IMG/VR virus record: IMGVR_UViG_3300028275_000006 | Coordinates: 1 to 64,000 of that record | DNA length: 64,000 nucleotides | Direction: 5' to 3' (one strand) | Shown: in pieces, positions 1 to 64,000 of the stretch | Layout of the letters: every line of letters begins with the position of its first letter | Position numbering within the stretch: position 1 is the first letter of the stretch | Made by a program: the position numbers and the translations under genes | The notes under the pieces: generated by a model | Told to the model about the DNA's origin: nothing | Database searches by the model: none | The model's input: only the letters and a program-made list of their open reading frames with translations

Positions 1-27
1 TATTATAGCAAAAATACAACAGCCGTG

Positions 28-855
28 TCAATCTTCTGCCGGTGTATTCTCTCGTTTCATTGCGTTATCGTATTCTTGATTAATCATACGGGTGTAACTT
101 GGGTTCATACCATTTTCTTGCAAGATATCGTCTCGGATGTTTTGCATTTTCTTTTCGATATTAATGACACGGACAAACGAATTCGTGACTGCCGCGGTAA
201 AATATGCGAAAGGGTTATCACTTTTGCTTTCATCAAATTGTAATCCTATTTGTGTAAGTTGAAGGATTGCTTGACCCTTCATTTCGTCATTGTAAGTATA
301 ACCTCTAACGTTACCTCTGGTAGCATATCGTTCGCAGAGTTTGATATACATACGGGCTAGTGTGTCTGTAATTTGACCATGATCTTTACTGAACTTGCCC
401 TTAATCATTCCGCCCTTCCAGTGGCTTTTACCTACACATATTAGTTCGTCATTGTCGTCAAATTTCCAGTGCTGGAACGCTGGAAAATTTACTTTCTCTC
501 TATGATCCGCCTGACTTTTTGGTGTACGTTTACGCCCAGGTTCTAGCGGAATGTGATCGTAAGTCATAATTCTAAAAACTAAATCAGTTTTTTCAATTTT
601 CTTATAATCTACTTCAAACTCGGCTACTTTAACTTTGGGGTTTACGGCTTTAGCCGCTTCAAATGCTTGTTGTTGCTGTCGTTTAGCCTTAACTCTTTTG
701 GCTTCTGCGATGGTTCTAATGTTAATTTTTTCTAAACTTGGTAGTATTAAGTCGTATTGATGGTACTCTGGCTTAACAAAACTACAGTAAGAGTTCTTAC
801 TTTTGTGTATCTCGGATAACAAATCTTTGTTATTCAGGTAGTTAACTTTTTTCAT
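28..855 (-). CDS. gp55: T4 gp55-like late-transcription sigma factor
   Basis: N-terminal YLNNKDLL and C-terminal FDESKSDNPFAYFTAAVTNSFVRVINIEKK match the gp55 pattern (YVNNK... FDPEKS.NPFAYFT); strong SD GAGGAG upstream. Confidence 0.8.
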   Translation of the reverse strand: MKKVNYLNNKDLLSEIHKSKNSYCSFVKPEYHQYDLILPSLEKINIRTIAEAKRVKAKRQQQQAFEAAKAVNPKVKVAEFEVDYKKIEKTDLVFRIMTYDHIPLEPGRKRTPKSQADHREKVNFPAFQHWKFDDNDELICVGKSHWKGGMIKGKFSKDHGQITDTLARMYIKLCERYATRGNVRGYTYNDEMKGQAILQLTQIGLQFDESKSDNPFAYFTAAVTNSFVRVINIEKKMQNIRDDILQENGMNPSYTRMINQEYDNAMKRENTPAED

Positions 856-879
856 TATAATTATGACTCCTCACTATAA

Positions 880-908
880 ATTATAAACTATGCACTTAAT
901 AAAGTCAA
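880..908 (-). promoter_or_regulatory. sigma70-type promoter for the late sigma gene
   Basis: Minus strand reads TTGACT-N17-TATAAT. Confidence 0.8.
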
Positions 909-914
909 TAAATA
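907..914 (+). promoter_or_regulatory. late promoter (AATAAATA) for the baseplate operon
   Basis: T4-like TATAAATA variant 22 nt upstream of the ATG at 937; the same core precedes other structural genes. Confidence 0.65.
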
Positions 915-936
915 TGTTTAACAAGGATAACCAAAA

Positions 937-1824
937 ATGCCATTAGACTTAAACAATTTTGTTAGCGGTGCTAGATCTATTGCTGGCTCTGTAGCCGGTA
1001 CATTGGGTACTATCGGGAATACGGTAAACACATTAAAAACGGAAGGGTTTGGCGCGGCATTACGTAGCGTTAATTTACTCCCGGGCGGAGAAACAGGCGC
1101 AAAAAGTAATCCAGCATCTGCAATTTTTAGTTCATCTGCAAGTAGAGATTGGAGAGTGCGTTTAAGCCTCCCAACTAACCCAGCATATAAATCTAGTTCT
1201 ATTATGCGTCCGTTGATAGAAACCAATGGTATGGTGTTTCCTTTTACGCCCTCAATACAGATGCAACATACGGCAAACTACCAGCCAATGACACCTGTAC
1301 ACAATAATTATCCTTTCTTGTCTTATGAAAACAGCAAAGTTGATGCAATGACAATTACAGGACAGTTTTTCTGCGAAGATGCTGTGGAAGCCGCATACTG
1401 GATTGCCGCAGTACATTATCTAAAATCAGTAACAAAGATGGCATTCGGTTCTGACACAAATGCAGGAGCACCTCCTCCAGTATTAAAACTTAACGGATAC
1501 GGAGATTATGTATTCAAAGATGTGCCTGTGGTAGTTACAAACTTTTCAATAGAATTACCTAATGATTGTGATTATATTTCTACAGGACTATCTGCCGGCG
1601 CACCTAGTGCAGGTGTAGTATCAAAGGCAGCATCTTTAGTTGGAATTAACATTCCAGGATCCAGCGTAGGACAAGGTGTCGCGTGGGCACCAGTTAAAAG
1701 TACAATTACAGTTACAGTACAGCCATTGTACAGTAGAGAACAAGTTAGAAACTTTAGCCTTGATAAGTTTATCAAAGGAGACTATGTACTTGGTTCAGGT
1801 AACAATAAATCAGGATTCATTTAA
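937..1824 (+). CDS. baseplate tail-tube initiator (gp48/gp54-like, CIS tube-like)
   Basis: FPFTPSIQ...ITITGQF...PPPVLKLNGYG...VPVVVTNFSIELP pattern of tube-fold baseplate proteins; first gene before gp53-like. Confidence 0.55.
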   Translation: MPLDLNNFVSGARSIAGSVAGTLGTIGNTVNTLKTEGFGAALRSVNLLPGGETGAKSNPASAIFSSSASRDWRVRLSLPTNPAYKSSSIMRPLIETNGMVFPFTPSIQMQHTANYQPMTPVHNNYPFLSYENSKVDAMTITGQFFCEDAVEAAYWIAAVHYLKSVTKMAFGSDTNAGAPPPVLKLNGYGDYVFKDVPVVVTNFSIELPNDCDYISTGLSAGAPSAGVVSKAASLVGINIPGSSVGQGVAWAPVKSTITVTVQPLYSREQVRNFSLDKFIKGDYVLGSGNNKSGFI

Positions 1825-2123
1825 TGGTAACGTATAACAATAAAAGCCCGTGGTTTAAAACACAAGAACTTCCAGGATTTCTTGCACCTATCAATGTGCG
1901 CCCAGTTAGTGCAGAGCCAGACGATTGGGTTTATACAATTGAACCGCAGTACAATCACAGACCTGATTTATTAGCATATGACTTGTATGGCTCTACTAAA
2001 TTATGGTGGGTGTTCATGCAACGTAATATGGACACTATAAAAGATCCAATTTTTGATTTTAGATCTGGAGTAAAAATTTACATTCCTAAAAAATCTAGTT
2101 TATTCGATGTGTTAGGATTATAA
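1824..2123 (+). CDS. baseplate wedge protein, gp53/LysM-like
   Basis: RPDLLAYDLYGSTKLWWVF motif, 99 aa. Confidence 0.75.
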   Translation: MVTYNNKSPWFKTQELPGFLAPINVRPVSAEPDDWVYTIEPQYNHRPDLLAYDLYGSTKLWWVFMQRNMDTIKDPIFDFRSGVKIYIPKKSSLFDVLGL

Positions 2124-2124
2124 T

Positions 2125-4560
2125 ATGCCTTTAACAGACAGTATCGGTATTAAACGAAATGTACTGGAAAAATTTTCTTCCTATAACAGCATTTTTACAA
2201 TTAGTGCTTTAACTAGTGAACAAATAAATTTTCCAGAATCATCTACAAGTTATAAAAATAATCAACTAGGACAGATTATTTTACGTAGCGGTGCAGGCAG
2301 ACCCGACAACAGAGTTATGACTGCATATACTTCAGCGGCAAACCCAACAGGAAAATACGACTTTTATATTGACAACATTGAAATAGGTAGTTTAATAACC
2401 TACGATAAAAGAACTAAAGGAACAAACTCTACAAATATAAGTTTTGAAATATTTGAACCTTATAGTTTAGGAATGTTTTTACAGACATTACAATTAGCCG
2501 CCGCCGCACAATCGGATCAAGGTATGATGGTTAACTATACAGAAATGCCTTTTTTGTTAACCATAGAATTTATTGGCTATGACAGCGCAGGAAATATTAT
2601 TCCTGTAGACGACGTTTTAAATCGACACATTCCTTTTACTTGGGGACAGATAGAAATGGATATTTCTGCCTCTGGTTGTCGATATAAATGCACAGCCATT
2701 CCTTACAACGAATCTGCACTGTCAGACGAAGTAAACACATTAAAATCAGATATAAAAATCAGCGGCACAACAGTTCAGGAAATATTACAGTCGGGTACTA
2801 ATAGTCTGCAAAGATGGGCCAATGAGCGTACAAAAGAAATGGCCAAACAAGGAAGTGAAACAGGCAAAGAAGAATATGTTCCAGACGAAATTGTTATAAT
2901 CTTTCCTAAAGACGGCGCACAGATATCATCTACAGAAATTCAAGATGATGCTGGACAATCAGCAACAGTTAATCCATCGTCGGAATCAAAAGATAAAAAA
3001 GTTCAAGAAAAATTAACATTAAACAAAAGTAGTAACTCTGTGGGCGGCACAGCAGGATCTGTAAAAATGCTCGTGCAGAATTCAGAATCTTTAAACGATA
3101 TAGGTAAATCAAAAATGGGATTTGACCTAGACACTGGCGGAGACAGTCAATTAAAACCTAAAGATCAAATACAAAAAGACCCAGACAAGCCTAACTCTAG
3201 AAAAGACAACGTCTACGATCCTAAGGATAAAGTTTTTAAATTTGGCCAAGGCACAACAATAGTTAATGCTATTACAGAAGTATTGTTGATGAGCGAATTT
3301 TGTAAAACAAACACAACGGCGCCTTCAGACAAAATGGGATTTAAAAAATGGTTTAGAATTGAAACACAGGTATTCAATTTAAAGCCACAGCCTGGAAACA
3401 ATAACAGGGCAAAGATTCCTAAACTTTATGTTTTTAAAATTGTTGAATATCTTGTACACGAGCACAGATTTAAACCTCCAGGCGCACAGCCACAGGGTTA
3501 CGATGAATTAAAAAAGAATGCAGTTAAAGAATACAATTACATTTACACTGGCAAAAACGTAGATATTCTTACTTTTAATATTCAATTAAAAGCAGGATTG
3601 TTTACAACGGCTTATGCAGATAAAAACGCACTATCCGGCGCGGTGTACCCGCAAATTAATGGCCAAGGCGTAGGTTCCGCAGGACAACCGACCAACGACG
3701 AAGCAAACAAAAATGCTGTTGAAAAAGGTGCTCCAGTTGTTCCTGTAGGCGAAACATTTAGAAGATATAAAAATGCTGGTGGCGGTCCAAACGATGACTA
3801 TCGTAGTTTAGTTGCTAAAAACTTTTACGAAGCATTACTAAACAGTCAAGCAGATTTAATGACAGCAGACATAGAAATACTAGGAGACCCTTACTATATT
3901 GCCGATAGTGGTATGGGAAATTTCAGTGACATTCCTGCAAACTTTAATGAAACATCCAGTGGCGCAATGAATTATCAAAGTGGCGAAGTCGATGTTATCG
4001 TTAATTTTAGAACACCATCGGATTATAATTCTATCACCGGAAACATGGACTTTATGTCTGGTGTTCAAAATGCAGGATTTAGTGGGTTGTATAATGTTCA
4101 AGAAGTTACAAACGTCTTTAAAGGCGGAAAATTTACACAAACATTAAAAGCAATACGCAGACCAATACAAGAACCAGTTAAAGAAGCACCGGCTGAAACT
4201 AAACAAGATGTTAAAAAACAAGAAGTTCCTGTAGCAGAACAAGCAACAAACAAACCTGAACCTCCAAAACAACAAACGTTTGCACAGGCATTTGCATCTG
4301 CAAGAAAGAGTGCAGGAAATAGCGGCGGCAGATTTACTTGGACAGATCCTAAGACAGGTAATACTGGAGTTTATCATACTGGATATAAAGGTGAAAATGT
4401 ATTACCGCCTAACACAGACGAAGGTAAATCATTAACACAACGTCCAGGAGAAACTGCTAAGAAGTCAATCGATTCTGTTTCTAAAGGATCGAGAGAAAGT
4501 CAAGTTGAATACACTAATACAGGAATACCAATTCCAGGAAGACCAAGAGGCGGCGCATAA
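2125..4560 (+). CDS. baseplate hub protein (gp27-like) with a C-terminal extension
   Basis: Position between gp53-like and spike; IEILGDPY and FSGLYNVQEVTNVFKGGKFTQTLKAIR hub-like motifs. Confidence 0.55.
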   Translation: MPLTDSIGIKRNVLEKFSSYNSIFTISALTSEQINFPESSTSYKNNQLGQIILRSGAGRPDNRVMTAYTSAANPTGKYDFYIDNIEIGSLITYDKRTKGTNSTNISFEIFEPYSLGMFLQTLQLAAAAQSDQGMMVNYTEMPFLLTIEFIGYDSAGNIIPVDDVLNRHIPFTWGQIEMDISASGCRYKCTAIPYNESALSDEVNTLKSDIKISGTTVQEILQSGTNSLQRWANERTKEMAKQGSETGKEEYVPDEIVIIFPKDGAQISSTEIQDDAGQSATVNPSSESKDKKVQEKLTLNKSSNSVGGTAGSVKMLVQNSESLNDIGKSKMGFDLDTGGDSQLKPKDQIQKDPDKPNSRKDNVYDPKDKVFKFGQGTTIVNAITEVLLMSEFCKTNTTAPSDKMGFKKWFRIETQVFNLKPQPGNNNRAKIPKLYVFKIVEYLVHEHRFKPPGAQPQGYDELKKNAVKEYNYIYTGKNVDILTFNIQLKAGLFTTAYADKNALSGAVYPQINGQGVGSAGQPTNDEANKNAVEKGAPVVPVGETFRRYKNAGGGPNDDYRSLVAKNFYEALLNSQADLMTADIEILGDPYYIADSGMGNFSDIPANFNETSSGAMNYQSGEVDVIVNFRTPSDYNSITGNMDFMSGVQNAGFSGLYNVQEVTNVFKGGKFTQTLKAIRRPIQEPVKEAPAETKQDVKKQEVPVAEQATNKPEPPKQQTFAQAFASARKSAGNSGGRFTWTDPKTGNTGVYHTGYKGENVLPPNTDEGKSLTQRPGETAKKSIDSVSKGSRESQVEYTNTGIPIPGRPRGGA

Positions 4561-5954
4561 TGTCTAATGAAAATAATAGAAGTAATGAAGTAAGCGGTGG
4601 AAGAGTTGATCCAGGCCCTCACTTGGCAAGAGTAGTTAGAAATGAAGATAACAAATATATGGGCACACTCCATGTACAGTTATTGCGTGATGTTGGTAAT
4701 ATACCAAACAGTGAAGGTAGCACATATCCTGTACAGTATCTAAGTCCATTTTATGGTGTTACTAGTTTAGAGCATGTGGGAAAAAATAATACCTATGACG
4801 ACACACAAAAAAGTTACGGTATGTGGATGGTGCCGCCAACTGAAGGAGGAATAGTTGTTGTTATTTTTATTGAAGGCGATACTAGCAAAGGTTTCTGGCT
4901 AGGCTGTGTTCAGGATGAATACATGAATTTTATGATTCCTGGAATTGCCGCAACGGAATTGAATACAAAAATTCCTCCAGCAAAAGAACCTGTAGCAGAA
5001 TACAATAAAAAACTTAATACAGGAAATCAACCTGATGCTACACAAATTAAAAAACCTGTACATCCGTTTACAGGAGTATTAAGCACACAAGGTTTACTAA
5101 CAGATGAAATTAGAGGCATAACAACTAGCTCTGCTCGCAGAGAAAGCCCAAGTAATGTATTTGGTATTAGTACCCCAGGGCCTGTAGATAGATTATCTGG
5201 ACAGGCACGCGGTACAGTTGGAACAAAAGAAAATCCTGTTAAAGGAGCCTTTGTTAGTCGTTTAGGCGGCACAACTTTAGTAATGGATGACGGCGATGAA
5301 AATTATCTACGAACAGGACATGCTTCAGAAACTGCTTCTAATTATGTGTCTGTAGATGACAAAGGCGGCAGCAAAGATATACCTCACAATGAATTATTTC
5401 GTATTAGGACAAGAACTGGACATCAGATTCTTTTACACAATAGTGAAGATTTAATTTACATAGGTAATGCTCGAGGTACTACTTGGATCGAATTGACTAG
5501 CAACGGAAAGATAGATATTTTTGCCGAAGACAGCATTAGTATCCATACTAAAAACGACCTAAATATTACAGCAGACAGAGATATTAATATGAAAGCCGGT
5601 AGAAATATAAATTTAATTGCCGGAGAAAAAATGCACACGGAAACGGGTGCAGACTGGTTAGTGTCTGTAGGTGCAGACAGCAAATTAACAGTTAGCGGAC
5701 AGAGCAATATCAGTGCCGGCGGCAACCATGTTGAAACAGCCAGCCAAATTCATATGAACGGCCCTGCGGCATCGACCTGCGGATCGGCTAGTGCGCCCAA
5801 GCGAATTCCACAGCACGAACCGTGGTCAGGACATGAAAATTTAAATCCAGCAGGCCATACTCCTGCTAAAACAGACTCTAGTTCTAGTGCAAGTGTAACA
5901 GATGGAACACAGTCTAAAATCGTTGATACCTTCAAAAAGATATCAAAAAAATAA
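4560..5954 (+). CDS. baseplate central spike (gp5/VgrG-like), no lysozyme domain seen
   Basis: OB-fold N-terminus (GMWMVPP..G..VVVIFIEGD...FWLG), RTRTGHQILL, beta-helix repeats SISIHTKNDLNITADRDINMKAG. Confidence 0.75.
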   Translation: MSNENNRSNEVSGGRVDPGPHLARVVRNEDNKYMGTLHVQLLRDVGNIPNSEGSTYPVQYLSPFYGVTSLEHVGKNNTYDDTQKSYGMWMVPPTEGGIVVVIFIEGDTSKGFWLGCVQDEYMNFMIPGIAATELNTKIPPAKEPVAEYNKKLNTGNQPDATQIKKPVHPFTGVLSTQGLLTDEIRGITTSSARRESPSNVFGISTPGPVDRLSGQARGTVGTKENPVKGAFVSRLGGTTLVMDDGDENYLRTGHASETASNYVSVDDKGGSKDIPHNELFRIRTRTGHQILLHNSEDLIYIGNARGTTWIELTSNGKIDIFAEDSISIHTKNDLNITADRDINMKAGRNINLIAGEKMHTETGADWLVSVGADSKLTVSGQSNISAGGNHVETASQIHMNGPAASTCGSASAPKRIPQHEPWSGHENLNPAGHTPAKTDSSSSASVTDGTQSKIVDTFKKISKK

Positions 5955-5957
5955 GAA

Positions 5958-5964
5958 ATAAATA
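5958..5964 (+). promoter_or_regulatory. late promoter core ATAAATA
   Basis: Directly upstream of the gp25-like ATG. Confidence 0.55.
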
Positions 5965-5971
5965 TTAAACT

Positions 5972-6415
5972 ATGGCAACTTATAACTCAGTCTCAGGTAG
6001 AAGTGTAATCCCTCAAAACGGAATACCAGATGCCGTTCCAACGGGCCGAGCGTACCGCGGACTAAGCACAATTAGCAACCCAACAGGTAGTTTTACACTA
6101 TATGATTTAAGTCTAATCAAGCAGGATATTGTGAATCATCTACATATTAGACAGGGTGAAAAATTAGAAAATCCTGAGTTTGGTTGTATTATTTGGGACC
6201 TTTTATTCGATCCTTTAACAGAAGAATTAAAAGATATTATTGCAGAAAACGTTACACAGATAATGAACTACGACCCTAGAGTTAAAGTAGATAGCCTTAT
6301 AGTAAGCCAATATGAAAGCGGCATTCAAGTAGAATGTAACTTAACTTATTTGCCTTATAATATTTCTGAACAACTACGCTTCAGATTTGACGAAGAAAAT
6401 AACATCCTCAGTTAA
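5972..6415 (+). CDS. gp25: baseplate wedge protein gp25-like
   Basis: LIKQDIVNHLHIRQGEKLENPEFGCIIWDLLFDP...YDPRV pattern. Confidence 0.85.
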   Translation: MATYNSVSGRSVIPQNGIPDAVPTGRAYRGLSTISNPTGSFTLYDLSLIKQDIVNHLHIRQGEKLENPEFGCIIWDLLFDPLTEELKDIIAENVTQIMNYDPRVKVDSLIVSQYESGIQVECNLTYLPYNISEQLRFRFDEENNILS

Positions 6416-6438
6416 TAATCTACCCACTTTTTAGACTT

Positions 6439-6446
6439 GATAAATA
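6439..6446 (+). promoter_or_regulatory. late promoter GATAAATA
   Basis: In the intergenic gap before the gp6-like gene. Confidence 0.65.
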
Positions 6447-6464
6447 TAATATCGAGGGCTGATT

Positions 6465-9400
6465 ATGGCAAGTGTAGATAGACAAAATAAACTAATAGCG
6501 GCAGAAGACTGGAAACGAGTATACCAGAGCTTTAAAAACGCAGACTTTAAATCGTACGACTTTGACAACCTTCGTCGTACTATGATCACGTATCTACGTG
6601 AAAATTATCCAGAAGATTTTAACGATTATATTGAGTCAAGTGAATACTTGGCCCTTATTGACCTTATTGCTTTCTTGGGACAAAACCTAGCATTTAGATT
6701 TGATTTAAACGCTCGTGATAACTTCCTTGAACTAGCAGAACGTCGTGAAAGTGTGCTACGTCTAGCACGTTTACTATCCTACAACCCTAAGCGCAATCAG
6801 CCAGCCAACGGACTTTTAAAGTTCACTTCTATATCTACAACAGAATCTGTTATTGACAGCAACGGCAGAGATTTATCCAATCAGACTATTGTATGGAATG
6901 ACAGTGCTAACAGCAATTGGTACGAGCAGTTTATTAAAGTAATCAATGCTTCGTTGCCAGAAACCAGCCAATTTGGAAAACCAACAGACAGCGCAACAAT
7001 TAGTGGTGTTCCTTGCGAACAATATCGATTCAACGCATCAAATACTGAAGTGCCTATCTACGGATTTAGCAAAAATATTGATGGTAGAAATATTGATTTC
7101 GAAGTAGTATCTACATCATTTTCTGGAGCAAACTTTATCTATGAAGAACCTCCGTTTCCAACAAACAGTCTAGCATTCTTATACAGAGATGATGGCGGCG
7201 GTCCTCCTAGTAGTAACACAGGTTTCTTTGTACATTTCCGTCAAGGTACATTACAAGAAAGTACATTTACAATTGAACGACCAAGCACTAGTGAAACATT
7301 AGACATTGACAGTCCTAACGTAAACAACACAGACGTGTGGTTATACGGACTTGACAGTATTGGTTTTGAATCCACACTATGGACTAAAGTTGATTCTGTT
7401 GAAGGCAACAACATCATTTACAATAGTCTTTCTAAGAATATTAGAGATGTTTACTCTGTGCTTACACGTTCATTGGATCGTATTAGATTAATCTTTTCTG
7501 ATGGAACTTTTGGAAATTTACCACAAGGTAATTTTAAAGTTTATTACAGAACAAGTAATGGACAGTCTTATTCTATTAATCCAGCAGATATTAAAAACGT
7601 TACCATTGATATTCCTTACATCAGTCGCTCAGGAAAGAAGGAAGTTGTAACCGTTGCATTAGGATTAAAATATACAGTTACTAATGCGACTATTGCAGAA
7701 ACATCTGACGAAATTAAAAACAATGCTCCTGCAACTTATTATACACAGAGTCGAATGATCACCGGTGAAGATTATAATATTCTTCCACTAAGTGTTAATC
7801 AAGAAGTTGTTAAAATTAAATCTGTTAACAGAGTTAGCAGTGGTATTAGCCGTTATTTTGACCTAAAAGATTCTACAGGAAAATACAGCACGACTAATTT
7901 GTTTGGTACAGATGGAGTTATCTATAAAGAACCGATAGTAGATATTTTTACCTTTAGCGTAAGCACACGTTCTGATATCGAAAATGTAGTATTAAATCAA
8001 ATAGAGCCTATACTTGCTCTTAGAAAAACTATTGATTTTTATCTTGACAGATATCCAACAGTTACACTAGCACCTAATTATAGTGCATTTTATCAAAAGA
8101 CTAATGCAGTTAATTTGTCTACAGGTTATGTAGGCGACATTGAAAATGCAGCCACAAAGAAGTTAGGATCTTTTACCAGTTCTAATTTGAGATACTTAAT
8201 TCCAGGTGCCCTTGCAAAATTTATTCCACCGACAGGAAAAGTATTTGATGCAGATAATAATATTATAGATGCAACAGCGGCAGATGAAAATTCAAAAACA
8301 TACATTTGGAGCAAAGTAATTAATGTTATTTCTGATGGTACTGCTTCAAATACAGGACAATTAACTGACGGAACCGGACCGGTTATCCTTAACGATGTTA
8401 TTGCTACCGGATCATACATAGATTCTATATTACCTAAATTTGTAACAGGTTTAGAATCTAGCGTAATTACCAGAATGGTTGATTTAATATTTGCTAATAA
8501 AGAATTTGGTTTACGTTACGATGCTAATCTTACTACATGGAAAATTGTTACAGACACCAACGTCGATAAGAAAAACGATTTTAGTTTAGGTAAAGCAGGA
8601 GATGTAAGTAACCAACAATTAGACGCCAGTTGGATTATTTTATTTGAAACTAACGGTGAAACTTATACTGTTACAAGTCGCGGCACTCGCTACGTTTTTG
8701 AAAGCGAAAAAGAAATTAGATTTTTCTTTGATAGTTCAGACAAAGTATACGACACTAGTACAGGAAAAATTGTTAGAGACAAAATTTCTGTATTAGGAAT
8801 CAACCCAGAACCAGATGCCACAACACCGATTAATCAAGATGTTAATTGGGAAATTGTTGACGAATATAAAGGATCTGACGGCTACATCGATAGTAAAAAG
8901 ATTTCAATTAGTTTTTACGATCAGGACGAAGACGGTGTAGTTGACAACCCAGAAATTTTTGATGTTATTGTTGCACCAGATGTTAACCCAGAACAAAAAT
9001 TTATTTTTCAAAAGAGCAGAGTTAGTATCGATGGTATAACAGATTACTATTATATTAAGAATGAAAATAATCTAATTAAAATTTTTACGACACAGGGTGT
9101 AGTAGACAGCAATCTGTTAGACAACCAACAATTAATCTATATTATGGATGAAAACGTTGTTAAAGTTTTCTATAAAGAAAGTGTAAGTTTTGTAATCACT
9201 ACAGAGTACAGAGCATTTGTGGGCAGAGACATGTTAAAATTCCAATACGTACACGCCGCAGATGAAAGTGCAAGAATAGATCCGGCAGCAACAAATATTA
9301 TTGATGTATTCATGTTAACAAAAAACTATGACACGCAATATCGCTTGTGGCTAAACGGTGACATAACAACCAAGCCACTGCCTCCAAGCAGTGATGCACT

Positions 9401-9896
9401 ATTCATTAATTTTGGTGCAGAGTTAGGAAAAATTAAAGCAATTAGCGACGAAGTAATCTATCATCCTGTAAAATATAAAAATTTATTTGGATCTAAAGCA
9501 GATATTAGTCTACAGGCAACATTTAAAGTTGTTAAAAATAGTTCATTAGTAGTCAGCGACAATGATATTAAGACTGGAGTTGTTAGCGCAATTAAGGAAT
9601 TCTTTTCTATAGATAACTGGGACTTTGGAGATACATTCTACTTTGGAGAATTAGCAACCTATATCATGAACAGAATGAGTCCAAGAATTGCAAATATTGT
9701 TTTAGTTCCTAAAAATCAAAACTTGTCATTTGGCAGTCTTTATGAAATTAAAGCAAATCCGGATGAAATATTTGCCAGTTCTGTGTCTGTAGATAATGTT
9801 GAAATTATTTCAGAAATTACAGCGGCAAGATTAAACACAACAGGAGTTGTGCTAACATCTAGCACCACTTCAGCAAACGGCATAGTAAGTAACTAA
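6465..9896 (+). CDS. gp6: baseplate wedge protein gp6-like (baseplate J family)
   Basis: DFDNLRRTMITYLR...DFNDYIESSEYLALIDLIAF, AERRESVLRLARLLSYNPKR, RMITGEDY. Confidence 0.8.
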   Translation: MASVDRQNKLIAAEDWKRVYQSFKNADFKSYDFDNLRRTMITYLRENYPEDFNDYIESSEYLALIDLIAFLGQNLAFRFDLNARDNFLELAERRESVLRLARLLSYNPKRNQPANGLLKFTSISTTESVIDSNGRDLSNQTIVWNDSANSNWYEQFIKVINASLPETSQFGKPTDSATISGVPCEQYRFNASNTEVPIYGFSKNIDGRNIDFEVVSTSFSGANFIYEEPPFPTNSLAFLYRDDGGGPPSSNTGFFVHFRQGTLQESTFTIERPSTSETLDIDSPNVNNTDVWLYGLDSIGFESTLWTKVDSVEGNNIIYNSLSKNIRDVYSVLTRSLDRIRLIFSDGTFGNLPQGNFKVYYRTSNGQSYSINPADIKNVTIDIPYISRSGKKEVVTVALGLKYTVTNATIAETSDEIKNNAPATYYTQSRMITGEDYNILPLSVNQEVVKIKSVNRVSSGISRYFDLKDSTGKYSTTNLFGTDGVIYKEPIVDIFTFSVSTRSDIENVVLNQIEPILALRKTIDFYLDRYPTVTLAPNYSAFYQKTNAVNLSTGYVGDIENAATKKLGSFTSSNLRYLIPGALAKFIPPTGKVFDADNNIIDATAADENSKTYIWSKVINVISDGTASNTGQLTDGTGPVILNDVIATGSYIDSILPKFVTGLESSVITRMVDLIFANKEFGLRYDANLTTWKIVTDTNVDKKNDFSLGKAGDVSNQQLDASWIILFETNGETYTVTSRGTRYVFESEKEIRFFFDSSDKVYDTSTGKIVRDKISVLGINPEPDATTPINQDVNWEIVDEYKGSDGYIDSKKISISFYDQDEDGVVDNPEIFDVIVAPDVNPEQKFIFQKSRVSIDGITDYYYIKNENNLIKIFTTQGVVDSNLLDNQQLIYIMDENVVKVFYKESVSFVITTEYRAFVGRDMLKFQYVHAADESARIDPAATNIIDVFMLTKNYDTQYRLWLNGDITTKPLPPSSDALFINFGAELGKIKAISDEVIYHPVKYKNLFGSKADISLQATFKVVKNSSLVVSDNDIKTGVVSAIKEFFSIDNWDFGDTFYFGELATYIMNRMSPRIANIVLVPKNQNLSFGSLYEIKANPDEIFASSVSVDNVEIISEITAARLNTTGVVLTSSTTSANGIVSN

Positions 9897-9906
9897 AGGA
9901 CAGTAA

Positions 9907-12900
9907 ATGGCATTTACTAAAGATCAAAAAGAACCAAGTCTGCCAATCGGTACAGATACAACTAGAAGCGCGGTTAATTTTTTACCTAGATATTTTAGAA
10001 CTAGTACCAATCAGAAATTTTTAAACGGAACATTAGATCAGTTAATTTCTGTTGGCAATGTTGATAAAATTAATGCGTATATTGGTAGAAAAAATAGCAA
10101 AGCCTATGTGCCTTCGGACAACTATGTTGATGAAATATCTGTAGAACGTTCTGCCTACCAACTTGAGCCAGCAATTATTGTCAAAGATAGTTTAGAGAAT
10201 GTAACATTCTTCAGTGATTATAACGACTATATCAACCAACTTGTATATTTTAATTCTTCTGCGGTAGACCATAGCAAGATTAACAGTCAAGAGTTTTATA
10301 GTTGGAATCCTAATATAGATTGGGACAAATTTGTTAACTATAGAGAATATTACTGGCTACCAAAAGGTCCGCAGTCTATTGCAGTTAAAGGACAATCTCG
10401 TAGTATTATTAGCACATATACTGTGACTACTGTCAGCGATGTTGACAATATTGCCTATGTTTTCAGTCCAGACGGATTAACTCGCAACCCAAGTCTAAAA
10501 TTGTATAGAGGTCAAACTTATAAGTTTGATATTAATTGTCCAGGTAATGCAATCGCATTTAAGACAATCAGAGATATGGCCGATTCTTATATCTACACTG
10601 ATGGGGTTATCAGCGATACTCCTTATGTAGAAGTGGGAACTATTACTTTTACAGTTCCAGACGATGCACCAGATTTATTATATTACGTTAGTGCTAACAA
10701 TATTAATACATCTGGATTCTTTAAAATTTATGATATTGCCGAGAATACATTTATCGATGTCGAAAAAGAAATACTAGGAAAGAAAACATATAATATTGAC
10801 GGTACAACAGAGTTGTCCAACGGTATGAAAGTTTATTTTATAGGTAATGTTACTCCGGCGAAGTATGCTACAGACAACTGGTATGTTGAAGGTGTAGGTG
10901 ATAAAATTAGATTAATTGCAGAGTTTGATTTACAAACTCCATCATCTTTTGCCTTAGACAGCGACATCGAATTTGATACAGAAAACTTTGATACACAAGG
11001 TTTTGATGTTAATAGTAACTATCCTGCGGAAAAAGATTATATCACTATCAGCAGAGCAAGCAGAGATAGAAATCACTGGTCGAGATATAACCGCTGGTTC
11101 CATCGTTCAGTCATAGAAGCCAGTGCAACATATAATAATCAACCTGTTGAAATAGATCAGACTGCTAGAGCTAAACGACCTATTATTGAATTTAAACCAG
11201 ACTTACAATTATGGAATTTTGGACGTCAGGCAAAGCGTAGCGTTGATTTAGTTGACTTGTATACTAAAGATGCGTTTTCGACTGTTGAAGGTAGTATAGG
11301 TTATAATATTGACGGTGTATTATTACTAGAAGGCATGCGTGTTCTGTTTGCCGCTGATACTGATGCCATTGTAAATGGTCGTATTTTTAAAATTGGATTT
11401 ATTACACACCTTGGTGTTAAGAGAATTACACTATTAGAAGAAACAGATACTACTCCTATTGACGGTGAAACTGTACTAGTTACAGACGGCGACAATTTTA
11501 AAGGAAAAATGTTCCACTATTCTAGTGGTGCGTGGGTAGAGAGTCAGGACAAAACAGCAGTTAATGTTGCACCATTGTTTGATGTAGTTGATGTAAACGC
11601 CACAAGTTTTGGAGATAGAACAACTTATATTGGTTCTTCATTTATCGGATCTAAAGTTTTTAGTTACCAGCCAGGCGACACATATGATAATATTTTAACA
11701 CAAAATATTTCTTATAGAAACATTGGTAATATTGGAGATATTGTTTTTGACTTCAATTTACAAAAAGATTCATTTACCTATCAAGGCGAAGTTGAACTTA
11801 TCACACGAGTGCTTGACCGAGGGTATCTTCGAATTAATGATAGTCTTTCAGACTATAGACTTGTTAATGGATGGGTCAAATCTGAGTTTCAAACAAAACA
11901 ACCGGTTATACGACAAATCAATGTCCAGGCAGATTTGTTAAATTTATTCCCTATTGACGTCTATGCAAAGAGCGGAATGTTAGACGACTTAGATGTTAAG
12001 GTTTTTGTTAACAATAAGAAACGTACAGATTATGAAATTTACAGACAAAATAGTATTGCTTACATTCAGTTTACCGCAGATTTAACTGTAGACGATGTTG
12101 TAGTTATAGAAACAATGTCTTCTGCTACTAAATTAGATAACATCGGATATTATAAATTCCCAAGTAATCTTGAAAGCAACCCGCAAAATTTAAGTTTAGA
12201 AGATTTGACCTTAGGTCAAATTTCTAATCATTTAAAAACTATTTCAGAAAATTTTGTTAAGTTTGAAGGTAACATTCCAGGCATTAGTAATCTGCGCGAC
12301 CTAGGAAACATATCAGGATATGGTACACAGATAGTTCAGCATTCTGGACCTTTAGCACCAATCATGTATAGTTTTACAAATAAAAACGTTAACATTATTA
12401 AGAGTTTGCGTTATGCCAGAGACGAATATTCTAAATTCAAACGTAATTTAATTAGAACTGCAACTACATATGGTTACGATGGTATAACTCGTACACATTT
12501 AGATTTGGTGCTTAAAGAAGTAACCAAAGATAAAACAGTCGAGTCTCCATTTTATCTAAGCGACATGGTTCCGTTTGGAGTTAATTTTGTCTATGAACAA
12601 GAAGTTATTGATAATTCCTTCACTGATTATCCACTGACATTCGATTTTAATTTAGACGAAGCAAGTTCTAAAGCAGTAATGGTATATGTCAACGATGATC
12701 TTTTACTGCACGGCAGAGATTACATTTTCGTCAATACAAGTTTTGTTAGAATATTATCTGCAATACAAACTGGCGATATATTAAAAATTTATCAATACGA
12801 TCAAACTGCGGGCTGTTGTGTTCCACCGACTCCTACTAAGTTAGGATTGTATCCATTGTTTGAACCAAAGATTTTTGTCGATAACACTTATGTTACTCCT

Positions 12901-15900
12901 ACAAAAGTTATACAAGGTCACGACGGTAGTATTACTGTTGCATTTTCAAAACCAGATGAGCCAAATGAATTTAGAGACGAGTTATTACTAGAATTAGAAA
13001 CACGTATCTATAATAATATTAAAATTCGTTACAATCCAGAATTGTTTAATCTTGATACATTAATGACTGGATATTTTAGAAATGCCGATATTACTGTTGA
13101 CGAATTGAATTCTACACTAAGACAAGAGTTCTTAAACTGGACTAGTTTAATCAACGACGATTATACTAAACACAGTTTCTTTGATAGAAACGAGCCGTTT
13201 ACTTATAACTATAAGTCATTTGCTGACCCGCAAGGAAATCCGTTGCCAGGTTTCTGGAGAGGAATATACAAATATTTCTACGATACAGATCGTCCGCACA
13301 CACATCCATGGGAGATGTTAGGATTCAGTATTAAACCAAAATGGTGGGAGACTACCTACGGTCCAGCACCTTATACTAAAGATAATTTATTACTATGGAA
13401 TGACCTAGCAGAAGGCCTTGTAAGAGCTCCGGGTCAGTTACCAACACGAAACAGTTTATATGCTAGACCTGAATTGTTAAAATATGTACCTGTTAATGCG
13501 TCAGGAGAATTAATTGACCCACTAACTGTTGGACTAGTTTCAGATTTTGTTTCAGTCTTTACAGAAAAAGAATTCACTTTTGGCGATCAAACACCTATTG
13601 AAACAGCGTGGAGACGTAGCAGTCATTACGCATTTTCTTTAATTACTGCACTTACTCTATTACGTCCTGCAAAAATGTTTGCTTTAGGATTTGATAGAAT
13701 TCGCCAGTACAGAGATCAAACAGGACAAATTGTTTATAAACTTCCTACAGGTAACTTGAGATTTAATACCACAAATATGGTATTCCCAAGTACTGTTAAA
13801 GACAGCACAAGAGTGTTTACCAGCGGACTAGTAAACTATTTGTCAGACTATGGTATTAGCAAATCGTTTGCAATACTTGACAATTTTAAATCAGACTTAA
13901 CTTCTTTACAAGTAAAAATTTCCAGCAAATTAGCCGGCTTTACTACTAAAGAAAAATTTAAATTAATTTTAGATAGTCGTAGTCCTTTGAATGAAGGCAA
14001 TGTATTCATTCCTCAGGAAAACTATAACATTATTTTAAACTCTAGCACACCAGTTACTACTATTAACTATAGCGGTGTAATTATTGAAAAAACAACCAGC
14101 GGCTTTGTTATTAAAGGTTACGATAAATCTATACCAGAATTTAAGTATAAAAAAGCTCTGGATACAGTATCGGACCCGATAATCAATGTGGGCGGAATCT
14201 CTGAAACTTATATTGACTGGAATTCAAATAAATTCTACAGCAAAGGTCAAATTGTTAAGACAGATCAAAACTATTTTAGAGTTACTGTAGCGCATACAAG
14301 TACTACGGCATTTGAATCAAAGTATTTTGTTAAACTGCCATATCTACCAATTGTTGGCGGACGTCAGATTGTAATAAGAAGAAATTTTGAAAAATCTGTA
14401 AGCACATTACACTACGGCGCAGAATTAAGAACAGTACAAGAAGTCGTTGATTTCTTATTAGGTTACGGAAAATATCTAACAGATGCAGGTTTCACATTTG
14501 AATATTTTAATCCTAATTTAAAAACAGTCACAGACTGGCAAACCAGTGCCAAAGAGTTTGCGTTTTGGACTACACAAAACTGGGCCGAAGGTTCGATTAT
14601 TACTGTAAGTCCTGCCGCAGAAGAATTGATTTACAGACAAGATTATGCTGTAGTTGACAGCATTTACGATCCTTTCTATGAATATAGCCTATTCAAACAA
14701 GACGGCGTAGAATTAGAACCAAGTTTTACTAATAGCATTCGTGAAAATAATAGTTTTAGTCTGCGACCAAAAAATACAGCAGACGGTTTATATCATGCTA
14801 CATTGAATCTTGTACAAAAAGAACACGTTTTAATTTTAGATGACACTACAATTTTTAATGACATTATCTACGATCAAGTACAGGGCTATAGACAAGAACG
14901 TATTAAAGTAGTTGGATATAAAATTAGCGACTGGACAGGCGACTTTAGTATTCCAGGGTTTGTCTACGACCGTGCAGTTGTTTCAGAATGGACAGCATGG
15001 AAAGACTATGCCTTAGGTGAAACTGTAAAATACAAAGAATTTTATTATAGTGCCAGAACAAATGTTCCAGGTACAGAATTGTTTGACGACAATAATTGGT
15101 ACAGACTAGATGGAAGACCACAAAGTAAATTAATTCCTAACTGGGATTATCGTGCTACACAGTTTGAAGATTTTTATGATTTAGATACAGATAGTTTTGA
15201 TGTTGACCAACAAAAGTTTGCTCAACATTTAATCGGCTATCAAAAGCGCCAATACCTTGAGAATATTATTAATGATGATGTAAGTCAGTACAAGTTCTAT
15301 CAAGGTATGATTCAAGAAAAGGGTACACAAAACAGTTTATCTAAATTGTTTGACGCACTAAACTATGCAAACACAGATAGTTTAGAATTCTTTGAAGAGT
15401 GGGCAATTCGCTTAGGACAATACGGTGCCAGCGGTGGCTACGAGGAAGTAGAATATATTCTTAATGAAGAAAAATTCTTAATTAACCCACAGCCAATTGA
15501 ATTAGTAAATGCAGTTCCGTTTGGAGTGAACGATTTTGTTTATAGAATTACTCAGGATCAAGTTTACTTAAAACCTGACGACTATACACACGAGCCGTTC
15601 CCAGTACTAGCATCTCAGAAAGAATATATTAGAACTGCGGGCTATGTTAACTATGAAGACGTTGACTACATTATTTCTTCTAAAGATGAATTCGCCAACT
15701 ACAATATTAAAAATCTTGTAGAAGGTACATATTTCTGGTTAGGATTTGATAACAGTTCTTGGAATGTTTATAGATTTACTAATTTCGCTAAGTCTGTTAA
15801 GAGTGTATCAGAAGGTACTAACTTAAGAATTACTCTTAATACTAAACTACCTGTAGATATAGAAGTTGGATCTTATATTGGAATTAATAATACTAATGCT

Positions 15901-18900
15901 TCGTTAGAAGGCATTAAACAAGTATTAGATACAGGCTTAAACTGGTTTGAAATAACCATGCCTGCTAATTTAGATACTGCGGCAATTGCAGAAATTAATT
16001 TATTTTTAAACATTAATTTGTTTAAATTTACTCCACAACGACTATCGTCAATTAACGATTTAAATTCCTTGCCTGTTTCTGCTAAGAAAAATAATGAAAT
16101 AGTATGGACAGACGGAGTCAACAATGCTTGGAGTGTCTGGAAGTTTGCTAAAACATACACTAGCACAAAAATCACTAGTGAAGAAAATTATTTTGGAAAA
16201 GTTATTGCGGTTGATAACACAGAAACAGTATTGGCAGCAACATCAACAAATGCAGTTTTGTTCTACAGCAGACCTACATCGACATTTGGATGGGCGTTCC
16301 AGGATTCTATTTTCCCATTATCGACAGAAACATTTACCGACACTAACGGAAGTTTCGGTGATAGTTTATGCTTTAATGCCGACGGATCTTACTTATTTGT
16401 AGGCGCACCGCGTTACGGTATTACATCTGAACCAGGTGCTCTACCAACAGATCCTCCAATCATTACAGAAGTGGATATTGGTTATGTGGCACAGTACACA
16501 AAAAATATCTACGGCAGTTACGAATTTACAAGAGTAATTCAAAGTGCTACACCAACACAGTTCCAATATTTTGGACAGAAGATACAGGTAAATGGAAATG
16601 TATTATACATTGTTTCTAAAGGCAATGGATCTTCAGTTCCAGCAGCCGTGTCTGCGTATAACTTAACAACAAACACTTTCCTAGCAACACTAACTCTACC
16701 AACAGGTATTAGTATAACTGACATAGATATTAGTTCGAGCAATATTGTAGCAATATCTAAAAATGACGAATCTGTTTTAGTTGTTCGTTTAGCAGGAACA
16801 GCCTTTACAACAGTACAAGAAATCAATGTTAGCGATTTTACATCACTAGAAGTTTTAGAAACAGGTAGTAATTTTGGCACATCTGTAGCAATTACAAAAG
16901 ATTCAACTTTTGTTGCTGTTGGTGTACCAGGGTATTCAGGCGTAGCATCTAATCAAGGAGCAGTTGCACTATTCAAATTAAATGCTTCAACATACGTTGC
17001 TGATGATTTTATTACAAGTCCGCTAAACCAAGACAGTGAAAAATTTGGATATAGAGTAAGATTTAATCTAGACAATGATAGATTAGTAATTTATAGTTAC
17101 GGTGGTAGTCAAACAATTGAAACAATAATTGACTCCGGCGAAACAACATTTGATTTAAATGTAACTACATTTATCGAAGAACAAGAATTTACTGGCAGTG
17201 TTCGTGTTTATGAAAAATACGACGCCAAGTTCTTAATCGGCGACGAATTAGAACCAACAGCAGTTTCTGGAATTAACTACGGCGATGCGTTTGTTGTAGC
17301 AAGAAAAATTTATATTAACGATCAAACATCGATTAACGGATCATTCCATGAGTTTTCTGGAAGCACTAAATCTTGGACTAAGTTCCGCGAACCGGAACCT
17401 AGTGTTAACTTATCTAAGATTAAATCATTGTTCTTATATAATACAAGAACAAACAGCGTAGTTGCCAACTTAGATTTTATCGATCCAATTACAGGAAAGA
17501 TTTTAGGAATCGCTGAACAAGAATTAACATTCAAAACATACTACGATCCAGCAATATATACAGTTGGTGTAGAATCTGTAGTAGTAGATTTACTAATGGG
17601 ATGGACAACACCTCATGTTGGTAAATTATGGTGGGATCTCAGCACTATTAAATTTGCTAATCCCCTACAAGGATCTATTGTATATAAAGCCAACACTTGG
17701 AATAATGTCTACAATGATTCCACTGTGGATATCTACGAATGGGTAGAATCTGAATACACACCGAGCGAATGGGATTCGTTAGCAGATACTGAAACTGGAC
17801 TAGCATTAGGTATTAGCGGAACATCTAAGTACGGCGACCTTGCATACAGTATTAAACAAAAATATGATACTATAAGCAAAACATTTACCAACACTTATTA
17901 TTTCTGGGTTAAAAATAAAACTACAGTACCTGACGTTACCTTTAGAAAAACGTCTGCCAGCGATGTTGCAAATTTAATATCCAATCCTAAAGGTCAGGGC
18001 ATTCAGTATGCTACTTTATTAGGTAAAAATCAATTTGCATTAGTGAACTGCAAAGGATTAATCACAGGCAAAGATGTTGCACTAAATGTTCGTTACTGGA
18101 CAGTGAATAATACTGAAAACAATATTCATGCACATTATCAGTTATTAGCAGAAGGAAACACTAATAAAAAACTTAACAAGTATGTTGAACAGAAATGGTT
18201 TGACAGTTTAATCGGTTACGATATCAACGGCGCAGAAGTGCCAGATCCTAGATTGCCTGCTAAATTGAAATACGGTATTCTAAACAAACCTCGTCAAGGT
18301 ATGTTTGTTAACAGACTTGAAGCTCTAAAACAATTTATAGAGCGTGTTAACTCTGTATTAATACAACGTGCAATTATTGACGACTTTGATTTTACAGCAT
18401 TAAACTCTAAAGAAGAACCTCCGACTGAATTATCAGGAAAGTACGATATTGCAATCGACAGTCAAAGTCAAATACGTTTTGTTGGCTCTACAGGATTTAT
18501 TCAAGCCACTGCTGTTCCGGTAGTAGAAGCAGGAAAGATTGTACGTGTTGTAGTTACAAATCCAGGCCGTGGATATAAAATTGCTCCAGAAATTATAGTT
18601 AATGGTGCAGGCACTGGCGTAAAATTAACAGCAAAGATTAACACTATTGGCGAAGTTACTGGTGTAACAGTTGATAACTTTGGCCGAGATTATTTAGATT
18701 CTACTACATTGTATATTAGACCATTTACAATTTTAGTCAACAATGATGAAACAGCGGCTAATAAATGGAGTTTATACATTTGGGATAGTGTCAAAGGCGA
18801 CTGGTTCAGATCAAAAACTCAAATTTATGATGTAACCAAGCATTGGGATTATGCCGACTGGTATGCCGATGGCTACAGCGCATTTACTAAAGTTGACCAT

Positions 18901-21900
18901 TTAGTTGACTTCTCATATGAAATGAGTTTCATAGATATTGCTGTAGGCGATTTAGTAAAAATTAAAAATGAAAAATCTGGTGGTTGGATTCTTTTAGAAA
19001 GAATTAATACACTAGTTACAGATAACATTTCTTTAAATTACACAACAGTAGGTCGTCAAAACGGAACAATCCAATTCAATAGTAATTTGTACAAGTTTAC
19101 AAATAGTAATATTGGATTTGATAGTTTTACCTATGATGGCGATGTATACGACGACGAACCAAAAGAAGAATTAAGAATTATTCTCGATGTCATTAAAAAT
19201 AATTTATTAATAGACGATTTAGAAGTAGAGTATAATAAGTTATTCTTTGCAAGTCTGCGTTACGTATTCTCAGAACAAACATTTGTTGATTGGGCATTTA
19301 AGACTTCGTTCGTTAAGAGTCAACACAACCTTGGCGAATTAAAACAAAAAGTTAATTATAAAAATGACAATCTTGCTAGTTACGAAGAATACATTAATGA
19401 AGTAAAACCTTACAGAACTAAAGTTAGAGAATTTATCAGCAATTACACAGCAACTGATAATACATATACAGGAACTACAGACTTTGACCTTCCAGCACGT
19501 TATGATACTGAAGAAGGAAAAATTCTTCCGTTTGATGTAAAAGTCAATAATTCTGTAATTACATATAACTCATCTGCAATATTAAATGCACCATACAGTG
19601 ATTGGTTAGATCATGCTGGATATCGTGTTACAGAAATTGTTGTTGTTGACGGTGGCTCAGGATACCAAGCCGCACCTGCTGTTGAAGTAGTTGGTGTGTG
19701 CAAAACTAAAGCCACTGCTAAAGCGTATATTTCACAAGGATCAGTAACAAAGATTGCAGTAGAAACTAAAGGAGAAGGTTACCTAACTACACCTACTATA
19801 GTTATTAGCGGATCAGTTGGCGCAAGCGGAGTAACAGCCAAGGCTACAGCAATTCTTGGAGAAGGCGTTACAAGAACAAACACCATTGGTGTTAAATTTG
19901 ACAGAATTATTCCGGAGTATCAAGTAAGTTCTATTACAATGTCGCAGACATTCGATGGTACAGGATCTAGAACATTGTTCCAGTTAAACTGGCCTATTGA
20001 TATTAGAACAAACAAGACTGCGGTAACAGTATCTAACGAAGAATTATTGTCTAGTGATTTTACAGTTTATAATAAGAAAGATACTTCGTTAGGATATACA
20101 CGTTATATTGGTATATTAGAGTTATCTACTGCGGCAGAAGTTGGCAGTTCTAATATTACTGTAACTTATACTAAAGATATAAGACTTCTTACAGCCGCAG
20201 ATAGAATTCAATATTACTATAGTCCAATAACAGGACAGATTGGTAAAGACCTAGGACAGTTAATGTCTGGAGTTGACTACGGCGGCGTTGAAATTACAGG
20301 GCTAGGATTTGAAATAAGTTCTGGTTGGGACGGACTTCCATGGTTTACTGCTGGCTGGGACGACTTCGATGAAGATTATACAGACTTTTTAGTTGTATCA
20401 GATGGTACAACACGTTCTTATAATCTGCCATATATTCCTGCAGATGGAGAACAGATTAACGTTTATATTAATGGTGTAAGAATTGATGACATTAATTATG
20501 ACGTTTACACCAGTGCCGAAACTGCATATAATACCGCAGCCGCATTATTAGAAGTTTATACTGCTGAAGAGATTGCTCTACAAGCAGATAAAGACGCTAA
20601 AGAAATAACAGTTAATTCTCTAACACAAGAGCTTATTGATACACAGGCAGTTATTGCTGACTTACAAGCACAGTTAGAAATTACCTCCCCAAGCGATCCT
20701 TTATACTTTGCTTTACAAACTACATTGGCAGAAAATCAAGCACAGGAAACACAGTTAATTTCAGACTTGACCATTGCCCAAGGCGAACTAGACGATGCAG
20801 AAGCATTACTAACAGCCAAACAAGTACAAGTGGCTAACAAAACTCTTGATGTTGCCGCAAAGTTAGCAACATTAAATGCAACCGATGAAATTACAAATCC
20901 AGATGCACAGATGCAGACATTTGTAGGAGACGGAAGCACTGATACTCCTATAGTCATTCCTGCATACGTAGATGTAAACAGCGGAGATACTATTATCTTC
21001 CGTAAGAGTACCAGCGATGGTAGTTTTAGACCAAACCAGCAATATTTAGACTCTGAAATCAGCGGCGGAGATTTTACATATACTACTGCCCGAGGCATTC
21101 GTGCAGAAGACATCAATCTTGACGGCGACAATTTTGTAACACCAACTAACAGCCATGCACCGGAAGAAGTAGTTACGGGACAGGTTGTAGACTCTGTAGC
21201 AATTACAGTCTACCATACTGTAGAAGACGGTACACCTATTATTGTCACAAGACATTATATAACAACAGAGCCAGAAAACGAGTTCTTAATTGGACAGCGT
21301 CCAAACAGCACTCAAGCGGCAGTTGTTAAATTAAACGGATTAATTAAAAAGCAAGATGTAGATTATACACTAAATTACGCTATGCAAAAAGTTGTGTTCC
21401 CAACTAACTTGCCTGTGGGCAGTGAAGTTGTGATTACTTCTATGAGCAAAAACGGTACAAGCATTCTTGATTCCGATTCATTTACTGGCGATGGTGTTTC
21501 TGTAGATTTTGTAACAGTAGCACGTTGGGATGGAGATTATTCTGCACTAGTTACTGTTAACGGTGTACCAGCCACAGTAACAACATTTGTAACAGATAAT
21601 ACTTACAGCGAAGTTGGAAACATTGGAATTAGATTTGCTACAGCACCAGTCAATACGGCAATTATCGACTACACGATTATTGGTACAGCATTAAACACAG
21701 TAAGTCGTGTTTCAACAGAAACTGTTGTTTATGACGGCACAAGTCAGGTGTATAGTTTAACAAATACACCGGCCAACTTACGTCCGTTTGATAATAACGT
21801 ATTAGTTGAATATGCTGGAAGAATTTTACGTCCGGCAGATACTGTTTATTTTGATGTCGTAGGAACAGTTCGTACTTACACAGTAAGCACAGTTGACTAT

Positions 21901-23991
21901 GCTATTAATACCATTGATGCAAACAAGGTTAGAGTTTTCTTAAACGGCACCGAACTAGCAATTTCAAGACAATTTACTTGGAAGTCATCTAGCAATCAGT
22001 TAACAATTAAGCGTGGAGTTGCTAAAGTTGGCGATAAAATTGCATTGGTAATTTTAGAAAATGCAGAATACTACATTGACGAAGACTCAACAGGTGCTCA
22101 ATTGCGCTTAGTAGATAGTTACTCGGTTAACGATAAATTTGCAGTTACTACATTTACTAATCACGATATTTTAGATATCGAACGTAATAGTGATTATATT
22201 ACATCTGCAAGTATTGTGACTGTAGGAACTACCGACTACTATAGATTAAATCAATTATTAGCAGGACGCATCCAACTTAGAAACCCTGCGTTGGGCGCAC
22301 AGTATATTTGGTTAGCATTGAACGGAGAATTGTTAACTCCTGAAATCGATTATATCTTAGAAGATAATTTAACTTATATTCAAATTGATAGAAACAGAGT
22401 GTTAACATCTACAGATGTAATAGACCTTATTGTATTCAGTAGCGATGTAACTACTGGTAGACCTTTTGGTTATAGAATATTCAAAGATATGTTAAACAGA
22501 ACAATCTATAAGAGATTAGATTCTGAAGCATCGGCAGTATTAGCACAGCCATTAAATTATTATGATACAACTATTGTGTTAGAAGATGCCAGCGGCTTAG
22601 TTGAACCATTGCGTAGTCAGAATCAAGCAGGTATTGTTCTAATTGATAAAGAGCGTATAGAATATCTTGAAAAAGATGGAAATACATTAAAATATCTACG
22701 CAGAGGTACACTAGGAACTGGAGTTCCTGAAGTGCATCCAGTAGGAACAGCAGTACTTGATGCAAGTACAAACCAAACTGTTCCTTATAAAGATGAAACA
22801 GAAACTGTTGTTTTAGTTGCTGGCGGATACTCACAGGCATCTGAAATATATGAAAACAGTTTTGGTATCAATGTTACTTCAGTCAAGTATAATTTTAACA
22901 ATACTACAGCGTTCCCATTAGGCGGACAAGTTGTGACTGTAAAAGGAACTGGATTCAAGGAAAACGTTGAAGTTGTTATCGGTGACCCTACACTAAAAAC
23001 AACATTTGTAGCCACAGAAGTTAATTCTGCCAATGAAATAATTGTTAGCAACATCGATAGATTATTTGTAGGCAAGGAAGTTGTATTCAGCGGCGCAGTT
23101 TTTGGCGGTATTGATTCTTCTATTTCTTATTATATTTTAACTTATGGACAGGATGTAGTTACAGAAGAATATTATATTACAGTTAGCGAAACAGTAAACG
23201 GCAGTCCGGTGTCATTATCAGTAAGTACTGGCGAAATGACCGGTTCTCATATGAGAGCTAAGTGCAACACTACTTATGTAAGTAGTACTGAATTGACATT
23301 TATCAGTCAAGCAGAAGTAGTTGGTGCGTACGATTTAGTAATAGTAAATCCGTCGTTTAGTGTTGGACCAGTTACAGTGGCACAAACTAGTTACGTAGCA
23401 CCAGCGGCTATAAAATATGTACAAATCTTGTTACCGTTTAGCCCAATAGTTAATACTATTACCACAAGAAACCCAGCAGAAACTGGTGAGTGGTATAAGG
23501 AAACTGCCGAAATTAGTGTGGCAAATATTCAAGTAGGAAGAGGTTATAAGATTAAAACCATTGGTACAACAGATTACATGAGTATCGGCGCAAGTTCTAA
23601 CACAATTGGTACAGAATTTATAGCAACAGCAGTGGGTTCAGGCACAGGTACAGTATTAGACTATACAAGTATTCCTTTAGAATACTGGGAAGGTTTGGAT
23701 ATTGAAGTGTTTGTAGCAGGCCGCCGCTTGCGTAAAAATCCAACATCAGTATGGGACGAAAGTTTAGGCCCAGATAGCCCAAGTGGTGACAAACAATTAC
23801 AAGCAGAATTTGCAGTAAACAAGAATGTGGGTGCTTATGTACGTTTAACAGAGCCTCCAACAAATGGCGCAAAAGTTATTGTACAGAAGAAAGTGGGTCA
23901 AGCGTGGGTAGCACAAGGTCAGAGCCTTGTTGATGCACAAACTGACCAAGCAAAATTCGTTCGTGCAAAGACTGCGAATTTGCCTCGATAA
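9907..23991 (+). CDS. giant 4694-aa virion baseplate/wedge protein (gp7-like position)
   Basis: Uninterrupted 14 kb ORF after gp6-like; beta-propeller-like repeats (FG..V.I/FG..L), Ig/IPT-like segments, repeated F.GDG motifs, coiled-coil insert. Confidence 0.7.
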   Translation: MAFTKDQKEPSLPIGTDTTRSAVNFLPRYFRTSTNQKFLNGTLDQLISVGNVDKINAYIGRKNSKAYVPSDNYVDEISVERSAYQLEPAIIVKDSLENVTFFSDYNDYINQLVYFNSSAVDHSKINSQEFYSWNPNIDWDKFVNYREYYWLPKGPQSIAVKGQSRSIISTYTVTTVSDVDNIAYVFSPDGLTRNPSLKLYRGQTYKFDINCPGNAIAFKTIRDMADSYIYTDGVISDTPYVEVGTITFTVPDDAPDLLYYVSANNINTSGFFKIYDIAENTFIDVEKEILGKKTYNIDGTTELSNGMKVYFIGNVTPAKYATDNWYVEGVGDKIRLIAEFDLQTPSSFALDSDIEFDTENFDTQGFDVNSNYPAEKDYITISRASRDRNHWSRYNRWFHRSVIEASATYNNQPVEIDQTARAKRPIIEFKPDLQLWNFGRQAKRSVDLVDLYTKDAFSTVEGSIGYNIDGVLLLEGMRVLFAADTDAIVNGRIFKIGFITHLGVKRITLLEETDTTPIDGETVLVTDGDNFKGKMFHYSSGAWVESQDKTAVNVAPLFDVVDVNATSFGDRTTYIGSSFIGSKVFSYQPGDTYDNILTQNISYRNIGNIGDIVFDFNLQKDSFTYQGEVELITRVLDRGYLRINDSLSDYRLVNGWVKSEFQTKQPVIRQINVQADLLNLFPIDVYAKSGMLDDLDVKVFVNNKKRTDYEIYRQNSIAYIQFTADLTVDDVVVIETMSSATKLDNIGYYKFPSNLESNPQNLSLEDLTLGQISNHLKTISENFVKFEGNIPGISNLRDLGNISGYGTQIVQHSGPLAPIMYSFTNKNVNIIKSLRYARDEYSKFKRNLIRTATTYGYDGITRTHLDLVLKEVTKDKTVESPFYLSDMVPFGVNFVYEQEVIDNSFTDYPLTFDFNLDEASSKAVMVYVNDDLLLHGRDYIFVNTSFVRILSAIQTGDILKIYQYDQTAGCCVPPTPTKLGLYPLFEPKIFVDNTYVTPTKVIQGHDGSITVAFSKPDEPNEFRDELLLELETRIYNNIKIRYNPELFNLDTLMTGYFRNADITVDELNSTLRQEFLNWTSLINDDYTKHSFFDRNEPFTYNYKSFADPQGNPLPGFWRGIYKYFYDTDRPHTHPWEMLGFSIKPKWWETTYGPAPYTKDNLLLWNDLAEGLVRAPGQLPTRNSLYARPELLKYVPVNASGELIDPLTVGLVSDFVSVFTEKEFTFGDQTPIETAWRRSSHYAFSLITALTLLRPAKMFALGFDRIRQYRDQTGQIVYKLPTGNLRFNTTNMVFPSTVKDSTRVFTSGLVNYLSDYGISKSFAILDNFKSDLTSLQVKISSKLAGFTTKEKFKLILDSRSPLNEGNVFIPQENYNIILNSSTPVTTINYSGVIIEKTTSGFVIKGYDKSIPEFKYKKALDTVSDPIINVGGISETYIDWNSNKFYSKGQIVKTDQNYFRVTVAHTSTTAFESKYFVKLPYLPIVGGRQIVIRRNFEKSVSTLHYGAELRTVQEVVDFLLGYGKYLTDAGFTFEYFNPNLKTVTDWQTSAKEFAFWTTQNWAEGSIITVSPAAEELIYRQDYAVVDSIYDPFYEYSLFKQDGVELEPSFTNSIRENNSFSLRPKNTADGLYHATLNLVQKEHVLILDDTTIFNDIIYDQVQGYRQERIKVVGYKISDWTGDFSIPGFVYDRAVVSEWTAWKDYALGETVKYKEFYYSARTNVPGTELFDDNNWYRLDGRPQSKLIPNWDYRATQFEDFYDLDTDSFDVDQQKFAQHLIGYQKRQYLENIINDDVSQYKFYQGMIQEKGTQNSLSKLFDALNYANTDSLEFFEEWAIRLGQYGASGGYEEVEYILNEEKFLINPQPIELVNAVPFGVNDFVYRITQDQVYLKPDDYTHEPFPVLASQKEYIRTAGYVNYEDVDYIISSKDEFANYNIKNLVEGTYFWLGFDNSSWNVYRFTNFAKSVKSVSEGTNLRITLNTKLPVDIEVGSYIGINNTNASLEGIKQVLDTGLNWFEITMPANLDTAAIAEINLFLNINLFKFTPQRLSSINDLNSLPVSAKKNNEIVWTDGVNNAWSVWKFAKTYTSTKITSEENYFGKVIAVDNTETVLAATSTNAVLFYSRPTSTFGWAFQDSIFPLSTETFTDTNGSFGDSLCFNADGSYLFVGAPRYGITSEPGALPTDPPIITEVDIGYVAQYTKNIYGSYEFTRVIQSATPTQFQYFGQKIQVNGNVLYIVSKGNGSSVPAAVSAYNLTTNTFLATLTLPTGISITDIDISSSNIVAISKNDESVLVVRLAGTAFTTVQEINVSDFTSLEVLETGSNFGTSVAITKDSTFVAVGVPGYSGVASNQGAVALFKLNASTYVADDFITSPLNQDSEKFGYRVRFNLDNDRLVIYSYGGSQTIETIIDSGETTFDLNVTTFIEEQEFTGSVRVYEKYDAKFLIGDELEPTAVSGINYGDAFVVARKIYINDQTSINGSFHEFSGSTKSWTKFREPEPSVNLSKIKSLFLYNTRTNSVVANLDFIDPITGKILGIAEQELTFKTYYDPAIYTVGVESVVVDLLMGWTTPHVGKLWWDLSTIKFANPLQGSIVYKANTWNNVYNDSTVDIYEWVESEYTPSEWDSLADTETGLALGISGTSKYGDLAYSIKQKYDTISKTFTNTYYFWVKNKTTVPDVTFRKTSASDVANLISNPKGQGIQYATLLGKNQFALVNCKGLITGKDVALNVRYWTVNNTENNIHAHYQLLAEGNTNKKLNKYVEQKWFDSLIGYDINGAEVPDPRLPAKLKYGILNKPRQGMFVNRLEALKQFIERVNSVLIQRAIIDDFDFTALNSKEEPPTELSGKYDIAIDSQSQIRFVGSTGFIQATAVPVVEAGKIVRVVVTNPGRGYKIAPEIIVNGAGTGVKLTAKINTIGEVTGVTVDNFGRDYLDSTTLYIRPFTILVNNDETAANKWSLYIWDSVKGDWFRSKTQIYDVTKHWDYADWYADGYSAFTKVDHLVDFSYEMSFIDIAVGDLVKIKNEKSGGWILLERINTLVTDNISLNYTTVGRQNGTIQFNSNLYKFTNSNIGFDSFTYDGDVYDDEPKEELRIILDVIKNNLLIDDLEVEYNKLFFASLRYVFSEQTFVDWAFKTSFVKSQHNLGELKQKVNYKNDNLASYEEYINEVKPYRTKVREFISNYTATDNTYTGTTDFDLPARYDTEEGKILPFDVKVNNSVITYNSSAILNAPYSDWLDHAGYRVTEIVVVDGGSGYQAAPAVEVVGVCKTKATAKAYISQGSVTKIAVETKGEGYLTTPTIVISGSVGASGVTAKATAILGEGVTRTNTIGVKFDRIIPEYQVSSITMSQTFDGTGSRTLFQLNWPIDIRTNKTAVTVSNEELLSSDFTVYNKKDTSLGYTRYIGILELSTAAEVGSSNITVTYTKDIRLLTAADRIQYYYSPITGQIGKDLGQLMSGVDYGGVEITGLGFEISSGWDGLPWFTAGWDDFDEDYTDFLVVSDGTTRSYNLPYIPADGEQINVYINGVRIDDINYDVYTSAETAYNTAAALLEVYTAEEIALQADKDAKEITVNSLTQELIDTQAVIADLQAQLEITSPSDPLYFALQTTLAENQAQETQLISDLTIAQGELDDAEALLTAKQVQVANKTLDVAAKLATLNATDEITNPDAQMQTFVGDGSTDTPIVIPAYVDVNSGDTIIFRKSTSDGSFRPNQQYLDSEISGGDFTYTTARGIRAEDINLDGDNFVTPTNSHAPEEVVTGQVVDSVAITVYHTVEDGTPIIVTRHYITTEPENEFLIGQRPNSTQAAVVKLNGLIKKQDVDYTLNYAMQKVVFPTNLPVGSEVVITSMSKNGTSILDSDSFTGDGVSVDFVTVARWDGDYSALVTVNGVPATVTTFVTDNTYSEVGNIGIRFATAPVNTAIIDYTIIGTALNTVSRVSTETVVYDGTSQVYSLTNTPANLRPFDNNVLVEYAGRILRPADTVYFDVVGTVRTYTVSTVDYAINTIDANKVRVFLNGTELAISRQFTWKSSSNQLTIKRGVAKVGDKIALVILENAEYYIDEDSTGAQLRLVDSYSVNDKFAVTTFTNHDILDIERNSDYITSASIVTVGTTDYYRLNQLLAGRIQLRNPALGAQYIWLALNGELLTPEIDYILEDNLTYIQIDRNRVLTSTDVIDLIVFSSDVTTGRPFGYRIFKDMLNRTIYKRLDSEASAVLAQPLNYYDTTIVLEDASGLVEPLRSQNQAGIVLIDKERIEYLEKDGNTLKYLRRGTLGTGVPEVHPVGTAVLDASTNQTVPYKDETETVVLVAGGYSQASEIYENSFGINVTSVKYNFNNTTAFPLGGQVVTVKGTGFKENVEVVIGDPTLKTTFVATEVNSANEIIVSNIDRLFVGKEVVFSGAVFGGIDSSISYYILTYGQDVVTEEYYITVSETVNGSPVSLSVSTGEMTGSHMRAKCNTTYVSSTELTFISQAEVVGAYDLVIVNPSFSVGPVTVAQTSYVAPAAIKYVQILLPFSPIVNTITTRNPAETGEWYKETAEISVANIQVGRGYKIKTIGTTDYMSIGASSNTIGTEFIATAVGSGTGTVLDYTSIPLEYWEGLDIEVFVAGRRLRKNPTSVWDESLGPDSPSGDKQLQAEFAVNKNVGAYVRLTEPPTNGAKVIVQKKVGQAWVAQGQSLVDAQTDQAKFVRAKTANLPR

Positions 23992-23994
23992 ATA
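23987..23994 (+). promoter_or_regulatory. late promoter GATAAATA
   Basis: Overlaps the giant gene's stop codon, 21 nt before the next ATG. Confidence 0.65.
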
Positions 23995-24015
23995 TAGAAT
24001 ACAGGTGATTTTAAC

Positions 24016-24630
24016 ATGACAACAAAACCAAACGAAAATTCAGGAATCCGAGTACAAGGACATATAAAAATATTTGATCCAACTACTAAGGAAGTCTTTA
24101 TTGATAAGAAAAACGCTATTCACTACGAAAATATGAGTATAGCCCTGGCAGAAAGTCTTGCAAACGCAGGCAAAGGGTTTATATATGAGATGGTGTTTGG
24201 CAATGGCGGCACTTCGGTGGACCCAACAGGAGTTATTACATACCTTACTCCTAACAGCACAGGGTCTAATGCCAGTTTATACAACGAAACATACACTAAA
24301 GTAGTTGATGATAGAAGCACAAATAATTTAGATCCAACTAGAAATAAGATAGAAACACGTCATGTTACTGGTACAAACTACACAGACATCTTAATCACTT
24401 GTTTATTAGACTACGGCGAGCCTAGCAATCAAGACGCATTTGACAACGCCACGTACACAGACGGCGAATATGTGTTTGATGAACTAGGTTTAAGAGGTTA
24501 CGATCCTGCTGGAACAGGTCGTTTACTAACACACGTTATCTTCCACCCTGTACAAAAGAGTTTAAACCGTTTAATTCAAATAGACTACACAGTTAGAGTA
24601 CAGAGCTTAACCGGTTTTAATGAGGCTTAA
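24016..24630 (+). CDS. virion structural protein, probable fibre-attachment/baseplate component
   Basis: Between wedge and fibres; FDELGL...LLTHVIFHPVQKS beta-rich pattern. Confidence 0.5.
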   Translation: MTTKPNENSGIRVQGHIKIFDPTTKEVFIDKKNAIHYENMSIALAESLANAGKGFIYEMVFGNGGTSVDPTGVITYLTPNSTGSNASLYNETYTKVVDDRSTNNLDPTRNKIETRHVTGTNYTDILITCLLDYGEPSNQDAFDNATYTDGEYVFDELGLRGYDPAGTGRLLTHVIFHPVQKSLNRLIQIDYTVRVQSLTGFNEA

Positions 24631-24632
24631 TT

Positions 24633-26945
24633 ATGTCATACCAAGTTAGATATACAGATTCAACAAATTTAGACAAACCAGCATTAACGGTAGAAGATAA
24701 TACCATTAATGATTCAACATCGTTACAATTTCCAGGTCGTAATGTTACTGGTTATGGCACAATTATTGCAGAAAACTTTTTACACTTATTAGAAAATTTT
24801 GCTAACGACAGCGCACCAACAAATCCAATAGAAGGACAATTATGGTACGATAATACTGCTGGTGTTAACCAACTAAAAGTGTGGGACGGTACTAGTTGGT
24901 CTAGTGCTGGCGGTTTAAAGAAAGGCAACGTTGAGCCAGAATTGGCAACTAGTTTACCAGGAGACCTATGGGTAAACACCGATACACAACAATTATACCT
25001 ATACACAGGTTCAGGTTGGATCTTAGTTGGTCCAAGATTTAGTGAAGGTGCTCGTACTGGTGCTGAACCAGAGTTTATCGAAGACACATTAAGCAACGCT
25101 CAGCCAGTGGTTTCTAACTATATTAATGGTGAGCGTGTTTGTATTATTAGTAAAACAGCGTTTACACCAAAAACTTTAATCACAGGCTTTCAAACAATCA
25201 AAGCAGGTGTTAATTTAAACTCTAACTACAATACATATTGGGGTACTGCTGAAAAGGCAGCGGCGCTGTTAGTAGGTACCACTACAGTTTCTGCATCAAA
25301 CTTCCTAAGAGGCGATGCAACTAGTAATACAACATTTCCAATCAACGTTAGAAATGCAGGCGGTATTGCAATCGGTGAAGATACTCAGTTAAATTTAGGT
25401 ATTGACGGTGCCGCAGGTGTAATTTTTCACAAAACATCTGGTAGTAACTTAGATATTCGTATGAACAACAACGGTGCTATCCGTACAGTTGTTCGTGTTG
25501 ACAGTTCAGAGCGTGTTGGTATTAATAATATTAACCCACAGACTGACTTAGATGTAGGCGGAGACTTTAACGCATCCGGTAACATTACCGCAGACGGTAG
25601 TGCTACATTTGGCGGCGGACTTACAGTAACAGGCGCATTAGATATTGCAGGTGATGTATCGTTTGGTACAGACAATACAAATACAGTAACAGTATCTGGT
25701 GTTATTTTACCAGACGTAAACTTAGGTGCAGATATTGGTACTGTAGATAAAAAGTTTCAAAGAATTTGGAGTTCACGCTTTGACGGTGAATTTTATGGAA
25801 ACGTGTTTGGTTCGTTAACTGGTAATGCCAGCGGATCGTCTACTAAACTAGCATCTCCAACAATCTTTGACTTAGACGGTGACATTACATCTAACGAAGT
25901 TGAATTTGATGGACAAACAGGTACTCCGACACTTAATACTCTAACAGCATCAGGTACAGGCACAGAAGCAACATTGACATTTGTGGCACAGACAGTTGCT
26001 CCGTATCCAACAGGATCTACTATTGTAGTATCTGGTGTTGCTCCAACAGGATATCGCGGAACTTACACAGTTACAGACGGTGGACTAGACTATGTTAAGT
26101 ATGCTAGTACACAAACTGGCCCACAAACATCGGCAGGTGCTGTTTCAAGATTTGGGTTATCAGGAAATAGAAAACGTTTTTACACACAATTAAGCGAAAC
26201 CTTTATTGCAGATAAACCAGAAGTTACAAGTATTCAAGAAGGTGATGAATTTGTTGTACAGCGTGGAGCAGAAGGTCTTAAAAAGATTACAAAACAAAGT
26301 CTGTGGACAGCAATACCTGTAACACCTTGCGGAGTAGTGCTACCATTTGCTGGTTTAGTTGCACCTACAGGATGGCTATTCTGCGACGGTTCAGAAGTAT
26401 TAATATCGAGCTACCCAGAATTGTTTGATATCATAGGATATCAGTTCGGCGACATTACTACATTATTAGGACTTGGTACTTTCAAACTTCCAGATATGCG
26501 AGGCAGAATGGCTCTTGCTATGGATAGTATGAATAATGGTATTACAGTTCCAAGCAAATTAGATCCAACACAGCAAATTAGCACAGGCGGCGGCGCCGCA
26601 AATAGAGTAACAGATGCAACTGCTGATATTGTTGGCCAAGGCGGCGGCGTTGAGAAGAAGTTAATTGACACTTCTGAAATACCAGATCACGTACACGATT
26701 TAATCGGCGACGATGAAAACAAATACTATGCGTTTAGAAACGTTCCAGGAGATCCAACTGATACTAATGCTATTAGCGGAGAAGGTTCTACTACTACAGC
26801 CCGAGGACAATACATGTCAGACTCTGGTGGCATTTTAGGATATCCAAAAACTGCTGGCGGCGAATCTATACAATCACAATTCAATGTTATGAATCCATAC
26901 TTAACATTGAACTACATTATTAATACTGGACGAAACGTACTATGA
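24633..26945 (+). CDS. tail fibre/pin protein with a C-terminal tail-collar domain
   Basis: PCGVVLPFAG..APTGWLFCDGS...YPELFDIIG...FKLPDMRGR collar motif; N-terminal module shared with the next two genes. Confidence 0.8.
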   Translation: MSYQVRYTDSTNLDKPALTVEDNTINDSTSLQFPGRNVTGYGTIIAENFLHLLENFANDSAPTNPIEGQLWYDNTAGVNQLKVWDGTSWSSAGGLKKGNVEPELATSLPGDLWVNTDTQQLYLYTGSGWILVGPRFSEGARTGAEPEFIEDTLSNAQPVVSNYINGERVCIISKTAFTPKTLITGFQTIKAGVNLNSNYNTYWGTAEKAAALLVGTTTVSASNFLRGDATSNTTFPINVRNAGGIAIGEDTQLNLGIDGAAGVIFHKTSGSNLDIRMNNNGAIRTVVRVDSSERVGINNINPQTDLDVGGDFNASGNITADGSATFGGGLTVTGALDIAGDVSFGTDNTNTVTVSGVILPDVNLGADIGTVDKKFQRIWSSRFDGEFYGNVFGSLTGNASGSSTKLASPTIFDLDGDITSNEVEFDGQTGTPTLNTLTASGTGTEATLTFVAQTVAPYPTGSTIVVSGVAPTGYRGTYTVTDGGLDYVKYASTQTGPQTSAGAVSRFGLSGNRKRFYTQLSETFIADKPEVTSIQEGDEFVVQRGAEGLKKITKQSLWTAIPVTPCGVVLPFAGLVAPTGWLFCDGSEVLISSYPELFDIIGYQFGDITTLLGLGTFKLPDMRGRMALAMDSMNNGITVPSKLDPTQQISTGGGAANRVTDATADIVGQGGGVEKKLIDTSEIPDHVHDLIGDDENKYYAFRNVPGDPTDTNAISGEGSTTTARGQYMSDSGGILGYPKTAGGESIQSQFNVMNPYLTLNYIINTGRNVL

Positions 26946-28789
26946 CATATAGAATTAACAAAACTGACGGCAATCAATTAACAGATATCCCAGACGGTAC
27001 GTTTGATACCAGCACAACATCACTAACGTTAATTGGTAAAAACGTTACAGCATTTGGAGAAGCATACAATGAGAACTTGGTAAAGTTGCTAGAAAACTTT
27101 GCTAGTTCTAGCGCACCAGAATCGGCATTAAAAGGGCAGTTGTGGTACGATACTGGTAGTGGAAGATTAAATGTATATGACGGCAGCGACTTTAGAGCAG
27201 CCGGTGGTCCTATTGTTAGTAACAGAGAACCAACTAATTTAGTTGCAGGAGATTTGTGGATCAACAATGAAACTAATCAGTTATGGTTTTATGATGGCAC
27301 TGACTTAACACTTGCTGGTCCTATATACAACAATATTCAAGGTACTACAGGATTTGTAGTAGAAACAGTACTGGACAACTTTAATAGAGGCCATACAGTT
27401 GCAAAATTATATGTGGCCAGCACTTTACTAGGGTTGTTTAGTAAAGATGCATTTACACCTGCACAGCCAATTGTTGGATATGCAGAAGGAATCAAAGATA
27501 TTCAAGTTGGATTTAATGCTGGTTCGTTAACAGACATGAAATTTGATGCTATTGTGACTCGTGCTGAAAATATTTTAACAGCAGTAGGTGATTTAAAATC
27601 AGCAGAACAAATTGTCTATAACGACGAAGATCAGGTTATTGTTGGTAGTTTAACACTACAATCAGATGCAGGGTTAATCATAGGTTCTTCAGAAGACGTT
27701 GATTTAAAAGTTGATGGCGGAAAATTTACCATTGAGCACAAACTTACAGGACAAGATATTGGTATTAAAATTAAATCACCAACAGGTACTATTGAAGCCA
27801 TTACTATAGATTCAGTGAATTCAAGAGTTGGTATTTTCCAAGAAATTCCAACATCGACTATGGACATCAACGGCAATTTAAAAGTTGCAGGGGACTTATT
27901 TGTTGGAGGAGATACTGTAACATTAAACACTACAGTACTTGAAGTTGAAGATAAAAACATAGTTTTAGGTAAAACACTTAGCACACCTACAGATTCGTCA
28001 GCCGATGGCGGTGGTATTATATTACAAGGAACTACTGATAAAAGTATCTTGTATGATTTAGCAACTGTAAGTTGGAGTTCTAATCTTAATTGGAATTTAA
28101 CAACAGGAAACTCTTATAGAGTTAACAATGTTTCTGTACTGTCTAACAATACCCTGGGCGCAGGTGTGTTATATTCTAGTTTACAAACATTAGGAGCACT
28201 ACAAACTCTTAACGTTGATGATGCTACCTATATCAATAATACAACTATTAGTACCTCTGCAAATAATTTAATTTTAAATCCTGCAGATAACGTTGCAATT
28301 AGCAGTAAAAGAATTGTTGACCTAGCAGATCCTGTAGATGAACAGGATGCGGCTACTAAAAATTATACAGATGCTCGTGTGTTTGACCGCGGTCTTTCTA
28401 TGAGCATGGACGTAACTGGATTATCAAACAACCAAATTGCTACAATTTTAGATACTATTGCTCCGTATTATGATCCAATAACAGCGCCAGAAGGTGTAGC
28501 CAAAGACGGTACTAGACTTCGTTTACATGCAACTACACTATCAGCGTCTTCAGGAAATATTACATACAGTCCTACAGTGGGCGTAGAGTTCCAGACTATT
28601 TTAGTTGATAAAGCAGGCGGTTCAGAAAATCAAGCAGTTGTAAGCGACCTAGCAGTAGGACAAACTATTACTGGTCCTAGCGTGTCAATTAGCGTAGTTA
28701 GACAGGATAAATTATTTGTTATGGGCGGTGGTTTAACACCTACTCCAGGACAATGGGGATTTGAGAGCGATATCAATGCACCTTATTAA
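26942..28789 (+). CDS. tail fibre protein (paralogue 2)
   Basis: Shared N-module (GKN...GE..NEN...LLENFA...GQLWYD); fibre repeat LADPVDEQDAATKNY. Confidence 0.7.
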   Translation: MTYRINKTDGNQLTDIPDGTFDTSTTSLTLIGKNVTAFGEAYNENLVKLLENFASSSAPESALKGQLWYDTGSGRLNVYDGSDFRAAGGPIVSNREPTNLVAGDLWINNETNQLWFYDGTDLTLAGPIYNNIQGTTGFVVETVLDNFNRGHTVAKLYVASTLLGLFSKDAFTPAQPIVGYAEGIKDIQVGFNAGSLTDMKFDAIVTRAENILTAVGDLKSAEQIVYNDEDQVIVGSLTLQSDAGLIIGSSEDVDLKVDGGKFTIEHKLTGQDIGIKIKSPTGTIEAITIDSVNSRVGIFQEIPTSTMDINGNLKVAGDLFVGGDTVTLNTTVLEVEDKNIVLGKTLSTPTDSSADGGGIILQGTTDKSILYDLATVSWSSNLNWNLTTGNSYRVNNVSVLSNNTLGAGVLYSSLQTLGALQTLNVDDATYINNTTISTSANNLILNPADNVAISSKRIVDLADPVDEQDAATKNYTDARVFDRGLSMSMDVTGLSNNQIATILDTIAPYYDPITAPEGVAKDGTRLRLHATTLSASSGNITYSPTVGVEFQTILVDKAGGSENQAVVSDLAVGQTITGPSVSISVVRQDKLFVMGGGLTPTPGQWGFESDINAPY

Positions 28790-28815
28790 GCACAGACTTC
28801 AAATAAGCAGGCAGC

Positions 28816-28823
28816 GATAAATA
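28816..28823 (+). promoter_or_regulatory. late promoter GATAAATA
   Basis: In the intergenic gap before fibre 3. Confidence 0.65.
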
Positions 28824-28845
28824 ACATATATTAGGGGTTATAAGA

Positions 28846-30789
28846 ATGGCGTACACAATAAACCGATGGGACGGAACAGCGATTGCAGTAATCGAAGACG
28901 GTACCGTCAATCAAAGTTTAGACATTAAGTTAATCGGTAAAAATTATGCCGGCTACGGTGAAATTCAGAACGAAAACACAGTATTCATGTTGGAGAATTT
29001 CGCAAGCGGAACAAGTCCAGCAAACGCAGTACGTGGACAGTTATGGTACGATAGCGGTAATAAAAAGTTAAAGATTTATACAGGCGATATAGTCGGTGCT
29101 GTAAAGCAATGGAAGCAAATTGGCGGAGCAGAATACGGCAGCACAGAACCAAGTTATCCTAACAACGGTGATTTTTGGTTTGATGTAAATCGAGATCAAC
29201 TTAAAGTAAGAAACGGAGATAGTTGGCTAGCAATCGGACCTCAAAGTGCTGGTGCTGGCGTAACGCAAATGGTTTCTAAGCAAGTTCGTGGATTCCCTGT
29301 AGGCAGTACAACTCCTCAAACTTATTCTATCATTATTGCTAATATTAATGATATTCCTGTTTATATTACTTCTAGAGAAGAATTTACACTAGATACTAGC
29401 GACCCTGATTCTATTATTGTTGGTTTTAATCTAATTAAGAAAGGTTTAACACTACAAGAAGTAGACGATACAACCGGTGTCAGCGGAACTCCAACATACT
29501 TATATTGGGGTACATCTAGTAACGCATTACGACTAGGCGGATTCCTAGCATCAGATTATGTACGTTCAGGTAGTTCAAACTTTACAGCCACAGTTCGTTT
29601 TAGCGATTTAGGCTATACCGTAGGCGACAGTAACGACCTGGCAGTATTCATTGAAACAGGTACAGAGCCAGTAATTCAAAATACTACAGGTCCCAGAGTT
29701 TATTTTAGAGTTAGAGACGGTTCAGATGTTAAGAACCCATTAACAATTAATGCAACTAAACTTGAACCAGGTGTTGATAACACATTTAGTATCGGTACTA
29801 GTCTTAAAAAATGGAAAGAAGTTTATGCTACAAACTTCTACGGTATTGCAGATAATGCAAATGCACTTCAAGTAGAAGCAGGAGTTTATCGTGTAGCCAG
29901 CACAAGTGCAGGTGTTAATACTATTGCCGCTCGCGACAGCAGTGGTAATTTAACAGCAAATACATTTAATGGTAACGCTACTAGTGCTACTAAATTAGCA
30001 ACTATTAGAACTATTAACGGTGTAAACTTTGATGGTACTACAAATATTATTATCGAAGACGATACAAAAGTTAGAATAGACGGTAGTACAATGACTGGCT
30101 ATTTGACTTTAAATGGCGATCCAACATCATTAAATCATGCCGCTACAAAAAACTATGTTGATGCACAGTTTGGTGTAGGCGGTGTATTAAGTATTGCAAG
30201 AGGTGGTTCTGGTGCAAGCACAGCCGCTAATGCTAGATCTAACTTAGACGTTCCAACACGCACAGGTGGAGACGCCAGTGGTACATGGAACATTAACATT
30301 TCTGGATCAGCCGCACAATTAAACGGATATGCAAGTTCAACATCTGCGACAGGCGATACTATTGCTAGACGAGATAGTAGTGGTAATTTAACTGCTAACG
30401 TGTTTAGCGGTACTGCTACTTCAGCACGTTACGCTGACTTGGCAGAAAAGTATATTCCAGATAACAATTACGAAGTTGGAACAGTTGTAATGGTAGGCGG
30501 CGAAAAAGAAGTCACTGCGTGTACATTTGGCTCACGTGCAATCGGCGCAATATCTGGTAACCCTGCTTATATGATGAACAGCGGCTTAGAAGGCGGCGTA
30601 TATGTTGCACTAAAAGGTCGTGTTCCAGTTAAAGTAACTGGCCGTGTTAAGAAAGGTGATCGCATGATTGCTAGTGAAGGCGGTGTTGCTATAGCAGGTC
30701 AATTCCACTCAAACGCAGATGTATTTGCCATTGCGTTAGAATCAAACGATAATATAGATATTAAAATAGTGGAGTGTTTAATTCTTTAA
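28846..30789 (+). CDS. tail fibre protein (paralogue 3) with a C-terminal autocleaving-chaperone-like domain
   Basis: Shared N-module; two RDSSGNLTAN repeats; C-terminal RYADLAEKY...VALKGRVPVKV..VKKGD pattern. Confidence 0.7.
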   Translation: MAYTINRWDGTAIAVIEDGTVNQSLDIKLIGKNYAGYGEIQNENTVFMLENFASGTSPANAVRGQLWYDSGNKKLKIYTGDIVGAVKQWKQIGGAEYGSTEPSYPNNGDFWFDVNRDQLKVRNGDSWLAIGPQSAGAGVTQMVSKQVRGFPVGSTTPQTYSIIIANINDIPVYITSREEFTLDTSDPDSIIVGFNLIKKGLTLQEVDDTTGVSGTPTYLYWGTSSNALRLGGFLASDYVRSGSSNFTATVRFSDLGYTVGDSNDLAVFIETGTEPVIQNTTGPRVYFRVRDGSDVKNPLTINATKLEPGVDNTFSIGTSLKKWKEVYATNFYGIADNANALQVEAGVYRVASTSAGVNTIAARDSSGNLTANTFNGNATSATKLATIRTINGVNFDGTTNIIIEDDTKVRIDGSTMTGYLTLNGDPTSLNHAATKNYVDAQFGVGGVLSIARGGSGASTAANARSNLDVPTRTGGDASGTWNINISGSAAQLNGYASSTSATGDTIARRDSSGNLTANVFSGTATSARYADLAEKYIPDNNYEVGTVVMVGGEKEVTACTFGSRAIGAISGNPAYMMNSGLEGGVYVALKGRVPVKVTGRVKKGDRMIASEGGVAIAGQFHSNADVFAIALESNDNIDIKIVECLIL

Positions 30790-31631
30790 ACAGCCATATC
30801 TGCTTTAATAGCAGGATCTGGATTATAGTTTTCCAACATAAAATCGTCGACTACATAGTCGGCGATTTTTTTTCCTACTGTAATAAACAATGTTGGTAAT
30901 TGCTTTGGGGTGCGGGCTAGTTGTTCATTGACTGCGTCAATATGATTATTGTAGATGTGACAGTCTCCCCCAGTCCATACAAAATCGCCTACTTTTAAAT
31001 TACACTCTCTAGCAATAATATGTGTAAGTAAACTGTAACTGGCAATGTTAAATGGTACACCTAAGAACATATCGCAACTACGTTGATATAGTTGACAACT
31101 TAGATACCCGTCAGTAACATTAAATTGACTTAATATATGACATGGCGGTAATGCCATTTGATCGAGCTCTCCGGGATTCCATGCAGTCATAATATGTCTA
31201 CGACTACCTGGATCTTTCTTAATCCCTTCGATTAAATTCTCAAGTTGATCGATGTCGGAGTTTAGAAAAGGTCGTTGCCAATGACGCCATTGTACTCCGT
31301 AAACCCGACCTAGATCGCCTTCGAACTTTGCTTTTGGTTTCCAGTAATCTGCTTCTGCATTAGCAGTCCAAATAGTATTTTTACTGGAGTCTCTTGTGCC
31401 ATGTAGGATTTCTGCAAGACGGCGTTCGTCGCCGCTACCTTCTAAAAACCAAAGAAGTTCCGAAACTACTGCTCGCCAAGCGAGCTTCTTAGTAGTAACT
31501 GCGGGAAAACCTTCTTGCAGATTAAAACGCATTTGATAACCAAACACGCTACGAGTACCTACACCCGTCCTATCAGTCTTGTTCTTTCCGTTTTCTAGTA
31601 TTTGTTTTAGTGCTTCGTGATATTGTTTCAT
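30786..31631 (-). CDS. thyA: thymidylate synthase
   Basis: DRTGVGT, MALPPCH, YQRSCDMFLGVPFNIASY. Confidence 0.97.
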   Translation of the reverse strand: MKQYHEALKQILENGKNKTDRTGVGTRSVFGYQMRFNLQEGFPAVTTKKLAWRAVVSELLWFLEGSGDERRLAEILHGTRDSSKNTIWTANAEADYWKPKAKFEGDLGRVYGVQWRHWQRPFLNSDIDQLENLIEGIKKDPGSRRHIMTAWNPGELDQMALPPCHILSQFNVTDGYLSCQLYQRSCDMFLGVPFNIASYSLLTHIIARECNLKVGDFVWTGGDCHIYNNHIDAVNEQLARTPKQLPTLFITVGKKIADYVVDDFMLENYNPDPAIKADMAV

Positions 31632-32106
31632 TGTGATATTCTTCTACTATACAGGTTCCTAAGTTAACAGTTTGATGTAATTTCATACCATCTAAGAACT
31701 CTGTTAAATCTATACTAGTATCGTTTAAGTATTCGCCTTGTATTCTAGTTAAGTAAACTTTATCTAAAACTGGTTTGCTTTGTAATAGTAAATTTGGTCC
31801 ACCGATTACAAATATGTTTTTGCGTCTATTTGTCTGTTTTAAACTTTTTAATGCTTCGCAGGCATCGCCGCGAATTTGTTCTATATCTTCACGTTCTAAA
31901 AACTTGTTAGTAAAAAGAACATTTAATCGTCCAGGTAATGGGCTAGGCATATCGGGACTTTCCCAAGTCTTACGACCCATAACAACGACTTGATTTTGTG
32001 TAACGGATTTAAACCATTTCATATCGTCCTTGTTACTAGGCCACGGTAACGACCCTTTCCACCCCATACCACCTATATCATCTACTGCAAATAAAGCCGC
32101 TATCAT
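31573..32106 (-). CDS. folA: dihydrofolate reductase
   Basis: GGMGWKGSLPWP, VVMGRKTWES, FVIGG; adjacent to thyA. Confidence 0.92.
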   Translation of the reverse strand: MIAALFAVDDIGGMGWKGSLPWPSNKDDMKWFKSVTQNQVVVMGRKTWESPDMPSPLPGRLNVLFTNKFLEREDIEQIRGDACEALKSLKQTNRRKNIFVIGGPNLLLQSKPVLDKVYLTRIQGEYLNDTSIDLTEFLDGMKLHQTVNLGTCIVEEYHNETISRSTKTNTRKRKEQD

Positions 32107-32109
32107 AAT

Positions 32110-32424
32110 TTATTTTTTTGGTTTTTTAAGAAAACTCTTTGTTTGTTTCATTACATCTTTCTTCACACGCTCAACGTCTAACCTGAAGTCTATATGTTCA
32201 ATAGAATCCTCATAGGTTGTGATTAGTTCAGAAAGATGTGCTTCAAGATCGTCTATGCTGTTTTTTCTAGCGTGATCGTCGATGTTAATATCCCATACCT
32301 TCCCATCTTTGAAGATGATTCTCATCGAATACAAATATGGGATAGGTATTGCTTTTACATCTACATCGCTAAAAACCTCTGGCCATTGATCTACAACATC
32401 TTTTGGCAGAGATTTTTTCTTCAC
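32110..32424 (-). CDS. hypothetical protein
   Basis: 104-aa ORF tightly packed in the operon. Confidence 0.65.
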   Translation of the reverse strand: MKKKSLPKDVVDQWPEVFSDVDVKAIPIPYLYSMRIIFKDGKVWDINIDDHARKNSIDDLEAHLSELITTYEDSIEHIDFRLDVERVKKDVMKQTKSFLKKPKK

Positions 32425-33038
32425 GCTTCAGCAGTAGCCTTCTTCTTAGTCGGTACCAGTGCTTCTGCTTGACGACGAAGTTCAGCGGCTTCTTTGCTCA
32501 AACGATCTGCTTGGCTTCGATAAGACTTTGCTAGGTCCTCGTCAGATAAAGGTTGCTCATTAATTTTTGCAACTTGGCTTTCGGCTACAACATCTGTCTT
32601 AGTAGTTTCTGTAATGTCTTTTACAGTAGCAACTTCAGTGGCTTGGGATCCATTGCCCAGTGCTAAGTCATTAACACTAATGCCTCTTTGCTCTGCAATG
32701 ATTTGATTAAGTTGATCTAAACTAATAGTCGACTGCATCGTTGGAATCATTTCAATTTCAGATGTTTTAACTTTAAGCAATTTGCTATTAAAATGCAAAT
32801 TGGCAAGCATGATACTACCGTCTGGGAAATTTGTACGAGCCATTGCTTCTGCAAATTCGTATGCACTTTGTCCTGCTGGGCTTTCGACTAATTTAATAAG
32901 AGAATCATGTTGATCATCAGATAAACTAGCAGTATCGATAACTAGTGCGGCATCACTTTCACCGGGTAGTGTTCTATAAGCAACGATAACTTTACGTCCG
33001 TTTGCTTTAATGCGTCCTACGTGTTTTAAATTAACCAT
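32421..33038 (-). CDS. hypothetical protein with a C-terminal coiled segment
   Basis: Long ORF; start moved to MVNLKH, which has an AAGGA SD. Confidence 0.7.
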   Translation of the reverse strand: MVNLKHVGRIKANGRKVIVAYRTLPGESDAALVIDTASLSDDQHDSLIKLVESPAGQSAYEFAEAMARTNFPDGSIMLANLHFNSKLLKVKTSEIEMIPTMQSTISLDQLNQIIAEQRGISVNDLALGNGSQATEVATVKDITETTKTDVVAESQVAKINEQPLSDEDLAKSYRSQADRLSKEAAELRRQAEALVPTKKKATAEA

Positions 33039-33264
33039 TTTGTTGTTGTCCTTGTTTAGCAACGCCCTCTAAAAATCCATTGAGTTTGTTATAAACTCCG
33101 CCCACGGCCGCCATTTCGCCAGGTTTAAATGCACCACGCTGTGCCGCAAGGTCGATGATGCTTCTTAGTAGGTTTAAATCTTGAACATTTAAGTCTACTG
33201 ATTGTTGCGCTTCTGCTGGCGCAGGTTGTTGTGCTACTTCTTGAGTTTCGGTTTTTTCGGTCAT
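33031..33264 (-). CDS. hypothetical protein
   Basis: 77 aa, AAGGAG SD. Confidence 0.7.
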   Translation of the reverse strand: MTEKTETQEVAQQPAPAEAQQSVDLNVQDLNLLRSIIDLAAQRGAFKPGEMAAVGGVYNKLNGFLEGVAKQGQQQNG

Positions 33265-33296
33265 AATTATACTCCTTTGTATTATTATATATGCAG

Positions 33297-33581
33297 TTAA
33301 TTATTTAGATACTTTAAATGTGAACACGCCAGTAAAAAGAAACTGGCTTCTTTTGGCTCTTCAAAACCAACTTTAATTTTGGTTTGATATTGATTATTTT
33401 CTAACACTAAACACTCGCCAATATAAAATCGGTGTTTAAGATTTTCGTAAATCCAATCCTTAACGGATGCTACAATATTATATTTTAGATCCAAATAGTA
33501 GTAATGGAAATAGGGAGGCGGATCCTGCACCTCCCTACAGCCTAACACATTAAGTGGATTTATTTTAGCATTATTTGCCAT
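33297..33581 (-). CDS. hypothetical protein
   Basis: 94 aa, start overlaps the upstream stop codon. Confidence 0.6.
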   Translation of the reverse strand: MANNAKINPLNVLGCREVQDPPPYFHYYYLDLKYNIVASVKDWIYENLKHRFYIGECLVLENNQYQTKIKVGFEEPKEASFFLLACSHLKYLNN

Positions 33582-34759
33582 TATTTCTTATCAGGAAACT
33601 CGTAGTATGCGTATGTACCAAATGGCGGAACAATAGTGTCGTTACCGTGAATAATAAAAATTGTATCACAGTAATCTTCATCACCCCAACTGTCCCAAGG
33701 ATAACCGTCTGTGAACATGATAAACTTCTTAGGGTTAATGTCATGTTCTTTCATGTATTCCCAGTTACAATCAAAGTCAGTGCCGCCACCGCCCATTAAT
33801 TCATACTCGCCAATTTCTTCAGAAGTATATCCGTTAAAGTCTTGTTCATTATATACCTTAGTGTCAAAGCACCAGATTTTAATGTTGAAGTCTTTAAACT
33901 CTTCCATAATGCCTTTAATTTCGCCTAGGAAGTCTGAACCCATAGCATCAGTAATACTACCAGACATATCCAAAGATACACAAATATCGATGCTAGTATC
34001 AAAATTACAACCAGGCAAAATTGCGCCAGTCATTTGACCTTTGCGACTTGGACGAGCCCAACTAAAGTCGTTTTTAATTGTGCTCTGGATTTGCTGACGT
34101 AACAGTTCACGCCAGTTCATCTTTGGTTCAGTCATTTCCTTAATCATACGAGCAATATCACCAGGCACATTACCTGCGCCTGCGGCCTGTGCGGCTTGAA
34201 TCATTGCTTCTTTGATTTCGTCGCGAATCTTTTTCAATTCTTCTTTACTATATTTTGGACCTTTGCCGTCGCCGTCTTTATCCGGATCCAAATGTTCGTC
34301 CAACAGTTCGCCAAGTGCGGCTAATTGTTCATCGTCGTATTTGCTATAGATTTCGTCATACACTTGTTCCGCACTCCAACCGTCATACTTGCGGTCATAG
34401 AAAAATTTAACTGGAGGATCGTCTCCGATACGTTCGCGTTTTAGCAAACCGTTTACGCAATAGTCAGCGGCAATATTCCAAACTTTCTTATCGCGACTTT
34501 CTACACGCATCATATGGTCATAAACACAATGCAAAATTTCGTGTGCTACAACGAATTCAACTTGTCTAGGAGTCATCTTTTCGAAGAACTCTCTGTTAAA
34601 GTAAAAATTACGGAAGTCTGTTGCGGCAGTGGGCAACCAATCGCTTGCATCGACAAGTTTCATGCGAGTAGCCATATTGCCAAAAAATGGATGACGTAAT
34701 AGCAAACCAACTCGTGCTACAACAATCTTGTCGATAATTGGATCTAGTGAATGTGACAT
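33581..34759 (-). CDS. vWA-domain protein with an N-terminal HEXXH metallopeptidase-like domain (DUF2201-like)
   Basis: TAATD...FVVAHEILH; MIDAS-like LDMSGS; GGGGTDF; FTDGY. Confidence 0.85.
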   Translation of the reverse strand: MSHSLDPIIDKIVVARVGLLLRHPFFGNMATRMKLVDASDWLPTAATDFRNFYFNREFFEKMTPRQVEFVVAHEILHCVYDHMMRVESRDKKVWNIAADYCVNGLLKRERIGDDPPVKFFYDRKYDGWSAEQVYDEIYSKYDDEQLAALGELLDEHLDPDKDGDGKGPKYSKEELKKIRDEIKEAMIQAAQAAGAGNVPGDIARMIKEMTEPKMNWRELLRQQIQSTIKNDFSWARPSRKGQMTGAILPGCNFDTSIDICVSLDMSGSITDAMGSDFLGEIKGIMEEFKDFNIKIWCFDTKVYNEQDFNGYTSEEIGEYELMGGGGTDFDCNWEYMKEHDINPKKFIMFTDGYPWDSWGDEDYCDTIFIIHGNDTIVPPFGTYAYYEFPDKK

Positions 34760-34789
34760 TTATGCTCCGTTTCTTTACTGTATGTTTAT

Positions 34790-34818
34790 ATTATACAGTC
34801 ACTTCTATACTTTGTCAA
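34790..34818 (-). promoter_or_regulatory. sigma70-type promoter
   Basis: TTGACA-N17-TATAAT, perfect consensus. Confidence 0.85.
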
Positions 34819-34821
34819 GGT

Positions 34822-34845
34822 TAGAGGTGCATCTCTGCACCTCTA
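34822..34845. terminator. 10-bp hairpin downstream of the AAA ATPase gene
   Basis: TAGAGGTGCA/TGCACCTCTA stem; loop reads GAGA (GNRA) on minus; the T-tract follows only on the plus strand. Confidence 0.45.
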
Positions 34846-34851
34846 TTTTGG

Positions 34852-35952
34852 TTATCGCTTGTCCTGAGCGGCCGCGATGTACTTACCAAACTTTTCGTGG
34901 AACTCATCGAAACACTCGATTTCGTCTGGATCTAACGGAAGTTGATATTGGGTAAGTGCAAGTTTGGTGCCCATAACAACCAATTCAGTTTCAAAATTAT
35001 CCATCATAAAACGGAAGAAGTTATTAACCTTCTCGTCAAATTTCTTGTCTTGCTTTTCGGTTGCATCTTTCAACTCGTAGCACATAGACACAGTCAAAGA
35101 ATACATAGCAGAAATTTCAATTTTGGAATCTAATTTCTTAACTTTACCGGCCAAAATATCTTCTGGCTTAGGCAGTTTGCTAGACACTTTTCGGTGTGCC
35201 ATAAACTTAAGAGCAAGACCTTCACCCACTGCACCGGAAATCAAATCCATCAGCGTTTCATCGTTTGTGTCATCTTCCTCTAAAAGCTCAGAAACGAAAC
35301 TCCAAGAACGGGGTGTTGCAAATGCACGGCTTGAAGACTTAGGATCGAAGTCGTACAAGTCTTTCTTGGCAAAAGTAACGTAGCCGACAACATCTTTGTG
35401 TACACGGTTGTTAGTAGCCCACAAAGACCAGTCATCAAAGTCTACACGCATTTCCAAGTGAACGAAACGATTAGCCAACGGTGCTGGCATACGATATGTA
35501 ACACCTTTGTCTGCTTCGCGGTTACCAGCCGCAACAATCAAAACGTTATCTGGCAGTTTGTACTGTCCCACACGACGGTTCAAAATAAGTTGATAAGCGG
35601 CGGCTTGTACGCTAGGAGCCGCAGAGTTCATTTCGTCCAAGAACAAAATTACATTAGGGAATTTAGATGCAAGTTCTTCGGTGGGTAGTTCGCTTGGGCT
35701 ACCCCAAACCATAGTGCCTGAATTGGTATCAAAATATGGAATACCTTTGATATCTGTAGGTTCCCAAAGGCTTAGGCGAATGTCAATGACATGGGCACCC
35801 ATCTCTGCACCAATTTGGTGAATAATATCGGATTTACCAATGCCCGGAGGACCCCAAAGGAACAACGGACGCTGTTTCTTAAATGCCTTACGAATAGCGT
35901 TCTTTGCACCGTTCGGGCTAACTTGACGATTGACTACTTCTGCTTTTGCCAT
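34852..35952 (-). CDS. MoxR-like AAA+ ATPase
   Basis: Walker A GPPGIGKS, Walker B LFLDEMN, AAGNR, PLANRF; start moved to MAKAE after AGGAG. Confidence 0.88.
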   Translation of the reverse strand: MAKAEVVNRQVSPNGAKNAIRKAFKKQRPLFLWGPPGIGKSDIIHQIGAEMGAHVIDIRLSLWEPTDIKGIPYFDTNSGTMVWGSPSELPTEELASKFPNVILFLDEMNSAAPSVQAAAYQLILNRRVGQYKLPDNVLIVAAGNREADKGVTYRMPAPLANRFVHLEMRVDFDDWSLWATNNRVHKDVVGYVTFAKKDLYDFDPKSSSRAFATPRSWSFVSELLEEDDTNDETLMDLISGAVGEGLALKFMAHRKVSSKLPKPEDILAGKVKKLDSKIEISAMYSLTVSMCYELKDATEKQDKKFDEKVNNFFRFMMDNFETELVVMGTKLALTQYQLPLDPDEIECFDEFHEKFGKYIAAAQDKR

Positions 35953-36001
35953 TACATGCTCCTGTGTTAAAAATGATTGCAATTAATTTCGCAGTATCAT
36001 T

Positions 36002-36030
36002 AGTATAACGCCACTCCGCAGGAATGTCAA
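36002..36030 (-). promoter_or_regulatory. sigma70-type promoter
   Basis: TTGACA-N17-TATACT. Confidence 0.8.
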
Positions 36031-36038
36031 CGTGATTT

Positions 36039-36440
36039 TTAAAAAGTTTTGTGGGTTTTTGGTAATTCGCGCTTCATAGCCTTAATCAAACCATATTTTC
36101 GAACATCGCCCGAAAATAAGTGTAGTTCTATGGCTTTACGCTCGCTCAAAACTGTAATTGAGTCTTCTGTAAGATGATATGGACAGTCCAAAAATTTGTC
36201 CAAATATAATAGTACCTGTGGTTTTAAATCCAAATCAGGTGGAAACGGAACTTCGTAAACTTTGATATCCAAAACTTCAGTTATGTAACGCAGGCCTTCG
36301 TCTGTTAGTCTGAGACTTTCACGCTCTTTGGCTCTGTTGTTTTTCCACCACAATCTTGTTTTAATTTTAAGATTTTCTTCGCTCAAAGCCTCTCCAGATT
36401 CTTTAATAAAAATCTTAGTATAGGCCTGCTTGGTGTTCAT
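36039..36440 (-). CDS. hypothetical protein
   Basis: 133-aa ORF, ATGA-type coupling with the upstream gene. Confidence 0.7.
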   Translation of the reverse strand: MNTKQAYTKIFIKESGEALSEENLKIKTRLWWKNNRAKERESLRLTDEGLRYITEVLDIKVYEVPFPPDLDLKPQVLLYLDKFLDCPYHLTEDSITVLSERKAIELHLFSGDVRKYGLIKAMKRELPKTHKTF

Positions 36441-36721
36441 TTAAGTTCTTCGCCAGTGGTTAGTTTGTAAACAGCAAAGTCGGTTGAATTGAAAAGTGTA
36501 TTAAGTTTCTTTGCCAAATTGTGTGCATGGCCAGGATTGCTAAAACTAACTTTTTTATATTTGCTTCCTGGATAACCGCTAAGACTATTTTGACTTTTTA
36601 AGTTAAAAGGTTTACCCTGATAGAATACCGCCCAAATTGCCTCGGCTTCTAAAATTTGGTCACTTTTAAATGTCTTCTTGTTAATTTTTTCCAATACAAC
36701 TGTTGGCTTTGGGCGACTCAT
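36437..36721 (-). CDS. hypothetical basic protein
   Basis: Likely start MSRPKP after GAGGA; preceded by a late-promoter motif. Confidence 0.7.
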   Translation of the reverse strand: MSRPKPTVVLEKINKKTFKSDQILEAEAIWAVFYQGKPFNLKSQNSLSGYPGSKYKKVSFSNPGHAHNLAKKLNTLFNSTDFAVYKLTTGEELK

Positions 36722-36749
36722 ATATACGTTCCTCAATAATATACGTATA

Positions 36750-36757
36750 TATTTATC
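36750..36757 (-). promoter_or_regulatory. late promoter GATAAATA
   Basis: Minus strand GATAAATA 28 nt upstream of MSRPKP. Confidence 0.5.
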
Positions 36758-36763
36758 CAAAAA

Positions 36764-37009
36764 TTACATCTTTTGGTCCCAACTTCCTCCGTCCATTTCG
36801 ACCTTAACTACAGTATCGTCCTTGCGAGATTCTTGTATTAGACCTTCATAGTTACCTGCTAGTCTAGTCATAACCATACCTAATGTATAGGCAAGATTTT
36901 TAGCAGTAGCCATGTCGAATCTAACTTCTCTTTGATTGCCTAAATCGGCACCCTTAATGGTTTGAAGCACCTGTTGTATTACCGCGGTATTGATTTTATT
37001 TTCTTGCAT
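36764..37009 (-). CDS. hypothetical protein
   Basis: 81-aa ORF in the operon. Confidence 0.65.
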   Translation of the reverse strand: MQENKINTAVIQQVLQTIKGADLGNQREVRFDMATAKNLAYTLGMVMTRLAGNYEGLIQESRKDDTVVKVEMDGGSWDQKM

Positions 37010-37538
37010 TTGATAACCTGTGTTTCATTTCTATTTCTGTTTTAAACGGTCCTTCATACGGATAACGTTCGATAGTAATTAGTTTAGGACAGAAACTACG
37101 CACCCAACCTTTATCAAATTTAATAATATAATATCCGGCGCAGTAAACACTTTTAGATTTATTACTCTTTGTAAACAACGGTAAATGACGTTTAACATCG
37201 AATAACGGATTGTATGGAAGTGTGCTAGTTGGATAACCGTGTACTTCTAAATCTTCTTCGGACTTAACTTTCTTTTCTAAAGTTTTCTTTATAAAAAATT
37301 CAGGACCAAATCGTTCTACAATTTTCTTTTTTGTATCGAATGTAGTAATAGCATTTTTAGAACTAAAGATATATTTCTTTTGTTCGGTGATTTTTAATAC
37401 ACCTACTTTATTGCCATTTTCTTCTACTATCCAAAACTTACCATCGACTACGGGTTTGGCGTGTATCTCTGTCATATTAGGACTCCAACAATTTTCTGTT
37501 TTGTTTTCACAAGTATCTTCGTACTGGCAAATTTTCAT
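36996..37538 (-). CDS. hypothetical protein
   Basis: 180-aa ORF; the start may be at 37475 (MTEIH). Confidence 0.65.
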   Translation of the reverse strand: MKICQYEDTCENKTENCWSPNMTEIHAKPVVDGKFWIVEENGNKVGVLKITEQKKYIFSSKNAITTFDTKKKIVERFGPEFFIKKTLEKKVKSEEDLEVHGYPTSTLPYNPLFDVKRHLPLFTKSNKSKSVYCAGYYIIKFDKGWVRSFCPKLITIERYPYEGPFKTEIEMKHRLSNARK

Positions 37539-38503
37539 TTATGATATCTCGCATTGAGTGGTTCGGCATACTGCTGTGCTTGATCTGAAATCTTTTTAAG
37601 ATCATATAATTGACAAAACTTAAGAAGACGTATACCGACCTGGCTTACATTCTTTTCTTTGTCGATATTATCTTTAATGGTACCGAAGATTTTTTCTTTA
37701 ATATCGCTAGGTTGTGCCGCTAAATCTATTAACTGTCTATTACGTTCGTAGTCATCTTTAACACGATGTTCGACTCCGTTATGGTCTACCCAACGTTGCA
37801 ACATGAGATTGTTCCAAGCGAATCCCTGTGCTTCTCTGTCTTTAAATGCTTCTTGTAGTTTGTTTACACGCACCTTAGGATATGCACTAAACACGTTATC
37901 GCTACTATCTCCACGAATACATTTTTCAAACAATAACCACTTTGGATCAGGAATTGCCTTAGGTTCTTTAGTTTTGTTATCTATAACAAGTTTACCTTTC
38001 TTGTCAAAGATACCTTCGTGTGTAATATGATGTTCTTGAACACCGTTATACTGACTCACGTTGGGCGCAATTAACTGTACAAAATCGCTGTCTGTTGAGA
38101 TAATCACGTGCTTGTCTTCTGGATGACTCTGAATCCACCCAGCAATTAAGTCATCTGCTTCTAGTTCGCCGTGCTGTAGTACAGTACAGTTAGTTTTTTC
38201 AATAATAAATTCTTTGAACTTATCAAAACTTTCCCAGAATAGTTGATCCTCTTCTTGTTCTTTGACAGTTAATGCCGCACGAGCATCGCTACGATTGCGT
38301 TTGTACGGTTCGTAGTAATCTTTGCGCCATGAGCGACCTTCGAGGCAGAATACTACATGGCTACCGCCAAAGTCTTGCCAGGCCTTTTTGATACTGTTTA
38401 AAGTGATGTGAAACGCCATGCCAAGTTTAATGTCAGCATCGCCCTTAATTACGTGTCTAGCACGAAAGAATGTGTTAGCAGTATCTACTAAAATATATGT
38501 CAT
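37535..38503 (-). CDS. rnh: RNase H / 5'-3' exonuclease (T4 rnh, FEN family)
   Basis: ILVDTAN, EADDLIA, STDSDFVQL, RGDSSDNV. Confidence 0.9.
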   Translation of the reverse strand: MTYILVDTANTFFRARHVIKGDADIKLGMAFHITLNSIKKAWQDFGGSHVVFCLEGRSWRKDYYEPYKRNRSDARAALTVKEQEEDQLFWESFDKFKEFIIEKTNCTVLQHGELEADDLIAGWIQSHPEDKHVIISTDSDFVQLIAPNVSQYNGVQEHHITHEGIFDKKGKLVIDNKTKEPKAIPDPKWLLFEKCIRGDSSDNVFSAYPKVRVNKLQEAFKDREAQGFAWNNLMLQRWVDHNGVEHRVKDDYERNRQLIDLAAQPSDIKEKIFGTIKDNIDKEKNVSQVGIRLLKFCQLYDLKKISDQAQQYAEPLNARYHK

Positions 38504-38952
38504 GAAACCTCAGACTTGCCTTCGGCAATCTTTTTAACATTAATAAATCCAGCACCTCTATCTGACATATCGATGCCCTCTTCGCTGGCTACATTTTTGC
38601 ATAGTTCTCTAAACCAACGATCCACAATTTCTTCATCAGGATCGCCATCAAATCCATAACCCGCTTGTTTTAATTGTACTACAAATTCATCGTTCCAGTC
38701 AATCTCGAAGAAACCATTCTTTAAGTTATCTTTATTGACATGTGTCTCCAAAACAGCGACCCAAGGTTCTCCTTTGGCTGTAGCACGGTCTTTTGGAGTC
38801 ATTTTAGCCAATTCTTCTTCGCGTTTGGCTACTGCTTCTTTGGCTGTTGCTTCTTCAGCACGGGCAAGTGCTTCTGCACGTTCTTTTTCTAGACGTTCTT
38901 TTTCTGCTTCTAATTTGTCTATGCCAAATAATTTTTTAATAATTGCTTTCAT
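38500..38952 (-). CDS. hypothetical protein with an N-terminal coiled coil
   Basis: Start moved to MKAIIKK after GGGGGA; acidic C-terminal domain. Confidence 0.65.
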   Translation of the reverse strand: MKAIIKKLFGIDKLEAEKERLEKERAEALARAEEATAKEAVAKREEELAKMTPKDRATAKGEPWVAVLETHVNKDNLKNGFFEIDWNDEFVVQLKQAGYGFDGDPDEEIVDRWFRELCKNVASEEGIDMSDRGAGFINVKKIAEGKSEVS

Positions 38953-39619
38953 GTTTCCCCCATACCCGCGATTGCGGATAAAAAAATGCGTTTTCGTTTT
39001 GCCCCATATCCCAAATAATACTGCCCATTGTATTTCTTTCATTTAGTGGCAACGATTGAATAAAAGTATTTGTACTATAACGAACACCTTTAGTTATTGG
39101 TTTAACTTCGTGTACCCAAAGAGGATCTGCTGGAAAAATCATAGCATCTCCTTTATTCAATTTAACTTCGTATCTGCCATTCCAAAAAGTAAATTCGCCA
39201 CCTTCATAGTCGTCATTTAATGAAATAGTACAACTGGCGTGAATCATTTCCTCCCAATCCACATGAGGATGTATCCATTCGCCGACTTCGTATTTCATAA
39301 GTCGGTGCATGTGGGAAAATCTTAAAGATTTTTTTAATGCTGTAGTGTGAAACGCTTTAAACTCTTCTAGATATGTTATCCAATCTTCGATAATTTTATT
39401 TGTATGATTATGTACTACTAAAAAGTTTTCTGTATCAGGAATTAACTCTACTCTTTTAAAAGTAGAAGTAGTCATTTTATTAGTTACGGCGTGTATGCAA
39501 CTTTCTTGAACCGCACTGGCAGAACGCAATTCGTATTCGTCAATTAACGAATTGCATTGGTCTTCTGTTAATGCGTTTCTAACAACAAAAATTAAATCGG
39601 ATAACTTTATATCTTCCAT
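38936..39619 (-). CDS. 2OG-Fe(II) oxygenase (prolyl-4-hydroxylase-like)
   Basis: HxD (HPHVD), LNDDYEGGEF, distal H (WVHEVKP) and R (GVRYS). Confidence 0.88.
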   Translation of the reverse strand: MEDIKLSDLIFVVRNALTEDQCNSLIDEYELRSASAVQESCIHAVTNKMTTSTFKRVELIPDTENFLVVHNHTNKIIEDWITYLEEFKAFHTTALKKSLRFSHMHRLMKYEVGEWIHPHVDWEEMIHASCTISLNDDYEGGEFTFWNGRYEVKLNKGDAMIFPADPLWVHEVKPITKGVRYSTNTFIQSLPLNERNTMGSIIWDMGQNENAFFYPQSRVWGKHESNY

Positions 39620-40483
39620 TTATGTTCCCCACTCATTTTTAAAGAGTGGAACTTGTAATCTATCGCTGTAGCGTAAACCGTTTTTCATTGCTAGTTCCGC
39701 TACACGCCTGTTGTTAAGAGTATAGACACTTTCAACGCCACCCACGGGCATAAGATATATAGGACCGGTAAAACCATTTTCTCTATAAATGTCAGCAGTT
39801 TCAATTGCTTCCTCCGCATCTTCTTCTGTGGCCACTACAAATTTAAGATATGTATGACCGTATTCTTCGTATTCACAAACTACGTCTGGACGAATTGCTT
39901 CGTGACGTTCTTCACCGGAGCAACTTAATTTAGCACTAACACTAAATGTAACTTCTCGCCAAAAATCTTTATCGCTGTGATATTTCCATGTGTGCAGATA
40001 TTGCTTGAACTCGTCGGTGAGTTTTTGAGTACCATTCGTTTCAAATGTAATCTCTTTTAAGTTTGTCATTTTTGGATGGTCGAGCAAGTCTGGATACGCT
40101 CGTTGCCATCCAAGCAAAGGTTCCCCTCCGGTAATGACCAAGTGTTCGTCTCGCCATTCGTTGAAGGGTAGAATCTCTGCGATCCTGTCTGCGATGGCGT
40201 CTGAAGTGAGCATTGGACTAAGATCCTTAAAGCGAGGATCCCAACTAGCATAACTATCACAGCCCGTAGATACCAAAGGAAGTTCTTCATATTTTTTATA
40301 TGGGGTTCGTTCATGTTGGATTGCAATATCTTCAACTTCTGTACTTAGTTCACCTTTTGGTAATCCAAAGCCAGCACATTTAAAGTTACAACCAAATGTT
40401 CTCAAGAAAACAGACGGTACACCCATGTAACGTCCTTCGCCTTGAATACTATAAAATAATTCTGCAATTTTTAATTTGCTCAT
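39620..40483 (-). CDS. queE: 7-carboxy-7-deazaguanine synthase (radical SAM)
   Basis: ELFYSIQGEG, VFLRTFGCN, VITGGEP, ETNGT, RLQVPL; the Cys motif is split by an insertion. Confidence 0.9.
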   Translation of the reverse strand: MSKLKIAELFYSIQGEGRYMGVPSVFLRTFGCNFKCAGFGLPKGELSTEVEDIAIQHERTPYKKYEELPLVSTGCDSYASWDPRFKDLSPMLTSDAIADRIAEILPFNEWRDEHLVITGGEPLLGWQRAYPDLLDHPKMTNLKEITFETNGTQKLTDEFKQYLHTWKYHSDKDFWREVTFSVSAKLSCSGEERHEAIRPDVVCEYEEYGHTYLKFVVATEEDAEEAIETADIYRENGFTGPIYLMPVGGVESVYTLNNRRVAELAMKNGLRYSDRLQVPLFKNEWGT

Positions 40484-40944
40484 ATACAGTCACCTTGTTC
40501 TGCCAGTTTACTGGCGCTTGATTTTTCTTTACCTGCTTGTCTAAACAGTTTAACATCTTTAATTGCAGATTTCAATGTTTCGGCATAATTCAGTGCCTGT
40601 TGTTCAGTCATAGAAATAGTTGTTTCAACGGTCACTGCACCAGTTGTCCAAAGTTGCCAAGTTACTTTCAAACGAGTCCATAGCCCATTAATTAAATCTT
40701 TAACAAACCAATCAATCTCTTGTAGATACGGACTATCAATATCGTATCTTTTTTCAACTAGTTCAGACCAATAATCAGTTTTAGCAGTTGCGTAAATGTT
40801 TACATTAATACCAGTCTCACTAGATTCAACTTCTACATTGTGATCGTGATACTCTTGCCCGCAACCGCAGACAATTTGATAAAACTTAGTGTCGCCAAAG
40901 TCACTGCGTTTTAGAATTCCTTCTGCTGGTTGCTCTAATTTCAT
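40480..40944 (-). CDS. hypothetical protein
   Basis: 154 aa; CGC..H near the N-terminus. Confidence 0.65.
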   Translation of the reverse strand: MKLEQPAEGILKRSDFGDTKFYQIVCGCGQEYHDHNVEVESSETGINVNIYATAKTDYWSELVEKRYDIDSPYLQEIDWFVKDLINGLWTRLKVTWQLWTTGAVTVETTISMTEQQALNYAETLKSAIKDVKLFRQAGKEKSSASKLAEQGDCI

Positions 40945-41261
40945 TGTTTGAACATCTCTAAGTTAATAATTTTAGCAACACGCTCGCCAATATCTTCTCC
41001 GTTAGGAATCACATAAGTTTGACTTTCGTGTCTATCTTTACGGTCATCGTAGTGTCTTACATTTAAAATTTTACCACCGACGGCGGTGCTTAATTCGAAA
41101 GTGATTCGTCCTTCACCTTCTGCACGACCGCGTTCTATTGCTTGTGCTGTTCCGATTGCCAATTTATACTCTCTTTCTTTCATAGTTGCTTCTTCGTACT
41201 TGTGTCGATTATCCCACATATCGCGGACTTTTCCATACAACCATTTATCGACAAAATTCAT
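40941..41261 (-). CDS. hypothetical protein
   Basis: Start at MNFVDK gives an ATGA overlap with the upstream gene. Confidence 0.6.
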   Translation of the reverse strand: MNFVDKWLYGKVRDMWDNRHKYEEATMKEREYKLAIGTAQAIERGRAEGEGRITFELSTAVGGKILNVRHYDDRKDRHESQTYVIPNGEDIGERVAKIINLEMFKQ

Positions 41262-41473
41262 TTGCATGTCTCCAACCATTTATCAAGAATATTTACAGCA
41301 TCATTGAAATCGATACCATATACTTCTGCACTGATAACATTGTCTTTGATTTGTATATCAAACGGAACAGTTCCGTTAAATCGAAAATCTTCGGGAACAT
41401 CTGTCTCTACAATATACTTGTGTAGATTTTTTGCTCTATTAATTAAATTAGTCGCCATGTCTACTGAATTCAT
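41258..41473 (-). CDS. hypothetical protein
   Basis: 71 aa, overlaps the folE stop codon. Confidence 0.55.
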   Translation of the reverse strand: MNSVDMATNLINRAKNLHKYIVETDVPEDFRFNGTVPFDIQIKDNVISAEVYGIDFNDAVNILDKWLETCK

Positions 41474-42168
41474 CTTGGTGCAAACTCCTGTTGTAGTTTA
41501 ATGTTATCAAAGAACTCTTTCTTTGTACCAGCATCGTCTTTGAACGCACCTTTAAGTACAGTAGTTTGAGTTAATGAACTATGTGCCATAATGCCACGAT
41601 TCTCACAGCATCCATGAACTGCCTGAATATAAACGCCAATATCACTTGCGCCAGTGGCCTTTTCAATTTCTCTGGCTATGTCGTTACACAATTCTTCCTG
41701 TAAGGTACCACGACGAGCGCACCATTGCGCGATTCGTGTGTATTTTGACAGCCCAATGAGTTTTTGGGCGGCGATGATTCCGATGTAGGCAACACCAGAA
41801 ACAGGCTGATGATGATGACTACACATACTACGAAGCTCACTCCTAACCACCAACATACCCTCATAACGATCTTCGCTATCGTTAGGAAACGCTGTTGCAT
41901 CTGGTGCTGGTTCATATCTTCCTGCCATTATTTCGTTAAAGTACATTTTTGCTAATCGTTTCGCTGTACCGTGCGAGTTAGGATCTGTCTCTCTGTCAAT
42001 AAGAAGTTTGTCTAAAACACTTTCAAATGCCTCAGTTGCTTCTTTGATTAGTTGTTCTTTGACTAGATCAGATTCGATGTATTCGCTGATGTTATCTCCT
42101 GCCCAGAATCTTTTTCCGTCTAGGACCATCTTTTCGCGAATCGCTTGTGCTAAATTTTTTTCTGACAT
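41470..42168 (-). CDS. folE: GTP cyclohydrolase I
   Basis: SMCSHH, GLSKYTRI, QEELC, HGCCENRGI. Confidence 0.95.
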   Translation of the reverse strand: MSEKNLAQAIREKMVLDGKRFWAGDNISEYIESDLVKEQLIKEATEAFESVLDKLLIDRETDPNSHGTAKRLAKMYFNEIMAGRYEPAPDATAFPNDSEDRYEGMLVVRSELRSMCSHHHQPVSGVAYIGIIAAQKLIGLSKYTRIAQWCARRGTLQEELCNDIAREIEKATGASDIGVYIQAVHGCCENRGIMAHSSLTQTTVLKGAFKDDAGTKKEFFDNIKLQQEFAPR

Positions 42169-42182
42169 TATTTCTCCGAGTT

Positions 42183-42200
42183 ATAGACGAGGATGTCTAT
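42183..42200 (-). promoter_or_regulatory. leader hairpin upstream of the folE SD
   Basis: ATAGAC-ATCCTC-GTCTAT between the -10 box and GGAG. Confidence 0.45.
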
Positions 42201-42205
42201 GTAAT

Positions 42206-42234
42206 ATAATATAGTTTATTTAGGTTTTTGTCAA
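42206..42234 (-). promoter_or_regulatory. sigma70-type promoter for the folE-queE operon
   Basis: TTGACA-N17-TATTAT. Confidence 0.75.
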
Positions 42235-42447
42235 CTAAGTGCGTATACTTTTCTTATCAATATGTTGTTGTTCATATCGTAATCTACGGCATTCTTCCCT
42301 GACTGTATTAGGGATATCAGGATGCCATTCTGCCATCCCGCAATCATAGATGCGAGTTTGACTACCGTAATCGGTAAAAATAAGAATAAGCACAGCCGCT
42401 ATTAAAGCGACTGCGGCTGTAATCTTTCCGATAATAGTATCCGACAT
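42235..42447 (-). CDS. small membrane-anchored protein
   Basis: N-terminal hydrophobic helix; two Cys (DCG...ECR). Confidence 0.6.
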   Translation of the reverse strand: MSDTIIGKITAAVALIAAVLILIFTDYGSQTRIYDCGMAEWHPDIPNTVREECRRLRYEQQHIDKKSIRT

Positions 42448-42635
42448 AAGTCAGCATCCTTTTTTGATTTGAATGTAAATTTCATGTAGTCGTGTTGTGG
42501 ATGACTTTCGTATCTTCCGCCAGGTAGGCCAAATACTTCGAGCACCATGGCGCAAGTTTCATTCCACCAAAAACCTGATTGCCCGTCCCAATGGACGTAG
42601 ATATTATTCTGATCTTCCACTGGTGCAACTATCAT
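42402..42635 (-). CDS. hypothetical protein
   Basis: 77-aa ORF. Confidence 0.55.
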   Translation of the reverse strand: MIVAPVEDQNNIYVHWDGQSGFWWNETCAMVLEVFGLPGGRYESHPQHDYMKFTFKSKKDADLCRILLSERLQPQSL

Positions 42636-42804
42636 TCCAAAGTTCTTGTGCTCTGCGCTTATAGTCTTCTAATTCCCACACGGCTAATTTTTCACGAAAT
42701 ACTTCTTCGCTTAATCCGTGCCAGCCGATACAGTCTCCTGTAGGACTACGACCACAACCGCAAGTTCCAATTTTCTTTCCTTCTTCAGGTACTCTTACTT
42801 GCAT
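42604..42804 (-). CDS. CDGSH-like Fe-S/zinc-finger protein
   Basis: CGCGRSPTGDCIGWH resembles C-x-C-x2-S-x5-C-D-G-S-H; likely start MQVRV. Confidence 0.55.
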   Translation of the reverse strand: MQVRVPEEGKKIGTCGCGRSPTGDCIGWHGLSEEVFREKLAVWELEDYKRRAQELWNDSCTSGRSE

Positions 42805-43168
42805 TTTTATAATTTCCTTTACTTGGTATAACGTGACGAACCCCGCCACGAGGGTCTTCCATATCACCCTTGCGTCTAGGGATCATGTGTATATGAGGAT
42901 ACATTACTGTTTGGCCAGCAGTCTCGCCACAGTTTTGTCCGACATTAAAAGCGTCCCAACGTTCAGATTGGACACCATCGAACCCGAACTTGTATGCTCC
43001 TTTGAAACATTCGACGATGTTGGTAAAACGTTCATAGGTTGGCACAAAAAGCAAATGTCCTTCCGTAACTGGGTAGGCATCGTTGAAGACCCAATAGTCT
43101 TTTGTTCTGTACTCGATACTAGTCCATGGTGCTCTGCGTTCATCTAGTGCCCTTTCTAAATCAGTCAT
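42785..43168 (-). CDS. HIT-family nucleotide hydrolase
   Basis: DAYPVTEGHLLFVP; GETAGQTVMYPHIHMIPRR.GD. Confidence 0.88.
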   Translation of the reverse strand: MTDLERALDERRAPWTSIEYRTKDYWVFNDAYPVTEGHLLFVPTYERFTNIVECFKGAYKFGFDGVQSERWDAFNVGQNCGETAGQTVMYPHIHMIPRRKGDMEDPRGGVRHVIPSKGNYKNASKST

Positions 43169-43716
43169 AACCAAAATTCTTCCCAAGGATAAACAAGCCA
43201 ACAATCTTCTTGTCGCTTGTCTACGGTCCAAACATGATAGTCTGGATCTTTAAACTCACTGCCGTAATTATGTGTTAATACAGCAAAACGAACATTGTCT
43301 CCCCATACTTGATTCCATGCTTCATCGTTAGGAAAACAACCACTGGGCCAATCTTTCTTAATCCAATTAAGAGTAGATCCTTGATCGTTAATATCGTCTA
43401 CAATTAAGATTTTCTTTTTAAGACGTTCTAAATGTTTGTGATCGCCCCAAATGTGCCTTTCGTCATTGGGAACAACTCCCAAGGCATCTTCGGCCATCCA
43501 AAGATTACTTTCGCAATCGTTTTTATTATCGCGAAGGCTGACATTAAGTGTGTGCATCTTAATGCCAGTATATTGACTTAGTAAGTTAGCCGGAACAAGA
43601 CCACCGCGTGTAATACCTACAATATAGTCAGGCCTCCAATTATGTTCAGACATTTGGCGAGCAATTTCTAAACATGCGCCTTCAACTTGTGACCAACTGT
43701 AGTATACTTTCTTCAT
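43165..43716 (-). CDS. type I phosphoribosyltransferase (purine/Gpt-like)
   Basis: IVGITRGGLVPA, PRPP-binding ILIVDDINDQGST, WLVYPWE. Confidence 0.88.
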   Translation of the reverse strand: MKKVYYSWSQVEGACLEIARQMSEHNWRPDYIVGITRGGLVPANLLSQYTGIKMHTLNVSLRDNKNDCESNLWMAEDALGVVPNDERHIWGDHKHLERLKKKILIVDDINDQGSTLNWIKKDWPSGCFPNDEAWNQVWGDNVRFAVLTHNYGSEFKDPDYHVWTVDKRQEDCWLVYPWEEFWL

Positions 43717-43949
43717 GCAGTTAACCCATAGGCCAATGATTGACATTCTTCTTTAGTCATAAAGAAATTATAAGTTTGTGTACCAACAACTTCACCGTCT
43801 TTAAGACTTTCTTGAACCATATCGATACTAAACAAACCTTTAGGGCTTAGTACTTCGTGTTTCTTTAATGTTAGCCTAAAACCGGCGTGTTCTTTGACAA
43901 CCATTTCTTTATAAGTATCTCTAACTGATTCATGTAGTTCCATCATCAT
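43713..43949 (-). CDS. hypothetical protein
   Basis: 78 aa, coupled to the PRTase start. Confidence 0.55.
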   Translation of the reverse strand: MMMELHESVRDTYKEMVVKEHAGFRLTLKKHEVLSPKGLFSIDMVQESLKDGEVVGTQTYNFFMTKEECQSLAYGLTA

Positions 43950-44382
43950 CTCCTTTAATTGCGTCCCACGTTCTATATTTGGCTAATGCCTTAATATAGT
44001 CATCATACATCTTTTTTAACTTTGGATGCTTCTTTTCTAGTTTAACATCTCGCTCGGGAATTTGCAAGACTTTTTCAATTGTGTTTAACCTTTCTTCTAG
44101 GTCAACACCATTTAATACCATTCGACCTTTAACTTCTAACTCCGGTGGATCGTTTTTGGCAACCATCACCGGATTGGTAGTAGGATTAGCCCAAGTTACA
44201 TTTGTACCTGTAGTATAAGTTAACGGCACAGATGTAGTGCCGGCTCCGGTTGAAATCGTATATCCACTGCCAGAGCCGCCTGTGCCGTTCGATACTAAAA
44301 CACTACCTGAACCGGCACCGGAACCTGCTATGCCGCCGGCTGTATTAAGTATTACGCTTCCGTGATTGTAAGTATAGCTCAT
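43930..44382 (-). CDS. hypothetical protein with a Gly/Thr-rich N-terminus and a helical C-terminus
   Basis: 150-aa ORF. Confidence 0.6.
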   Translation of the reverse strand: MSYTYNHGSVILNTAGGIAGSGAGSGSVLVSNGTGGSGSGYTISTGAGTTSVPLTYTTGTNVTWANPTTNPVMVAKNDPPELEVKGRMVLNGVDLEERLNTIEKVLQIPERDVKLEKKHPKLKKMYDDYIKALAKYRTWDAIKGDDDGTT

Positions 44383-44800
44383 TTGGTATCCATTTATTAT
44401 TAACGAGAAATCCCCATTCTCTCTTTTGCGGACCTGGCATAAAAAGTGTCCAACACTCTACGTTGGGATCAATTTCAATTCTATGAAAACTGTTGGCACT
44501 ACAAATTCTAAAGTGTCCAGGCTTTCTCCATTTGGCAATTTCACAGACCTTTACTCCCTGGCTGTTAAATTGAGGAATCCATTCCCAATAGCCACCTTTT
44601 AGAATAAGTGTGGCATAAGGCCATGGGTGATCATGCACATCATCTGGATCACCTTTATGAAACTTGTGTAAGAATACATTAAATGGAAACCATTTACGAT
44701 CCTTTAAAAATAGATAATAACGTGTAAGTAACGGCTCGTCACAGGTACGATCCATAATAATACGCTTGCGACCGAGACGTTCTAACAGTTTTAATATCAT
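44345..44800 (-). CDS. cupin-fold protein
   Basis: HDHPWP...LKGGYWE and distal FHRIE: the H-x-H...E...H metal site. Confidence 0.75.
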   Translation of the reverse strand: MILKLLERLGRKRIIMDRTCDEPLLTRYYLFLKDRKWFPFNVFLHKFHKGDPDDVHDHPWPYATLILKGGYWEWIPQFNSQGVKVCEIAKWRKPGHFRICSANSFHRIEIDPNVECWTLFMPGPQKREWGFLVNNKWIPNELYLQSRKRNT

Positions 44801-45870
44801 ACAAGTCTTTCTAAGAGTCCATTTGCAGAAAAGAAATTTTCAGTTAAGTCTTGAGTTTGTTTTCTAAGTTGTGGTAAAAACTTTTCATAGTTATCCATAT
44901 ACTGGATAATCTTTGCACATATTTCTGGACGGTGTGCTTTATATGCTTCGAAACTTTCAGTCCATTCACTAGGATACTTAAAAGTATCATAGCCCATTTC
45001 ACTGTAACTAAGTCTATCTGGCACCATAGGAATAGCATCTACAACAGCGCCTTCATACCAACTAATCCCTAATGTCTCTTGTAAGTTTGCAGAGAACACT
45101 AATTTCGATTCGCCTAACAAGTTATGATATTCATTTTTTGTTAGTTGTTGATCCTGACAGACTACGAACTCGTACTGTGGCAAGTGTTCTTTTAAATCTC
45201 TAAAAATTTCAACTTGCTTCTCGGGTGCGATGCGATGAGGGAAAAGAATTAAATCACGTTTTTTCATCCCTTTATATGGAGTTAATGTATCTTCCATATA
45301 CTCCATTGGCCAACCTGTGCGTACAATTTTTCCTTTATCGATATATGATGCTTTTGCAGTATCGTAATCTATGTTTAAAAGATTATGACAAAACATTTCA
45401 ATATGGAATGTTGTAGCAAAGTAGTTATGATCTATAGCATGAAAGAAACTCTTTTCAGCATTTCTGACCCAAGGAGCATCGCCAATTAGACGACCTAAAA
45501 AGTCCTGTGGATCGTAACTACCGGCATGCCATAGTGCGTGAATAGTTACAGGAATCTGTAACAGTTCACTCATATACTTTAGGTTGATGATACCAGGGTG
45601 CCAAGCATCAGTAAAGATGAAGTGATCATTAGGAGCCACTGATCCGGCGCAAAACAACCTACCCATTTGCTCAACTTGAGCAGACTTGTATATATTGGTG
45701 CCACCAAAATTAAGAAAAGCACCAGGAGTAGTGGCTGAAGGAATATCCGTAGGCCCAGATAAAACTTGAACATCGTGTCCTCTCTTTCTCAGGATAGCCG
45801 GTAGGTGGGTCTTCCACTGCGCTGTATAGCGTGTTTCTACCGGCTCAAGGTCTACTAAGTAGACGGTCAT
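44797..45870 (-). CDS. GT-B glycosyltransferase (GT4-like)
   Basis: LFPHRIAPEK; EX7E motif ETLGISWYE; IPMVPDRLSYSE. Confidence 0.82.
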   Translation of the reverse strand: MTVYLVDLEPVETRYTAQWKTHLPAILRKRGHDVQVLSGPTDIPSATTPGAFLNFGGTNIYKSAQVEQMGRLFCAGSVAPNDHFIFTDAWHPGIINLKYMSELLQIPVTIHALWHAGSYDPQDFLGRLIGDAPWVRNAEKSFFHAIDHNYFATTFHIEMFCHNLLNIDYDTAKASYIDKGKIVRTGWPMEYMEDTLTPYKGMKKRDLILFPHRIAPEKQVEIFRDLKEHLPQYEFVVCQDQQLTKNEYHNLLGESKLVFSANLQETLGISWYEGAVVDAIPMVPDRLSYSEMGYDTFKYPSEWTESFEAYKAHRPEICAKIIQYMDNYEKFLPQLRKQTQDLTENFFSANGLLERLV

Positions 45871-46100
45871 TGGCGACCATTCCTGTAGTTGTTATTGTAC
45901 CCGTTGTTATTACGGGGACGATTTTCAAATCGTCTGTCGTTGTTATAACGACGAGGACGCTTAGACGCCTCGTAAGCCTGCCAAGTTTTACTTTGGCGGT
46001 TATACAAGTCTGCCTCATTGTAAGGCAGAAGGTTGAATCTGCAAAAATCTAGCAGATTGTCAAGATCGTCAAAAATTTGAACGACTTCTTTTTTCATCAT
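45867..46100 (-). CDS. small protein with an Arg/Asn-rich tail
   Basis: C-terminal RPRRYNNDRRFENRPRNNNGYNNNYRNGRQ. Confidence 0.6.
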   Translation of the reverse strand: MMKKEVVQIFDDLDNLLDFCRFNLLPYNEADLYNRQSKTWQAYEASKRPRRYNNDRRFENRPRNNNGYNNNYRNGRQ

Positions 46101-46108
46101 TGTTTCCT

Positions 46109-46504
46109 TTAGTATTTGATGAATGAACCATTTTCTCCGTCTTCGGAGACCTCAATCCAAATCTCGCGATTTGGATACTTCTTGCTAATGATGTCATGTA
46201 ATTCGTCAGACATCATTTCACAACTCTTGTAGTCAAGGCTTATAGTGGCACCTTGACCATTATACAACGACTCGAGCCATCGTTTGAATTGGATGAATTC
46301 GATGTCCCTGTCATTGTGTTGCACACTGATCCACACCCTGAAATGAAAGATGTGGCGATGAGGGTGACCCAAAAACGATACGTCATATTCGTCTCCTGTT
46401 GCTAGATTAGGATCTGTTAGTGCCGCAGGATACTTATGGATACCTTCTTTGCGGAAAGTTACCCAGATCATTTTGTTTGGTCTAATGTCTTGTTTGATAA
46501 TCAT
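46109..46504 (-). CDS. dpdL: QueD-paralogous T-fold protein, DpdL-like
   Basis: LGHPHRHIF (LxxxHRHxF in place of QueD CxxxHGH), SCEMMS, VSEDGENG; start at MIIKQ (ATGA overlap). Confidence 0.65.
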   Translation of the reverse strand: MIIKQDIRPNKMIWVTFRKEGIHKYPAALTDPNLATGDEYDVSFLGHPHRHIFHFRVWISVQHNDRDIEFIQFKRWLESLYNGQGATISLDYKSCEMMSDELHDIISKKYPNREIWIEVSEDGENGSFIKY

Positions 46505-47040
46505 GTTGGTGTATCTTGAGTGTACAAATCCCAATGAGTATACTTGTCTTTAGTCATTAGGCTTTGTAAATGATGTGTCCACACACCTGGATTTGTAGCA
46601 CCCCAAGTTCGGTCATCCAGTTTGAGTGTGGCATTGTAGTTGAGTTGATTAATGTAGGGTAACTTGACACTAATCATAGGTACAAACTTGGGATATTCGT
46701 TATAAGCAGACTCTAGTACGCCTTCGATGTGTTCAACACCAAAGTCTAGAGCTACCCAATAGCCTGCTTTTAGACAGCCTATAATAACTTCGTCCCATGC
46801 TTTGTATTCTTCGTGTGAAATACTTTTAGGATTAAAACTTTGACTAGTGCCAAAGTAAATTTGTTTAATGCGTTTGTTTTCGTCTAAGTATGCTTGTGTG
46901 TCACCAGCAATACGTAGTATTTCTTCTAGCGGAGGAGTGCCTACTACAAATAGTGTATACATACCATAGCAAATAGTATGTTCGACTTCGTAGCCTGTAA
47001 AGTAGACAATGTCTTGTCTTTCTTCAGTGTTTAATCCCAT
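46501..47040 (-). CDS. uncharacterised alpha/beta protein inside the deazaguanine cluster
   Basis: 179 aa; TLFVVG, IYFG, LKLDD...ATNPGVW; no family recognised. Confidence 0.7.
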   Translation of the reverse strand: MGLNTEERQDIVYFTGYEVEHTICYGMYTLFVVGTPPLEEILRIAGDTQAYLDENKRIKQIYFGTSQSFNPKSISHEEYKAWDEVIIGCLKAGYWVALDFGVEHIEGVLESAYNEYPKFVPMISVKLPYINQLNYNATLKLDDRTWGATNPGVWTHHLQSLMTKDKYTHWDLYTQDTPT

Positions 47041-47921
47041 TTAATATAACCTCTGCTATAACCATTTGGACGATCCACACCATCCGCAAATGCTTGTTGC
47101 CATTCTGTGTTACGATTATAACCTTTTGTCCAGAAAGAATCAACCTCTAGTTTACCGTTTTCAATCATCCAACGTGCTTCAAACATAGCACCAATAAATT
47201 CTTCTGTTCTTGGACTTGGTTTAACTGTAGTAACAGCCTTCCAAAGTTGTTGTTGTGCTTCTTCTTTACTTACTGCTTTACCAACAGCATCAATGATTAC
47301 TGCATTGTTATTTAGATTAATGTCGGTACCTAGTTGATATTTTCCAGATAAATCTACTATCAAATCGTAACTGTCGGTAGTACCTAACAGTAACGCATCT
47401 CCCCAAAGTTCCTGATTACTAGAACCTAGTACATCTACTTCAAGTTCTGGAAAATGATGTGCCAGGTTATTAAAAACTACCCATGCAAGGAAACCACTAC
47501 CTAGGATTAAGCATTTACCATTTTGTCTACGTTCAAAAAGAGTATACGCTTGTCTAATACAGTTAACACCACAGGCCACTGGTTCTAAAATGTAACGTGG
47601 ATGTAGTTCTAAAACTGTTACAAACTCACCGTCACGACAGTTGTAATAATCTGCGTATGCTGGTTCGCCGCGGGTAGCAACATAATCGCCTACTTTAACA
47701 CCTAATACACTGGCACCGACTTTAGTTACGATTCCTAGACCTTCGTGACCTTGCATGTGTAGTGGTAAAGGTCCAAAGTTGCCCTGCATCATATCTATGT
47801 CACTGCGACATACACCAGTCATAACTGCTTTAACTTCAATTTCAGTTGACGTAGGTTCTGGCTTTGCATATTCTACTTCTTCAAAGTAACCTTGTCCAGT
47901 TGTTTGTAGACAGCGTGTCAT
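47031..47921 (-). CDS. zinc-dependent medium-chain dehydrogenase (MDR)
   Basis: GVCRSD, GHEGLG, EPVACG, LILGSG; structural-zinc Cys lobe absent. Confidence 0.88.
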   Translation of the reverse strand: MTRCLQTTGQGYFEEVEYAKPEPTSTEIEVKAVMTGVCRSDIDMMQGNFGPLPLHMQGHEGLGIVTKVGASVLGVKVGDYVATRGEPAYADYYNCRDGEFVTVLELHPRYILEPVACGVNCIRQAYTLFERRQNGKCLILGSGFLAWVVFNNLAHHFPELEVDVLGSSNQELWGDALLLGTTDSYDLIVDLSGKYQLGTDINLNNNAVIIDAVGKAVSKEEAQQQLWKAVTTVKPSPRTEEFIGAMFEARWMIENGKLEVDSFWTKGYNRNTEWQQAFADGVDRPNGYSRGYIKWD

Positions 47922-48796
47922 AGTTTTTCTATTCTTTCGTGTATCCAAAGGTCAATTTCTAACTGTACTTTCCAGTACTCGTCATTATTTAGGTTTTCTA
48001 CAGCATCTTTAATCATATTTAGGTACGCTTCTTCTGGACACCAGCCTAACTCAAATACATCTTTGGTATTATCTTGATTAATAAATGTAATAGCACTACG
48101 TTCAACAGTCATACTGCGCCAGTTAGCACGGCAGTTCCATTTAGAACCAAATCCAATGTGACACTGGTCGTCTACATCATAAGTTCCATTTGGGTTTACA
48201 GTACCATACTCTGTGCTTTCGATATCTTTTAACAGCCATGATTGTATAGATGATTCGCCGTTAACTTTTTCTATGCGCCAGTCTGGATGTAGTGCAATAT
48301 ACAAACTTAATAAGTGTGGCATTAAGTCCCTACTAACTCCGCCAAATGCTAGTTTGCGTGTAGTAAACCAACTACCTGGGCTAGGAATACAGTTCTTTCT
48401 AATCCATTCGATGTCTACATTCTTTGCTACTTTAGCCTTTTCCTGTAATTCTGCAATATTGTCACGCCACATATTATTTTTAACCATCATAAATCGTGTG
48501 CGTGGAAATCTTTTACATAATTTAGCCCATTCGTTTCTATTAATCAGTCCAGGCTTTTCAATAAAGACAATTTTACTGATAGGAGCCAGTTTAACGGCTA
48601 ATTCTAAATGCGTAAAATTTGGTGTGCAAATATGTACGGTGTCAAAAGACCCGTGAAGTAATATGGCTGGTTCTATACTAGGGAAGTCGGCATTTTTATT
48701 AATGTCTGTATCGACAGTACAAACTTCATAACCTAATTGAGTTAGGACAGATTTATATAACTGTCCTATTCCCATTCCTACAACTAAACTTTTCAT
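47918..48796 (-). CDS. Gfo/Idh/MocA-family oxidoreductase
   Basis: VVGMGIG, ICTPNFTH, FIEKPG, GGVSRDLMPH. Confidence 0.85.
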   Translation of the reverse strand: MKSLVVGMGIGQLYKSVLTQLGYEVCTVDTDINKNADFPSIEPAILLHGSFDTVHICTPNFTHLELAVKLAPISKIVFIEKPGLINRNEWAKLCKRFPRTRFMMVKNNMWRDNIAELQEKAKVAKNVDIEWIRKNCIPSPGSWFTTRKLAFGGVSRDLMPHLLSLYIALHPDWRIEKVNGESSIQSWLLKDIESTEYGTVNPNGTYDVDDQCHIGFGSKWNCRANWRSMTVERSAITFINQDNTKDVFELGWCPEEAYLNMIKDAVENLNNDEYWKVQLEIDLWIHERIEKL

Positions 48797-49050
48797 CTAT
48801 ATGTTGGTAGTTCGTTAACACATTTAATAAGAGATCCGGATTGTTTGCCCGCTAATTGATGTAGCGCATAATCCGGAGAGGATACACAGGCTTCGTGCCC
48901 ATTGAATTTATCTGCTAGGGCAATGGTGTTGCCAGTTTCTGCAAATTTAATTACAAGATAGTAGTCGTTTGGACCCACGGCATCTGCCGTTTTATAAAAC
49001 AAACCAAAACTTAATACTGCTAAAACACCAATGCCTAGTAGTTTTTTCAT
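48793..49050 (-). CDS. small exported protein
   Basis: Signal peptide MKKLLGIGVLAVLSFG..ADA; two Cys. Confidence 0.6.
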   Translation of the reverse strand: MKKLLGIGVLAVLSFGLFYKTADAVGPNDYYLVIKFAETGNTIALADKFNGHEACVSSPDYALHQLAGKQSGSLIKCVNELPTYR

Positions 49051-50594
49051 TTTACGCCTTCTTCGAGTTCGTCAAGTTTAGCAATTTCATCATCGGTAAA
49101 TTCTTCACCGTGCTCTAATTGTACACTCTCTTCCTCTACTTCGTCAAACAGTTTGGCAAATTGTGTACTTGCGTTTACAGTCTTCTTACCTACTGCTCCG
49201 CGAGTTCCAATAATACTTTGCCAAAATTTATTATACTCTTCAACGACTTTGTCTGCTTCTGCACGACTACTAGTAGCAAAAATGGCTTCTACTACATCTT
49301 TAAAGAATAGTCTATCAAACCGTTCTTCTACTAACATAGCAGGAACAATGCCCAAATCGTATTGACGATTGGCTTCTTGTACAGCATTAATGTGCATCCA
49401 AACATTATGGCCCATTAAGATAGCGTAACTAAAACTATCCCACGAAGTTTTACCTTCCTTGCCAATCTTGTTTAGATCCCCGGGCCCGTAAATACAAACA
49501 TCTTTAATTTGAACCCCGTCAATAATTGGACTATTGTCAAAGTTTTTAAAATGTCCGTCCTGTACTACTGCATCGCGGAATAGTCTAGTATCTTTACTAT
49601 ATTTTTTATTATCGATACTAGGTAACATTCTATATACCCACTTAGTTCTGTCTTGTGTTTCTGTTTGAACGTATACTTGTCCGTTTGCAGTTGCTAAGAA
49701 TGGACTAGCACAGTCGAAACTAATTGTAAAGTTAGGATTGTGATACTTGCGTACAGCACGTTGAATGTCTGTTAATAAACAAGCCCACTCTAATTTACTA
49801 GTACCTAAGAAGTGCATCCAGTCTTGTTTGCCCTGTTCAAGTAATCCGTCAAATCGTAATGCTACTAGGCGTTTTAATACCAAGTGTACATCACACATAT
49901 TCTGACCACCCATGGCCCAACCGTTAAATGCACGGTCACCGTAGACAGTAGGATCGCAGTACTTCTTCATTCGGTCATACCAATCGTCTGCATCGGTATG
50001 ATTTTCACCTTGGAGAACGTTTAAGAATTTACAATTACCATTGCGATTGTTTACAAACCAATCGTTGTTAATGTAAGTACCTTGAACTGCTTCTGCGTAT
50101 GTAGTAATGCCTGTGGCTTTTTGTCCAGCAGGGCTACGAGCTACCCAAGCAGGGATATCAAGACACATACCATAGTCCATTAGACTATCCATCCACTTAA
50201 GAACCTGTTCACGTTTCTTTTGTGCTTTAGGACAGTTGGGATTCTTCCAATCGCCTTCCCATACACCTTTACCAATTTGGAAACCACCGGAGTCGCCTAG
50301 TACCCAACTAGTACTGCGATCTCTATTACGAAACATATCTTCGCTGTGATCAACTTTGTTAAGGTCTAGATTAGCATGACCTGCACTATACAAGCAGTGG
50401 TCATAGTAGAACGCACCTTTTTCCGGTTCTAAGTAGTTTAGACTTTCTACTCCGTTTTTAAAACTAGCAGGAACTCTTGCCGGATCAACATAGTTTCCAT
50501 ATCTTTGTTTACCTATAAAGGTACTATAGAAACCGCTAGTTGCCGGCAAAAAGTATGCGTAGTCGTTTTGTGTTGCGGTTAAATTTTTATTCAT
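49047..50594 (-). CDS. dpdA: TGT-fold guanine transglycosylase, DpdA-like (7-deazaguanine insertion)
   Basis: TGT barrel motifs in order: LGDSGGFQ, CLDIP, NVLQG, WAMGG, MHFLG, SFDCASP; no CxCxxC zinc site of tRNA TGTs. Confidence 0.82.
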   Translation of the reverse strand: MNKNLTATQNDYAYFLPATSGFYSTFIGKQRYGNYVDPARVPASFKNGVESLNYLEPEKGAFYYDHCLYSAGHANLDLNKVDHSEDMFRNRDRSTSWVLGDSGGFQIGKGVWEGDWKNPNCPKAQKKREQVLKWMDSLMDYGMCLDIPAWVARSPAGQKATGITTYAEAVQGTYINNDWFVNNRNGNCKFLNVLQGENHTDADDWYDRMKKYCDPTVYGDRAFNGWAMGGQNMCDVHLVLKRLVALRFDGLLEQGKQDWMHFLGTSKLEWACLLTDIQRAVRKYHNPNFTISFDCASPFLATANGQVYVQTETQDRTKWVYRMLPSIDNKKYSKDTRLFRDAVVQDGHFKNFDNSPIIDGVQIKDVCIYGPGDLNKIGKEGKTSWDSFSYAILMGHNVWMHINAVQEANRQYDLGIVPAMLVEERFDRLFFKDVVEAIFATSSRAEADKVVEEYNKFWQSIIGTRGAVGKKTVNASTQFAKLFDEVEEESVQLEHGEEFTDDEIAKLDELEEGVK

Positions 50595-50811
50595 TAAGTT
50601 GTATCCAAATTTCGTAGTAAGGGTCGTAAGCCCAGCCTAACGGAGGATCCAACGGATCATAATGCTCTGGATGCGTCAGGGGAGTTACTGAAATTTTATA
50701 ACGCTTATTATAAGCCTCGTATATTTCTTTTCTAACAGACGCATTAGTATAATCGTGAGCCATTGGACCTTCAGTTATTGTTTCGTAACGATTCCAATTA
50801 AATAGTTTCAT
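50587..50811 (-). CDS. hypothetical protein
   Basis: Start MKLFNW by ATGA overlap. Confidence 0.55.
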   Translation of the reverse strand: MKLFNWNRYETITEGPMAHDYTNASVRKEIYEAYNKRYKISVTPLTHPEHYDPLDPPLGWAYDPYYEIWIQLNE

Positions 50812-51161
50812 TTTATTAAATGCTGTGCCAATACCATACAACTAATCCAAGTCCATACAGTATTAAACCCTACTAAAGTTGGCAAAAACTTTTTATTACT
50901 GGCCCAAATTAATGCTAGACTAGTAGCCAAAGTCAAAAAGTACAACCACCAAAGGCTAATGCCAAAGATTAATCCTGGCACAATAATCAATGCCTTAGCA
51001 AACCAACTTACAAATTCTACAGTATTATAATTAGTCCAATACTCTTTTGTAAACCACATGCCGTAGCATTCTTTAACTTTTTGCCAACCTGTTCTATGAT
51101 AAACGATAACCAATAAAACTACGGCGGCAATGTTAGCGTATAGTAATTGTTCAATAGTCAT
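50808..51161 (-). CDS. small polytopic membrane protein
   Basis: About four hydrophobic segments in 117 aa. Confidence 0.7.
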   Translation of the reverse strand: MTIEQLLYANIAAVVLLVIVYHRTGWQKVKECYGMWFTKEYWTNYNTVEFVSWFAKALIIVPGLIFGISLWWLYFLTLATSLALIWASNKKFLPTLVGFNTVWTWISCMVLAQHLIK

Positions 51162-51163
51162 GA

Positions 51164-51898
51164 TTATTTGCTCTGTGCTGGCAAGATGTAATCATATACA
51201 GCAACACCGCTGTCAACAGTAATCTGCATAGCACCTGCATCTGCAATCTTCATAGTAATATTACCATCGAGATTTAAAATGCTTTGTACTTGTGCAACAG
51301 GCCATGACCATGTGTGCTTTAACTTGCCGCCAACATCGTGTTGGAATACAAAAGAACCTGCGTGTGTACTTGCATCACCGAAGAAGAATACAAGATTGTT
51401 ATCTTCTGTACGAACTTGGAAAACAGTTTCTTCACTGTGTGCCGCACTTTGTAACTTCAAACGACCAATTGCCGCCATGCTTGGTTCAAACTCAACTTCC
51501 CATGTTGCACCTTTGAACTTAACAGATTTTAGTTTTTCGTTAATAAGTTCTGATGCCATGAAACGATAATCGTTTTGGAAGTCACCTGCTTGGTTTTCAA
51601 AGTGCAAACCTACTGGAACTGTGTTGCCGTTACGTTCCGCAGTAACTACATCGATCTTTGCGTTTTCTTTATACTCTGGATTCTTCAAGTGAAGATTTAA
51701 CTTGTCCAAGTTTGGCATACCAAATGTGCCATCAAACTCTGATACTGGCTTGTGTGCAGTAGCAGTAACAATAACGCTACGATCCTCTGCCATTGATTCG
51801 ATAGTTGTGCTATCTTTAGCACCTGTAATTTTTACCAAAGGCAAAAAGCCTAGGCTATGTGTATGTGCTACGATGTCGGTTAGAATATCTTTAATCAT
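51164..51898 (-). CDS. DNA polymerase sliding clamp (gp45-like)
   Basis: 244 aa with a two-domain beta pattern; FGMPNLDKL resembles gp45 FAIYDL; lies just downstream of the polymerase. Confidence 0.6.
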   Translation of the reverse strand: MIKDILTDIVAHTHSLGFLPLVKITGAKDSTTIESMAEDRSVIVTATAHKPVSEFDGTFGMPNLDKLNLHLKNPEYKENAKIDVVTAERNGNTVPVGLHFENQAGDFQNDYRFMASELINEKLKSVKFKGATWEVEFEPSMAAIGRLKLQSAAHSEETVFQVRTEDNNLVFFFGDASTHAGSFVFQHDVGGKLKHTWSWPVAQVQSILNLDGNITMKIADAGAMQITVDSGVAVYDYILPAQSK

Positions 51899-51919
51899 TT
51901 ATAGTTCTCCTTAATGTTG

Positions 51920-51948
51920 ATTATATTTAGGTTTTTGGTCAAAGTCAA
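51920..51948 (-). promoter_or_regulatory. sigma70-type promoter heading the clamp-dpdA-GT operon
   Basis: TTGACT-N17-TATAAT followed by an AAGGAG SD. Confidence 0.85.
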
Positions 51949-51952
51949 GTCT

Positions 51953-54622
51953 TTAAAACTCAAACAGTTGATTAAATGTGTTCTTTTCTTCTGTGGATTT
52001 AATATCCCAGTTAAGAACTCCAATTAAGTTTTCTAGTTTGTTATCTATAATAGTTTGTTCCATTTCTGCATCGTCGAATGGAAGTTCCATAAACCATTTA
52101 GGCAAACGTAGTTCGTCTACAGGATATGCTACCGATGTGTACCCTAGCGGATTTGCTTTGAGTTTACATACAATAACTTTTTGGCCGTCTGTGACCTGCA
52201 TACTATACTTGTCCGAATTCATTCGACGCAGAGTATTCCAATTAATACTTGCACGAACGTGTCCAGGCATATTAGCCTTGCCCTGTTTCTTTTCTTTGGC
52301 TTCGTACTCAGTAATGTTGTTGGCTCGCTTAGGAGAACCTTTCTCCCAACCAGGACGGGCCTTAAACTCTGTACGGAATTGAGTAATGTGATCTAATACT
52401 TGTTCTTCTGTAGCACCAGTTAGAACTTTCTCAAGTACATCACTTAAAAAGTCTTGAATAAATGCAGGAGTATCACTGCGCTTCAAGTCTAAGCCCATGG
52501 CCTTGATCTTGCCTGGTTTACCATCTACGTCTGCACGTTTGCCTTCTTTATCATAGTAAAGTACAGCATAACGTTTCTTAGTAATAAACAATCCTTTACT
52601 AGCAACAATTTCTCGACCTGCTCGAATAACATCACCACGACTTGGCGGGCAATGAAATGCCTGCTCCATAAACTTAACGAATGTACTGTTTACTTCCTCG
52701 CCAATTTGGTCATAGAGTGCAGTAACGTTTTCCTTAGTCCAAGGAATAACTCCAGATTCGATGTCTTTCTTTAATGTAGTATATGCACTGAAATAACAAG
52801 AGTCTGTATCACCATAGATAACTGCCTTACCTACGTGATTGTATTCACCTGTGATAATTTCATTTACTTTACTAGCCATGTGTTTGGCAATTTGTCTACC
52901 GACTAGAGTAGTTGACTGTCCAATACGTTTATCGAAGAATCTACAACCTGGGTTAAGAATAGCACCATACAAACTGTTCAAGTTAATCTTTTTAACTAAC
53001 TGACGTTTATCCCAATACTCTTCTTCGACCTTGTTACCTGCCTGAATACATTCTTTTAATTTGGCCTGCATTTCTTTACGTTCAGCATACCAACGCTTTA
53101 ACAGTCCAGGAATAATACCTTCCTTTTCGTAGGTAAAGATTGTACCATTTGCCGAAAGCATCCAAGGCTGATGACTATCAAAAATAACTTTATATACTTC
53201 TGCACCACTGTGTACAGTACTGTTGCCATCTTCCCAGTCTATGGTAATTTCCACATCTTTACGTTGTGCCATAACTGCTTCGTATTCGTCAGTTCCAAAC
53301 TTGCCTTCCCAACTGCCTGCAAACGATTTCTTTTTAAGAGTCATTTGTTCATGGATAAATGCTTCTGTCATTGTAGGACGTAATTGACCTACAATAGTTT
53401 CCGGACCCATGTTAAGCGCACGAATGGCGCTTGGATAAAGACTGTTAATATCCAGCGATCCAATCCAATCTTGCAGACCTTCTTTCGGATGTGCTACATA
53501 AGCACCAGCAGCCGCAGTATTTTCATCGTCATCTCGTTTAGGACGATTAGGAACTTGGAAACCTCTACGATGCGCTTCGTTAATAATAGCCTGTTCGGTA
53601 ACAGCCACAGCACCCATTGTAGTCTGTAATAATACAGTATTTTCATGTGCAATTTTATTAGCAAGGTCAATGAATTTAAGTTTTTCATCTAGTTTGTTTA
53701 ATAGTGCAACGTCTTGTCTGTTATACACAATAAATCTTTTAAAGTCATTGTTGTATAGTTGATCAAGTGTGCCTTCGTAAACAGTTTTGTTCTCGCCAAT
53801 TTCCATTTCACCGATGGCATCTAATCGATAGGTGTGTCGTTCTTCGTAGGTAAACTTGCGATAAAGTTCTAGACTGTCTAAGTGTACACGACCAATTAAG
53901 TCATATGTTTGTGCAGTCTTGCCATACTTTTCATATTCTCTACGTTTAGGAAATTGATTCCATAGACAGAAACGTCTTGTATCTTCTTTACTTAACACCT
54001 GTGTCACACGGTTAACAGTATAAGGAATATCATAGCCTTCGCTGTTCCAACCTGTGATAATGTCTGCATCTTGAATTAAATCTAAGAATGTTTCCAACAT
54101 ATCTGCTTCATTAGTAAACAGATGTGTATCTGGAATATCGGCTACTAACGCTTCGGCTTCAGCAAAGGTTAATGTCTTTGGAGGAAGAGCCAGTGTAATT
54201 AATTTGTCTAACCATTTTAGGTGAACTGTGATAGCAGTAATTGGCATAAACGCATCTTCAGGAGTGCTATAGCCGCGTTCTGGATCGAAGTCCACCTCAA
54301 TGTCGAAGAAGCAAATATTTAGATTAGGTGCATCTTGATTTAGATAGTTTTCGCTTAGATGTACAAAAATTGGATTGATGTCGCTTTCGTATAAGTCCTT
54401 ACCACTGTTAATGGCTAATTCTTTTCGAAAGTCTTTGGTGTTTTTACAAACTACCCTAGTCAGCGGATCGCCGTAAATGCTAGTAAACTTGCCTTTTTGA
54501 TCCGGATAGTAAAACGTGTAGCGTACAGGATGTTCTTTGAAAACCCGTTCGCCTTGGTCGTTTCGCTCTACGACCTTAATAATATCATTCTCTCTGTCAA
54601 AGAGAGCGTCAACGTAACTCAT
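51953..54622 (-). CDS. gp43: family B DNA polymerase (gp43-like)
   Basis: ExoI FFDIE, ExoII WNSEGYD, ExoIII YNRQD; DINSLYPS, KINLNSLYG, YGDTDS. Confidence 0.97.
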   Translation of the reverse strand: MSYVDALFDRENDIIKVVERNDQGERVFKEHPVRYTFYYPDQKGKFTSIYGDPLTRVVCKNTKDFRKELAINSGKDLYESDINPIFVHLSENYLNQDAPNLNICFFDIEVDFDPERGYSTPEDAFMPITAITVHLKWLDKLITLALPPKTLTFAEAEALVADIPDTHLFTNEADMLETFLDLIQDADIITGWNSEGYDIPYTVNRVTQVLSKEDTRRFCLWNQFPKRREYEKYGKTAQTYDLIGRVHLDSLELYRKFTYEERHTYRLDAIGEMEIGENKTVYEGTLDQLYNNDFKRFIVYNRQDVALLNKLDEKLKFIDLANKIAHENTVLLQTTMGAVAVTEQAIINEAHRRGFQVPNRPKRDDDENTAAAGAYVAHPKEGLQDWIGSLDINSLYPSAIRALNMGPETIVGQLRPTMTEAFIHEQMTLKKKSFAGSWEGKFGTDEYEAVMAQRKDVEITIDWEDGNSTVHSGAEVYKVIFDSHQPWMLSANGTIFTYEKEGIIPGLLKRWYAERKEMQAKLKECIQAGNKVEEEYWDKRQLVKKINLNSLYGAILNPGCRFFDKRIGQSTTLVGRQIAKHMASKVNEIITGEYNHVGKAVIYGDTDSCYFSAYTTLKKDIESGVIPWTKENVTALYDQIGEEVNSTFVKFMEQAFHCPPSRGDVIRAGREIVASKGLFITKKRYAVLYYDKEGKRADVDGKPGKIKAMGLDLKRSDTPAFIQDFLSDVLEKVLTGATEEQVLDHITQFRTEFKARPGWEKGSPKRANNITEYEAKEKKQGKANMPGHVRASINWNTLRRMNSDKYSMQVTDGQKVIVCKLKANPLGYTSVAYPVDELRLPKWFMELPFDDAEMEQTIIDNKLENLIGVLNWDIKSTEEKNTFNQLFEF

Positions 54623-54634
54623 ATTTTAATTTTT

Positions 54635-54687
54635 CTCCTATGCCATTTAGGGCTGGCAAATACCAAACAAGTCATTTGTGGCTGACT
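54635..54687 (-). promoter_or_regulatory. tandem hairpins before the polymerase SD, putative translational operator
   Basis: AGTCA-GCCACAAA-TGACT and TGCCA-GCCCTAAA-TGGCA, followed one base later by AGGAG. Confidence 0.6.
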
Positions 54688-54702
54688 AAACCTTTCTTTA
54701 TA

Positions 54703-54996
54703 TTAGTTAATTAGCATTCTGATCAAGCCAACTGTGTCGATAGTGGTTAGCAAGATATAGTTGGCTAGCATACCAAATGATTTTCTAGTATAAGCGGCCC
54801 ACGCATACATCGCACAGCCGCTAATCCATACAGGATACAGAGCAAGCAATGGCGGATTAGGTACAGTAACGGCCATAGTAATACTACAGCCAATACTAAC
54901 AGCCCAGGCAAGTAACTCAACAATAAATCGAAATGGATGACTATTCCAGTCATCCTTGATCCATTGTATAGTTGGCCCAAAAATAGCGTCTATCAT
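54703..54996 (-). CDS. small membrane protein
   Basis: About three hydrophobic helices. Confidence 0.65.
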   Translation of the reverse strand: MIDAIFGPTIQWIKDDWNSHPFRFIVELLAWAVSIGCSITMAVTVPNPPLLALYPVWISGCAMYAWAAYTRKSFGMLANYILLTTIDTVGLIRMLIN

Positions 54997-55253
54997 TTGT
55001 CTTTGCCAACAGTAACGATAATTGTTTCTAAATCATCGAAATCACTGAATACATCGTTCCAGTTGCCTTTGTGTGCAATACTGATTGCTTTGTTAATTAG
55101 TGCAGGTTTGATTTCTAATTCTTCTGCTACTGCCTTAACTGTTTCTTTTAAGCCTTCTGTCAGACTTTCAATTTCATATTTGACTTGAACGCCTTCGTTA
55201 ATTAGTCGCTCTAGTTTGGCCTTTTCTTCTGGTCCATAGGTTCTATTGCCCAT
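54993..55253 (-). CDS. T4 DsbA-like dsDNA-binding protein
   Basis: 86 aa; helical pattern LINEG...LKETVKAVAEELEIKPALINKAISIAHK like T4 DsbA. Confidence 0.6.
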   Translation of the reverse strand: MGNRTYGPEEKAKLERLINEGVQVKYEIESLTEGLKETVKAVAEELEIKPALINKAISIAHKGNWNDVFSDFDDLETIIVTVGKDK

Positions 55254-55277
55254 GATATCTCCTTAGTAATAAGTTTA

Positions 55278-55306
55278 ATTATATATGTTTATTTGATCAG
55301 AGTCAA
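55278..55306 (-). promoter_or_regulatory. sigma70-type promoter for the dsbA-polymerase operon
   Basis: TTGACT-N17-TATAAT. Confidence 0.85.
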
Positions 55307-55326
55307 CGAATATTTTGTCAAAAGAC

Positions 55327-55352
55327 AAAAAAAGCGGCCGAAGCCGCTTTTT
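55327..55352 (-). terminator. rho-independent terminator, probably bidirectional
   Basis: GCGGC-TTCG-GCCGC followed by T7 on minus and T5 on plus. Confidence 0.9.
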
Positions 55353-55365
55353 AAGTGTTAGTATT

Positions 55366-57144
55366 TTACTTTGCTGGAGCCGCAGGTGCTGCCGCAGGAG
55401 CCGCAGGTTGTTGTCCGCCTGCTGCCTTAGCCTTTTTAAGTTTGTCTAACTTGGAAATTACAACATCTAGACGTTTTTGGACATCTGCTGGTAAGCCTGC
55501 TTTGATTGCAGGATCTTGTCCATATTGATCTAGAACTTTCAAATGCTTCTGTAGTTCTGCTAGATCTTTTGGATCCATTTCAATGTCACCGCCGCTAAAT
55601 GCTTTCCATAGTGCGCCTAGTGCCAATGCCCCACCAACAGCGGCAGTTGCAATAGCCGCTTTTGGATTCTTTAGTACACCAAGTGCCTTTGATCCTGCGC
55701 CTTTGACAAAGTCCATGGCACGTTGTCCCCAACTTGGTTTTGGAGTAATGTCTCTGAATGGAACATCGATGACGTTTGGATTAGCACCACCTGGTGTAGA
55801 TAGTGCCGGTAGTTTGCCGCCAGGACCAGGTAGTGCTGGCACAGGTGCTTCACTTAGATAATCTCTTGTAATAGCAATTTGTTCTGCTTCGCTAAAGTAT
55901 TTGATATTTTTCATAACAAACGCTCTTGCTTCGTTTTCAGTCATTGCTAATACATCTTCTTCAGTTACACTTTCAGAAATTTTGTACTTAGTAACGATTG
56001 CTTCGATAGCAGTTAATGATTGTGTTAACTGACTACGTGCAACGATATTTTTACCGTCTGCCAATAGTGTAGATAGTTCAGGAGTAACTTTACCAGTTTC
56101 TGGTTTGCCTGCCATCTTTTCAAATGCTTTAATACCAGCAACAGTTTTAGGACCCATCTTACCATCGATTGGACCAGGGTCAACACCTAATGCTTTTAGT
56201 TGTTCTTGAATTTTCTGAATTGCAGGATCTGCACCAGCAGTCTTCTTATCTTGTGCAGTCTTATCTTGTGCAGTCTTGTCTTGAGATGCTTTAGTATCAG
56301 CGGCAACTTTATCTGCTTCTGCACTTGCGGCATCTAAGTCTTTATCCATCTTTGCATCGTATTTTGCTTTTTCGGCTGCTTCAACATCTGCAACAGTTTT
56401 CTTAGCATCATCGATTGCTTTACGTACTTCTGGATCATCTCCTAAAGTTTCTAATTCGTCAATTAACGCATTAATTTGATCTGCCACTGCCTTGGCTTCT
56501 GGACTTAGTTGCTCTTGCATTGGTACATCACCAACTACGTCTTGGAATTCTCTCATCAATGATTCAAAGATACTTCCTTCACCAACTTTTAATCCACCAA
56601 GTTTTGGAGCATTAGCAGTCATGCCTGGCATCTTAAGTCCAGTTCCGCTACTTGCTGTTCCGGTATCTGATCCACCAGTAATAGATTGTAACTTTTTAAC
56701 CAAGTCCGCTAATTGCGGAAGTTTTTCTGCTTTAATTTCGGCAGTCTGGCGATCTTTATTAACTTTGTCACTAGTACCTTTAACTGCGGTATCGTGTTCG
56801 CCTTTGTCGTCGCCACGGAACATACGTCCTAGTGCTGTAGATGTTTTTGCGTTTTGTGGAACTAAACCTAGATCTGCAAGTGTTTTATCTGCGCTTGATG
56901 TTGCAGTTGCGGCAATACTGTATTTGCCACCCATGCTGTTTGGCTGTCCTTGCTTGCCAACAAAGTAACCGCTAACAGGATCATACAAACCTGGTAGTTT
57001 GTGTTTCCATGCTAGGTCATTAAGGATCTCTGCACGTTCTTGCTCGTCTGATTTACCAGCAACTGCGGCTTCAACGTCTTTGATTGTGATAGCCTCTGCA
57101 AGTACTACAGTATCCAATTTGTTTAGAATTGATCTAATATCCAT
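55366..57144 (-). CDS. putative head-internal/ejection protein with a peptidoglycan-binding domain
   Basis: IQEQLKALG..PGPIDGKMGPKTVAGIKAF (PG_binding_1 pattern); leader MDIRSILNKLD..LAE; late promoter upstream. Confidence 0.65.
   Translation of the reverse strand: MDIRSILNKLDTVVLAEAITIKDVEAAVAGKSDEQERAEILNDLAWKHKLPGLYDPVSGYFVGKQGQPNSMGGKYSIAATATSSADKTLADLGLVPQNAKTSTALGRMFRGDDKGEHDTAVKGTSDKVNKDRQTAEIKAEKLPQLADLVKKLQSITGGSDTGTASSGTGLKMPGMTANAPKLGGLKVGEGSIFESLMREFQDVVGDVPMQEQLSPEAKAVADQINALIDELETLGDDPEVRKAIDDAKKTVADVEAAEKAKYDAKMDKDLDAASAEADKVAADTKASQDKTAQDKTAQDKKTAGADPAIQKIQEQLKALGVDPGPIDGKMGPKTVAGIKAFEKMAGKPETGKVTPELSTLLADGKNIVARSQLTQSLTAIEAIVTKYKISESVTEEDVLAMTENEARAFVMKNIKYFSEAEQIAITRDYLSEAPVPALPGPGGKLPALSTPGGANPNVIDVPFRDITPKPSWGQRAMDFVKGAGSKALGVLKNPKAAIATAAVGGALALGALWKAFSGGDIEMDPKDLAELQKHLKVLDQYGQDPAIKAGLPADVQKRLDVVISKLDKLKKAKAAGGQQPAAPAAAPAAPAK
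56245..56289. repeat. 15-bp tandem repeat encoding QDKTA
   Basis: CTTATCTTGTGCAGT twice plus one degenerate copy. Confidence 0.8.
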
Positions 57145-57170
57145 TTGTTTGTCCCCAAAATCTTATTAAG

Positions 57171-57178
57171 TATTTATC
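57171..57178 (-). promoter_or_regulatory. late promoter GATAAATA
   Basis: 26 nt upstream of the start at 57144. Confidence 0.65.
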
Positions 57179-57180
57179 AG

Positions 57181-57266
57181 TGCTCACTTTAAATCGTCAG
57201 GGTAGCGAATCCGTTGATTAGCCCAGCAGCCGGGCACATAACCCCAAACGGTCCTAGGGTATGTTC
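57181..57266 (-). ncRNA. candidate pseudoknotted structured RNA
   Basis: GC-rich non-coding island; three stems plus a loop CCGUU/AACGG pseudoknot. Confidence 0.5.
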
Positions 57267-57365
57267 TTACAATTCATAAGGAATTCCGGCTAATCCGCAT
57301 CCAAAGCGAGCTAACCCTTCTACAATGTCATTAAACAGGGCTGTAAGGGTTTCTCGGACGGTCAT
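57267..57365 (-). CDS. small ORF, 32 aa (MTVRETLTALFNDIVEGLARFGCGLAGIPYEL)
   Basis: GAGGA SD 8 nt upstream; below the ORF-track cutoff. Confidence 0.45.
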   Translation of the reverse strand: MTVRETLTALFNDIVEGLARFGCGLAGIPYEL

Positions 57366-57405
57366 AGCCATCTTCCTCTGGGTAAACTGGATATTCGTTT
57401 TCCAT
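57331..57405 (-). CDS. small ORF, 24 aa (MENEYPVYPEEDGYDRPRNPYSPV)
   Basis: Start overlaps the dps stop codon (TAATG). Confidence 0.4.
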   Translation of the reverse strand: MENEYPVYPEEDGYDRPRNPYSPV

Positions 57406-57839
57406 TATTTTAGAGTTGCTCGCAACATCCATGAATGTTTGCGATGAGCATCTTGACGATCTGCTAGGAAATTAGCAAGACCAAATTCATTGTTTGTTTC
57501 TGCAATTTTGTACACTAGGCCAAATAAGTTAGCCATTTTATCAGAGTCTTCTAATAAAATTTGTGTCATAGATAGTGCATCTGGAATCTCTGTTTCATCA
57601 TCAATTTTAGTAAGCATAGTGAAACGTTCAAAACTACCAGGAGTGTAACTACCACTCTTGCGAATATTTTCTGCAAAAGTATCTATACTTCCATATACTT
57701 CTTCGTAGATGTTACCAAATAGTTCATGAAATTCTGCAAAATCAGGTCCTTCTACGTTCCAGTGAAAGTAGTGTGCCTTTAGATAAAAACTAAATTCTGA
57801 TGCGAATACTATTTTAAGTGCTTTTGCTAATTCTTCCAT
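57405..57839 (-). CDS. dps: Dps / ferritin-like protein
   Basis: AHYFHWNVEGPDFAEFHELF...DTFAENIR; HRKHSWML. Confidence 0.93.
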   Translation of the reverse strand: MEELAKALKIVFASEFSFYLKAHYFHWNVEGPDFAEFHELFGNIYEEVYGSIDTFAENIRKSGSYTPGSFERFTMLTKIDDETEIPDALSMTQILLEDSDKMANLFGLVYKIAETNNEFGLANFLADRQDAHRKHSWMLRATLK

Positions 57840-58073
57840 TTATGCCACCTGTGCTACTGCGTATACGGCTGTGACTAACATAGTTTTTAAATTTATGTCG
57901 TCTGCCTCTTCTTCTAATTTATCTGTTCTGACTAGGTCTAGCATTAATTCTCTAAACTCGTCTTCGCCTATTTGTCCTTGCTGACGTGCTTCACATATCT
58001 GCAATGCCACTGCGGCACGTTCAGCCGCCCATGGGCGACCACATTGTGTTAACATCTGCAACTGTTCTATCAT
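57840..58073 (-). CDS. hypothetical protein
   Basis: 77 aa, coupled to the lipoprotein gene. Confidence 0.6.
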   Translation of the reverse strand: MIEQLQMLTQCGRPWAAERAAVALQICEARQQGQIGEDEFRELMLDLVRTDKLEEEADDINLKTMLVTAVYAVAQVA

Positions 58074-58459
58074 TAGAATCTCCCAAGAACTGCACTAGCG
58101 GCTTTATCCGCTTGTGTAGCCATTAATTTCTTTTTAATTTCGCAGTAAGTTTCGCTACCCTGCTTTTCTGTACTGCGTTTATAAAAGTCATCTACAGTTT
58201 CCTGCATAGGTTTAACTAACTTAAGAACGTCCTGTTGACGCCAACCTTTGCTTTCACTATAAAGTTGAAACCATTCTAAATTATCTTTGATAATTTTAAC
58301 CTGTGGTGCGTGTGCTTGTTTACAATCTAATTGTGCTACACTTTGACGCACGTCTATAATACGTGCTGATTGATTAGGATCGCTGAAACTAGGAATCCAA
58401 CTCTTAACAGTAGCGCAACCTGTTAATGATATTGCTAATGCTAAGACAAGGGCTCTCAT
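58073..58459 (-). CDS. putative lipoprotein
   Basis: Lipobox LTGC after the hydrophobic leader MRALVLALAIS. Confidence 0.7.
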   Translation of the reverse strand: MRALVLALAISLTGCATVKSWIPSFSDPNQSARIIDVRQSVAQLDCKQAHAPQVKIIKDNLEWFQLYSESKGWRQQDVLKLVKPMQETVDDFYKRSTEKQGSETYCEIKKKLMATQADKAASAVLGRF

Positions 58460-59331
58460 TTTCCATCCTTGACACAGTTATCAACAGTCTTACCGCCTTT
58501 CTGTTTGGTACCCATACGTTTGTAACCATCCCAGCAAGCCTTACCATCGACACCTTTTTGCTTTTCTTCTGCTAATGTAAGGTAGTCTAAGAAAGATTTT
58601 TTAGTTTCCATAGTTGCTGGTTGTTGCTGTTGTACTACGTGTGTGGCAGCACCGTCAGGAACAGATGCTGTATTAGTTACATTCTTGTTAGCATCTTGTT
58701 GACGTCTAACTTTTGCAACACCTAAATCGTATTCGGCATCACTGGCACCTGTTTCCTTGCCAGTTTTGTCATAGGTCTTAACAACATTTAATGGACCGTT
58801 CATATACTTTACAGTAATATTGCCAGTGACTAAATCGTGTTCCTGACTATAGCCGTTAAACATTGGACTAGAATATTTGATTGCTTTACCTGCTTTGTCG
58901 TAGGTAAATGAACCAAACCCGCTATCGTGTACTCTAGTACCGTCTTGCTTTACTGTAAGTTTCTCACCGCCTTCTAAATCGTAACGACCTGGTTTAGAAA
59001 AATCGCCCTGTGGAAATGCAGGAGCATTTGGAATTTGTAGATTGGGTTTAAAACCCGGCTCCCCAGGTCTGCCTGCTTCTTCTAGATCGCTGTCTTCTTT
59101 TTTATTTGCAGTTTTAATATTATACATCTTAGCCACTGCTTTTTCATCATACGGTCTAAAGTCGCTGAGTTTTTCTTTTGCGGCATCAGCGGCAGACGCA
59201 ACTTTGTCAGCAACTGTTTTTAATGTATTGTTTTCCTGCACAATAGACACGAAACGGCGCATGTCATTTGCGCCTTCTACTCTACGACTAGATGCTTTAT
59301 CTAGTGCTTGTAAAATTTGTTTCATGTCCAT
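58456..59331 (-). CDS. putative head-internal protein
   Basis: Leader MDMKQILQALD; Glu-delimited segments; C-terminal CWDGYKRMGT..GGKTVDNCVK module. Confidence 0.55.
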   Translation of the reverse strand: MDMKQILQALDKASSRRVEGANDMRRFVSIVQENNTLKTVADKVASAADAAKEKLSDFRPYDEKAVAKMYNIKTANKKEDSDLEEAGRPGEPGFKPNLQIPNAPAFPQGDFSKPGRYDLEGGEKLTVKQDGTRVHDSGFGSFTYDKAGKAIKYSSPMFNGYSQEHDLVTGNITVKYMNGPLNVVKTYDKTGKETGASDAEYDLGVAKVRRQQDANKNVTNTASVPDGAATHVVQQQQPATMETKKSFLDYLTLAEEKQKGVDGKACWDGYKRMGTKQKGGKTVDNCVKDGK

Positions 59332-59335
59332 GATA

Positions 59336-60751
59336 TTATAGGCCTGATAAGAATTTCAAACGAGATAAGTCAGTAGATTCTTTAACTGTTTCTTTTTTCT
59401 TATCTGCTTTGCCGCCCATTTCGTCTTTGCCTAAACGACCAGCAACTACATCACCTTTGGTTACTTTGTCATATGGTTTAGCATTGTTGGCTAAGTTACC
59501 ATCGCCCTTTTTCTTTTCAGCAACAACTTTTCTAACAATAGACTTAACTAGGTTAGATTCTTGTACTGCTGGCGTAGGAGCAGTTGTACCACCTTCGGCT
59601 TCTAATTTCTTTCTAAGAGCACTAATAGTTCTTGCTAAGTTTGTCTTATCGGCACCTGTAGCAGTTTTGTATTGTTCTTCGTATTTTGCGAGTGCTTTTG
59701 CAGTTGGGCTATCTGCTTCAGCACCTTCTTTAAATGCTGGATTTGTAGGACCAGGAGTCTTTTCGCTCCACTCTTTACCCTTGTTTGGACCAGAAGTTAC
59801 TTTTGGATACTTGCCAGTCTTTGGATCTTTCTTAGGAGCGGCTGTAGCACCATCTGGTGGGCTCATTACTTGACCTTCGTCAGTTTTCTTTTTCTTTTCT
59901 GGAAGACCTTTATGCTTTGTACTAGCAAAGTCTTTGGCATCTTTGTCTTTCATGCCTTTAGCAACTTTAGCAACTTCCTTACTGGCTGGCTTTTCGCCTT
60001 TCTTTGCGGCGTGTACCATGCCCATAAATTTTTGTTGTGCTTTGCTTACAGCCTTTTCGACTACTTGTGTAAGGGCTTCCTTAATCATCTTGTCTTTTTC
60101 TTTCTTGTTCTTGGCGTCTTTTTCAGCCTTGGCAATTTTTTCTGCGGCTTCGTCGATTTCATCCTTAACACGGATGCTGGCCACAGTCCAACCTGGATTG
60201 TCGCGTTTCATACGATCACGTACTTCGCCTTGGCTTTCGCCTTCGTCGGCAACAGTAGTAACACCACGAGTTTTGTTATCTTTTTCAAGTTTAACAAAGT
60301 ATTGTTTCTTTTCTGATTTATCAACTTGACCTTTCTTTTTGTCAGTTGCACGTACACCAGACGCTTCTTTAACAGCACCTTCTAACAAGGATGCTAATTT
60401 TTGTTCATATGTAGTCATTTCGTCAATTTTCCTTTCTTCGTCATCCATGTCAGACACTGGCTCTTCGCTTGGTAGCTCTTGTTCAGCATCACCTGTAATG
60501 TCGTCGATGTTGGATGCGTTGCTGCCATCGCCGAACTTAACTTGGTACTCCATATAGTGATATACACTATCTAAGTAATCTGCAGATTTAGTAATTTTAG
60601 CCTGTACCCAACCTTCTAAATCTTGTCCGTCTTGAATCATTTGGAACAATTTCATAGAGTACTTTGCGGCTCTATATAGTTCTGAACGTGCCATAGCCCC
60701 TTCGTGGTCGTCCACTGGTCCTGGCATAACTGGTCTCATCTGGTCGTGCAT
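59336..60751 (-). CDS. putative head-internal polyprotein
   Basis: Late promoter upstream; many Lys-rich modules each starting after a Glu. Confidence 0.55.
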   Translation of the reverse strand: MHDQMRPVMPGPVDDHEGAMARSELYRAAKYSMKLFQMIQDGQDLEGWVQAKITKSADYLDSVYHYMEYQVKFGDGSNASNIDDITGDAEQELPSEEPVSDMDDEERKIDEMTTYEQKLASLLEGAVKEASGVRATDKKKGQVDKSEKKQYFVKLEKDNKTRGVTTVADEGESQGEVRDRMKRDNPGWTVASIRVKDEIDEAAEKIAKAEKDAKNKKEKDKMIKEALTQVVEKAVSKAQQKFMGMVHAAKKGEKPASKEVAKVAKGMKDKDAKDFASTKHKGLPEKKKKTDEGQVMSPPDGATAAPKKDPKTGKYPKVTSGPNKGKEWSEKTPGPTNPAFKEGAEADSPTAKALAKYEEQYKTATGADKTNLARTISALRKKLEAEGGTTAPTPAVQESNLVKSIVRKVVAEKKKGDGNLANNAKPYDKVTKGDVVAGRLGKDEMGGKADKKKETVKESTDLSRLKFLSGL

Positions 60752-60772
60752 GGTTAAAATCTCCTGGTGTTG

Positions 60773-60780
60773 TATTTATC
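60773..60780 (-). promoter_or_regulatory. late promoter GATAAATA
   Basis: 21 nt upstream of the start at 60751. Confidence 0.65.
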
Positions 60781-61435
60781 GTTTTGCTATACTGCCGCCT
60801 GTTAACAGATTAGCCTTCATATCTAGGGCATTTTTAGCAGTACCGTCTTTATTTTTAGGTGTTTTTCCGGCTTTATTTTTGTATACAGGACCCACACTAA
60901 CCATACCTGCACTAGTGCCTCCCGGTGTTGCAGTTTCGTCAAACTTATCGATTCCACGACTCTGCATTCCGCCCTTCTTACGTTTAGCGGCTAATTCTTC
61001 TAAACCGTGACGTACTTGCTCTAAATTCTGTTCTAAACCCATGAACATGCCGCCTTTGGCTAACTTAGTAATTTGATGCCAAGTTGCTAGGTCATCGCTT
61101 TCTGCCATACGTGCTAATTCTTGTAACTGTTTACGTGTTTGCAAAATGCGTCCTTTTAACGTCATAGGATTTGCTTTATTGTGACTGTGAATCATAGGAT
61201 CCATAGGATCATCTGTAGCGGCAATAGGTGCTTCTAAGGTAAGTTGATCTGCAACAGTTTCGCTCATCTGTGCCATTTGTACAGCCTGCGCGGCCAATCT
61301 TGCAGGAATACCTTCTTTAACAAGTTTATCCTGTGCTTGTTGTTCGCTTAGTCCTTGTGCTAATAATGCCTTGGCACGTTTAGCCAAAGCCATCATATCA
61401 ATAACACCTTCGTTTATAATGTCTATCAATCTCAT
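60776..61435 (-). CDS. putative head-internal protein
   Basis: Leader MRLIDIINE; C-terminal ETATPGGTSAG module. Confidence 0.55.
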   Translation of the reverse strand: MRLIDIINEGVIDMMALAKRAKALLAQGLSEQQAQDKLVKEGIPARLAAQAVQMAQMSETVADQLTLEAPIAATDDPMDPMIHSHNKANPMTLKGRILQTRKQLQELARMAESDDLATWHQITKLAKGGMFMGLEQNLEQVRHGLEELAAKRKKGGMQSRGIDKFDETATPGGTSAGMVSVGPVYKNKAGKTPKNKDGTAKNALDMKANLLTGGSIAKR

Positions 61436-63177
61436 TTCTTTTTTCCTTGACGCATATTAATTTGCCAGTGTGCTAATTGTTTTTTACGTGGACTAGCAGA
61501 ATCGCTACTGCGTATCTTTTTTAACTGTGCTATGCTCATGCCTTTAGTGATGCCGTGACGTTTACTATCACCTTTATCTTGTGGATTTTTTCCATCGGCA
61601 AAGTTTTCATCTACATTAAATGTCGGATCAACTTTTTGACGCGGCATATTCTTAGGCCGCTTTGGATCAACCGGGTCAATGTCTGTGGTATCAAGGCCCA
61701 ACTTTTTCAAAGCCGCAATATATTTGTGCTCTTCTTCTTCACTGCCAAAAGATACAATAGTACTAGGAGGCCCTTTACCAAAATCTTTATTTGATAAATT
61801 TTTTAAGTTGGCAATATTCTTACCTAACTTGTACCAATCATACACATCACTTACATCAACTCTAACAGTGCCTCTAGGCATTGTAGGTTTAATTTCAGGA
61901 CCTCTTGGTTTTTCATTAGGGTGCTGGTCTTCTTCTGCGTGTTTAAAATATTGTACTTGACGTTCACGTTTCTCTGCACCGGCGCGAGTTGGATACTTAC
62001 CTAAGTTCTTATTACCATGTTTGCTTTTTAATTCGTAACCGCCTTTAACTTTAACAATATGTTCGTTAAACTGTTCTGGATTCATTTTACCCCAGTAACG
62101 TAGCAATACTCCAGCAAGAGCATTGGCTTCGTTTTCGTCTGGACTGCCAGTTGCACCATCTAATTCTCTTGCTTCGTTTTGTTTGCGATGCACTAATTCG
62201 TGTGCTAGTGTTCGCATAATATCCATTTGATGTCTATCTTTAACAGATACAACTATGTCTTGTGTTTCAGGATCAAAGTATCCAAGTGCAGTAGTCTTTG
62301 TATCACCTACTAATTTAATACGTGGTGCTTGTTCTATTTCTAAAAGTTTGATAGCCCATAATGCAAAGTCTTTGATACGTTGCTTTTTATCTGGAGTCCA
62401 TGCTTCCATCAATCCGCCGCCGTCACCGCCGTCTCCCGCAGGCACACTACCTACACCACTGTAGCCTGCATCGGTACCATATAGTCCGTAAGGACCTGGT
62501 CCATATAACGCACCGTATTTGTTTCTGCGTTTTTTCTTACGACCTTCGTCTACATCTTTGTCACCACTAGTGGCAATTAATTTTCCTTGACTTCTATCTA
62601 GACTTTTTAACTGCTGTGGTTCGTGTTCTTCTTCACCTTGTCCCACACGTTTAGCACGTTTAAGTCCATCTAATATTACTTGTAAACTATCTTCGTCTGC
62701 TTGATATTTGATACCAATACCGCCAGCGGCTTCCCAAGCACTGATATTACTACCTCTGTCGTCAATTAATACGTTAGGCATTCCGCTAGGATTTCTAGCG
62801 TACTTGGCTTTGTTTGAAACAATGTAAATGTTGTCTGGCAGTTGATTTAAGTGTTCATCGATCCAAATACGTTTGTATTTTTCACTGCCTTCGTGGTCGC
62901 CGCGTAATGGGCTAGAACAAATATTGTAGCCACCGGCCACATCAACTACAATATCAATTAGTTTGTCTGCTGTAGGAAACTTTGGTAGACGTGCAAAAAA
63001 GTCTGTTCCTACCATTTTGTTTAATGTAGGATCAGTCTTCGCTGGTGGAATGTCTCTGTAGTTTCCGCTTTTAATGCCAGCAAGTTTAGCATACTCTGTG
63101 AAAAAGTCTGCAAGAACTCCGTCCATGTCTACATAGACTTCCATGCCTTGGGGTAATTCTAAATCGCTTGCTCTCAT
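61432..63177 (-). CDS. multidomain protein: HAD 5'(3')-deoxyribonucleotidase, HEXXH (ImmA/IrrE-like) domain and basic modules
   Basis: YVDMDGVLADF...LIDDR; RTLAHELVHRKQ...ENEANALAG. Confidence 0.8.
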   Translation of the reverse strand: MRASDLELPQGMEVYVDMDGVLADFFTEYAKLAGIKSGNYRDIPPAKTDPTLNKMVGTDFFARLPKFPTADKLIDIVVDVAGGYNICSSPLRGDHEGSEKYKRIWIDEHLNQLPDNIYIVSNKAKYARNPSGMPNVLIDDRGSNISAWEAAGGIGIKYQADEDSLQVILDGLKRAKRVGQGEEEHEPQQLKSLDRSQGKLIATSGDKDVDEGRKKKRRNKYGALYGPGPYGLYGTDAGYSGVGSVPAGDGGDGGGLMEAWTPDKKQRIKDFALWAIKLLEIEQAPRIKLVGDTKTTALGYFDPETQDIVVSVKDRHQMDIMRTLAHELVHRKQNEARELDGATGSPDENEANALAGVLLRYWGKMNPEQFNEHIVKVKGGYELKSKHGNKNLGKYPTRAGAEKRERQVQYFKHAEEDQHPNEKPRGPEIKPTMPRGTVRVDVSDVYDWYKLGKNIANLKNLSNKDFGKGPPSTIVSFGSEEEEHKYIAALKKLGLDTTDIDPVDPKRPKNMPRQKVDPTFNVDENFADGKNPQDKGDSKRHGITKGMSIAQLKKIRSSDSASPRKKQLAHWQINMRQGKKK

Positions 63178-63461
63178 TTTTTATTTACCGGTTTTTCGCC
63201 TGTCATGTAAGGTAAACTAAACCATAACTGAAACCACTCAGGTGTTCCAGGTTTAATGTTTTGTTCTCTCTGTATTCTGCCTTTATCACTGCCAGTAACA
63301 CTGATGTTACTGCCCTGATACTCGTGTAGTCTTGCGGCATGACCTAAGCCTGCAAGATACTGCATAGATTTAATTTCGTATATAGGATCAGAAGGATCAA
63401 GTAAGCAGTCGTCTGGACTGTCTTGATTTAAATTTTCTGTACTGATTCTATATTGTTTCAT
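63174..63461 (-). CDS. hypothetical protein
   Basis: 95 aa, IKPGTPEWFQLWF. Confidence 0.6.
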   Translation of the reverse strand: MKQYRISTENLNQDSPDDCLLDPSDPIYEIKSMQYLAGLGHAARLHEYQGSNISVTGSDKGRIQREQNIKPGTPEWFQLWFSLPYMTGEKPVNKK

Positions 63462-63464
63462 TTA

Positions 63465-64000
63465 TTATGAAACCTTAACAACAGTAAATCCTGCTTTTAC
63501 GTAGTGATCGTGAGCATAATTCTTTGCGTGTTCGCGACCTTTAGTAGTAGTTACACGGGGTGTTCTTTCAACTTCATTTCCGTCCTTGTCAATAAGAGTA
63601 AAACGGAATGAATACTCTTCTGGATCCGGTCCATTAACATATTCATCATCTTCGCGTTCACGACGTCCAAAGCCTGTGCGACTAGAATCGTAATCGCGTT
63701 GATACGCATCGTAACTACCGTAACGGCCTTCTTCTAATTCTGACATTTTCATAGCATCTTTTTCCTTCTTAGGTTCTTTTTCTTTTTTAGGCTCTTCTTT
63801 TTTCTTAGGTTCTTCTTTTTTCTTAGAATCTTTTTTCTTTGCTTTTTCCTTCGCCTTTTCTTCATAGGGCATCAAGTACTCGGCAACTAAGTCAAAGAAT
63901 GGTTTACCCATAACAGGTGTTTCTGAACTTACGCCAGCGGCATCGCTAAATGCTTGTCTGTCGCCTTTGGCTACTGCTTCACGTAAACTTGTAGCAGAGC
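63465..64000 (-). CDS. 3' part of a cytidyltransferase-like protein, truncated by the window end
   Basis: Frame stays open beyond 63911 and reads SATSLREAVAKGDRQAF (SAT.xR signature); K/E-rich linker follows. Confidence 0.55.
   Translation of the reverse strand, partial: SATSLREAVAKGDRQAFSDAAGVSSETPVMGKPFFDLVAEYLMPYEEKAKEKAKKKDSKKKEEPKKKEEPKKEKEPKKEKDAMKMSELEEGRYGSYDAYQRDYDSSRTGFGRREREDDEYVNGPDPEEYSFRFTLIDKDGNEVERTPRVTTTKGREHAKNYAHDHYVKAGFTVVKVS

What the first reader, a model, noticed from the sequence alone, without database searches (positions are those of the whole stretch)
46109..46504. DpdL-type T-fold protein, with no QueC, QueF or canonical QueD in the window
Seen: LGHPHRHIF, i.e. 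LxxxHRHxF in place of the QueD CxxxHGH motif; no SGGLDS-type QueC motif in any listed ORF. As I recall, DpdL was proposed to decarboxylate CDG to 7-deazaguanine in dDG-containing phages. Inference: the pathway branches at CDG rather than preQ0, and the QueD step comes from the host or a gene outside the window.
Basis: partly seen in the sequence, partly recalled or inferred. Interest (0 to 1): 0.62.

Follow-up and report, generated by a model that had tools for sequence, protein, structure and literature searches.

The report
DpdL-type QueD paralogue in river phage
This gene in an uncultured river jumbo phage is a clear member of the DpdL family, the QueD-like protein proposed (never shown) to turn 7-carboxy-7-deazaguanine into the 7-deazaguanine that some phages put into their DNA in place of guanine; the call is correct but fits the pattern published in 2023.

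Summary
Window 46109..46504 (-) encodes a 131-aa protein with LGHPHRHIF. The motif occurs once in 212 kb, against 0.02 expected per shuffled window.

The protein is 57% identical to the Acidovorax phage ACP17 DpdL and 34% identical to the founding DpdL, Cellulophaga phage phiST CGPG_00067. Its model (pLDDT 89.5) is a T-fold closest to QueD/PTPS. It keeps the metal-binding His triad and two Glu of QueD but lacks the catalytic Cys.

The contig also carries:
- FolE and QueE;
- a 515-aa TGT-fold DpdA-like protein;
- a canonical QueD (CxxxHGH) at about 97 kb, outside the window.

QueC and QueF are absent, as they are from ten large or complete DpdL phage records.

This gene set is the one published in 2023, so this is a new member of a known but biochemically unproven family. 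Three things appear new:
- a conserved module around dpdL: a GT-B glycosyltransferase-like gene, an unknown 179-aa gene and a large TGT-like gene;
- a DpdL-kinase fusion elsewhere;
- very high abundance in metagenomes.

The exact substrate and the final DNA base remain inferred.

The parts
46109..46504 (-). dpdL: 131-aa QueD-like T-fold protein with LxxxHRHxF
   Evidence: It is homologous to the ACP17 and phiST DpdL proteins. The AF2 model has pLDDT 89.5. Structural matches: PTPS Z 11.9, E. coli QueD Z 10.8. Invariant across 39 diverse homologues: H23, L45, H49, R50, H51, H63, R66, E69, E96, E121.
46501..47040 (-). Conserved 179-aa gene of unknown function, translationally coupled to dpdL (homologue of ACP17 gp122)
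   Evidence: Present next to dpdL in 77 of 80 close IMG/VR relatives. About 26-29% identical to ACP17 gp122. No Pfam, PHROG, NCBIfam, PDB-profile or Atlas family.
45867..46100 (-). Small conserved 77-aa gene between dpdL and the GT-B gene
   Evidence: Present in 76 of 80 close relatives. No family found.
44797..45870 (-). 357-aa GT-B (GT4-like) glycosyltransferase-like gene, conserved partner of dpdL
   Evidence: Present in 76 of 80 close relatives. Also lies next to or near dpdL in Phosso, PA5oct gp167, ACP17 gp124, Xanthomonas X1 and BUDD, Synechococcus BUCT-ZZ01 and Burkholderia BCSR5. Homologues give sub-threshold Glycos_transf_1 hits. An Atlas neighbour cluster carries PF00534. The family profile hits the GT4 enzyme WlaC, 6eji, at E 0.002.
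49047..50594 (-). 515-aa TGT-fold protein, the candidate DNA transglycosylase (DpdA-like)
   Evidence: No Pfam TGT hit. AF2 pLDDT 85.8. Foldseek PDB top hits are Z. mobilis TGT (prob 1.0, E 1e-7). BFVD hits include phage TGT/DpdA proteins and phiST M4SLA5, the DpdA3 founder. Invariant GDSGGFQ, LQG, HFLG and SFD-AS motifs. hhalign gives 91.6% to the ACP17 gp123 family.
47031..47948 (-). Zn-ADH-like oxidoreductase (accessory, not core)
   Evidence: PF08240 at E 5e-12. Present in only 16 of 80 close relatives.
47918..48796 (-). GFO/IDH/MocA-type oxidoreductase (accessory, not core)
   Evidence: PF01408 at 25.8 bits. Present in 16 of 80 close relatives, always together with the ADH-like gene.
41470..42168 (-). 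FolE, GTP cyclohydrolase I (first step of the pathway)
   Evidence: PF01227 at E 1.4e-38; phrog_2197.
39620..40483 (-). QueE-like radical SAM enzyme (CPH4 to CDG)
   Evidence: phrog_2076 'QueE-like radical SAM domain' at E 2e-54. The Radical_SAM Pfam hit is sub-threshold.
43165..43746 (-). Purine (xanthine/guanine-type) phosphoribosyltransferase-like gene inside the cluster
   Evidence: PF00156 at E 2e-13; NF006613 at E 1.4e-12, below its cut-off. Present in 49 of 80 close and 14 of 41 diverse dpdL loci.
42785..43231 (-). HIT-family nucleotide hydrolase/transferase-like gene inside the cluster
   Evidence: PF01230 at 32.8 bits; HinT-like.
44345..44800 (-). 151-aa protein matching a PHROG annotated 'cysteine dioxygenase', inside the cluster
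   Evidence: phrog_4786 at E 4.6e-35. Present in 57 of 80 close relatives. A cupin fold was not tested here.

Best explanation
The gene encodes a member of the DpdL family, a QueD/PTPS-type T-fold protein. It keeps the three metal-binding histidines (H23, H49, H51) and the two glutamates that hold the 2-amino-4-oxo-pyrimidine ring (E96, E121). It has lost the catalytic cysteine of QueD (Leu45 in its place) and the Asp-His dyad. It has gained family-invariant R50, H63, R66 and E69. It works in a phage-encoded pathway: GTP -> H2NTP (FolE) -> CPH4 (canonical QueD at about 97 kb) -> CDG (QueE). With no QueC, the pathway cannot go on to preQ0. DpdL most likely removes the 7-carboxyl group of CDG to give 7-deazaguanine, and the 515-aa TGT-fold protein then exchanges that base for guanine in phage DNA, protecting it from restriction. 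Shown here: family membership, fold, retained and lost residues, gene content and conserved synteny. Taken from the literature: dDG replaces all dG in phiST, and PA5oct DNA, which carries the same module, resists enzymes with G in their sites. Inferred: the decarboxylation itself, its substrate form (free base, nucleotide or DNA-bound), metal use, a role of R50/R66 in binding the carboxylate, and the final base in this phage. My confidence is about 0.95 that it is a DpdL family member and about 0.5 that it is a CDG decarboxylase acting on the free base.
For: Homology to the named DpdL proteins: together with the paper text. The motif is unique in the record and the gene is under purifying selection. 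The model has pLDDT 89.5. The best structural matches are PTPS and QueD: Foldseek prob 1.0, and Z 11.9 and 10.8 at 18% identity. Alignment with E. coli QueD pairs H16/H31/H33 with H23/H49/H51, C27 with L45, and the two Glu with E96 and E121. Eighteen positions are invariant in 39 sequences spanning 34-98% identity. FolE and QueE are in the window and QueD is at 97 kb. QueC and QueF are absent from the record. Ten of ten other large DpdL-bearing records have QueD and no QueC above cut-off, including five complete cultured phages and IMG/VR records that are 90% and 100% complete. A TGT-fold partner is present. The synteny pol - clamp - TGT-like - o179 - dpdL - GT-B - ... - FolE - QueE is kept in dozens of relatives. 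PA5oct, which has the same module, has DNA resistant to several enzymes in a pattern that suggests a modified G (PMC12191111).
Against: No enzyme assay of any DpdL exists. The authors' co-expression of dpdL and dpdA from phiST and ACP17 in E. coli gave no dDG. Pfam and NCBIfam QueD/PTPS models do not match the protein, and hhalign against a small set of phage QueDs reaches only 53-64% probability. By fold alone other T-fold families score nearly as well (DHNA Z 10.6). The record is about 55% complete, so a QueC in the missing part cannot be excluded for this exact phage. The conserved GT-B and o179 partners, the PRTase and HIT genes, and a DpdL-kinase fusion in another clade are not explained by the simple free-base model.
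Confidence: 0.55

Rival explanations
1. DpdL is the decarboxylase but does not act on the free base. CDG is first attached to a sugar, either as a (deoxy)ribonucleotide made by the cluster's purine PRTase-like enzyme or as dCDG already inserted into DNA by the TGT-like protein. DpdL then decarboxylates that form.
For: A 193-aa purine PRTase-like gene and a HIT-family gene sit inside the cluster and recur in distant dpdL loci. In tubercidin biosynthesis the 194-aa PRTase TubE is CDG-specific and decarboxylation follows ribosylation (PMC6112128). In IMG/VR loci L123-L127, DpdL is fused to an AAA_18 P-loop kinase-like domain homologous to phiST CGPG_00066, which fits work on nucleotides. The paper itself allows that DpdA3 may insert CDG. 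dpdL plus dpdA alone gave no dDG in E. coli.
Against: phiST and ACP17 show no PRT193 homologue in the fetched loci, so the PRTase is not universal. The PRTase may simply salvage the guanine released by base exchange. The authors' model of phiST DpdL favoured the free base. No dCDG was detected in phiST DNA.
Confidence: 0.22
2. In this clade the DpdL module makes something other than plain 7-deazaguanine. DpdL would perform a different transformation of CDG, or merely bind it, and the conserved GT-B glycosyltransferase-like protein and the 179-aa protein would complete a further-decorated 7-deazaguanine.
For: The GT-B gene lies next to or near dpdL in phages whose DpdLs are only 36-66% identical, and it always accompanies the large TGT-like types, never the short phiST DpdA3. 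o179/gp122 is likewise conserved. The base in PA5oct, ACP17 and this clade has never been identified chemically. [quoted passage not shown]
Against: phiST, which lacks the GT-B gene in the fetched locus, has DpdL and 100% dDG. DpdL's invariant residues are the same across both groups. DG has no obvious acceptor group for a sugar. The GT-B assignment rests on sub-threshold matches.
Confidence: 0.15
3. The protein is just a divergent, redundant QueD (CPH4 synthase).
For: It has a QueD-like fold and retains the His triad and the Glu residues. PA5oct carries two canonical PF01242 paralogues, so QueD duplication does occur in these phages.
Against: The catalytic Cys is replaced by an invariant Leu, and the Asp-His dyad is missing. 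QueD is reported inactive without that Cys. A canonical QueD is always co-encoded. QueD HMMs do not match it.
Confidence: 0.03

Closest known systems
DpdL (proposed CDG decarboxylase) of Cellulophaga phage phiST (CGPG_00067) and Acidovorax phage ACP17 (gp125), Cui et al., NAR 2023 (PMC10516641)
   Same: Homologous over the full length: 34% identity to phiST and 57% to ACP17. Same LxxxHRHxF signature, same retained His and Glu residues, same size (115-131 aa). Same genomic logic: FolE + QueD + QueE + TGT-like protein, no QueC.
   Different: The host phage is an uncultured riverine jumbo-type phage. The TGT-like partner is a 515-aa type shared with PA5oct and Phosso, not the 259-aa phiST DpdA3. 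The gene is flanked by a GT-B-like gene and a 179-aa gene, as in ACP17 and PA5oct but not phiST. phiST instead has an AAA_18 kinase-like neighbour and a MazG.
QueD, 6-carboxy-5,6,7,8-tetrahydropterin synthase (E. coli, PDB 4ntk) and PTPS
   Same: Same T-fold (Z 10.8, rmsd 2.6 A over 108 residues). Zn-ligand His triad and the two substrate-anchoring Glu are conserved.
   Different: About 18% identity; not matched by PF01242 or TIGR03367. Catalytic Cys27 is replaced by Leu. The Asp70-His71 dyad is absent. New invariant Arg and His residues are present. A true QueD is encoded elsewhere on the contig.
TubE/TubF steps of tubercidin biosynthesis (CDG-specific PRTase, then UbiD-family decarboxylase), PMC6112128
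   Same: The same chemical problem, removal of the 7-carboxyl of CDG after FolE, QueD and QueE. A similar-sized purine PRTase-like gene is in the cluster.
   Different: The decarboxylase there is a prFMN/UbiD enzyme unrelated to T-folds, and the product is a free nucleoside antibiotic, not a DNA base. No homology between PRT193 and TubE was tested.
DpdA/TGT transglycosylases (bacterial TGT, phage DpdA1-4)
   Same: The 515-aa neighbour has the TGT fold and TGT-like DSGGFQ, QG, HxLG and FD(C) motifs.
   Different: It is not detected by Pfam TGT and is much larger than phiST DpdA3. Its subfamily is undetermined: hhalign gives 91.6% to the ACP17 gp123 type but only 31% to phiST DpdA3.

Membership tests
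DpdL (Cui et al. 2023) | Sequence homology to the founding member phiST CGPG_00067 and to ACP17 DpdL | tested here: met
   tblastn against 2.3 Gb of phage records gives E 6e-9 (34% identity, 92% coverage) to CGPG_00067 and E 2e-36 (57% identity) to ACP17 gp125.
DpdL (Cui et al. 2023) | Signature LxxxHRHxF in place of the QueD CxxxHGH | tested here: met
   L45-GHP-H49-R50-H51-I-F53. L, H, R, H and F are invariant in 39 of 39 diverse homologues. The motif is unique in the 212 kb.
DpdL (Cui et al. 2023) | QueD-like T-fold keeping three His and two Glu, with the fourth His displaced | tested here: met
   AF2 pLDDT 89.5. Top matches are QueD and PTPS. Alignment with E. coli QueD shows H23/H49/H51 and E96/E121 conserved. 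H63 lies in a different position from QueD H71.
DpdL (Cui et al. 2023) | Phage encodes DpdA, FolE, QueD and QueE but not QueC | tested here: met
   Caveat: the record is about 55% complete. The same pattern holds in ten other large or complete DpdL records.
DpdL (Cui et al. 2023) | Converts CDG to DG; phage DNA contains dDG | not testable with these tools
   Needs an enzyme assay and LC-MS/MS of virion DNA. Not demonstrated for any DpdL so far.
QueD / CPH4 synthase (PF01242, TIGR03367) | Match to the family HMM above cut-off | tested here: not met
   No PF01242 or TIGR03367 hit even at E 0.1. The six-frame genome search finds only the 97-kb gene.
QueD / CPH4 synthase (PF01242, TIGR03367) | CxxxHGH with catalytic Cys, plus the Asp-His dyad | tested here: not met
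   Leu is at the Cys position and no DH dyad is at the aligned position.
QueD / CPH4 synthase (PF01242, TIGR03367) | Zn-binding His triad on a T-fold | tested here: met
DpdA / TGT superfamily (for the 515-aa neighbour) | TGT TIM-barrel fold with catalytic Asp motifs | tested here: met
   Foldseek prob 1.0 and E 1e-7 to Z. mobilis TGT. BFVD hits to phage TGT/DpdA proteins, including phiST DpdA3. D101 (DSGGFQ) and D294 (SFD) are invariant.
DpdA / TGT superfamily (for the 515-aa neighbour) | Match to Pfam TGT PF01702, or assignment to a named DpdA subfamily | tested here: not met
   No PF01702 match in the record at E<=10. hhalign gives only 31% to the phiST DpdA3 family and 91.6% to the ACP17 gp123 type. 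The subfamily is left open.

The most novel reading that the evidence does not exclude
In the large group of phages that includes this one, PA5oct, ACP17 and Phosso, dpdL may work only as part of a conserved four-gene module: a large TGT-like protein, the 179-aa protein, DpdL and a GT-B glycosyltransferase-like protein. That would explain why dpdL plus dpdA alone failed in E. coli. The DNA base made by the module may then be a further-decorated 7-deazaguanine rather than plain dDG.
Probability: 0.2. Interest if true: 0.7.

Novelty: new member of a known kind. Interest (0 to 1): 0.36.

Why it matters
7-Deazaguanine replacement of guanine is one of the few phage DNA modifications that can reach 100% substitution, and DpdL is the one step of that route with no biochemical proof.

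This window adds no new chemistry, but it shows three things:
- DpdL is not a curiosity of a few cultured phages. At least 8,000 clusters at 90% identity and about 600 or more IMG/VR loci carry it, and it is common in river metagenomes.
- Its active-site signature is strictly conserved across 34-98% identity.
- In most lineages it travels with a GT-B-like gene, a 179-aa unknown and a large TGT-like protein, and in one lineage it is fused to a P-loop kinase.

These partners are concrete candidates for the 'other unknown enzymes' that the original authors invoked after their reconstitution failed.

Tried and rejected
- **Near-identical DNA in GenBank phages:** no match.
- **Family scans of DpdL:** Pfam and NCBIfam gave only chance-level hits. 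PHROG 17812 has no annotated function.
- **Sequence and profile searches of DpdL against PDB sequences:** no QueD hit.
- **hhalign of DpdL alignments against four phage QueDs:** only 53-64% probability, partly misaligned. I relied on the fold instead.
- **BLASTP of the 515-aa protein against phiST DpdA3 and ACP17 gp123:** not significant. Resolved by fold and profile comparison.
- **IMG/VR scan with phiST DpdL alone:** found nothing.
- **The 179-aa protein:** no family by Pfam, PHROG, NCBIfam, Atlas features or PDB profile.
- **Laying RNA-labelled runs:** identical contigs are present, but they are contigs and their depth profile resembles that of the DNA run, so I claim no transcription.
- **Rejected reading, 'ordinary QueD':** the catalytic Cys and the DH dyad are absent and a true QueD is co-encoded.
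- **Rejected reading, 'QueD must come from the host':** it is on the contig.

Not run:
- The large representative-protein search, because the operators marked it costly and the protein was not left open.
- Complex prediction, because I make no binding claim.

No alternative genetic code was used.

Full report
**1. The observation**

Window 46109..46504 (-) is an ORF of 131 codons. Its ATG overlaps the stop codon of the upstream gene (ATGA), which is typical of translational coupling. A TTG 30 nt upstream would give 141 aa, but homologues are 129-132 aa.

- The peptide LGHPHRHIF is there. LxxxHRHxF occurs once in all six frames of the 212,542-bp record, while a shuffled window gives 0.02 on average.
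- Against eight relatives, pN/pS is 0.14-0.20, so this is a real gene under purifying selection.
- No SGGxDS motif occurs in any frame of the record.
- The Pfam models for QueC (PF06508) and QueF (PF14489) find nothing even at E<=10, while they hit most control genomes.
- Inside the window there is no CxxxHGH and no PF01242 match.

**2. What the protein is**

Standard family libraries do not name it: Pfam and NCBIfam give only noise, and PHROG 17812 is 'unknown function'.

tblastn against GenBank phages finds 28 records.
- The best hits are Sinorhizobium phage Phosso (66%), Rhizobium phage RHph_I1_18 (59.5%), Acidovorax phage ACP17 (57%, E 2e-36) and the PA5oct group of Pseudomonas jumbo phages (53-54%).
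- At 34% identity (E 6e-9) come Cellulophaga phage phiST and its kin.
- The phiST hit is CGPG_00067, next to the MazG-like CGPG_00068. The ACP17 hit is gp125, next to QueE.

Cui et al. (NAR 2023, PMC10516641) named exactly CGPG_00067 DpdL. They describe the change of the QueD signature CxxxHGH to LxxxHRHxF and report that they also expressed the ACP17 dpdL.

**3. Fold and residues**

I built an alignment of 39 non-redundant homologues (34-98% identity to the window protein) taken from IMG/VR loci. With it, AlphaFold2 gives a model with mean pLDDT 89.5 and a beta-beta-alpha-alpha-beta-beta layout.

- Foldseek's best PDB matches are E. coli QueD (4ntk, prob 1.0, TM 0.61-0.68) and archaeal PTPS.
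- VIA-align gives Z 11.9 for P. horikoshii PTPS and 10.8 for E. coli QueD (rmsd 2.6 A over 108 residues, 18% identity).
- Other T-fold families follow closely: DHNA up to Z 10.6, and uricase, QueF-like and FolE at Z 9-10.

The fold therefore says 'T-fold', and the residues say 'QueD branch'. In an alignment with E. coli QueD:
- QueD H16, H31 and H33 pair with H23, H49 and H51.
- QueD C27 pairs with L45.
- The 'TSE' and 'KET' glutamates pair with E96 and E121.
- The QueD D70-H71 dyad has no counterpart.

Across the 39 sequences G21, H23, P26, A28, L45, H49, R50, H51, F53, H63, R66, E69, F70, S94, E96, E121, D122 and E124 are invariant. PA5oct alone among the cultured set has F instead of R50. 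This agrees with the published description: three His and two Glu shared, the fourth His displaced, the Cys lost.

I infer, without a test, that the invariant R50 and R66 are candidates for holding the 7-carboxylate.

**4. The pathway around it**

The window is the first 64 kb of an IMG/VR virus record that CheckV rates as about 55% complete. On the same strand as dpdL lie:
- QueE (39620..40483);
- FolE (41470..42168);
- a HIT-family gene;
- a purine PRTase-like gene;
- a gene matching a PHROG annotated 'cysteine dioxygenase'.

The 515-aa gene at 49047..50594 has no Pfam TGT match, but several lines make it a TGT-superfamily, DpdA-like transglycosylase:
- It carries invariant GDSGGFQ, LQG, HFLG and SFD-AS motifs.
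- It folds (pLDDT 85.8) into a structure whose best PDB matches are all Z. mobilis tRNA-guanine transglycosylase (prob 1.0, E 1e-7).
- Its BFVD matches include phage TGT/DpdA proteins and phiST M4SLA5, the DpdA3 founder.
- Profile comparison links it to the ACP17 gp123 family (91.6%) and only weakly to phiST DpdA3 (31%).

Its subfamily remains undetermined.

The canonical QueD is not in the window. It sits at G000 96983..97540 (-): 185 aa, PF01242 at 93.9 bits, C-RHL-HGH motif, and E 2e-47 to the PTPS-like PDB entry 3jyg.

The gene set FolE + QueD + QueE + DpdA-like + DpdL without QueC is, word for word, the pattern by which the authors picked DpdL.

**5. Is the absence of QueC an artefact of incompleteness?**

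Probably not.
- Five larger IMG/VR relatives (214-417 kb, two of them 90% and 100% complete) all have a PF01242 QueD and no QueC above cut-off. One has two sub-threshold PP-loop hits of 15.7 and 20.9 bits.
- Five complete cultured DpdL phages (Phosso at 469 kb, RHph_I1_18, PA5oct, ACP17, phiST) also all have QueD and no QueC at E<=1.
- The three close relatives extend differently around dpdL. If the genomes are collinear, they and this record together span roughly 330 kb of an estimated 380 kb. This is my arithmetic from the contig ranges and the completeness.

**6. Conserved neighbourhood**

In 80 close IMG/VR relatives the order is: DNA polymerase - clamp - TGT-like - [GFO/IDH/MocA + Zn-ADH-like, only 16 of 80] - 179-aa gene (77 of 80) - dpdL - 77-aa gene (76 of 80) - 357-aa gene (76 of 80) - phrog_4786 gene - PRTase - HIT - FolE - QueE.

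The 357-aa protein looks like a GT-B glycosyltransferase:
- GenBank annotators call its homologues 'glycosyltransferase (family 4)'.
- Homologues give sub-threshold Glycos_transf_1 hits.
- A related Atlas cluster carries PF00534.
- A family profile hits the GT4 enzyme WlaC at E 0.002.

It lies next to or within a few kb of dpdL in Phosso, PA5oct (gp167), ACP17 (gp124), Xanthomonas X1 and BUDD, Synechococcus BUCT-ZZ01 and Burkholderia BCSR5. It also does so in several diverse uncultured loci. It was not found in the phiST-type loci.

The 179-aa protein is homologous to ACP17 gp122 and has no recognisable family.

DpdL thus comes with three kinds of TGT-like partner:
- the 515-aa type;
- the ACP17 gp123 type;
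- the short phiST DpdA3 type.

The GT-B gene accompanies only the first two.

**7. How it most likely works**

Best supported is the published model. FolE, QueD and QueE make CDG. DpdL, a metal-dependent T-fold enzyme that has exchanged QueD's Cys/Asp/His machinery for Arg/His/Glu residues, removes the carboxyl group. The TGT-like enzyme then swaps the resulting 7-deazaguanine for guanine in DNA.

Support from experiments elsewhere:
- phiST DNA has dG fully replaced by dDG.
- PA5oct DNA, from a phage with this module, resists several restriction enzymes in a pattern that suggests a modified G, and is targeted by nucleases specific for modified G (PMC12191111).

Against it:
- No DpdL has ever been assayed.
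- dpdL plus dpdA of phiST and ACP17 gave no dDG in E. coli.

I put about 0.95 on family membership and about 0.5 on 'CDG decarboxylase acting on the free base'.

**8. Rivals**

- **(a) Decarboxylation after attachment to a sugar (nucleotide or DNA).** Suggested by the PRTase and HIT genes, by the tubercidin precedent in which a 194-aa PRTase is CDG-specific and decarboxylation follows (PMC6112128), and by a DpdL fusion described in section 9. Alternatively, the PRTase may simply recycle the guanine released by base exchange back to GMP and GTP, the pathway's own precursor. That is my inference.
- **(b) A different end product in the GT-B-bearing lineages.**
- **(c) A redundant QueD.** This is very unlikely, given the lost catalytic residues and the co-encoded true QueD.

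**9. Things seen in passing**

- In IMG/VR loci L123-L127, DpdL is fused in one 305-aa ORF to an AAA_18 P-loop kinase-like domain (PF13238, 31.9 bits). That domain is homologous (E 3e-15) to phiST CGPG_00066, the gene between dpdL and dpdA3, which is itself AAA_18 (29.8 bits).
- The family is very abundant. The word search hit its ceiling of 8,000 clusters at 90% identity, all with E<=0.001.
- The exact locus is held by riverine metagenome runs of 24 studies, including libraries labelled metatranscriptomic. The laid contigs do not show transcription.

**10. Comparison with the known, and novelty**

This is a new member of a known, predicted family, found in exactly the published genomic context. 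It is not a new kind of system.

To my knowledge, and after a search of the held literature, four points have not been described:
- the conserved GT-B and 179-aa partners;
- the three alternative TGT-like partners;
- the kinase fusion;
- the scale of the family in freshwater viromes.

They matter mainly as leads for finally reconstituting the dDG pathway.

**11. Limits**

- The function rests on homology, fold, residue conservation and gene context only.
- The large representative search was deliberately not used.

Noticed in passing
L125:5971-6885 (also L123, L124, L126, L127; IMG/VR sample 3300045988): DpdL is fused in one 305-aa ORF to an AAA_18 P-loop kinase-like domain. That domain is homologous (29% identity, E 3e-15) to phiST CGPG_00066, the gene between dpdL and dpdA3, which is itself AAA_18. 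A phiST-type DpdA3 follows directly. This is a Rosetta-stone link between DpdL and a kinase-like protein.
   Followed up: partly
window 44797..45870 (-): A GT-B (GT4-like) glycosyltransferase-like gene is a conserved neighbour of dpdL in phages whose DpdLs are only 36-66% identical: Phosso, PA5oct gp167, ACP17 gp124, Xanthomonas X1 and BUDD, BUCT-ZZ01 and BCSR5. It was not found in phiST-type loci. Its substrate is unknown.
   Followed up: partly
window 46501..47040 (-): A 179-aa protein, translationally coupled to dpdL, is conserved in 77 of 80 relatives and homologous to ACP17 gp122. No method tried recognised a family.
   Followed up: partly
window 47031..48796 (-): A Zn-ADH-like gene and a GFO/IDH/MocA-like oxidoreductase are inserted between the TGT-like gene and the 179-aa gene. 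The pair is present in only 16 of 80 close relatives, always together, so it is an accessory cassette of unknown role.
   Followed up: partly
window 42785..43746 (-): A HIT-family gene and a xanthine/guanine-type PRTase-like gene sit inside the deazaguanine cluster. The PRTase recurs in distant dpdL loci. It could salvage excised guanine or, as with TubE in tubercidin synthesis, ribosylate CDG.
   Followed up: partly
window 38936..39619 (-): A 2OG-Fe(II) oxygenase (PF13640, E 2e-11) lies directly downstream of QueE.
   Followed up: no
window 9907..23991 (+): A single ORF of 4,694 codons, flanked by other large + strand ORFs, presumably a giant structural or tail-fibre-type protein. Not examined.
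   Followed up: no
L002, L003, L006 and loci L087-L127: DpdL travels with three very different TGT-like partners: a 515-540-aa type (this window, PA5oct gp168, Phosso), a roughly 424-aa ACP17 gp123 type, and the 259-aa phiST DpdA3 type. None is matched by Pfam TGT.
   Followed up: partly
NC_071039.1 (PA5oct) 169215-169715 and 171534-171944: PA5oct has two canonical PF01242 QueD/PTPS paralogues 2 kb apart, in addition to its DpdL.
   Followed up: no
G004 (record behind L090) 37223-37531 and 252618-252836: Two sub-threshold QueC-model hits (20.9 and 15.7 bits, N-terminal PP-loop region only) fall in 381-aa and 358-aa ORFs of a 417-kb DpdL phage. They are probably other PP-loop ATPases and were not examined.
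   Followed up: no
window 44797..50594: The locus is held almost word for word by riverine metagenome runs of 24 studies, including six libraries labelled metatranscriptomic. Summed contig depth peaks over dpdL because many related strains share it. Transcription is not shown.
   Followed up: partly

What the first reader, a model, noticed from the sequence alone, without database searches (positions are those of the whole stretch)
47031..48796. Coupled MDR and Gfo/Idh/MocA oxidoreductase pair between dpdA and dpdL
Seen: two translationally coupled NAD(P)-dependent enzymes. The MDR keeps its catalytic zinc residues (GVCRSD, GHE) but lacks the four-Cys structural lobe. Established: both families act on sugars and cyclitols, often as oxidation/reduction pairs that epimerise a sugar. 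Inference: they either build an unusual sugar donor for the GT, or reduce the C7 substituent of the base to a hydroxymethyl acceptor. Such a pair is unusual inside a phage DNA-modification locus.
Basis: partly seen in the sequence, partly recalled or inferred. Interest (0 to 1): 0.65.

Follow-up and report, generated by a model that had tools for sequence, protein, structure and literature searches.

The report
Sugar-type oxidoreductase pair in deazaguanine cluster
Two real, intact NAD-type dehydrogenase genes sit inside a phage operon that replaces guanine in DNA with a 7-deazaguanine, always next to a glycosyltransferase, which suggests a still-unknown sugar-bearing guanine modification; what the two enzymes act on has not been shown.

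Summary
Window 47918-48796 (-) encodes a 292-aa Gfo/Idh/MocA enzyme with GxGxxG, EKP and DxxxH motifs. Window 47031-47921 (-) encodes a 296-aa zinc-type MDR with Cys38/His59/Glu60/Glu113 and no four-Cys lobe. The two genes overlap by ATGA.

They lie in one overlapping gene string: DpdA-like transglycosylase, g85, Gfo, MDR, g179, DpdL, g77, GT4 glycosyltransferase. FolE and QueE lie downstream, QueD is elsewhere in the genome, and there is no QueC.

In 80 IMG/VR loci found with the MDR, wherever the flank was long enough:
- Gfo was present in 78/78.
- DpdA was present in 76/76.
- DpdL and the GT were each present in 52/52.

One distant contig (L090) packs QueD-QueE-FolE-DpdL-Gfo-GT-MDR-GT-DpdA into a single operon. 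Pseudomonas phage PA5oct keeps Gfo-MDR-g179 about 25 kb from its DpdA-GT-DpdL, with the catalytic motifs lost. Many DpdL+GT phages, such as ACP17 and Phosso, lack the pair, so it is an accessory.

The nearest solved relatives of the Gfo enzyme are glycoside 3-dehydrogenases (DgpA).

Best reading: a sugar-tailoring redox module of a glycosylated 7-deazaguanine pathway. The substrate is unproven.

The parts
49047..50594 (-). DpdA-like DNA-guanine transglycosylase (515 aa), TGT superfamily by motifs only
   Evidence: DSGGFQ is invariant, and FDCASPF..A.G is conserved, in 12 homologues. It is 33% identical to PA5oct EST35_0316, which sits in the same position after PolB and g244. No Pfam TGT hit. 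Not similar to phiST DpdA3.
48793..49050 (-). g85, small protein with a signal-peptide-like N-terminus; found only in the closest relatives
   Evidence: ATGA overlaps on both sides.
47918..48796 (-). Gfo/Idh/MocA-family NAD-dependent oxidoreductase (292 aa)
   Evidence: PF01408, E 1.9e-5. Family profile against DgpA 7xr9, E 5e-11. GxGxxG, Asp29, EKP and Asp157-x3-His161 are each conserved in 55-58 of 58 sequences.
47031..47921 (-). Zinc-type medium-chain dehydrogenase/reductase (296 aa), polyol/threonine-dehydrogenase-like, without the structural zinc lobe
   Evidence: PF08240, E 5.5e-12. Family profile against TDH 2d8a, E 7e-13. Cys38, His59, Glu60, Glu113 and GSGF are conserved. The ATG at 47921 overlaps the Gfo stop.
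46501..47040 (-). g179, conserved protein of unknown function; a core companion of DpdL and the GT rather than of the pair
   Evidence: No family hit. 455 clusters at 50% identity. AF2 model pLDDT 93.7. Only weak resemblance to partial barrels and QueE. A homologue lies next to DpdA in ACP17 and next to the GT and DpdL in L016/L017.
46109..46504 (-). DpdL (T-fold, QueD-like; proposed 7-carboxy-7-deazaguanine decarboxylase); start revised to the ATG at 46504
   Evidence: LxxxHRHxF signature (PMC10516641). phrog_17812. 57% identical to ACP17 DpdL and 34% to phiST DpdL. ATGA overlap with g179.
45867..46100 (-). g77, small conserved protein between DpdL and the GT
44797..45870 (-). GT-B / GT4-like glycosyltransferase (357 aa)
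   Evidence: AF2 model pLDDT 89.8. Foldseek finds retaining GT4 enzymes at E 4e-10 to 1e-7, probability 1.0. Adjacent to DpdL in ACP17, Phosso, PA5oct and BUCT-ZZ01.
43165..43746 (-). Phosphoribosyltransferase-domain protein
   Evidence: PF00156, E 2.2e-13. Present in most related loci.
41470..42168 (-). FolE, GTP cyclohydrolase I
   Evidence: PF01227, E 1.4e-38.
39620..40483 (-). QueE-like radical SAM 7-carboxy-7-deazaguanine synthase
   Evidence: NCBIfam QueE models, E 3e-13; Radical_SAM.
51920..51948 (-). Strong sigma-70-like promoter match (TTGACT-17-TATAAT) ahead of g244 and the gene string
   Evidence: This is a consensus match only.

Best explanation
The two genes encode an accessory redox module of a 7-deazaguanine DNA-hypermodification pathway that also contains a GT4 glycosyltransferase.

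The core pathway is inferred from the gene content:
- FolE, QueD and QueE make 7-carboxy-7-deazaguanine.
- DpdL converts it, by proposed decarboxylation.
- The DpdA-like transglycosylase exchanges it for guanine in DNA.
- The GT adds a sugar. The acceptor is not known.

In the phages that carry the pair, the proposed steps are these. The Gfo/Idh/MocA enzyme uses NAD+ to oxidise a secondary hydroxyl of that sugar, most likely C3 as in glycoside 3-dehydrogenases. The zinc MDR then acts as a ketoreductase or as a second secondary-alcohol dehydrogenase. The net result would be an epimerised or keto sugar. This could happen on the nucleotide-sugar donor or, as I slightly favour, on the sugar already attached to its aglycone.

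Shown: the gene structure, the family membership, intact catalytic motifs and strict co-occurrence with dpdA, dpdL and the GT. Inferred: the sugar substrate, the position attacked, the order of the steps and the existence of the glycosylated base.
For: 1. Operon: the string from DpdA to g151 is joined by ATGA overlaps.

2. Co-occurrence in 80 IMG/VR loci with MDR identity 36-100%: Gfo in 78/78, DpdA in 76/76, DpdL and the GT each in 52/52, wherever the flank allows.

3. Three different arrangements keep the association.
- The window clade.
- L090, with QueD-QueE-FolE-DpdL-Gfo-GT4-MDR-GT-DpdA.
- PA5oct, where the pair is about 25 kb away in the same genome.

4. Nested distribution in cultured phages: every phage with the pair has the GT, and every phage with the GT has DpdL.

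5. Catalytic residues are conserved across the family.

6. The Gfo profile hits DgpA best (E 5e-11), then levoglucosan dehydrogenase, glucuronide 3-dehydrogenase, WbpB and inositol dehydrogenases. The MDR is closest to threonine and polyol dehydrogenases.

7. The GT has a GT4 fold.

8. Sugar genes are recruited to the same spot in relatives.

9. PA5oct virion DNA resists enzymes in a way that points to modified G (PMC12191111).

10. No homologous pair outside this context was found in GTDB genomes.
Against: - No chemistry is known for any pair-bearing phage.
- Most loci belong to one syntenic clade, so the counts are not independent events.
- 7-deazaguanine itself offers no obvious O- or N-acceptor for a retaining GT4 enzyme.
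- The similarity to DgpA is only about 20-25% identity and does not fix the substrate.
- The genome has a separate nucleotide-sugar cluster (SDR dehydratases, DegT aminotransferase, PIG-L deacetylase) that could supply the donor without the pair.
- In PA5oct the Gfo homologue has lost GxGxxG and EKP, and the MDR homologue has lost the Cys and His zinc ligands. The proteins are nevertheless kept, which hints at a role that does not need redox catalysis.
- Contig L101 shows the pair with no dpd genes in 6.2 kb, though that contig may be a chimera.
Confidence: 0.5

Rival explanations
1. Donor synthesis only. The pair converts a common nucleotide sugar (for example UDP-glucose) by oxidation and reduction into an unusual NDP-sugar, which the GT then transfers.
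For: Gfo/Idh/MocA enzymes such as WbpB act on UDP-sugars, and WbpB is among the PDB hits. A UDP-glucose/GDP-mannose-dehydrogenase-like gene lies just upstream of the cluster in 37/80 relatives. The pair is an add-on to a GT that exists without it.
Against: The best hits are dehydrogenases of glycosides and free sugars, not of NDP-sugars. No nucleotidyltransferase was found in the genome. A separate SDR/DegT sugar cluster already exists. MDR enzymes acting on NDP-sugars are rare, as far as I know.
Confidence: 0.2
2. Base side-chain reduction. The pair reduces a C7 carbonyl of the deazaguanine (formyl or carboxyl) to a hydroxymethyl group that the GT then glycosylates.
For: The zinc MDR resembles aldehyde and alcohol dehydrogenases. 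7-deazaguanine lacks an acceptor, so some acceptor must be created.
Against: The GT and DpdL co-occur without the pair in six cultured phage lineages. No carboxylate-activating enzyme is present, and QueC is absent. DpdL is proposed to remove the carboxyl group altogether (PMC10516641). The Gfo enzyme's relatives act on sugars.
Confidence: 0.08
3. Pterin branch. FolE plus the PTPS-like DpdL make a 6-acyl-tetrahydropterin, the two dehydrogenases reduce its side chain as sepiapterin reductase does, and the GT makes a pterin glycoside. The module would then not act on DNA.
For: DpdL has the PTPS/QueD T-fold (PMC10516641). Tetrahydrobiopterin glucosyltransferases are among the GT's structural neighbours (5zes, E 1e-7).
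Against: That GT match is no better than about 20 other GT4 enzymes. DpdL lacks the catalytic Cys of PTPS and QueD. The genes always accompany a DNA transglycosylase and QueE. Most DpdL+GT phages have no reductases.
Confidence: 0.05
4. Unrelated passenger. The pair is an auxiliary metabolic or anti-defence function acting on a host sugar, cyclitol or signal molecule, and merely travels in this gene string.
For: In PA5oct it lies 25 kb from the dpd genes. Unrelated genes such as a SulP permease can be inserted at this spot. Synteny inherited within one clade inflates the co-occurrence counts.
Against: The compact L090 operon interleaves the pair with DpdL, two GTs and DpdA in a genome that lacks the PolB-g244 context. 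No occurrence without dpd genes was confirmed in IMG/VR, GTDB or the phage collection.
Confidence: 0.15

Closest known systems
DgpA, NAD-dependent C-glycoside 3-oxidoreductase of gut bacteria (PDB 7xr9/7xre), and related glycoside or sugar 3-dehydrogenases (levoglucosan dehydrogenase 6a3f, glucuronide 3-dehydrogenase 8tdi)
   Same: Same Gfo/Idh/MocA family. The TPN..H, EKP and GG..D...H motifs align, and the family profile scores E 5e-11 over residues 49-239.
   Different: The phage protein is about 75 residues shorter, and identity is low. It has no DgpB/C-type lyase partner: g179 gives only insignificant xylose-isomerase-like hits. Its substrate is unknown, and its context is DNA modification rather than catabolism.
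Polyol/threonine-dehydrogenase branch of zinc MDRs (L-threonine 3-dehydrogenase 2d8a/2dfv; sorbitol and xylitol dehydrogenases)
   Same: GroES-like domain with Cys-His-Glu catalytic zinc ligands plus the Glu of the EP motif, and a GxGxxA Rossmann motif.
   Different: It lacks the structural zinc lobe and is about 50 residues shorter. The cofactor domain is too divergent for Pfam ADH_zinc_N.
[quoted passage not shown] 2023, PMC10516641)
   Same: FolE, QueD and QueE without QueC. DpdL with the LxxxHRHxF signature. A transglycosylase next to DpdL.
   Different: phiST has no GT, no g179 and no oxidoreductases, and its DNA carries plain dDG. ACP17 has the GT and g179 but not the pair. The window's transglycosylase is not detectably related to phiST DpdA3.
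Pseudomonas jumbo phage PA5oct, genes EST35_0362, 0363 and 0364
   Same: Homologues of Gfo, MDR and g179 (34, 38 and 41% identity) in the same order. The same genome has DpdA-GT-DpdL-QueE, and overall synteny with the window is shared.
   Different: The trio lies about 25 kb from the dpd genes. The Gfo homologue lacks GxGxxG and EKP. The MDR homologue has Ser and Cys in place of the Cys and His zinc ligands.
Glucosylation of hydroxymethylcytosine in T-even phages
   Same: A phage-encoded GT-B enzyme decorating a modified DNA base is the nearest functional analogy. This rests on my own knowledge and on the GT-B fold.
   Different: That system acts on a pyrimidine with a CH2OH acceptor and has no sugar-tailoring dehydrogenases. 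The T4 enzymes were not among the GT's top structural matches.

Membership tests
Gfo/Idh/MocA oxidoreductases | N-terminal Rossmann fold with GxGxxG and an acidic residue at the end of strand 2 | tested here: met
   GMGIGQ at residues 7-12 and Asp29. PF01408 scores 25.8 bits against a cut-off of 24. The glycines are conserved in 55-56 of 58 sequences and Asp29 in 57 of 58.
Gfo/Idh/MocA oxidoreductases | EKP motif and the catalytic Asp-x3-His (or Tyr) in the C-terminal domain | tested here: met
   E80-K81-P82, D157 and H161. They align with DgpA. D157 and H161 are invariant; EKP is invariant except in PA5oct.
Gfo/Idh/MocA oxidoreductases | C-terminal alpha/beta substrate domain recognised by a family model | tested here: inconclusive
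   There is no Pfam C-terminal domain hit. However, the profile alignment to DgpA runs to residue 239. The structure was not modelled.
Zinc-dependent MDR (alcohol/polyol dehydrogenase) superfamily | GroES-like catalytic domain | tested here: met
   PF08240, E 5.5e-12. phrog_2640. More than 170 PDB MDR chains hit at E < 1e-4.
Zinc-dependent MDR (alcohol/polyol dehydrogenase) superfamily | Catalytic zinc ligands Cys, His and Glu | tested here: met
   Cys38, His59, Glu60 and Glu113. Cys38 and His59 are each conserved in 56 of 57 sequences, Glu60 in 57 of 57 and Glu113 in 56 of 57. Metal binding itself was not tested.
Zinc-dependent MDR (alcohol/polyol dehydrogenase) superfamily | Structural zinc lobe with four Cys (present in many but not all members) | tested here: not met
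   Where TDH has CGKCYAC, the family has PAYADxY. Mammalian sorbitol dehydrogenases also lack the lobe (my own knowledge), so this does not exclude membership.
Zinc-dependent MDR (alcohol/polyol dehydrogenase) superfamily | Rossmann cofactor domain | tested here: inconclusive
   The GSGFLA motif is invariant, and there is a weak second aligned stretch to the TDH C-terminal half. Pfam ADH_zinc_N gives no hit.
Phage 7-deazaguanine DNA modification cluster (Dpd type, dDG branch) | FolE, QueD and QueE present and QueC absent | tested here: met
Phage 7-deazaguanine DNA modification cluster (Dpd type, dDG branch) | DpdL with the LxxxHRHxF signature | tested here: met
   The motif is at 46109-46504. 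There is homology to ACP17 and phiST DpdL.
Phage 7-deazaguanine DNA modification cluster (Dpd type, dDG branch) | DpdA, a TGT-superfamily DNA transglycosylase | tested here: inconclusive
   The DSGGFQ and FDCxxP catalytic motifs are conserved. But Pfam TGT, a PDB profile, hhalign against phage 9g DpdA and an HMM against phiST DpdA3 all gave no significant match. The structure was not modelled.
Phage 7-deazaguanine DNA modification cluster (Dpd type, dDG branch) | Modified G actually present in virion DNA | not testable with these tools
   The only evidence is indirect and concerns a relative: PA5oct DNA resists G-containing restriction sites (PMC12191111).
Glycoside 3-dehydrogenases (DgpA-like) | Oxidation of the C3 hydroxyl of a glycosidically bound sugar | not testable with these tools
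   DgpA is the best PDB relative, but identity is low. Substrate-binding residues were not compared.

The most novel reading that the evidence does not exclude
A widespread clade of large river, lake and marine phages, and probably ACP17-, Phosso- and PA5oct-like phages too, replaces guanine with a glycosylated 7-deazaguanine. That would be the first sugar-bearing purine in DNA. In the pair-bearing phages the sugar is further oxidised or epimerised on the DNA or base by a DgpA-like 3-dehydrogenase and a zinc ketoreductase. The GT and g179 would then be the 'unknown enzymes' whose absence explains why dpdA plus dpdL alone gave no product in E. coli (PMC10516641).
Probability: 0.3. Interest if true: 0.85.

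Novelty: new variant of a known kind. Interest (0 to 1): 0.62.

Why it matters
Every 7-deazaguanine DNA modification described so far carries a small C7 group (H, COOH, CONH2, CN or an aminomethyl derivative). None of the known pathways involves a glycosyltransferase or a sugar dehydrogenase.

A conserved DpdA-g179-DpdL-GT4 core, with an optional Gfo/MDR module, points to a new and bulkier family of guanine hypermodifications. These genes are abundant in environmental phages: the word search listed about 2000 homologues of the Gfo protein.

Such bases would affect restriction, CRISPR and glycosylase-based defences, and they would affect nanopore base-calling of metagenomes. The idea can be tested directly, because ACP17, Phosso and PA5oct are cultured.

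Tried and rejected
- Megablast of 8 kb against the phage collection found nothing.
- Pfam, NCBIfam and PHROGs gave nothing for g179, the DpdA-like protein or the GT.
- PDB profile searches for the GT and the DpdA-like protein were not significant.
- hhalign of the DpdA profile against phage 9g DpdA was not significant, apart from a 17-column stretch at the FDC motif.
- HMMs of g179, DpdA and the GT did not match any phiST neighbour gene.
- Fold searches with g179 gave no clear relative:
  - Foldseek against the PDB.
  - VIA wide search, best Z 6.3.
  - ESM Atlas by shape.
  - Language-model search.

  QueE-like partial barrels recur at Z 5.5-5.9 and TM 0.48, which is within noise.
- Longer members of the g179 family carry no informative fused domain.
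- The supplements of Cui et al. are not held, so I could not check which subfamily they assign to the ACP17 or PA5oct DpdA.
- The genome-contig scan returned only two phage-like MAG contigs plus generic MDR fragments.
- RNA-library contigs from four river metatranscriptomes cover the whole region without differences. Because they are contigs, and DNA carry-over is possible, this does not prove transcription.
- I did not run complex prediction, because I make no claim that the two enzymes bind each other.
- The hydroxymethyl-acceptor idea and the pterin-glycoside idea were considered and ranked low; see the rival explanations.
Full report
**What is in the sequence**

On the minus strand, 47918-48796 encodes a 292-aa protein and 47031-47921 a 296-aa protein. 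The longest-ORF start of the second gene is a TTG at 47948. However, an ATG at 47921 overlaps the stop of the first gene as ATGA, so the true product is 296 aa.

The first protein is a Gfo/Idh/MocA enzyme.
- It hits Pfam GFO_IDH_MocA at E 1.9e-5, just above the curated cut-off.
- It carries GxGxxG (residues 7-12), Asp29, the EKP motif (80-82) and Asp157-x3-His161.

The second protein is a zinc-type MDR.
- It hits ADH_N at E 5.5e-12 and a PHROG annotated as the zinc alcohol dehydrogenase superfamily.
- It has Cys38 (in GVCRSD), His59-Glu60 (in GHE), Glu113 (in the EP motif) and a GSGFLA dinucleotide motif.
- The segment where threonine dehydrogenase has its four-Cys lobe has no cysteines.

**Surroundings**

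All genes from the family-B DNA polymerase (51953-54622) downwards lie on the minus strand. The order is:
- g244 (51164-51898)
- two small genes
- a 515-aa protein (49047-50594)
- g85 (48793-49050)
- Gfo
- MDR
- g179 (46501-47040)
- a T-fold protein (46109-46504)
- g77
- a 357-aa protein (44797-45870)

Further down lie a phosphoribosyltransferase, FolE and QueE.

The 515-aa protein has the two catalytic motifs of tRNA-guanine transglycosylases, DSGGFQ and FDCxxP. These are invariant or conserved among its homologues. No profile method available here linked it significantly to TGT or DpdA, so I call it DpdA-like on motifs and position alone.

The T-fold protein carries exactly the LxxxHRHxF signature that defines DpdL. 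It is 57% identical to the DpdL of phage ACP17 and 34% to that of phiST.

The 357-aa protein was modelled at pLDDT 89.8. It matches retaining GT4 glycosyltransferases (glycogen synthase, BshA, MshA, PglA) at E down to 4e-10.

The whole record is a 212.5-kb IMG/VR virus. It has QueD at 97.0-97.5 kb and no QueC. This is the gene set of the dDG branch described by Cui et al. (PMC10516641).

ATGA overlaps join DpdA/g85, g85/Gfo, Gfo/MDR, g179/DpdL, g77/GT and GT/g151. Translational coupling is therefore a property of the whole string, not of the pair alone.

**Distribution**

The word search found about 2000 homologues of the Gfo protein and 1500 of g179, nearly all of them unannotated metagenomic proteins.

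Scanning IMG/VR with an MDR alignment gave 80 loci at 36-100% identity. I mapped the window's proteins onto them:
- Gfo was present in 78 of 78 loci with enough upstream sequence. It was adjacent in 72 and separated by one inserted gene in 6.
- The DpdA-like gene was present in 76 of 76.
- g179 was present in 69 of 74.
- DpdL and the GT were each present in 52 of 52.

Most of these loci share the order PolB-g244-DpdA-Gfo-MDR-g179-DpdL-g77-GT. They are largely one clade and do not count as independent events.

Independent support comes from two other arrangements.
- L090, a 63-kb contig without the PolB-g244 context, has a single compact operon: QueD-QueE-FolE-DpdL-Gfo-GT4-MDR-GT-DpdA. The second glycosyltransferase (Glycos_transf_1, E 2e-10) sits between the two dehydrogenases.
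- Pseudomonas jumbo phage PA5oct and ten relatives share distant synteny with the window. They have DpdA-GT-DpdL-QueE after the polymerase, and Gfo-MDR-g179 homologues about 25 kb away.

In GTDB genomes only two MAG contigs matched in full. One has the same cluster. The other (L101, 6.2 kb) has the pair, a truncated g179 and then bacterial-looking glycan genes; it may be a chimera.

The reverse does not hold. ACP17, Phosso, BUDD, X1, BCSR5 and BUCT-ZZ01 have DpdL and the GT, mostly adjacent, but not the pair. The Cellulophaga phages, whose DNA carries plain dDG, have DpdL without the GT. The distribution is therefore nested: phages with the pair are a subset of those with the GT, which are a subset of those with DpdL.

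g179 belongs to the core rather than to the pair.
- ACP17 has a homologue directly before its DpdA.
- L016/L017 show GT-g179-DpdL.
- A related phage (L014/L015) pairs a g179 homologue with a DegT-like protein and a radical SAM/SPASM enzyme instead.

**What the enzymes look like**

Across 57-58 distinct sequences the cofactor and catalytic residues of both proteins are essentially invariant. The striking exception is PA5oct.
- Its Gfo homologue has K-x-K-x-x-D in place of GxGxxG, Gln in place of Asp29 and DIN in place of EKP.
- Its MDR homologue has Ser and Cys in place of the Cys and His zinc ligands.

The family profile of the Gfo protein finds DgpA, a C-glycoside 3-oxidoreductase, as its best solved relative (E 5e-11, about 10 bits ahead of the next). 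Behind it come levoglucosan dehydrogenase, aldose-aldose and glucose-fructose oxidoreductases, inositol dehydrogenases, a glucuronide 3-dehydrogenase and WbpB. All of these oxidise a secondary hydroxyl of a sugar or cyclitol.

The MDR profile is closest to threonine, xylitol and ketose dehydrogenases. Language-model neighbours outside viruses are glucose dehydrogenase and ribulose-5-phosphate reductase clusters, which is a lead only.

g179 folds confidently (pLDDT 93.7) into a small alpha/beta structure. It has no significant match. QueE-like partial barrels recur at noise level.

**Sugar context**

- In 37 of the 80 loci a UDP-glucose/GDP-mannose-dehydrogenase-like gene lies between the polymerase and g244.
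- Radical SAM genes, a phosphoribosyltransferase, a SulP permease or a second GT are inserted in the cluster in some lineages.
- The window's own genome has, at 203-212 kb, a PIG-L deacetylase, two SDR epimerase/dehydratases, a DegT aminotransferase fragment and two radical SAM genes.
- Homologues of the DegT and of one radical SAM gene lie next to g179 or inside the dpd cluster in other phages.

**Interpretation**

The pair is best read as an optional tailoring module of a DpdA-g179-DpdL-GT4 pathway, acting on the sugar part. The oxidation would be by the Gfo enzyme, most likely at C3. The reduction or a second oxidation would be by the zinc MDR. The result would be an epimer or a keto sugar.

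I cannot decide whether this happens on the donor or after transfer. The glycoside-dehydrogenase affinities, and the separate nucleotide-sugar cluster elsewhere in the genome, tilt me slightly to the latter.

This is unlikely, because the GT and DpdL co-occur without the pair and no carboxylate-activating enzyme is present.

A pterin-glycoside reading and an unrelated-passenger reading remain possible at low probability.

The weak points are these:
- No chemistry is known for any of these phages.
- It is unclear what acceptor a GT4 enzyme would find on 7-deazaguanine.
- The motifs have decayed in PA5oct.

PA5oct DNA does behave as G-modified in restriction tests (PMC12191111). Cui et al. obtained no dDG from dpdA plus dpdL of ACP17 in E. 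coli and suspected missing enzymes. The GT and g179 are obvious candidates for those.

**Other evidence**

Near-identical sequence occurs in many river metagenomes and in contigs of four river metatranscriptome libraries. This shows that the phage is common there, but it does not prove transcription.

**Verdict**

This is a new variant of the 7-deazaguanine modification systems, built from new members of two well-known enzyme families. Its function is inferred from context only.

Noticed in passing
window 46501-47040 (-); also L012 6323-6721, L016 94-597, L014 3034-3600: g179 is a large uncharacterised family: 455 clusters at 50% identity, no Pfam or PHROG hit, and a confident fold without a clear relative. 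It travels with DpdL and the GT in ACP17 and other phages. In one lineage it travels with a DegT-like protein and a radical SAM/SPASM enzyme. It looks like a general component of phage DNA-modification modules.
   Followed up: partly
window 44797-45870 (-); L012 7989-9017; L011 8001-9092: A GT4-fold glycosyltransferase is adjacent to DpdL in many cultured phages (ACP17, Phosso, PA5oct, BUCT-ZZ01). The 2023 description of the dDG pathway does not mention it. It may be the missing enzyme that kept dpdA plus dpdL from working in E. coli.
   Followed up: partly
L001 9001-10769 (PA5oct EST35_0362/0363): The PA5oct-like homologues of the pair have lost the NAD-binding glycines and the EKP motif (Gfo), and the Cys and His zinc ligands (MDR). 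They are nevertheless conserved in all 11 PA5oct-like genomes, so they may be pseudo-enzymes or have a changed function.
   Followed up: partly
window 49047-50594 (-): The DpdA-like protein has the classical TGT motifs but is not detectably related to phiST DpdA3 or to Pfam TGT. Among cultured phages, homologues occur only in PA5oct-like phages, Phosso and one Vibrio jumbo phage. It may be a further DpdA subfamily.
   Followed up: partly
L059 8781-9995 (also L060, L061, L063, L064): A SulP-family sulfate permease gene (PF00916, E 1e-46) is inserted between the Gfo and MDR genes in one sub-lineage.
   Followed up: no
L004 6312-7085 and 36 other IMG/VR loci: A short (about 257 aa) UDP-glucose/GDP-mannose-dehydrogenase-like gene lies between the DNA polymerase and g244 in 37 of 80 related loci. 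It is absent from the window's genome.
   Followed up: partly
G000 203181-212005 (outside the window; L108): A nucleotide-sugar-type cluster: a PIG-L deacetylase, two SDR epimerase/dehydratases (one PseB/CapD-like), a DegT aminotransferase fragment and two radical SAM enzymes. Homologues of two of these genes sit next to the dpd or g179 genes in other phages.
   Followed up: partly
window 9907-23991 (+): A single open reading frame of 4694 codons, among what look like structural genes.
   Followed up: no
window 38936-39619 (-): A 2OG-Fe(II) oxygenase gene lies directly downstream of QueE. It is detected in only a few related loci.
   Followed up: no
window 33581-35982 (-): A MoxR-type AAA ATPase next to a DUF2201 metallopeptidase/VWA protein. 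This pair is also conserved in PA5oct at 45-55% identity.
   Followed up: no
window 48793-49050 (-): g85 has a signal-peptide-like N-terminus and is wedged by ATGA overlaps between DpdA and Gfo. It is present only in the closest relatives.
   Followed up: no
L101 (MAG contig, 6202 bases): Here the pair is followed by a g179 homologue truncated at 75 aa, and then by an amylase-like gene and two GT2 genes of bacterial appearance, with no dpd genes. This is either an assembly chimera or a rare occurrence outside the cluster.
   Followed up: partly

What the first reader, a model, noticed from the sequence alone, without database searches (positions are those of the whole stretch)
55366..63911. 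Cluster of probable head-packaged polyproteins diced after Glu
Seen: leaders such as MDIRSILNKLD..LAE, MDMKQILQALD..VQE and MRLIDIINE. Bodies consist of short, mostly Lys-rich modules each beginning after a Glu (IDE|M, IKE|A, VVE|K, FKE|G, LME|A, FNE|H, VDE|N, LEE|G). Late promoters precede two of these genes. Established: the T4 prohead protease gp21 cleaves after Glu in capsid-targeting leaders. Inference: these are cassettes of peptides and enzymes released inside the head and injected with the DNA, a likely source of unknown host-takeover or anti-defence factors.
Basis: partly seen in the sequence, partly recalled or inferred. Interest (0 to 1): 0.6.

Follow-up and report, generated by a model that had tools for sequence, protein, structure and literature searches.

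The report
Capsid-addressed cargo polyproteins of a jumbo phage
A river jumbo phage related to T4 carries a gene cluster whose proteins start with T4-like capsid-address tags and are built from shuffled modules joined at sites that look like cuts made by its head protease, so they are probably loaded into the capsid as cargo, though nobody has yet seen them there.

Summary
The window is the start of a 212-kb viral contig. An overlapping 270-kb contig of the same phage extends it to at least 325 kb and carries a T4-type head module: portal gp20, gp21 protease and gp23 capsid protein.

Most large proteins in 55366-64000 carry conserved N-terminal leaders:
- a 9-residue type, M-[KR]-x-x-[ED]-[LIF]-[LIF]-x-E, close to the T4 tags MKTYQEFIAE and MELITELFDE;
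- a 33-residue MDMK.ILQA type.

A module that sits directly behind a short leader in one phage lies inside a longer protein in another. There the junction is hydrophobic-x-Glu in 77 of 134 cases (background 2.4%), and in 55 of 113 in a second data set. One recurrent junction copies the predicted maturation site of the phage's own capsid protein.

A GATAAATA motif shared with tail-fibre genes precedes two of the genes. Cyanophage homologues of two modules were detected in purified virions.

Corrections:
- Exact TATAAATA is absent from the window.
- Three genes in the interval lack these features, and the 95-aa protein has no leader.
- The four sites named in the 471-aa protein have no comparative support.
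- The last ORF starts outside the window, and the cluster runs on to 66778.

Packaging, cleavage and injection are inferred, not shown.

The parts
55329..55352 (-). Terminator-like hairpin just downstream of the 592-aa gene
   Evidence: 10-pair stem followed by a T run. RNA-library contigs end at 55362-55376.
55366..57144 (-). 592-aa leader-bearing protein. It has a leader (aa 1-17, nt 57094-57144), a PG_binding_1 domain (aa 307-357, nt 56074-56226), a hydrophobic TM-like segment (aa 496-516, nt 55597-55659) and an Ala/Pro-rich tail.
   Evidence: Homologues of 524-1016 aa keep the N-terminus MD[ILF]R[SK]L[IL][ND]KL[DE]. In 3 of 4 RNA runs a contig spans just this gene.
57171..57178 (-). GATAAATA, probable late promoter, 34 nt upstream of the 592-aa gene
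   Evidence: The motif is shared with tail-fibre and baseplate genes. ATAAATA is depleted genome-wide (33 observed, about 100 expected), and 23 of the 33 copies lie upstream of ORFs.
57405..58459 (-). Three ORFs that show none of the system's features: Dps/ferritin-like (57405-57839), 77 aa (57840-58073), and a lipoprotein with an LTGC lipobox (58073-58459)
   Evidence: They have no leader and no module homology. Ferritin scores 72.8 bits.
58456..59331 (-). 291-aa protein with the long leader (aa 1-33, nt 59233-59331, ending VQE) and a C-terminal Cys-motif module after LAE (aa 256-291, nt 58459-58566)
   Evidence: The C-terminal module recurs in T4-like cyanophages: S-PM2 p145 and S-RSM4_061.
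59336..60751 (-). 471-aa Lys-rich protein without a leader. It contains a DUF3008 module (aa 234-287, nt 59891-60052).
   Evidence: The DUF3008 part is 78% identical to S-SCSM1 ORF93, annotated as a virion protein. The protein is conserved as a whole in 45 relatives.
60773..60780 (-). GATAAATA, probable late promoter, 29 nt upstream of the 471-aa gene, inside the 3' end of the 219-aa gene
60776..61435 (-). 219-aa polyprotein: short leader MRLIDIINE (nt 61409-61435), a small helical module, module X after LTLE (aa 69-167, nt 60935-61231), and a basic tail module after FDE that resembles the capsid-protein maturation site (aa 168-219, nt 60779-60934)
   Evidence: Module X folds as an extended segment plus a three-helix bundle (pLDDT 85) with no PDB match.
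61432..63177 (-). 581-aa polyprotein made of these parts:
- NT5C/HAD nucleotidase (aa 14-154, nt 62716-63138);
- a KKKRR-GPGPYG module after VDE (nt 62404-62544);
- a zincin HExxH module after LME (nt 62062-62403);
- a middle block after FNE (nt 61606-62061);
- an NFADGKNP module after VDE (nt 61435-61605).
   Evidence: One search shows the basic, zincin, DQHPNE and NFADG modules each lying directly behind a short leader in other phages.
63174..63461 (-). 95-aa protein whose part after IYE (aa 30-95) stands alone as a 66-78-aa protein in other phages
   Evidence: In 14 subjects the HSP starts at the subject's N-terminus.
63465..64000 (-). 3' part of a 323-aa protein whose start (MRLRNLFE, at 64436) lies outside the window. 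It consists of a cytidylyl/adenylyltransferase domain, a Lys/Glu-rich linker, and a module after LEE (nt 63468-63728).
   Evidence: phrog_3041/395 cytidyltransferase. It is homologous to the S-SCSM1 virion NMNAT ORF91, E 7e-12.

Best explanation
The cluster encodes cargo for the phage head. Its layout is an address tag, then modules, with a protease site at each joint.

**Shown from sequence**
- Two conserved families of N-terminal leaders.
- Freely shuffled modules.
- Hydrophobic-x-Glu at module junctions.
- A gp21-type protease and a T4-type scaffold/capsid module in the same phage.
- A late-type promoter motif before two of the genes.

**Inferred mechanism**
1. The genes are expressed late.
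2. The leader binds the scaffolding core, so the protein is enclosed as the capsid shell forms. This is what the 10-residue T4 capsid-targeting sequence does.
3. The prohead protease then removes the leader and separates the modules at exposed hydrophobic-x-Glu joints.
4. The released pieces stay in the head with the DNA.

**Likely cargo**
- Small Lys-rich peptides.
- A nucleotidyltransferase, a HAD nucleotidase and a zincin.
- Peptidoglycan-binding and lytic proteins.

**More speculative**
- The cargo enters the host with the DNA.
- There it may neutralise DNA charge, open the cell wall, and act on nucleotides or host defences.
For: **Head machinery in the same phage**
- G001 112574-270181 equals G000 1-157605 at 99.997% identity.
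- Its left part encodes portal (PF07230, 371 bits), protease (PF03420, 91.6 bits) and capsid protein (PF07068, 328 bits) in T4 order, with a 79-aa protein in the gp67 slot and a 363-aa coiled-coil protein in the gp22 slot.
- The protease aligns with T4 gp21 through the His and Ser motifs.
- Four other large relatives all carry the protease.

**Leaders resemble T4 targeting sequences**
- T4 IPII and IPIII begin MKTYQEFIAE|A, and Alt begins MELITELFDE.
- This phage has MRAKEFITE|A, MRLRELFVE|S and MRLIDIINE|G.
- Leader positions use many synonymous codons and chemically similar residues, so selection acts on the peptide.

**Junctions**
- Exact hydrophobic-x-Glu at 77/134 junctions against a 2.4% background.
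- Replicated on new loci: 55/113 against 1.6%.
- Junction logo: P3 is V/L/I/F/M in 83 of 105 contexts, P1 is E, P1' is A/T/G/N/S.
- This matches the gp21 rule L/I-X-E (PMC9026906).

**Capsid-protein site mimicry**
- The T4 gp23 cleavage site FLTE|A aligns with YLSE|S..GATSAGNV in this phage's capsid protein.
- That sequence is conserved in four relatives.
- The same E-x-A-TAGATSAGN[VI] follows a leader or a junction in 26 non-redundant cargo proteins, and occurs nowhere else in this phage's proteome.

**Expression**
- GATAAATA is shared with tail genes.
- River metatranscriptome contigs bracket the 592-aa gene from its stop codon to just downstream of the motif in 3 of 4 runs.

**Virion evidence from relatives**
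- S-SCSM1 ORF93 (DUF3008 module), ORF91 (NMNAT-like, starting MKSFLQFLKE|A) and their neighbours are annotated as virion proteins.
- PMC9602691 reports 45 virion proteins for that phage and NMNAT-like proteins in three cyanophage virion proteomes.
- Another leader-bearing protein of this phage matches a virion structural protein family, phrog_14154.
Against: - There is no direct protein evidence for this phage or any close relative. Packaging, cleavage and injection are all inferred.
- The short leader pattern is not specific on its own. It or its profile also picks T4 vs.6 and gp2.
- The 471-aa and 95-aa proteins lack a leader.
- The density of hydrophobic-x-Glu in the cargo proteins is ordinary.
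- In cyanophage S-RSM4 the homologous DUF6267 and nucleotidyltransferase genes have no such leader and sit among replication genes. These enzymes could therefore work in the cytoplasm.
- The capsid, scaffold and protease genes are not directly preceded by the GATAAATA motif, so calling it a late promoter rests on the tail genes.
- The RNA libraries may contain DNA.
- The protease-substrate complex prediction gave no answer.
Confidence: 0.6

Rival explanations
1. The proteins do enter the prohead and are cut, but they are core or scaffold accessories and DNA counter-ions, not effectors. Their fragments either leave the head or merely neutralise DNA charge, and have no role in the host.
For: - The modules are Lys-rich: 10-16% Lys, with tails of 26-28% K+R.
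- In T4, gp22, gp67 and gp68 are cut into fragments that mostly leave the head (PMC9026906).
- The scaffold-slot and gp67-slot proteins of this phage have leader-like N-termini.
Against: - Several modules are enzymes: an HxGH nucleotidyltransferase, a HAD nucleotidase, a zincin, and a cell-wall hydrolase with a PG-binding domain. These make little sense as packing material.
- NMNAT-like proteins persist in mature cyanophage virions.
Confidence: 0.15
2. These are ordinary cytoplasmic auxiliary proteins. The conserved gene start is a translation-initiation feature or a recombination joint that promotes module shuffling, and Glu at junctions reflects linker composition.
For: - The cluster lies next to the DNA polymerase on the replication-gene strand.
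- Cyanophage S-RSM4 homologues lack the leader.
- A-rich codons such as AGA are preferred at leader positions 2 and 4.
- The short pattern occurs by chance at about 1-3% of T4 N-termini.
Against: - Leader residues are kept through many synonymous and conservative changes.
- The junction signal is specific: hydrophobic at P3, Glu at P1, a small residue at P1'.
- One junction copies 12 residues of the capsid-protein maturation site.
- Homologues are found in virions.
- Two genes carry the tail-gene promoter motif.
Confidence: 0.15
3. The leader addresses the proteins to another phage-encoded machine, such as the ClpP/Clp-ATPase or the Hsp70/DnaJ set, for timed degradation or folding rather than to the capsid.
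For: The phage encodes ClpP (220.8 bits), a ClpA/B-like AAA+ protein, Hsp70, DnaJ, Cpn10 and Hsp20.
Against: - Nothing in the sequences links the leaders to Clp or Hsp70.
- This does not explain the Glu junctions or the capsid-protein site mimicry.
- T4 uses near-identical leaders without encoding these machines.
Confidence: 0.05

Closest known systems
T4 internal proteins IPI, IPII, IPIII and Alt, with their capsid-targeting sequence (CTS), processed by gp21
   Same: - A short N-terminal tag that ends in hydrophobic-x-Glu.
- Near-identical wording: T4 ..EFIAE|A against ..EFITE|A here.
- Diverse cargo behind a conserved tag.
- A gp21-family protease and a T4-type scaffold/capsid module in the same phage.
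- Genes scattered outside the head operon (PMC9026906, PMC3012670).
   Different: - About 15-20 tagged genes per genome here, against a handful in T4.
- A second, 33-residue leader type.
- Cargo strung together as multi-module polyproteins that include enzymes.
- One-residue register shift in the tag.
- A junction that copies the capsid-protein maturation site.
- Packaging has not been tested here.
Virion-associated NMNAT/cytidylyltransferase and neighbouring 'virion proteins' of T4-like cyanophages (S-SCSM1 ORF89-93, S-PM2 p141-146)
   Same: - Homologous modules: DUF3008 at 78% identity, the nucleotidyltransferase at E 7e-12, the Cys motif, and DUF6267.
- The same genome neighbourhood beside replication genes.
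- The cyanophage proteins were detected in purified virions (PMC9602691).
   Different: - In cyanophages the modules are mostly separate small genes, often without the leader.
- Here they are fused into longer proteins with leaders and Glu joints.
- The cyanophage papers I read do not link them to a targeting tag or to the protease.
Inner-body and ejection proteins of phiKZ-like giant phages (phiKZ, SPN3US), processed by gp175/gp245
   Same: Many head-internal proteins are cut after Glu by a diverged gp21 homologue. Some are cut into several pieces and ejected into the host (PMC9026906, PMC7411985, PMC10052503).
   Different: - I recall the phiKZ motif as having a small residue (S/A/G) at P3, where these junctions have a hydrophobic one. 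I did not check this in a paper.
- No homology to the proteins here was seen, though none was specifically sought.
- No short portable tag has been described for that group.
Polyvalent proteins of phages and conjugative elements (Iyer et al. 2017)
   Same: Multi-domain proteins that combine enzymes, a zincin-like metallopeptidase and small domains. They are proposed to be packaged, processed and delivered with the DNA (PMC5512222).
   Different: - None of the anchor domains used in that paper's searches (MuF, N4 virion RNAP, DarB, ArdC, ART) turned up in the Pfam/PHROG scans.
- Processing here is predicted to be by the prohead protease at coded joints, not by autoproteolysis.
- These proteins are much smaller.

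Membership tests
T4-type CTS-tagged head cargo | N-terminal propeptide of about 10-19 residues ending in L/I-X-E | tested here: met
   - The 219-, 291-, 323- and 592-aa proteins, and at least 10 others in the genome, have such leaders.
- They were compared with T4 IPI/II/III and Alt read from NC_000866.
- The 471-aa and 95-aa proteins do not meet this feature.
T4-type CTS-tagged head cargo | Phage encodes a gp21-family prohead protease and a scaffolding core | tested here: met
   - PF03420 scores 91.6 bits in the overlapping contig of the same phage.
- A coiled-coil protein occupies the gp22 slot and a 79-aa protein the gp67 slot.
T4-type CTS-tagged head cargo | Protein present in mature heads with the propeptide removed | not testable with these tools
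   Only indirect evidence exists: cyanophage homologues of two modules were found in virion proteomes.
T4-type CTS-tagged head cargo | Ejected into the host with the DNA | not testable with these tools
   No data.
Substrates of a gp21-type protease | Cleavage sites with hydrophobic P3 and Glu at P1, shared with the capsid protein | tested here: met
   - Junction statistics and logo.
- The capsid-protein site YLSE|S..GATSAGNV is copied in cargo junctions.
- Actual cleavage has not been shown.
Polyvalent proteins (Iyer et al. 2017) | Fusion of several effector domains, anchored on a packaging or transfer-linked domain (MuF, N4 vRNAP, DarB, relaxase, ArdC) | tested here: not met
   - The multi-domain criterion is met by the 581-aa protein.
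- No anchor domain appears in the Pfam, PHROG or NCBIfam scans.
phiKZ-like inner body proteins | Processing motif (S/A/G)-X-E (recalled from the phiKZ literature, not checked here) and membership in the phiKZ paralogue families | tested here: not met
   - P3 at the junctions is V/L/I/F/M in 83 of 105 contexts.
- The head module is of the T4 type, with Gp23 at 328 bits.
Cyanophage virion NMNAT/cytidylyltransferase | HxGH nucleotidyltransferase domain homologous to S-SCSM1 ORF91 and S-PM2 p142 | tested here: met
   - BLASTP E 7e-12 and 2.5e-6.
- phrog_3041 and phrog_395 cytidyltransferase.
- TIGR00125 scores below its cut-off.

The most novel reading that the evidence does not exclude
T4-related jumbo phages of fresh water may use a portable address-and-cut code. 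It consists of a short or long leader, hydrophobic-x-Glu joints, and sometimes a copy of the capsid-protein maturation site. With it they could load dozens of freely shuffled enzymes and peptides into the capsid as polyproteins. If so, injected cargo could be read directly from metagenomic sequence, and these clusters (12-16% of local genes) would be a large unexplored pool of first-minute host-takeover and anti-defence factors.
Probability: 0.35. Interest if true: 0.8.

Novelty: new variant of a known kind. Interest (0 to 1): 0.65.

Why it matters
What phages inject besides DNA is known for only a few model phages. If the leader-plus-joint code holds, it gives a sequence rule for predicting virion cargo in uncultivated T4-related phages, where hundreds of such proteins are already visible in IMG/VR.

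It would also explain why nucleotidyltransferases keep turning up in cyanophage virion proteomes. It would supply a catalogue of small modules to screen for entry, DNA-condensing or anti-defence functions. And the leaders could serve as packaging tags, as the T4 tag already does in engineering.

Tried and rejected
- **Exact T4 late promoter TATAAATA:** 0 copies in the window. Replaced by the GATAAATA variant.
- **Megablast and tblastn against cultured phages:** nothing for the region or for the 592- and 219-aa proteins. Only single modules and enzymes match, all in cyanophages.
- **PF03420 in the window's own contig:** no hit. The protease lies on the overlapping contig.
- **Fixed-register profile of the short leader:**
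  - It does not score the T4 IP tags, because of a one-residue shift.
  - It gives false or unexplained hits in T4 (vs.6, gp2).
  - Leader calls therefore need support from homology or context.
- **Junctions extrapolated from HSPs that start after the leader:** noisy, with no peak at offset 0. I rely on the whole unselected set.
- **Complex prediction of protease with a junction peptide:** no answer, score 0.00, so it is evidence neither way.
- **Module X:** confident three-helix-bundle model, but no PDB match. The Atlas feature search returned only unnamed viral clusters.
- **Stop-codon readthrough joining the genes:** rejected. No gene in the cluster ends in TAG.
- **Dense dicing of the 471-aa protein:** no comparative support.
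- **The large protein searches:** not run, because IMG/VR loci and family scans already gave relatives.
Full report
**What the window is**

The window is the first 64 kb of a 212,542-base IMG/VR virus record. A second record of 270,181 bases overlaps it: its positions 112574-270181 equal positions 1-157605 of the window's record at 99.997% identity. Together they give at least 325 kb of one phage.

- The DNA polymerase at 51953-54622(-) is 47-50% identical to those of the jumbo phages Phosso and Atu_ph07 and about 45% to PBECO4.
- The DNA comes from river metagenomes.

**Genes in the interval**

All genes lie on the minus strand.

| Coordinates | Size | Features |
|---|---|---|
| 55366-57144 | 592 aa | PG_binding_1 domain, hydrophobic segment |
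| 57405-57839 | 144 aa | Dps/ferritin |
| 57840-58073 | 77 aa | none |
| 58073-58459 | 128 aa | lipoprotein |
| 58456-59331 | 291 aa | long leader, Cys-motif tail |
| 59336-60751 | 471 aa | DUF3008, Lys-rich |
| 60776-61435 | 219 aa | short leader, three modules |
| 61432-63177 | 581 aa | NT5C plus an HExxH zincin |
| 63174-63461 | 95 aa | module after IYE |
| 63465-64436 | 323 aa | nucleotidyltransferase |

The real start, MRLRNLFE, lies outside the window. The same kind of gene continues to 66778: a 382-aa DUF6267 protein starting MRLRELFVE, a 284-aa protein starting MILLE, and a 114-aa protein.

**The leaders are real and form families**

The N-termini across the genome show a recurring short leader, M-[KR]-[ILVA]-x-[ED]-[LIF]-[LIFV]-x-E, and a 33-residue leader starting MDMK.ILQA and ending V-x-E.

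- The 219-aa protein has 158 relatives in IMG/VR.
- In 80 loci fetched through it, 187 of 1469 ORFs start with the short pattern and 46 with the long one. The short pattern follows only 32 of 8540 internal Met residues.
- The coding pattern of the long leader hits at least 120 viral contigs. It heads 70 distinct proteins, those complete in the loci being 114-692 aa.
- Leader positions use many synonymous codons and chemically similar residues, so the peptide itself is under selection.
- The short pattern alone is not fully specific: it or its profile also picks T4 vs.6 and gp2.

**Comparison with T4**

From the T4 record, IPII and IPIII start MKTYQEFIAE|A, IPI starts MKTFKEFTS..ITE|A, and Alt starts MELITELFDE. 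This phage has MRAKEFITE|A, MRAKEFIDE|S, MRLRELFVE|S and MRLIDIINE|G. The wording is the same apart from a one-residue shift.

The T4 literature states the following (PMC9026906, PMC3012670):
- These 10-19-residue propeptides target cargo to the scaffolding core.
- gp21 cuts after L/I-X-E.
- The T-even internal proteins are diverse, with only the tag conserved.

**The head machinery is present**

The overlapping contig carries, in T4 order:
- portal (PF07230, 371 bits);
- a 79-aa protein in the gp67 slot, then 191-aa and 260-aa proteins;
- a gp21-family protease (PF03420, 91.6 bits);
- a 363-aa coiled-coil protein in the gp22 slot;
- the capsid protein (PF07068, 328 bits).

The protease keeps the His and Ser motifs of gp21. 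Four other large related contigs all have the protease. The scaffold-slot protein has 28 hydrophobic-x-Glu sites in 363 residues, against 1.8% per residue in the proteome. That is what one expects of a protein that is diced.

**Module junctions**

The bodies are mosaics. The same module sits directly behind a short leader in one phage and inside a longer protein in another.

- Mapping the end of the leader onto the longer protein gives 134 junctions. Of these, 77 are exactly hydrophobic-x-Glu (background 2.4%) and 88 end in Glu (background 7%).
- With a tolerance of three residues, 114 of 127 junction groups have a Glu, against a null of 38%.
- The junction logo reads P3 V/L/I/F/M (83 of 105), P1 Glu, P1' A/T/G/N/S.
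- On 800 new proteins fetched independently, the result repeats: 55 of 113 against 1.6%.

In the window, these junctions are supported:
- LTLE|A and FDE|T in the 219-aa protein;
- VDE|G, LME|A, FNE|H and VDE|N in the 581-aa protein;
- VQE|N and LAE|E in the 291-aa protein;
- LEE|G in the 323-aa protein;
- IYE|I in the 95-aa protein.

The 471- and 592-aa proteins are conserved as units. Sites inside them have no such support.

**A copy of the capsid-protein maturation site**

- Aligned with T4 gp23, the known cut FLTE|A falls on YLSE|S..GATSAGNV in this phage's capsid protein. That sequence is conserved in four relatives.
- The string E-x-A-TAGATSAGN[VI] also follows a leader or a junction in 26 non-redundant cargo proteins of related phages. 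Within this phage's proteome the pattern occurs only in the capsid protein.
- The tail of the window's 219-aa protein is a weaker copy.
- This is the most direct link between these proteins and head maturation. Whether it is an extended protease recognition site or a capsid-binding element is unknown.

**Expression**

- TATAAATA is absent from the window.
- ATAAATA is depleted genome-wide (33 observed, about 100 expected). Of the 33 copies, 23 lie within 80 nt upstream of ORFs, mostly 26-38 nt before tail-fibre and baseplate genes.
- GATAAATA lies 34 nt before the 592-aa gene and 29 nt before the 471-aa gene.
- Six river metatranscriptome runs hold the stretch. In three of the four laid on it, a contig spans only the 592-aa gene, from its stop codon to just downstream of the motif. 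These are contigs and the libraries may contain DNA, so this is weak support.

**Evidence from cultured relatives**

- No cultured phage has the 219- or 592-aa proteins.
- Single modules do occur in T4-like cyanophages, in the same neighbourhood beside replication genes.
- The DUF3008 module is 78% identical to S-SCSM1 ORF93.
- The nucleotidyltransferase matches S-SCSM1 ORF91 (E 7e-12), which starts MKSFLQFLKE|A.
- Both are annotated as virion proteins. [quoted passage not shown]
- In S-RSM4, by contrast, the homologous enzymes have no leader.

**What the modules may do**

- Identified domains: a cytidylyl/adenylyltransferase, a HAD nucleotidase, a zincin, and PG_binding_1. Elsewhere in the genome, one leader-bearing protein combines PG_binding_1 with a cell-wall hydrolase domain, and another matches a virion structural protein family.
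- Many modules are short and basic.
- Module X folds as a three-helix bundle with no known relative.

**Verdict**

- The best reading is a T4-type address-and-cut system expanded into modular polyproteins. It is a new variant of a known kind.
- I found no paper that mentions these leaders. Neither the polyvalent-protein paper nor the cyanophage genome comparison I checked mentions a capsid-targeting tag.
- Packaging, cleavage and delivery remain inferences. My confidence in the head-cargo mechanism is about 0.6, and lower for injection and host takeover.

Noticed in passing
G000 about 127.1-134.8 kb and 139927-140000 (locus L089 4147-11803 and 16927-17000): There is an array of 31 tRNA genes, plus a separate tRNA with anticodon CTA (amber-reading; ARAGORN labels it Pyl). 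TAG is the rarest stop codon (14 of 257 ORFs), and no gene in the cluster studied ends in TAG.
   Followed up: partly
G000 67475-71019, 78243-78587, 106296-106919, 166474-169463, 174457-174846 (loci L086, L088, L091): The phage encodes ClpP, a ClpA/B-like AAA+ protein, Hsp70, DnaJ, Cpn10, Hsp20, peptide deformylase, NifU/IscU and ribosomal protein S21. The S21 gene has an ATAAATA motif upstream. This may tie in with published S21-encoding huge freshwater phages (PMC9723584).
   Followed up: partly
window 9907-23991 (+); also G000 85207-94485 and G001 67906-87474: There are giant ORFs of 4694, 3092, 3835 and 2670 aa among tail-fibre-like genes. Several are preceded by the GATAAATA motif.
   Followed up: no
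whole G000, and G001 1-112573: ATAAATA is about three-fold depleted genome-wide, and the surviving copies concentrate 13-61 nt upstream of ORFs. The capsid, scaffold and protease genes are not directly preceded by it.
   Followed up: partly
L116 5010-5219 (Synechococcus phage S-SCSM1 ORF93): This 69-aa virion protein (DUF3008) has no N-terminal leader, but it ends in ..TFKEFLEYIE. That looks like a capsid-targeting tag placed at the C-terminus.
   Followed up: no
L109 (T4 record), genes 2 and vs.6: T4 gp2, the DNA-end protector, starts MAIFQIINES, close to MRLIDIINEG here. T4 vs.6 starts MKAYQILEG. Both score high with the leader profile. I do not know whether either is processed.
   Followed up: no
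window 57405-57839 (-): A Dps/ferritin-like DNA-binding protein (72.8 bits) sits in the middle of the cluster. It has no leader.
   Followed up: no
window 57337 (loose ends in RNA runs X19 and X21): Two metatranscriptome contigs join position 57337, in the spacer upstream of the 592-aa gene, to unrelated sequence. This could be a variant or a neighbouring strain with a different insert at that point.
   Followed up: no
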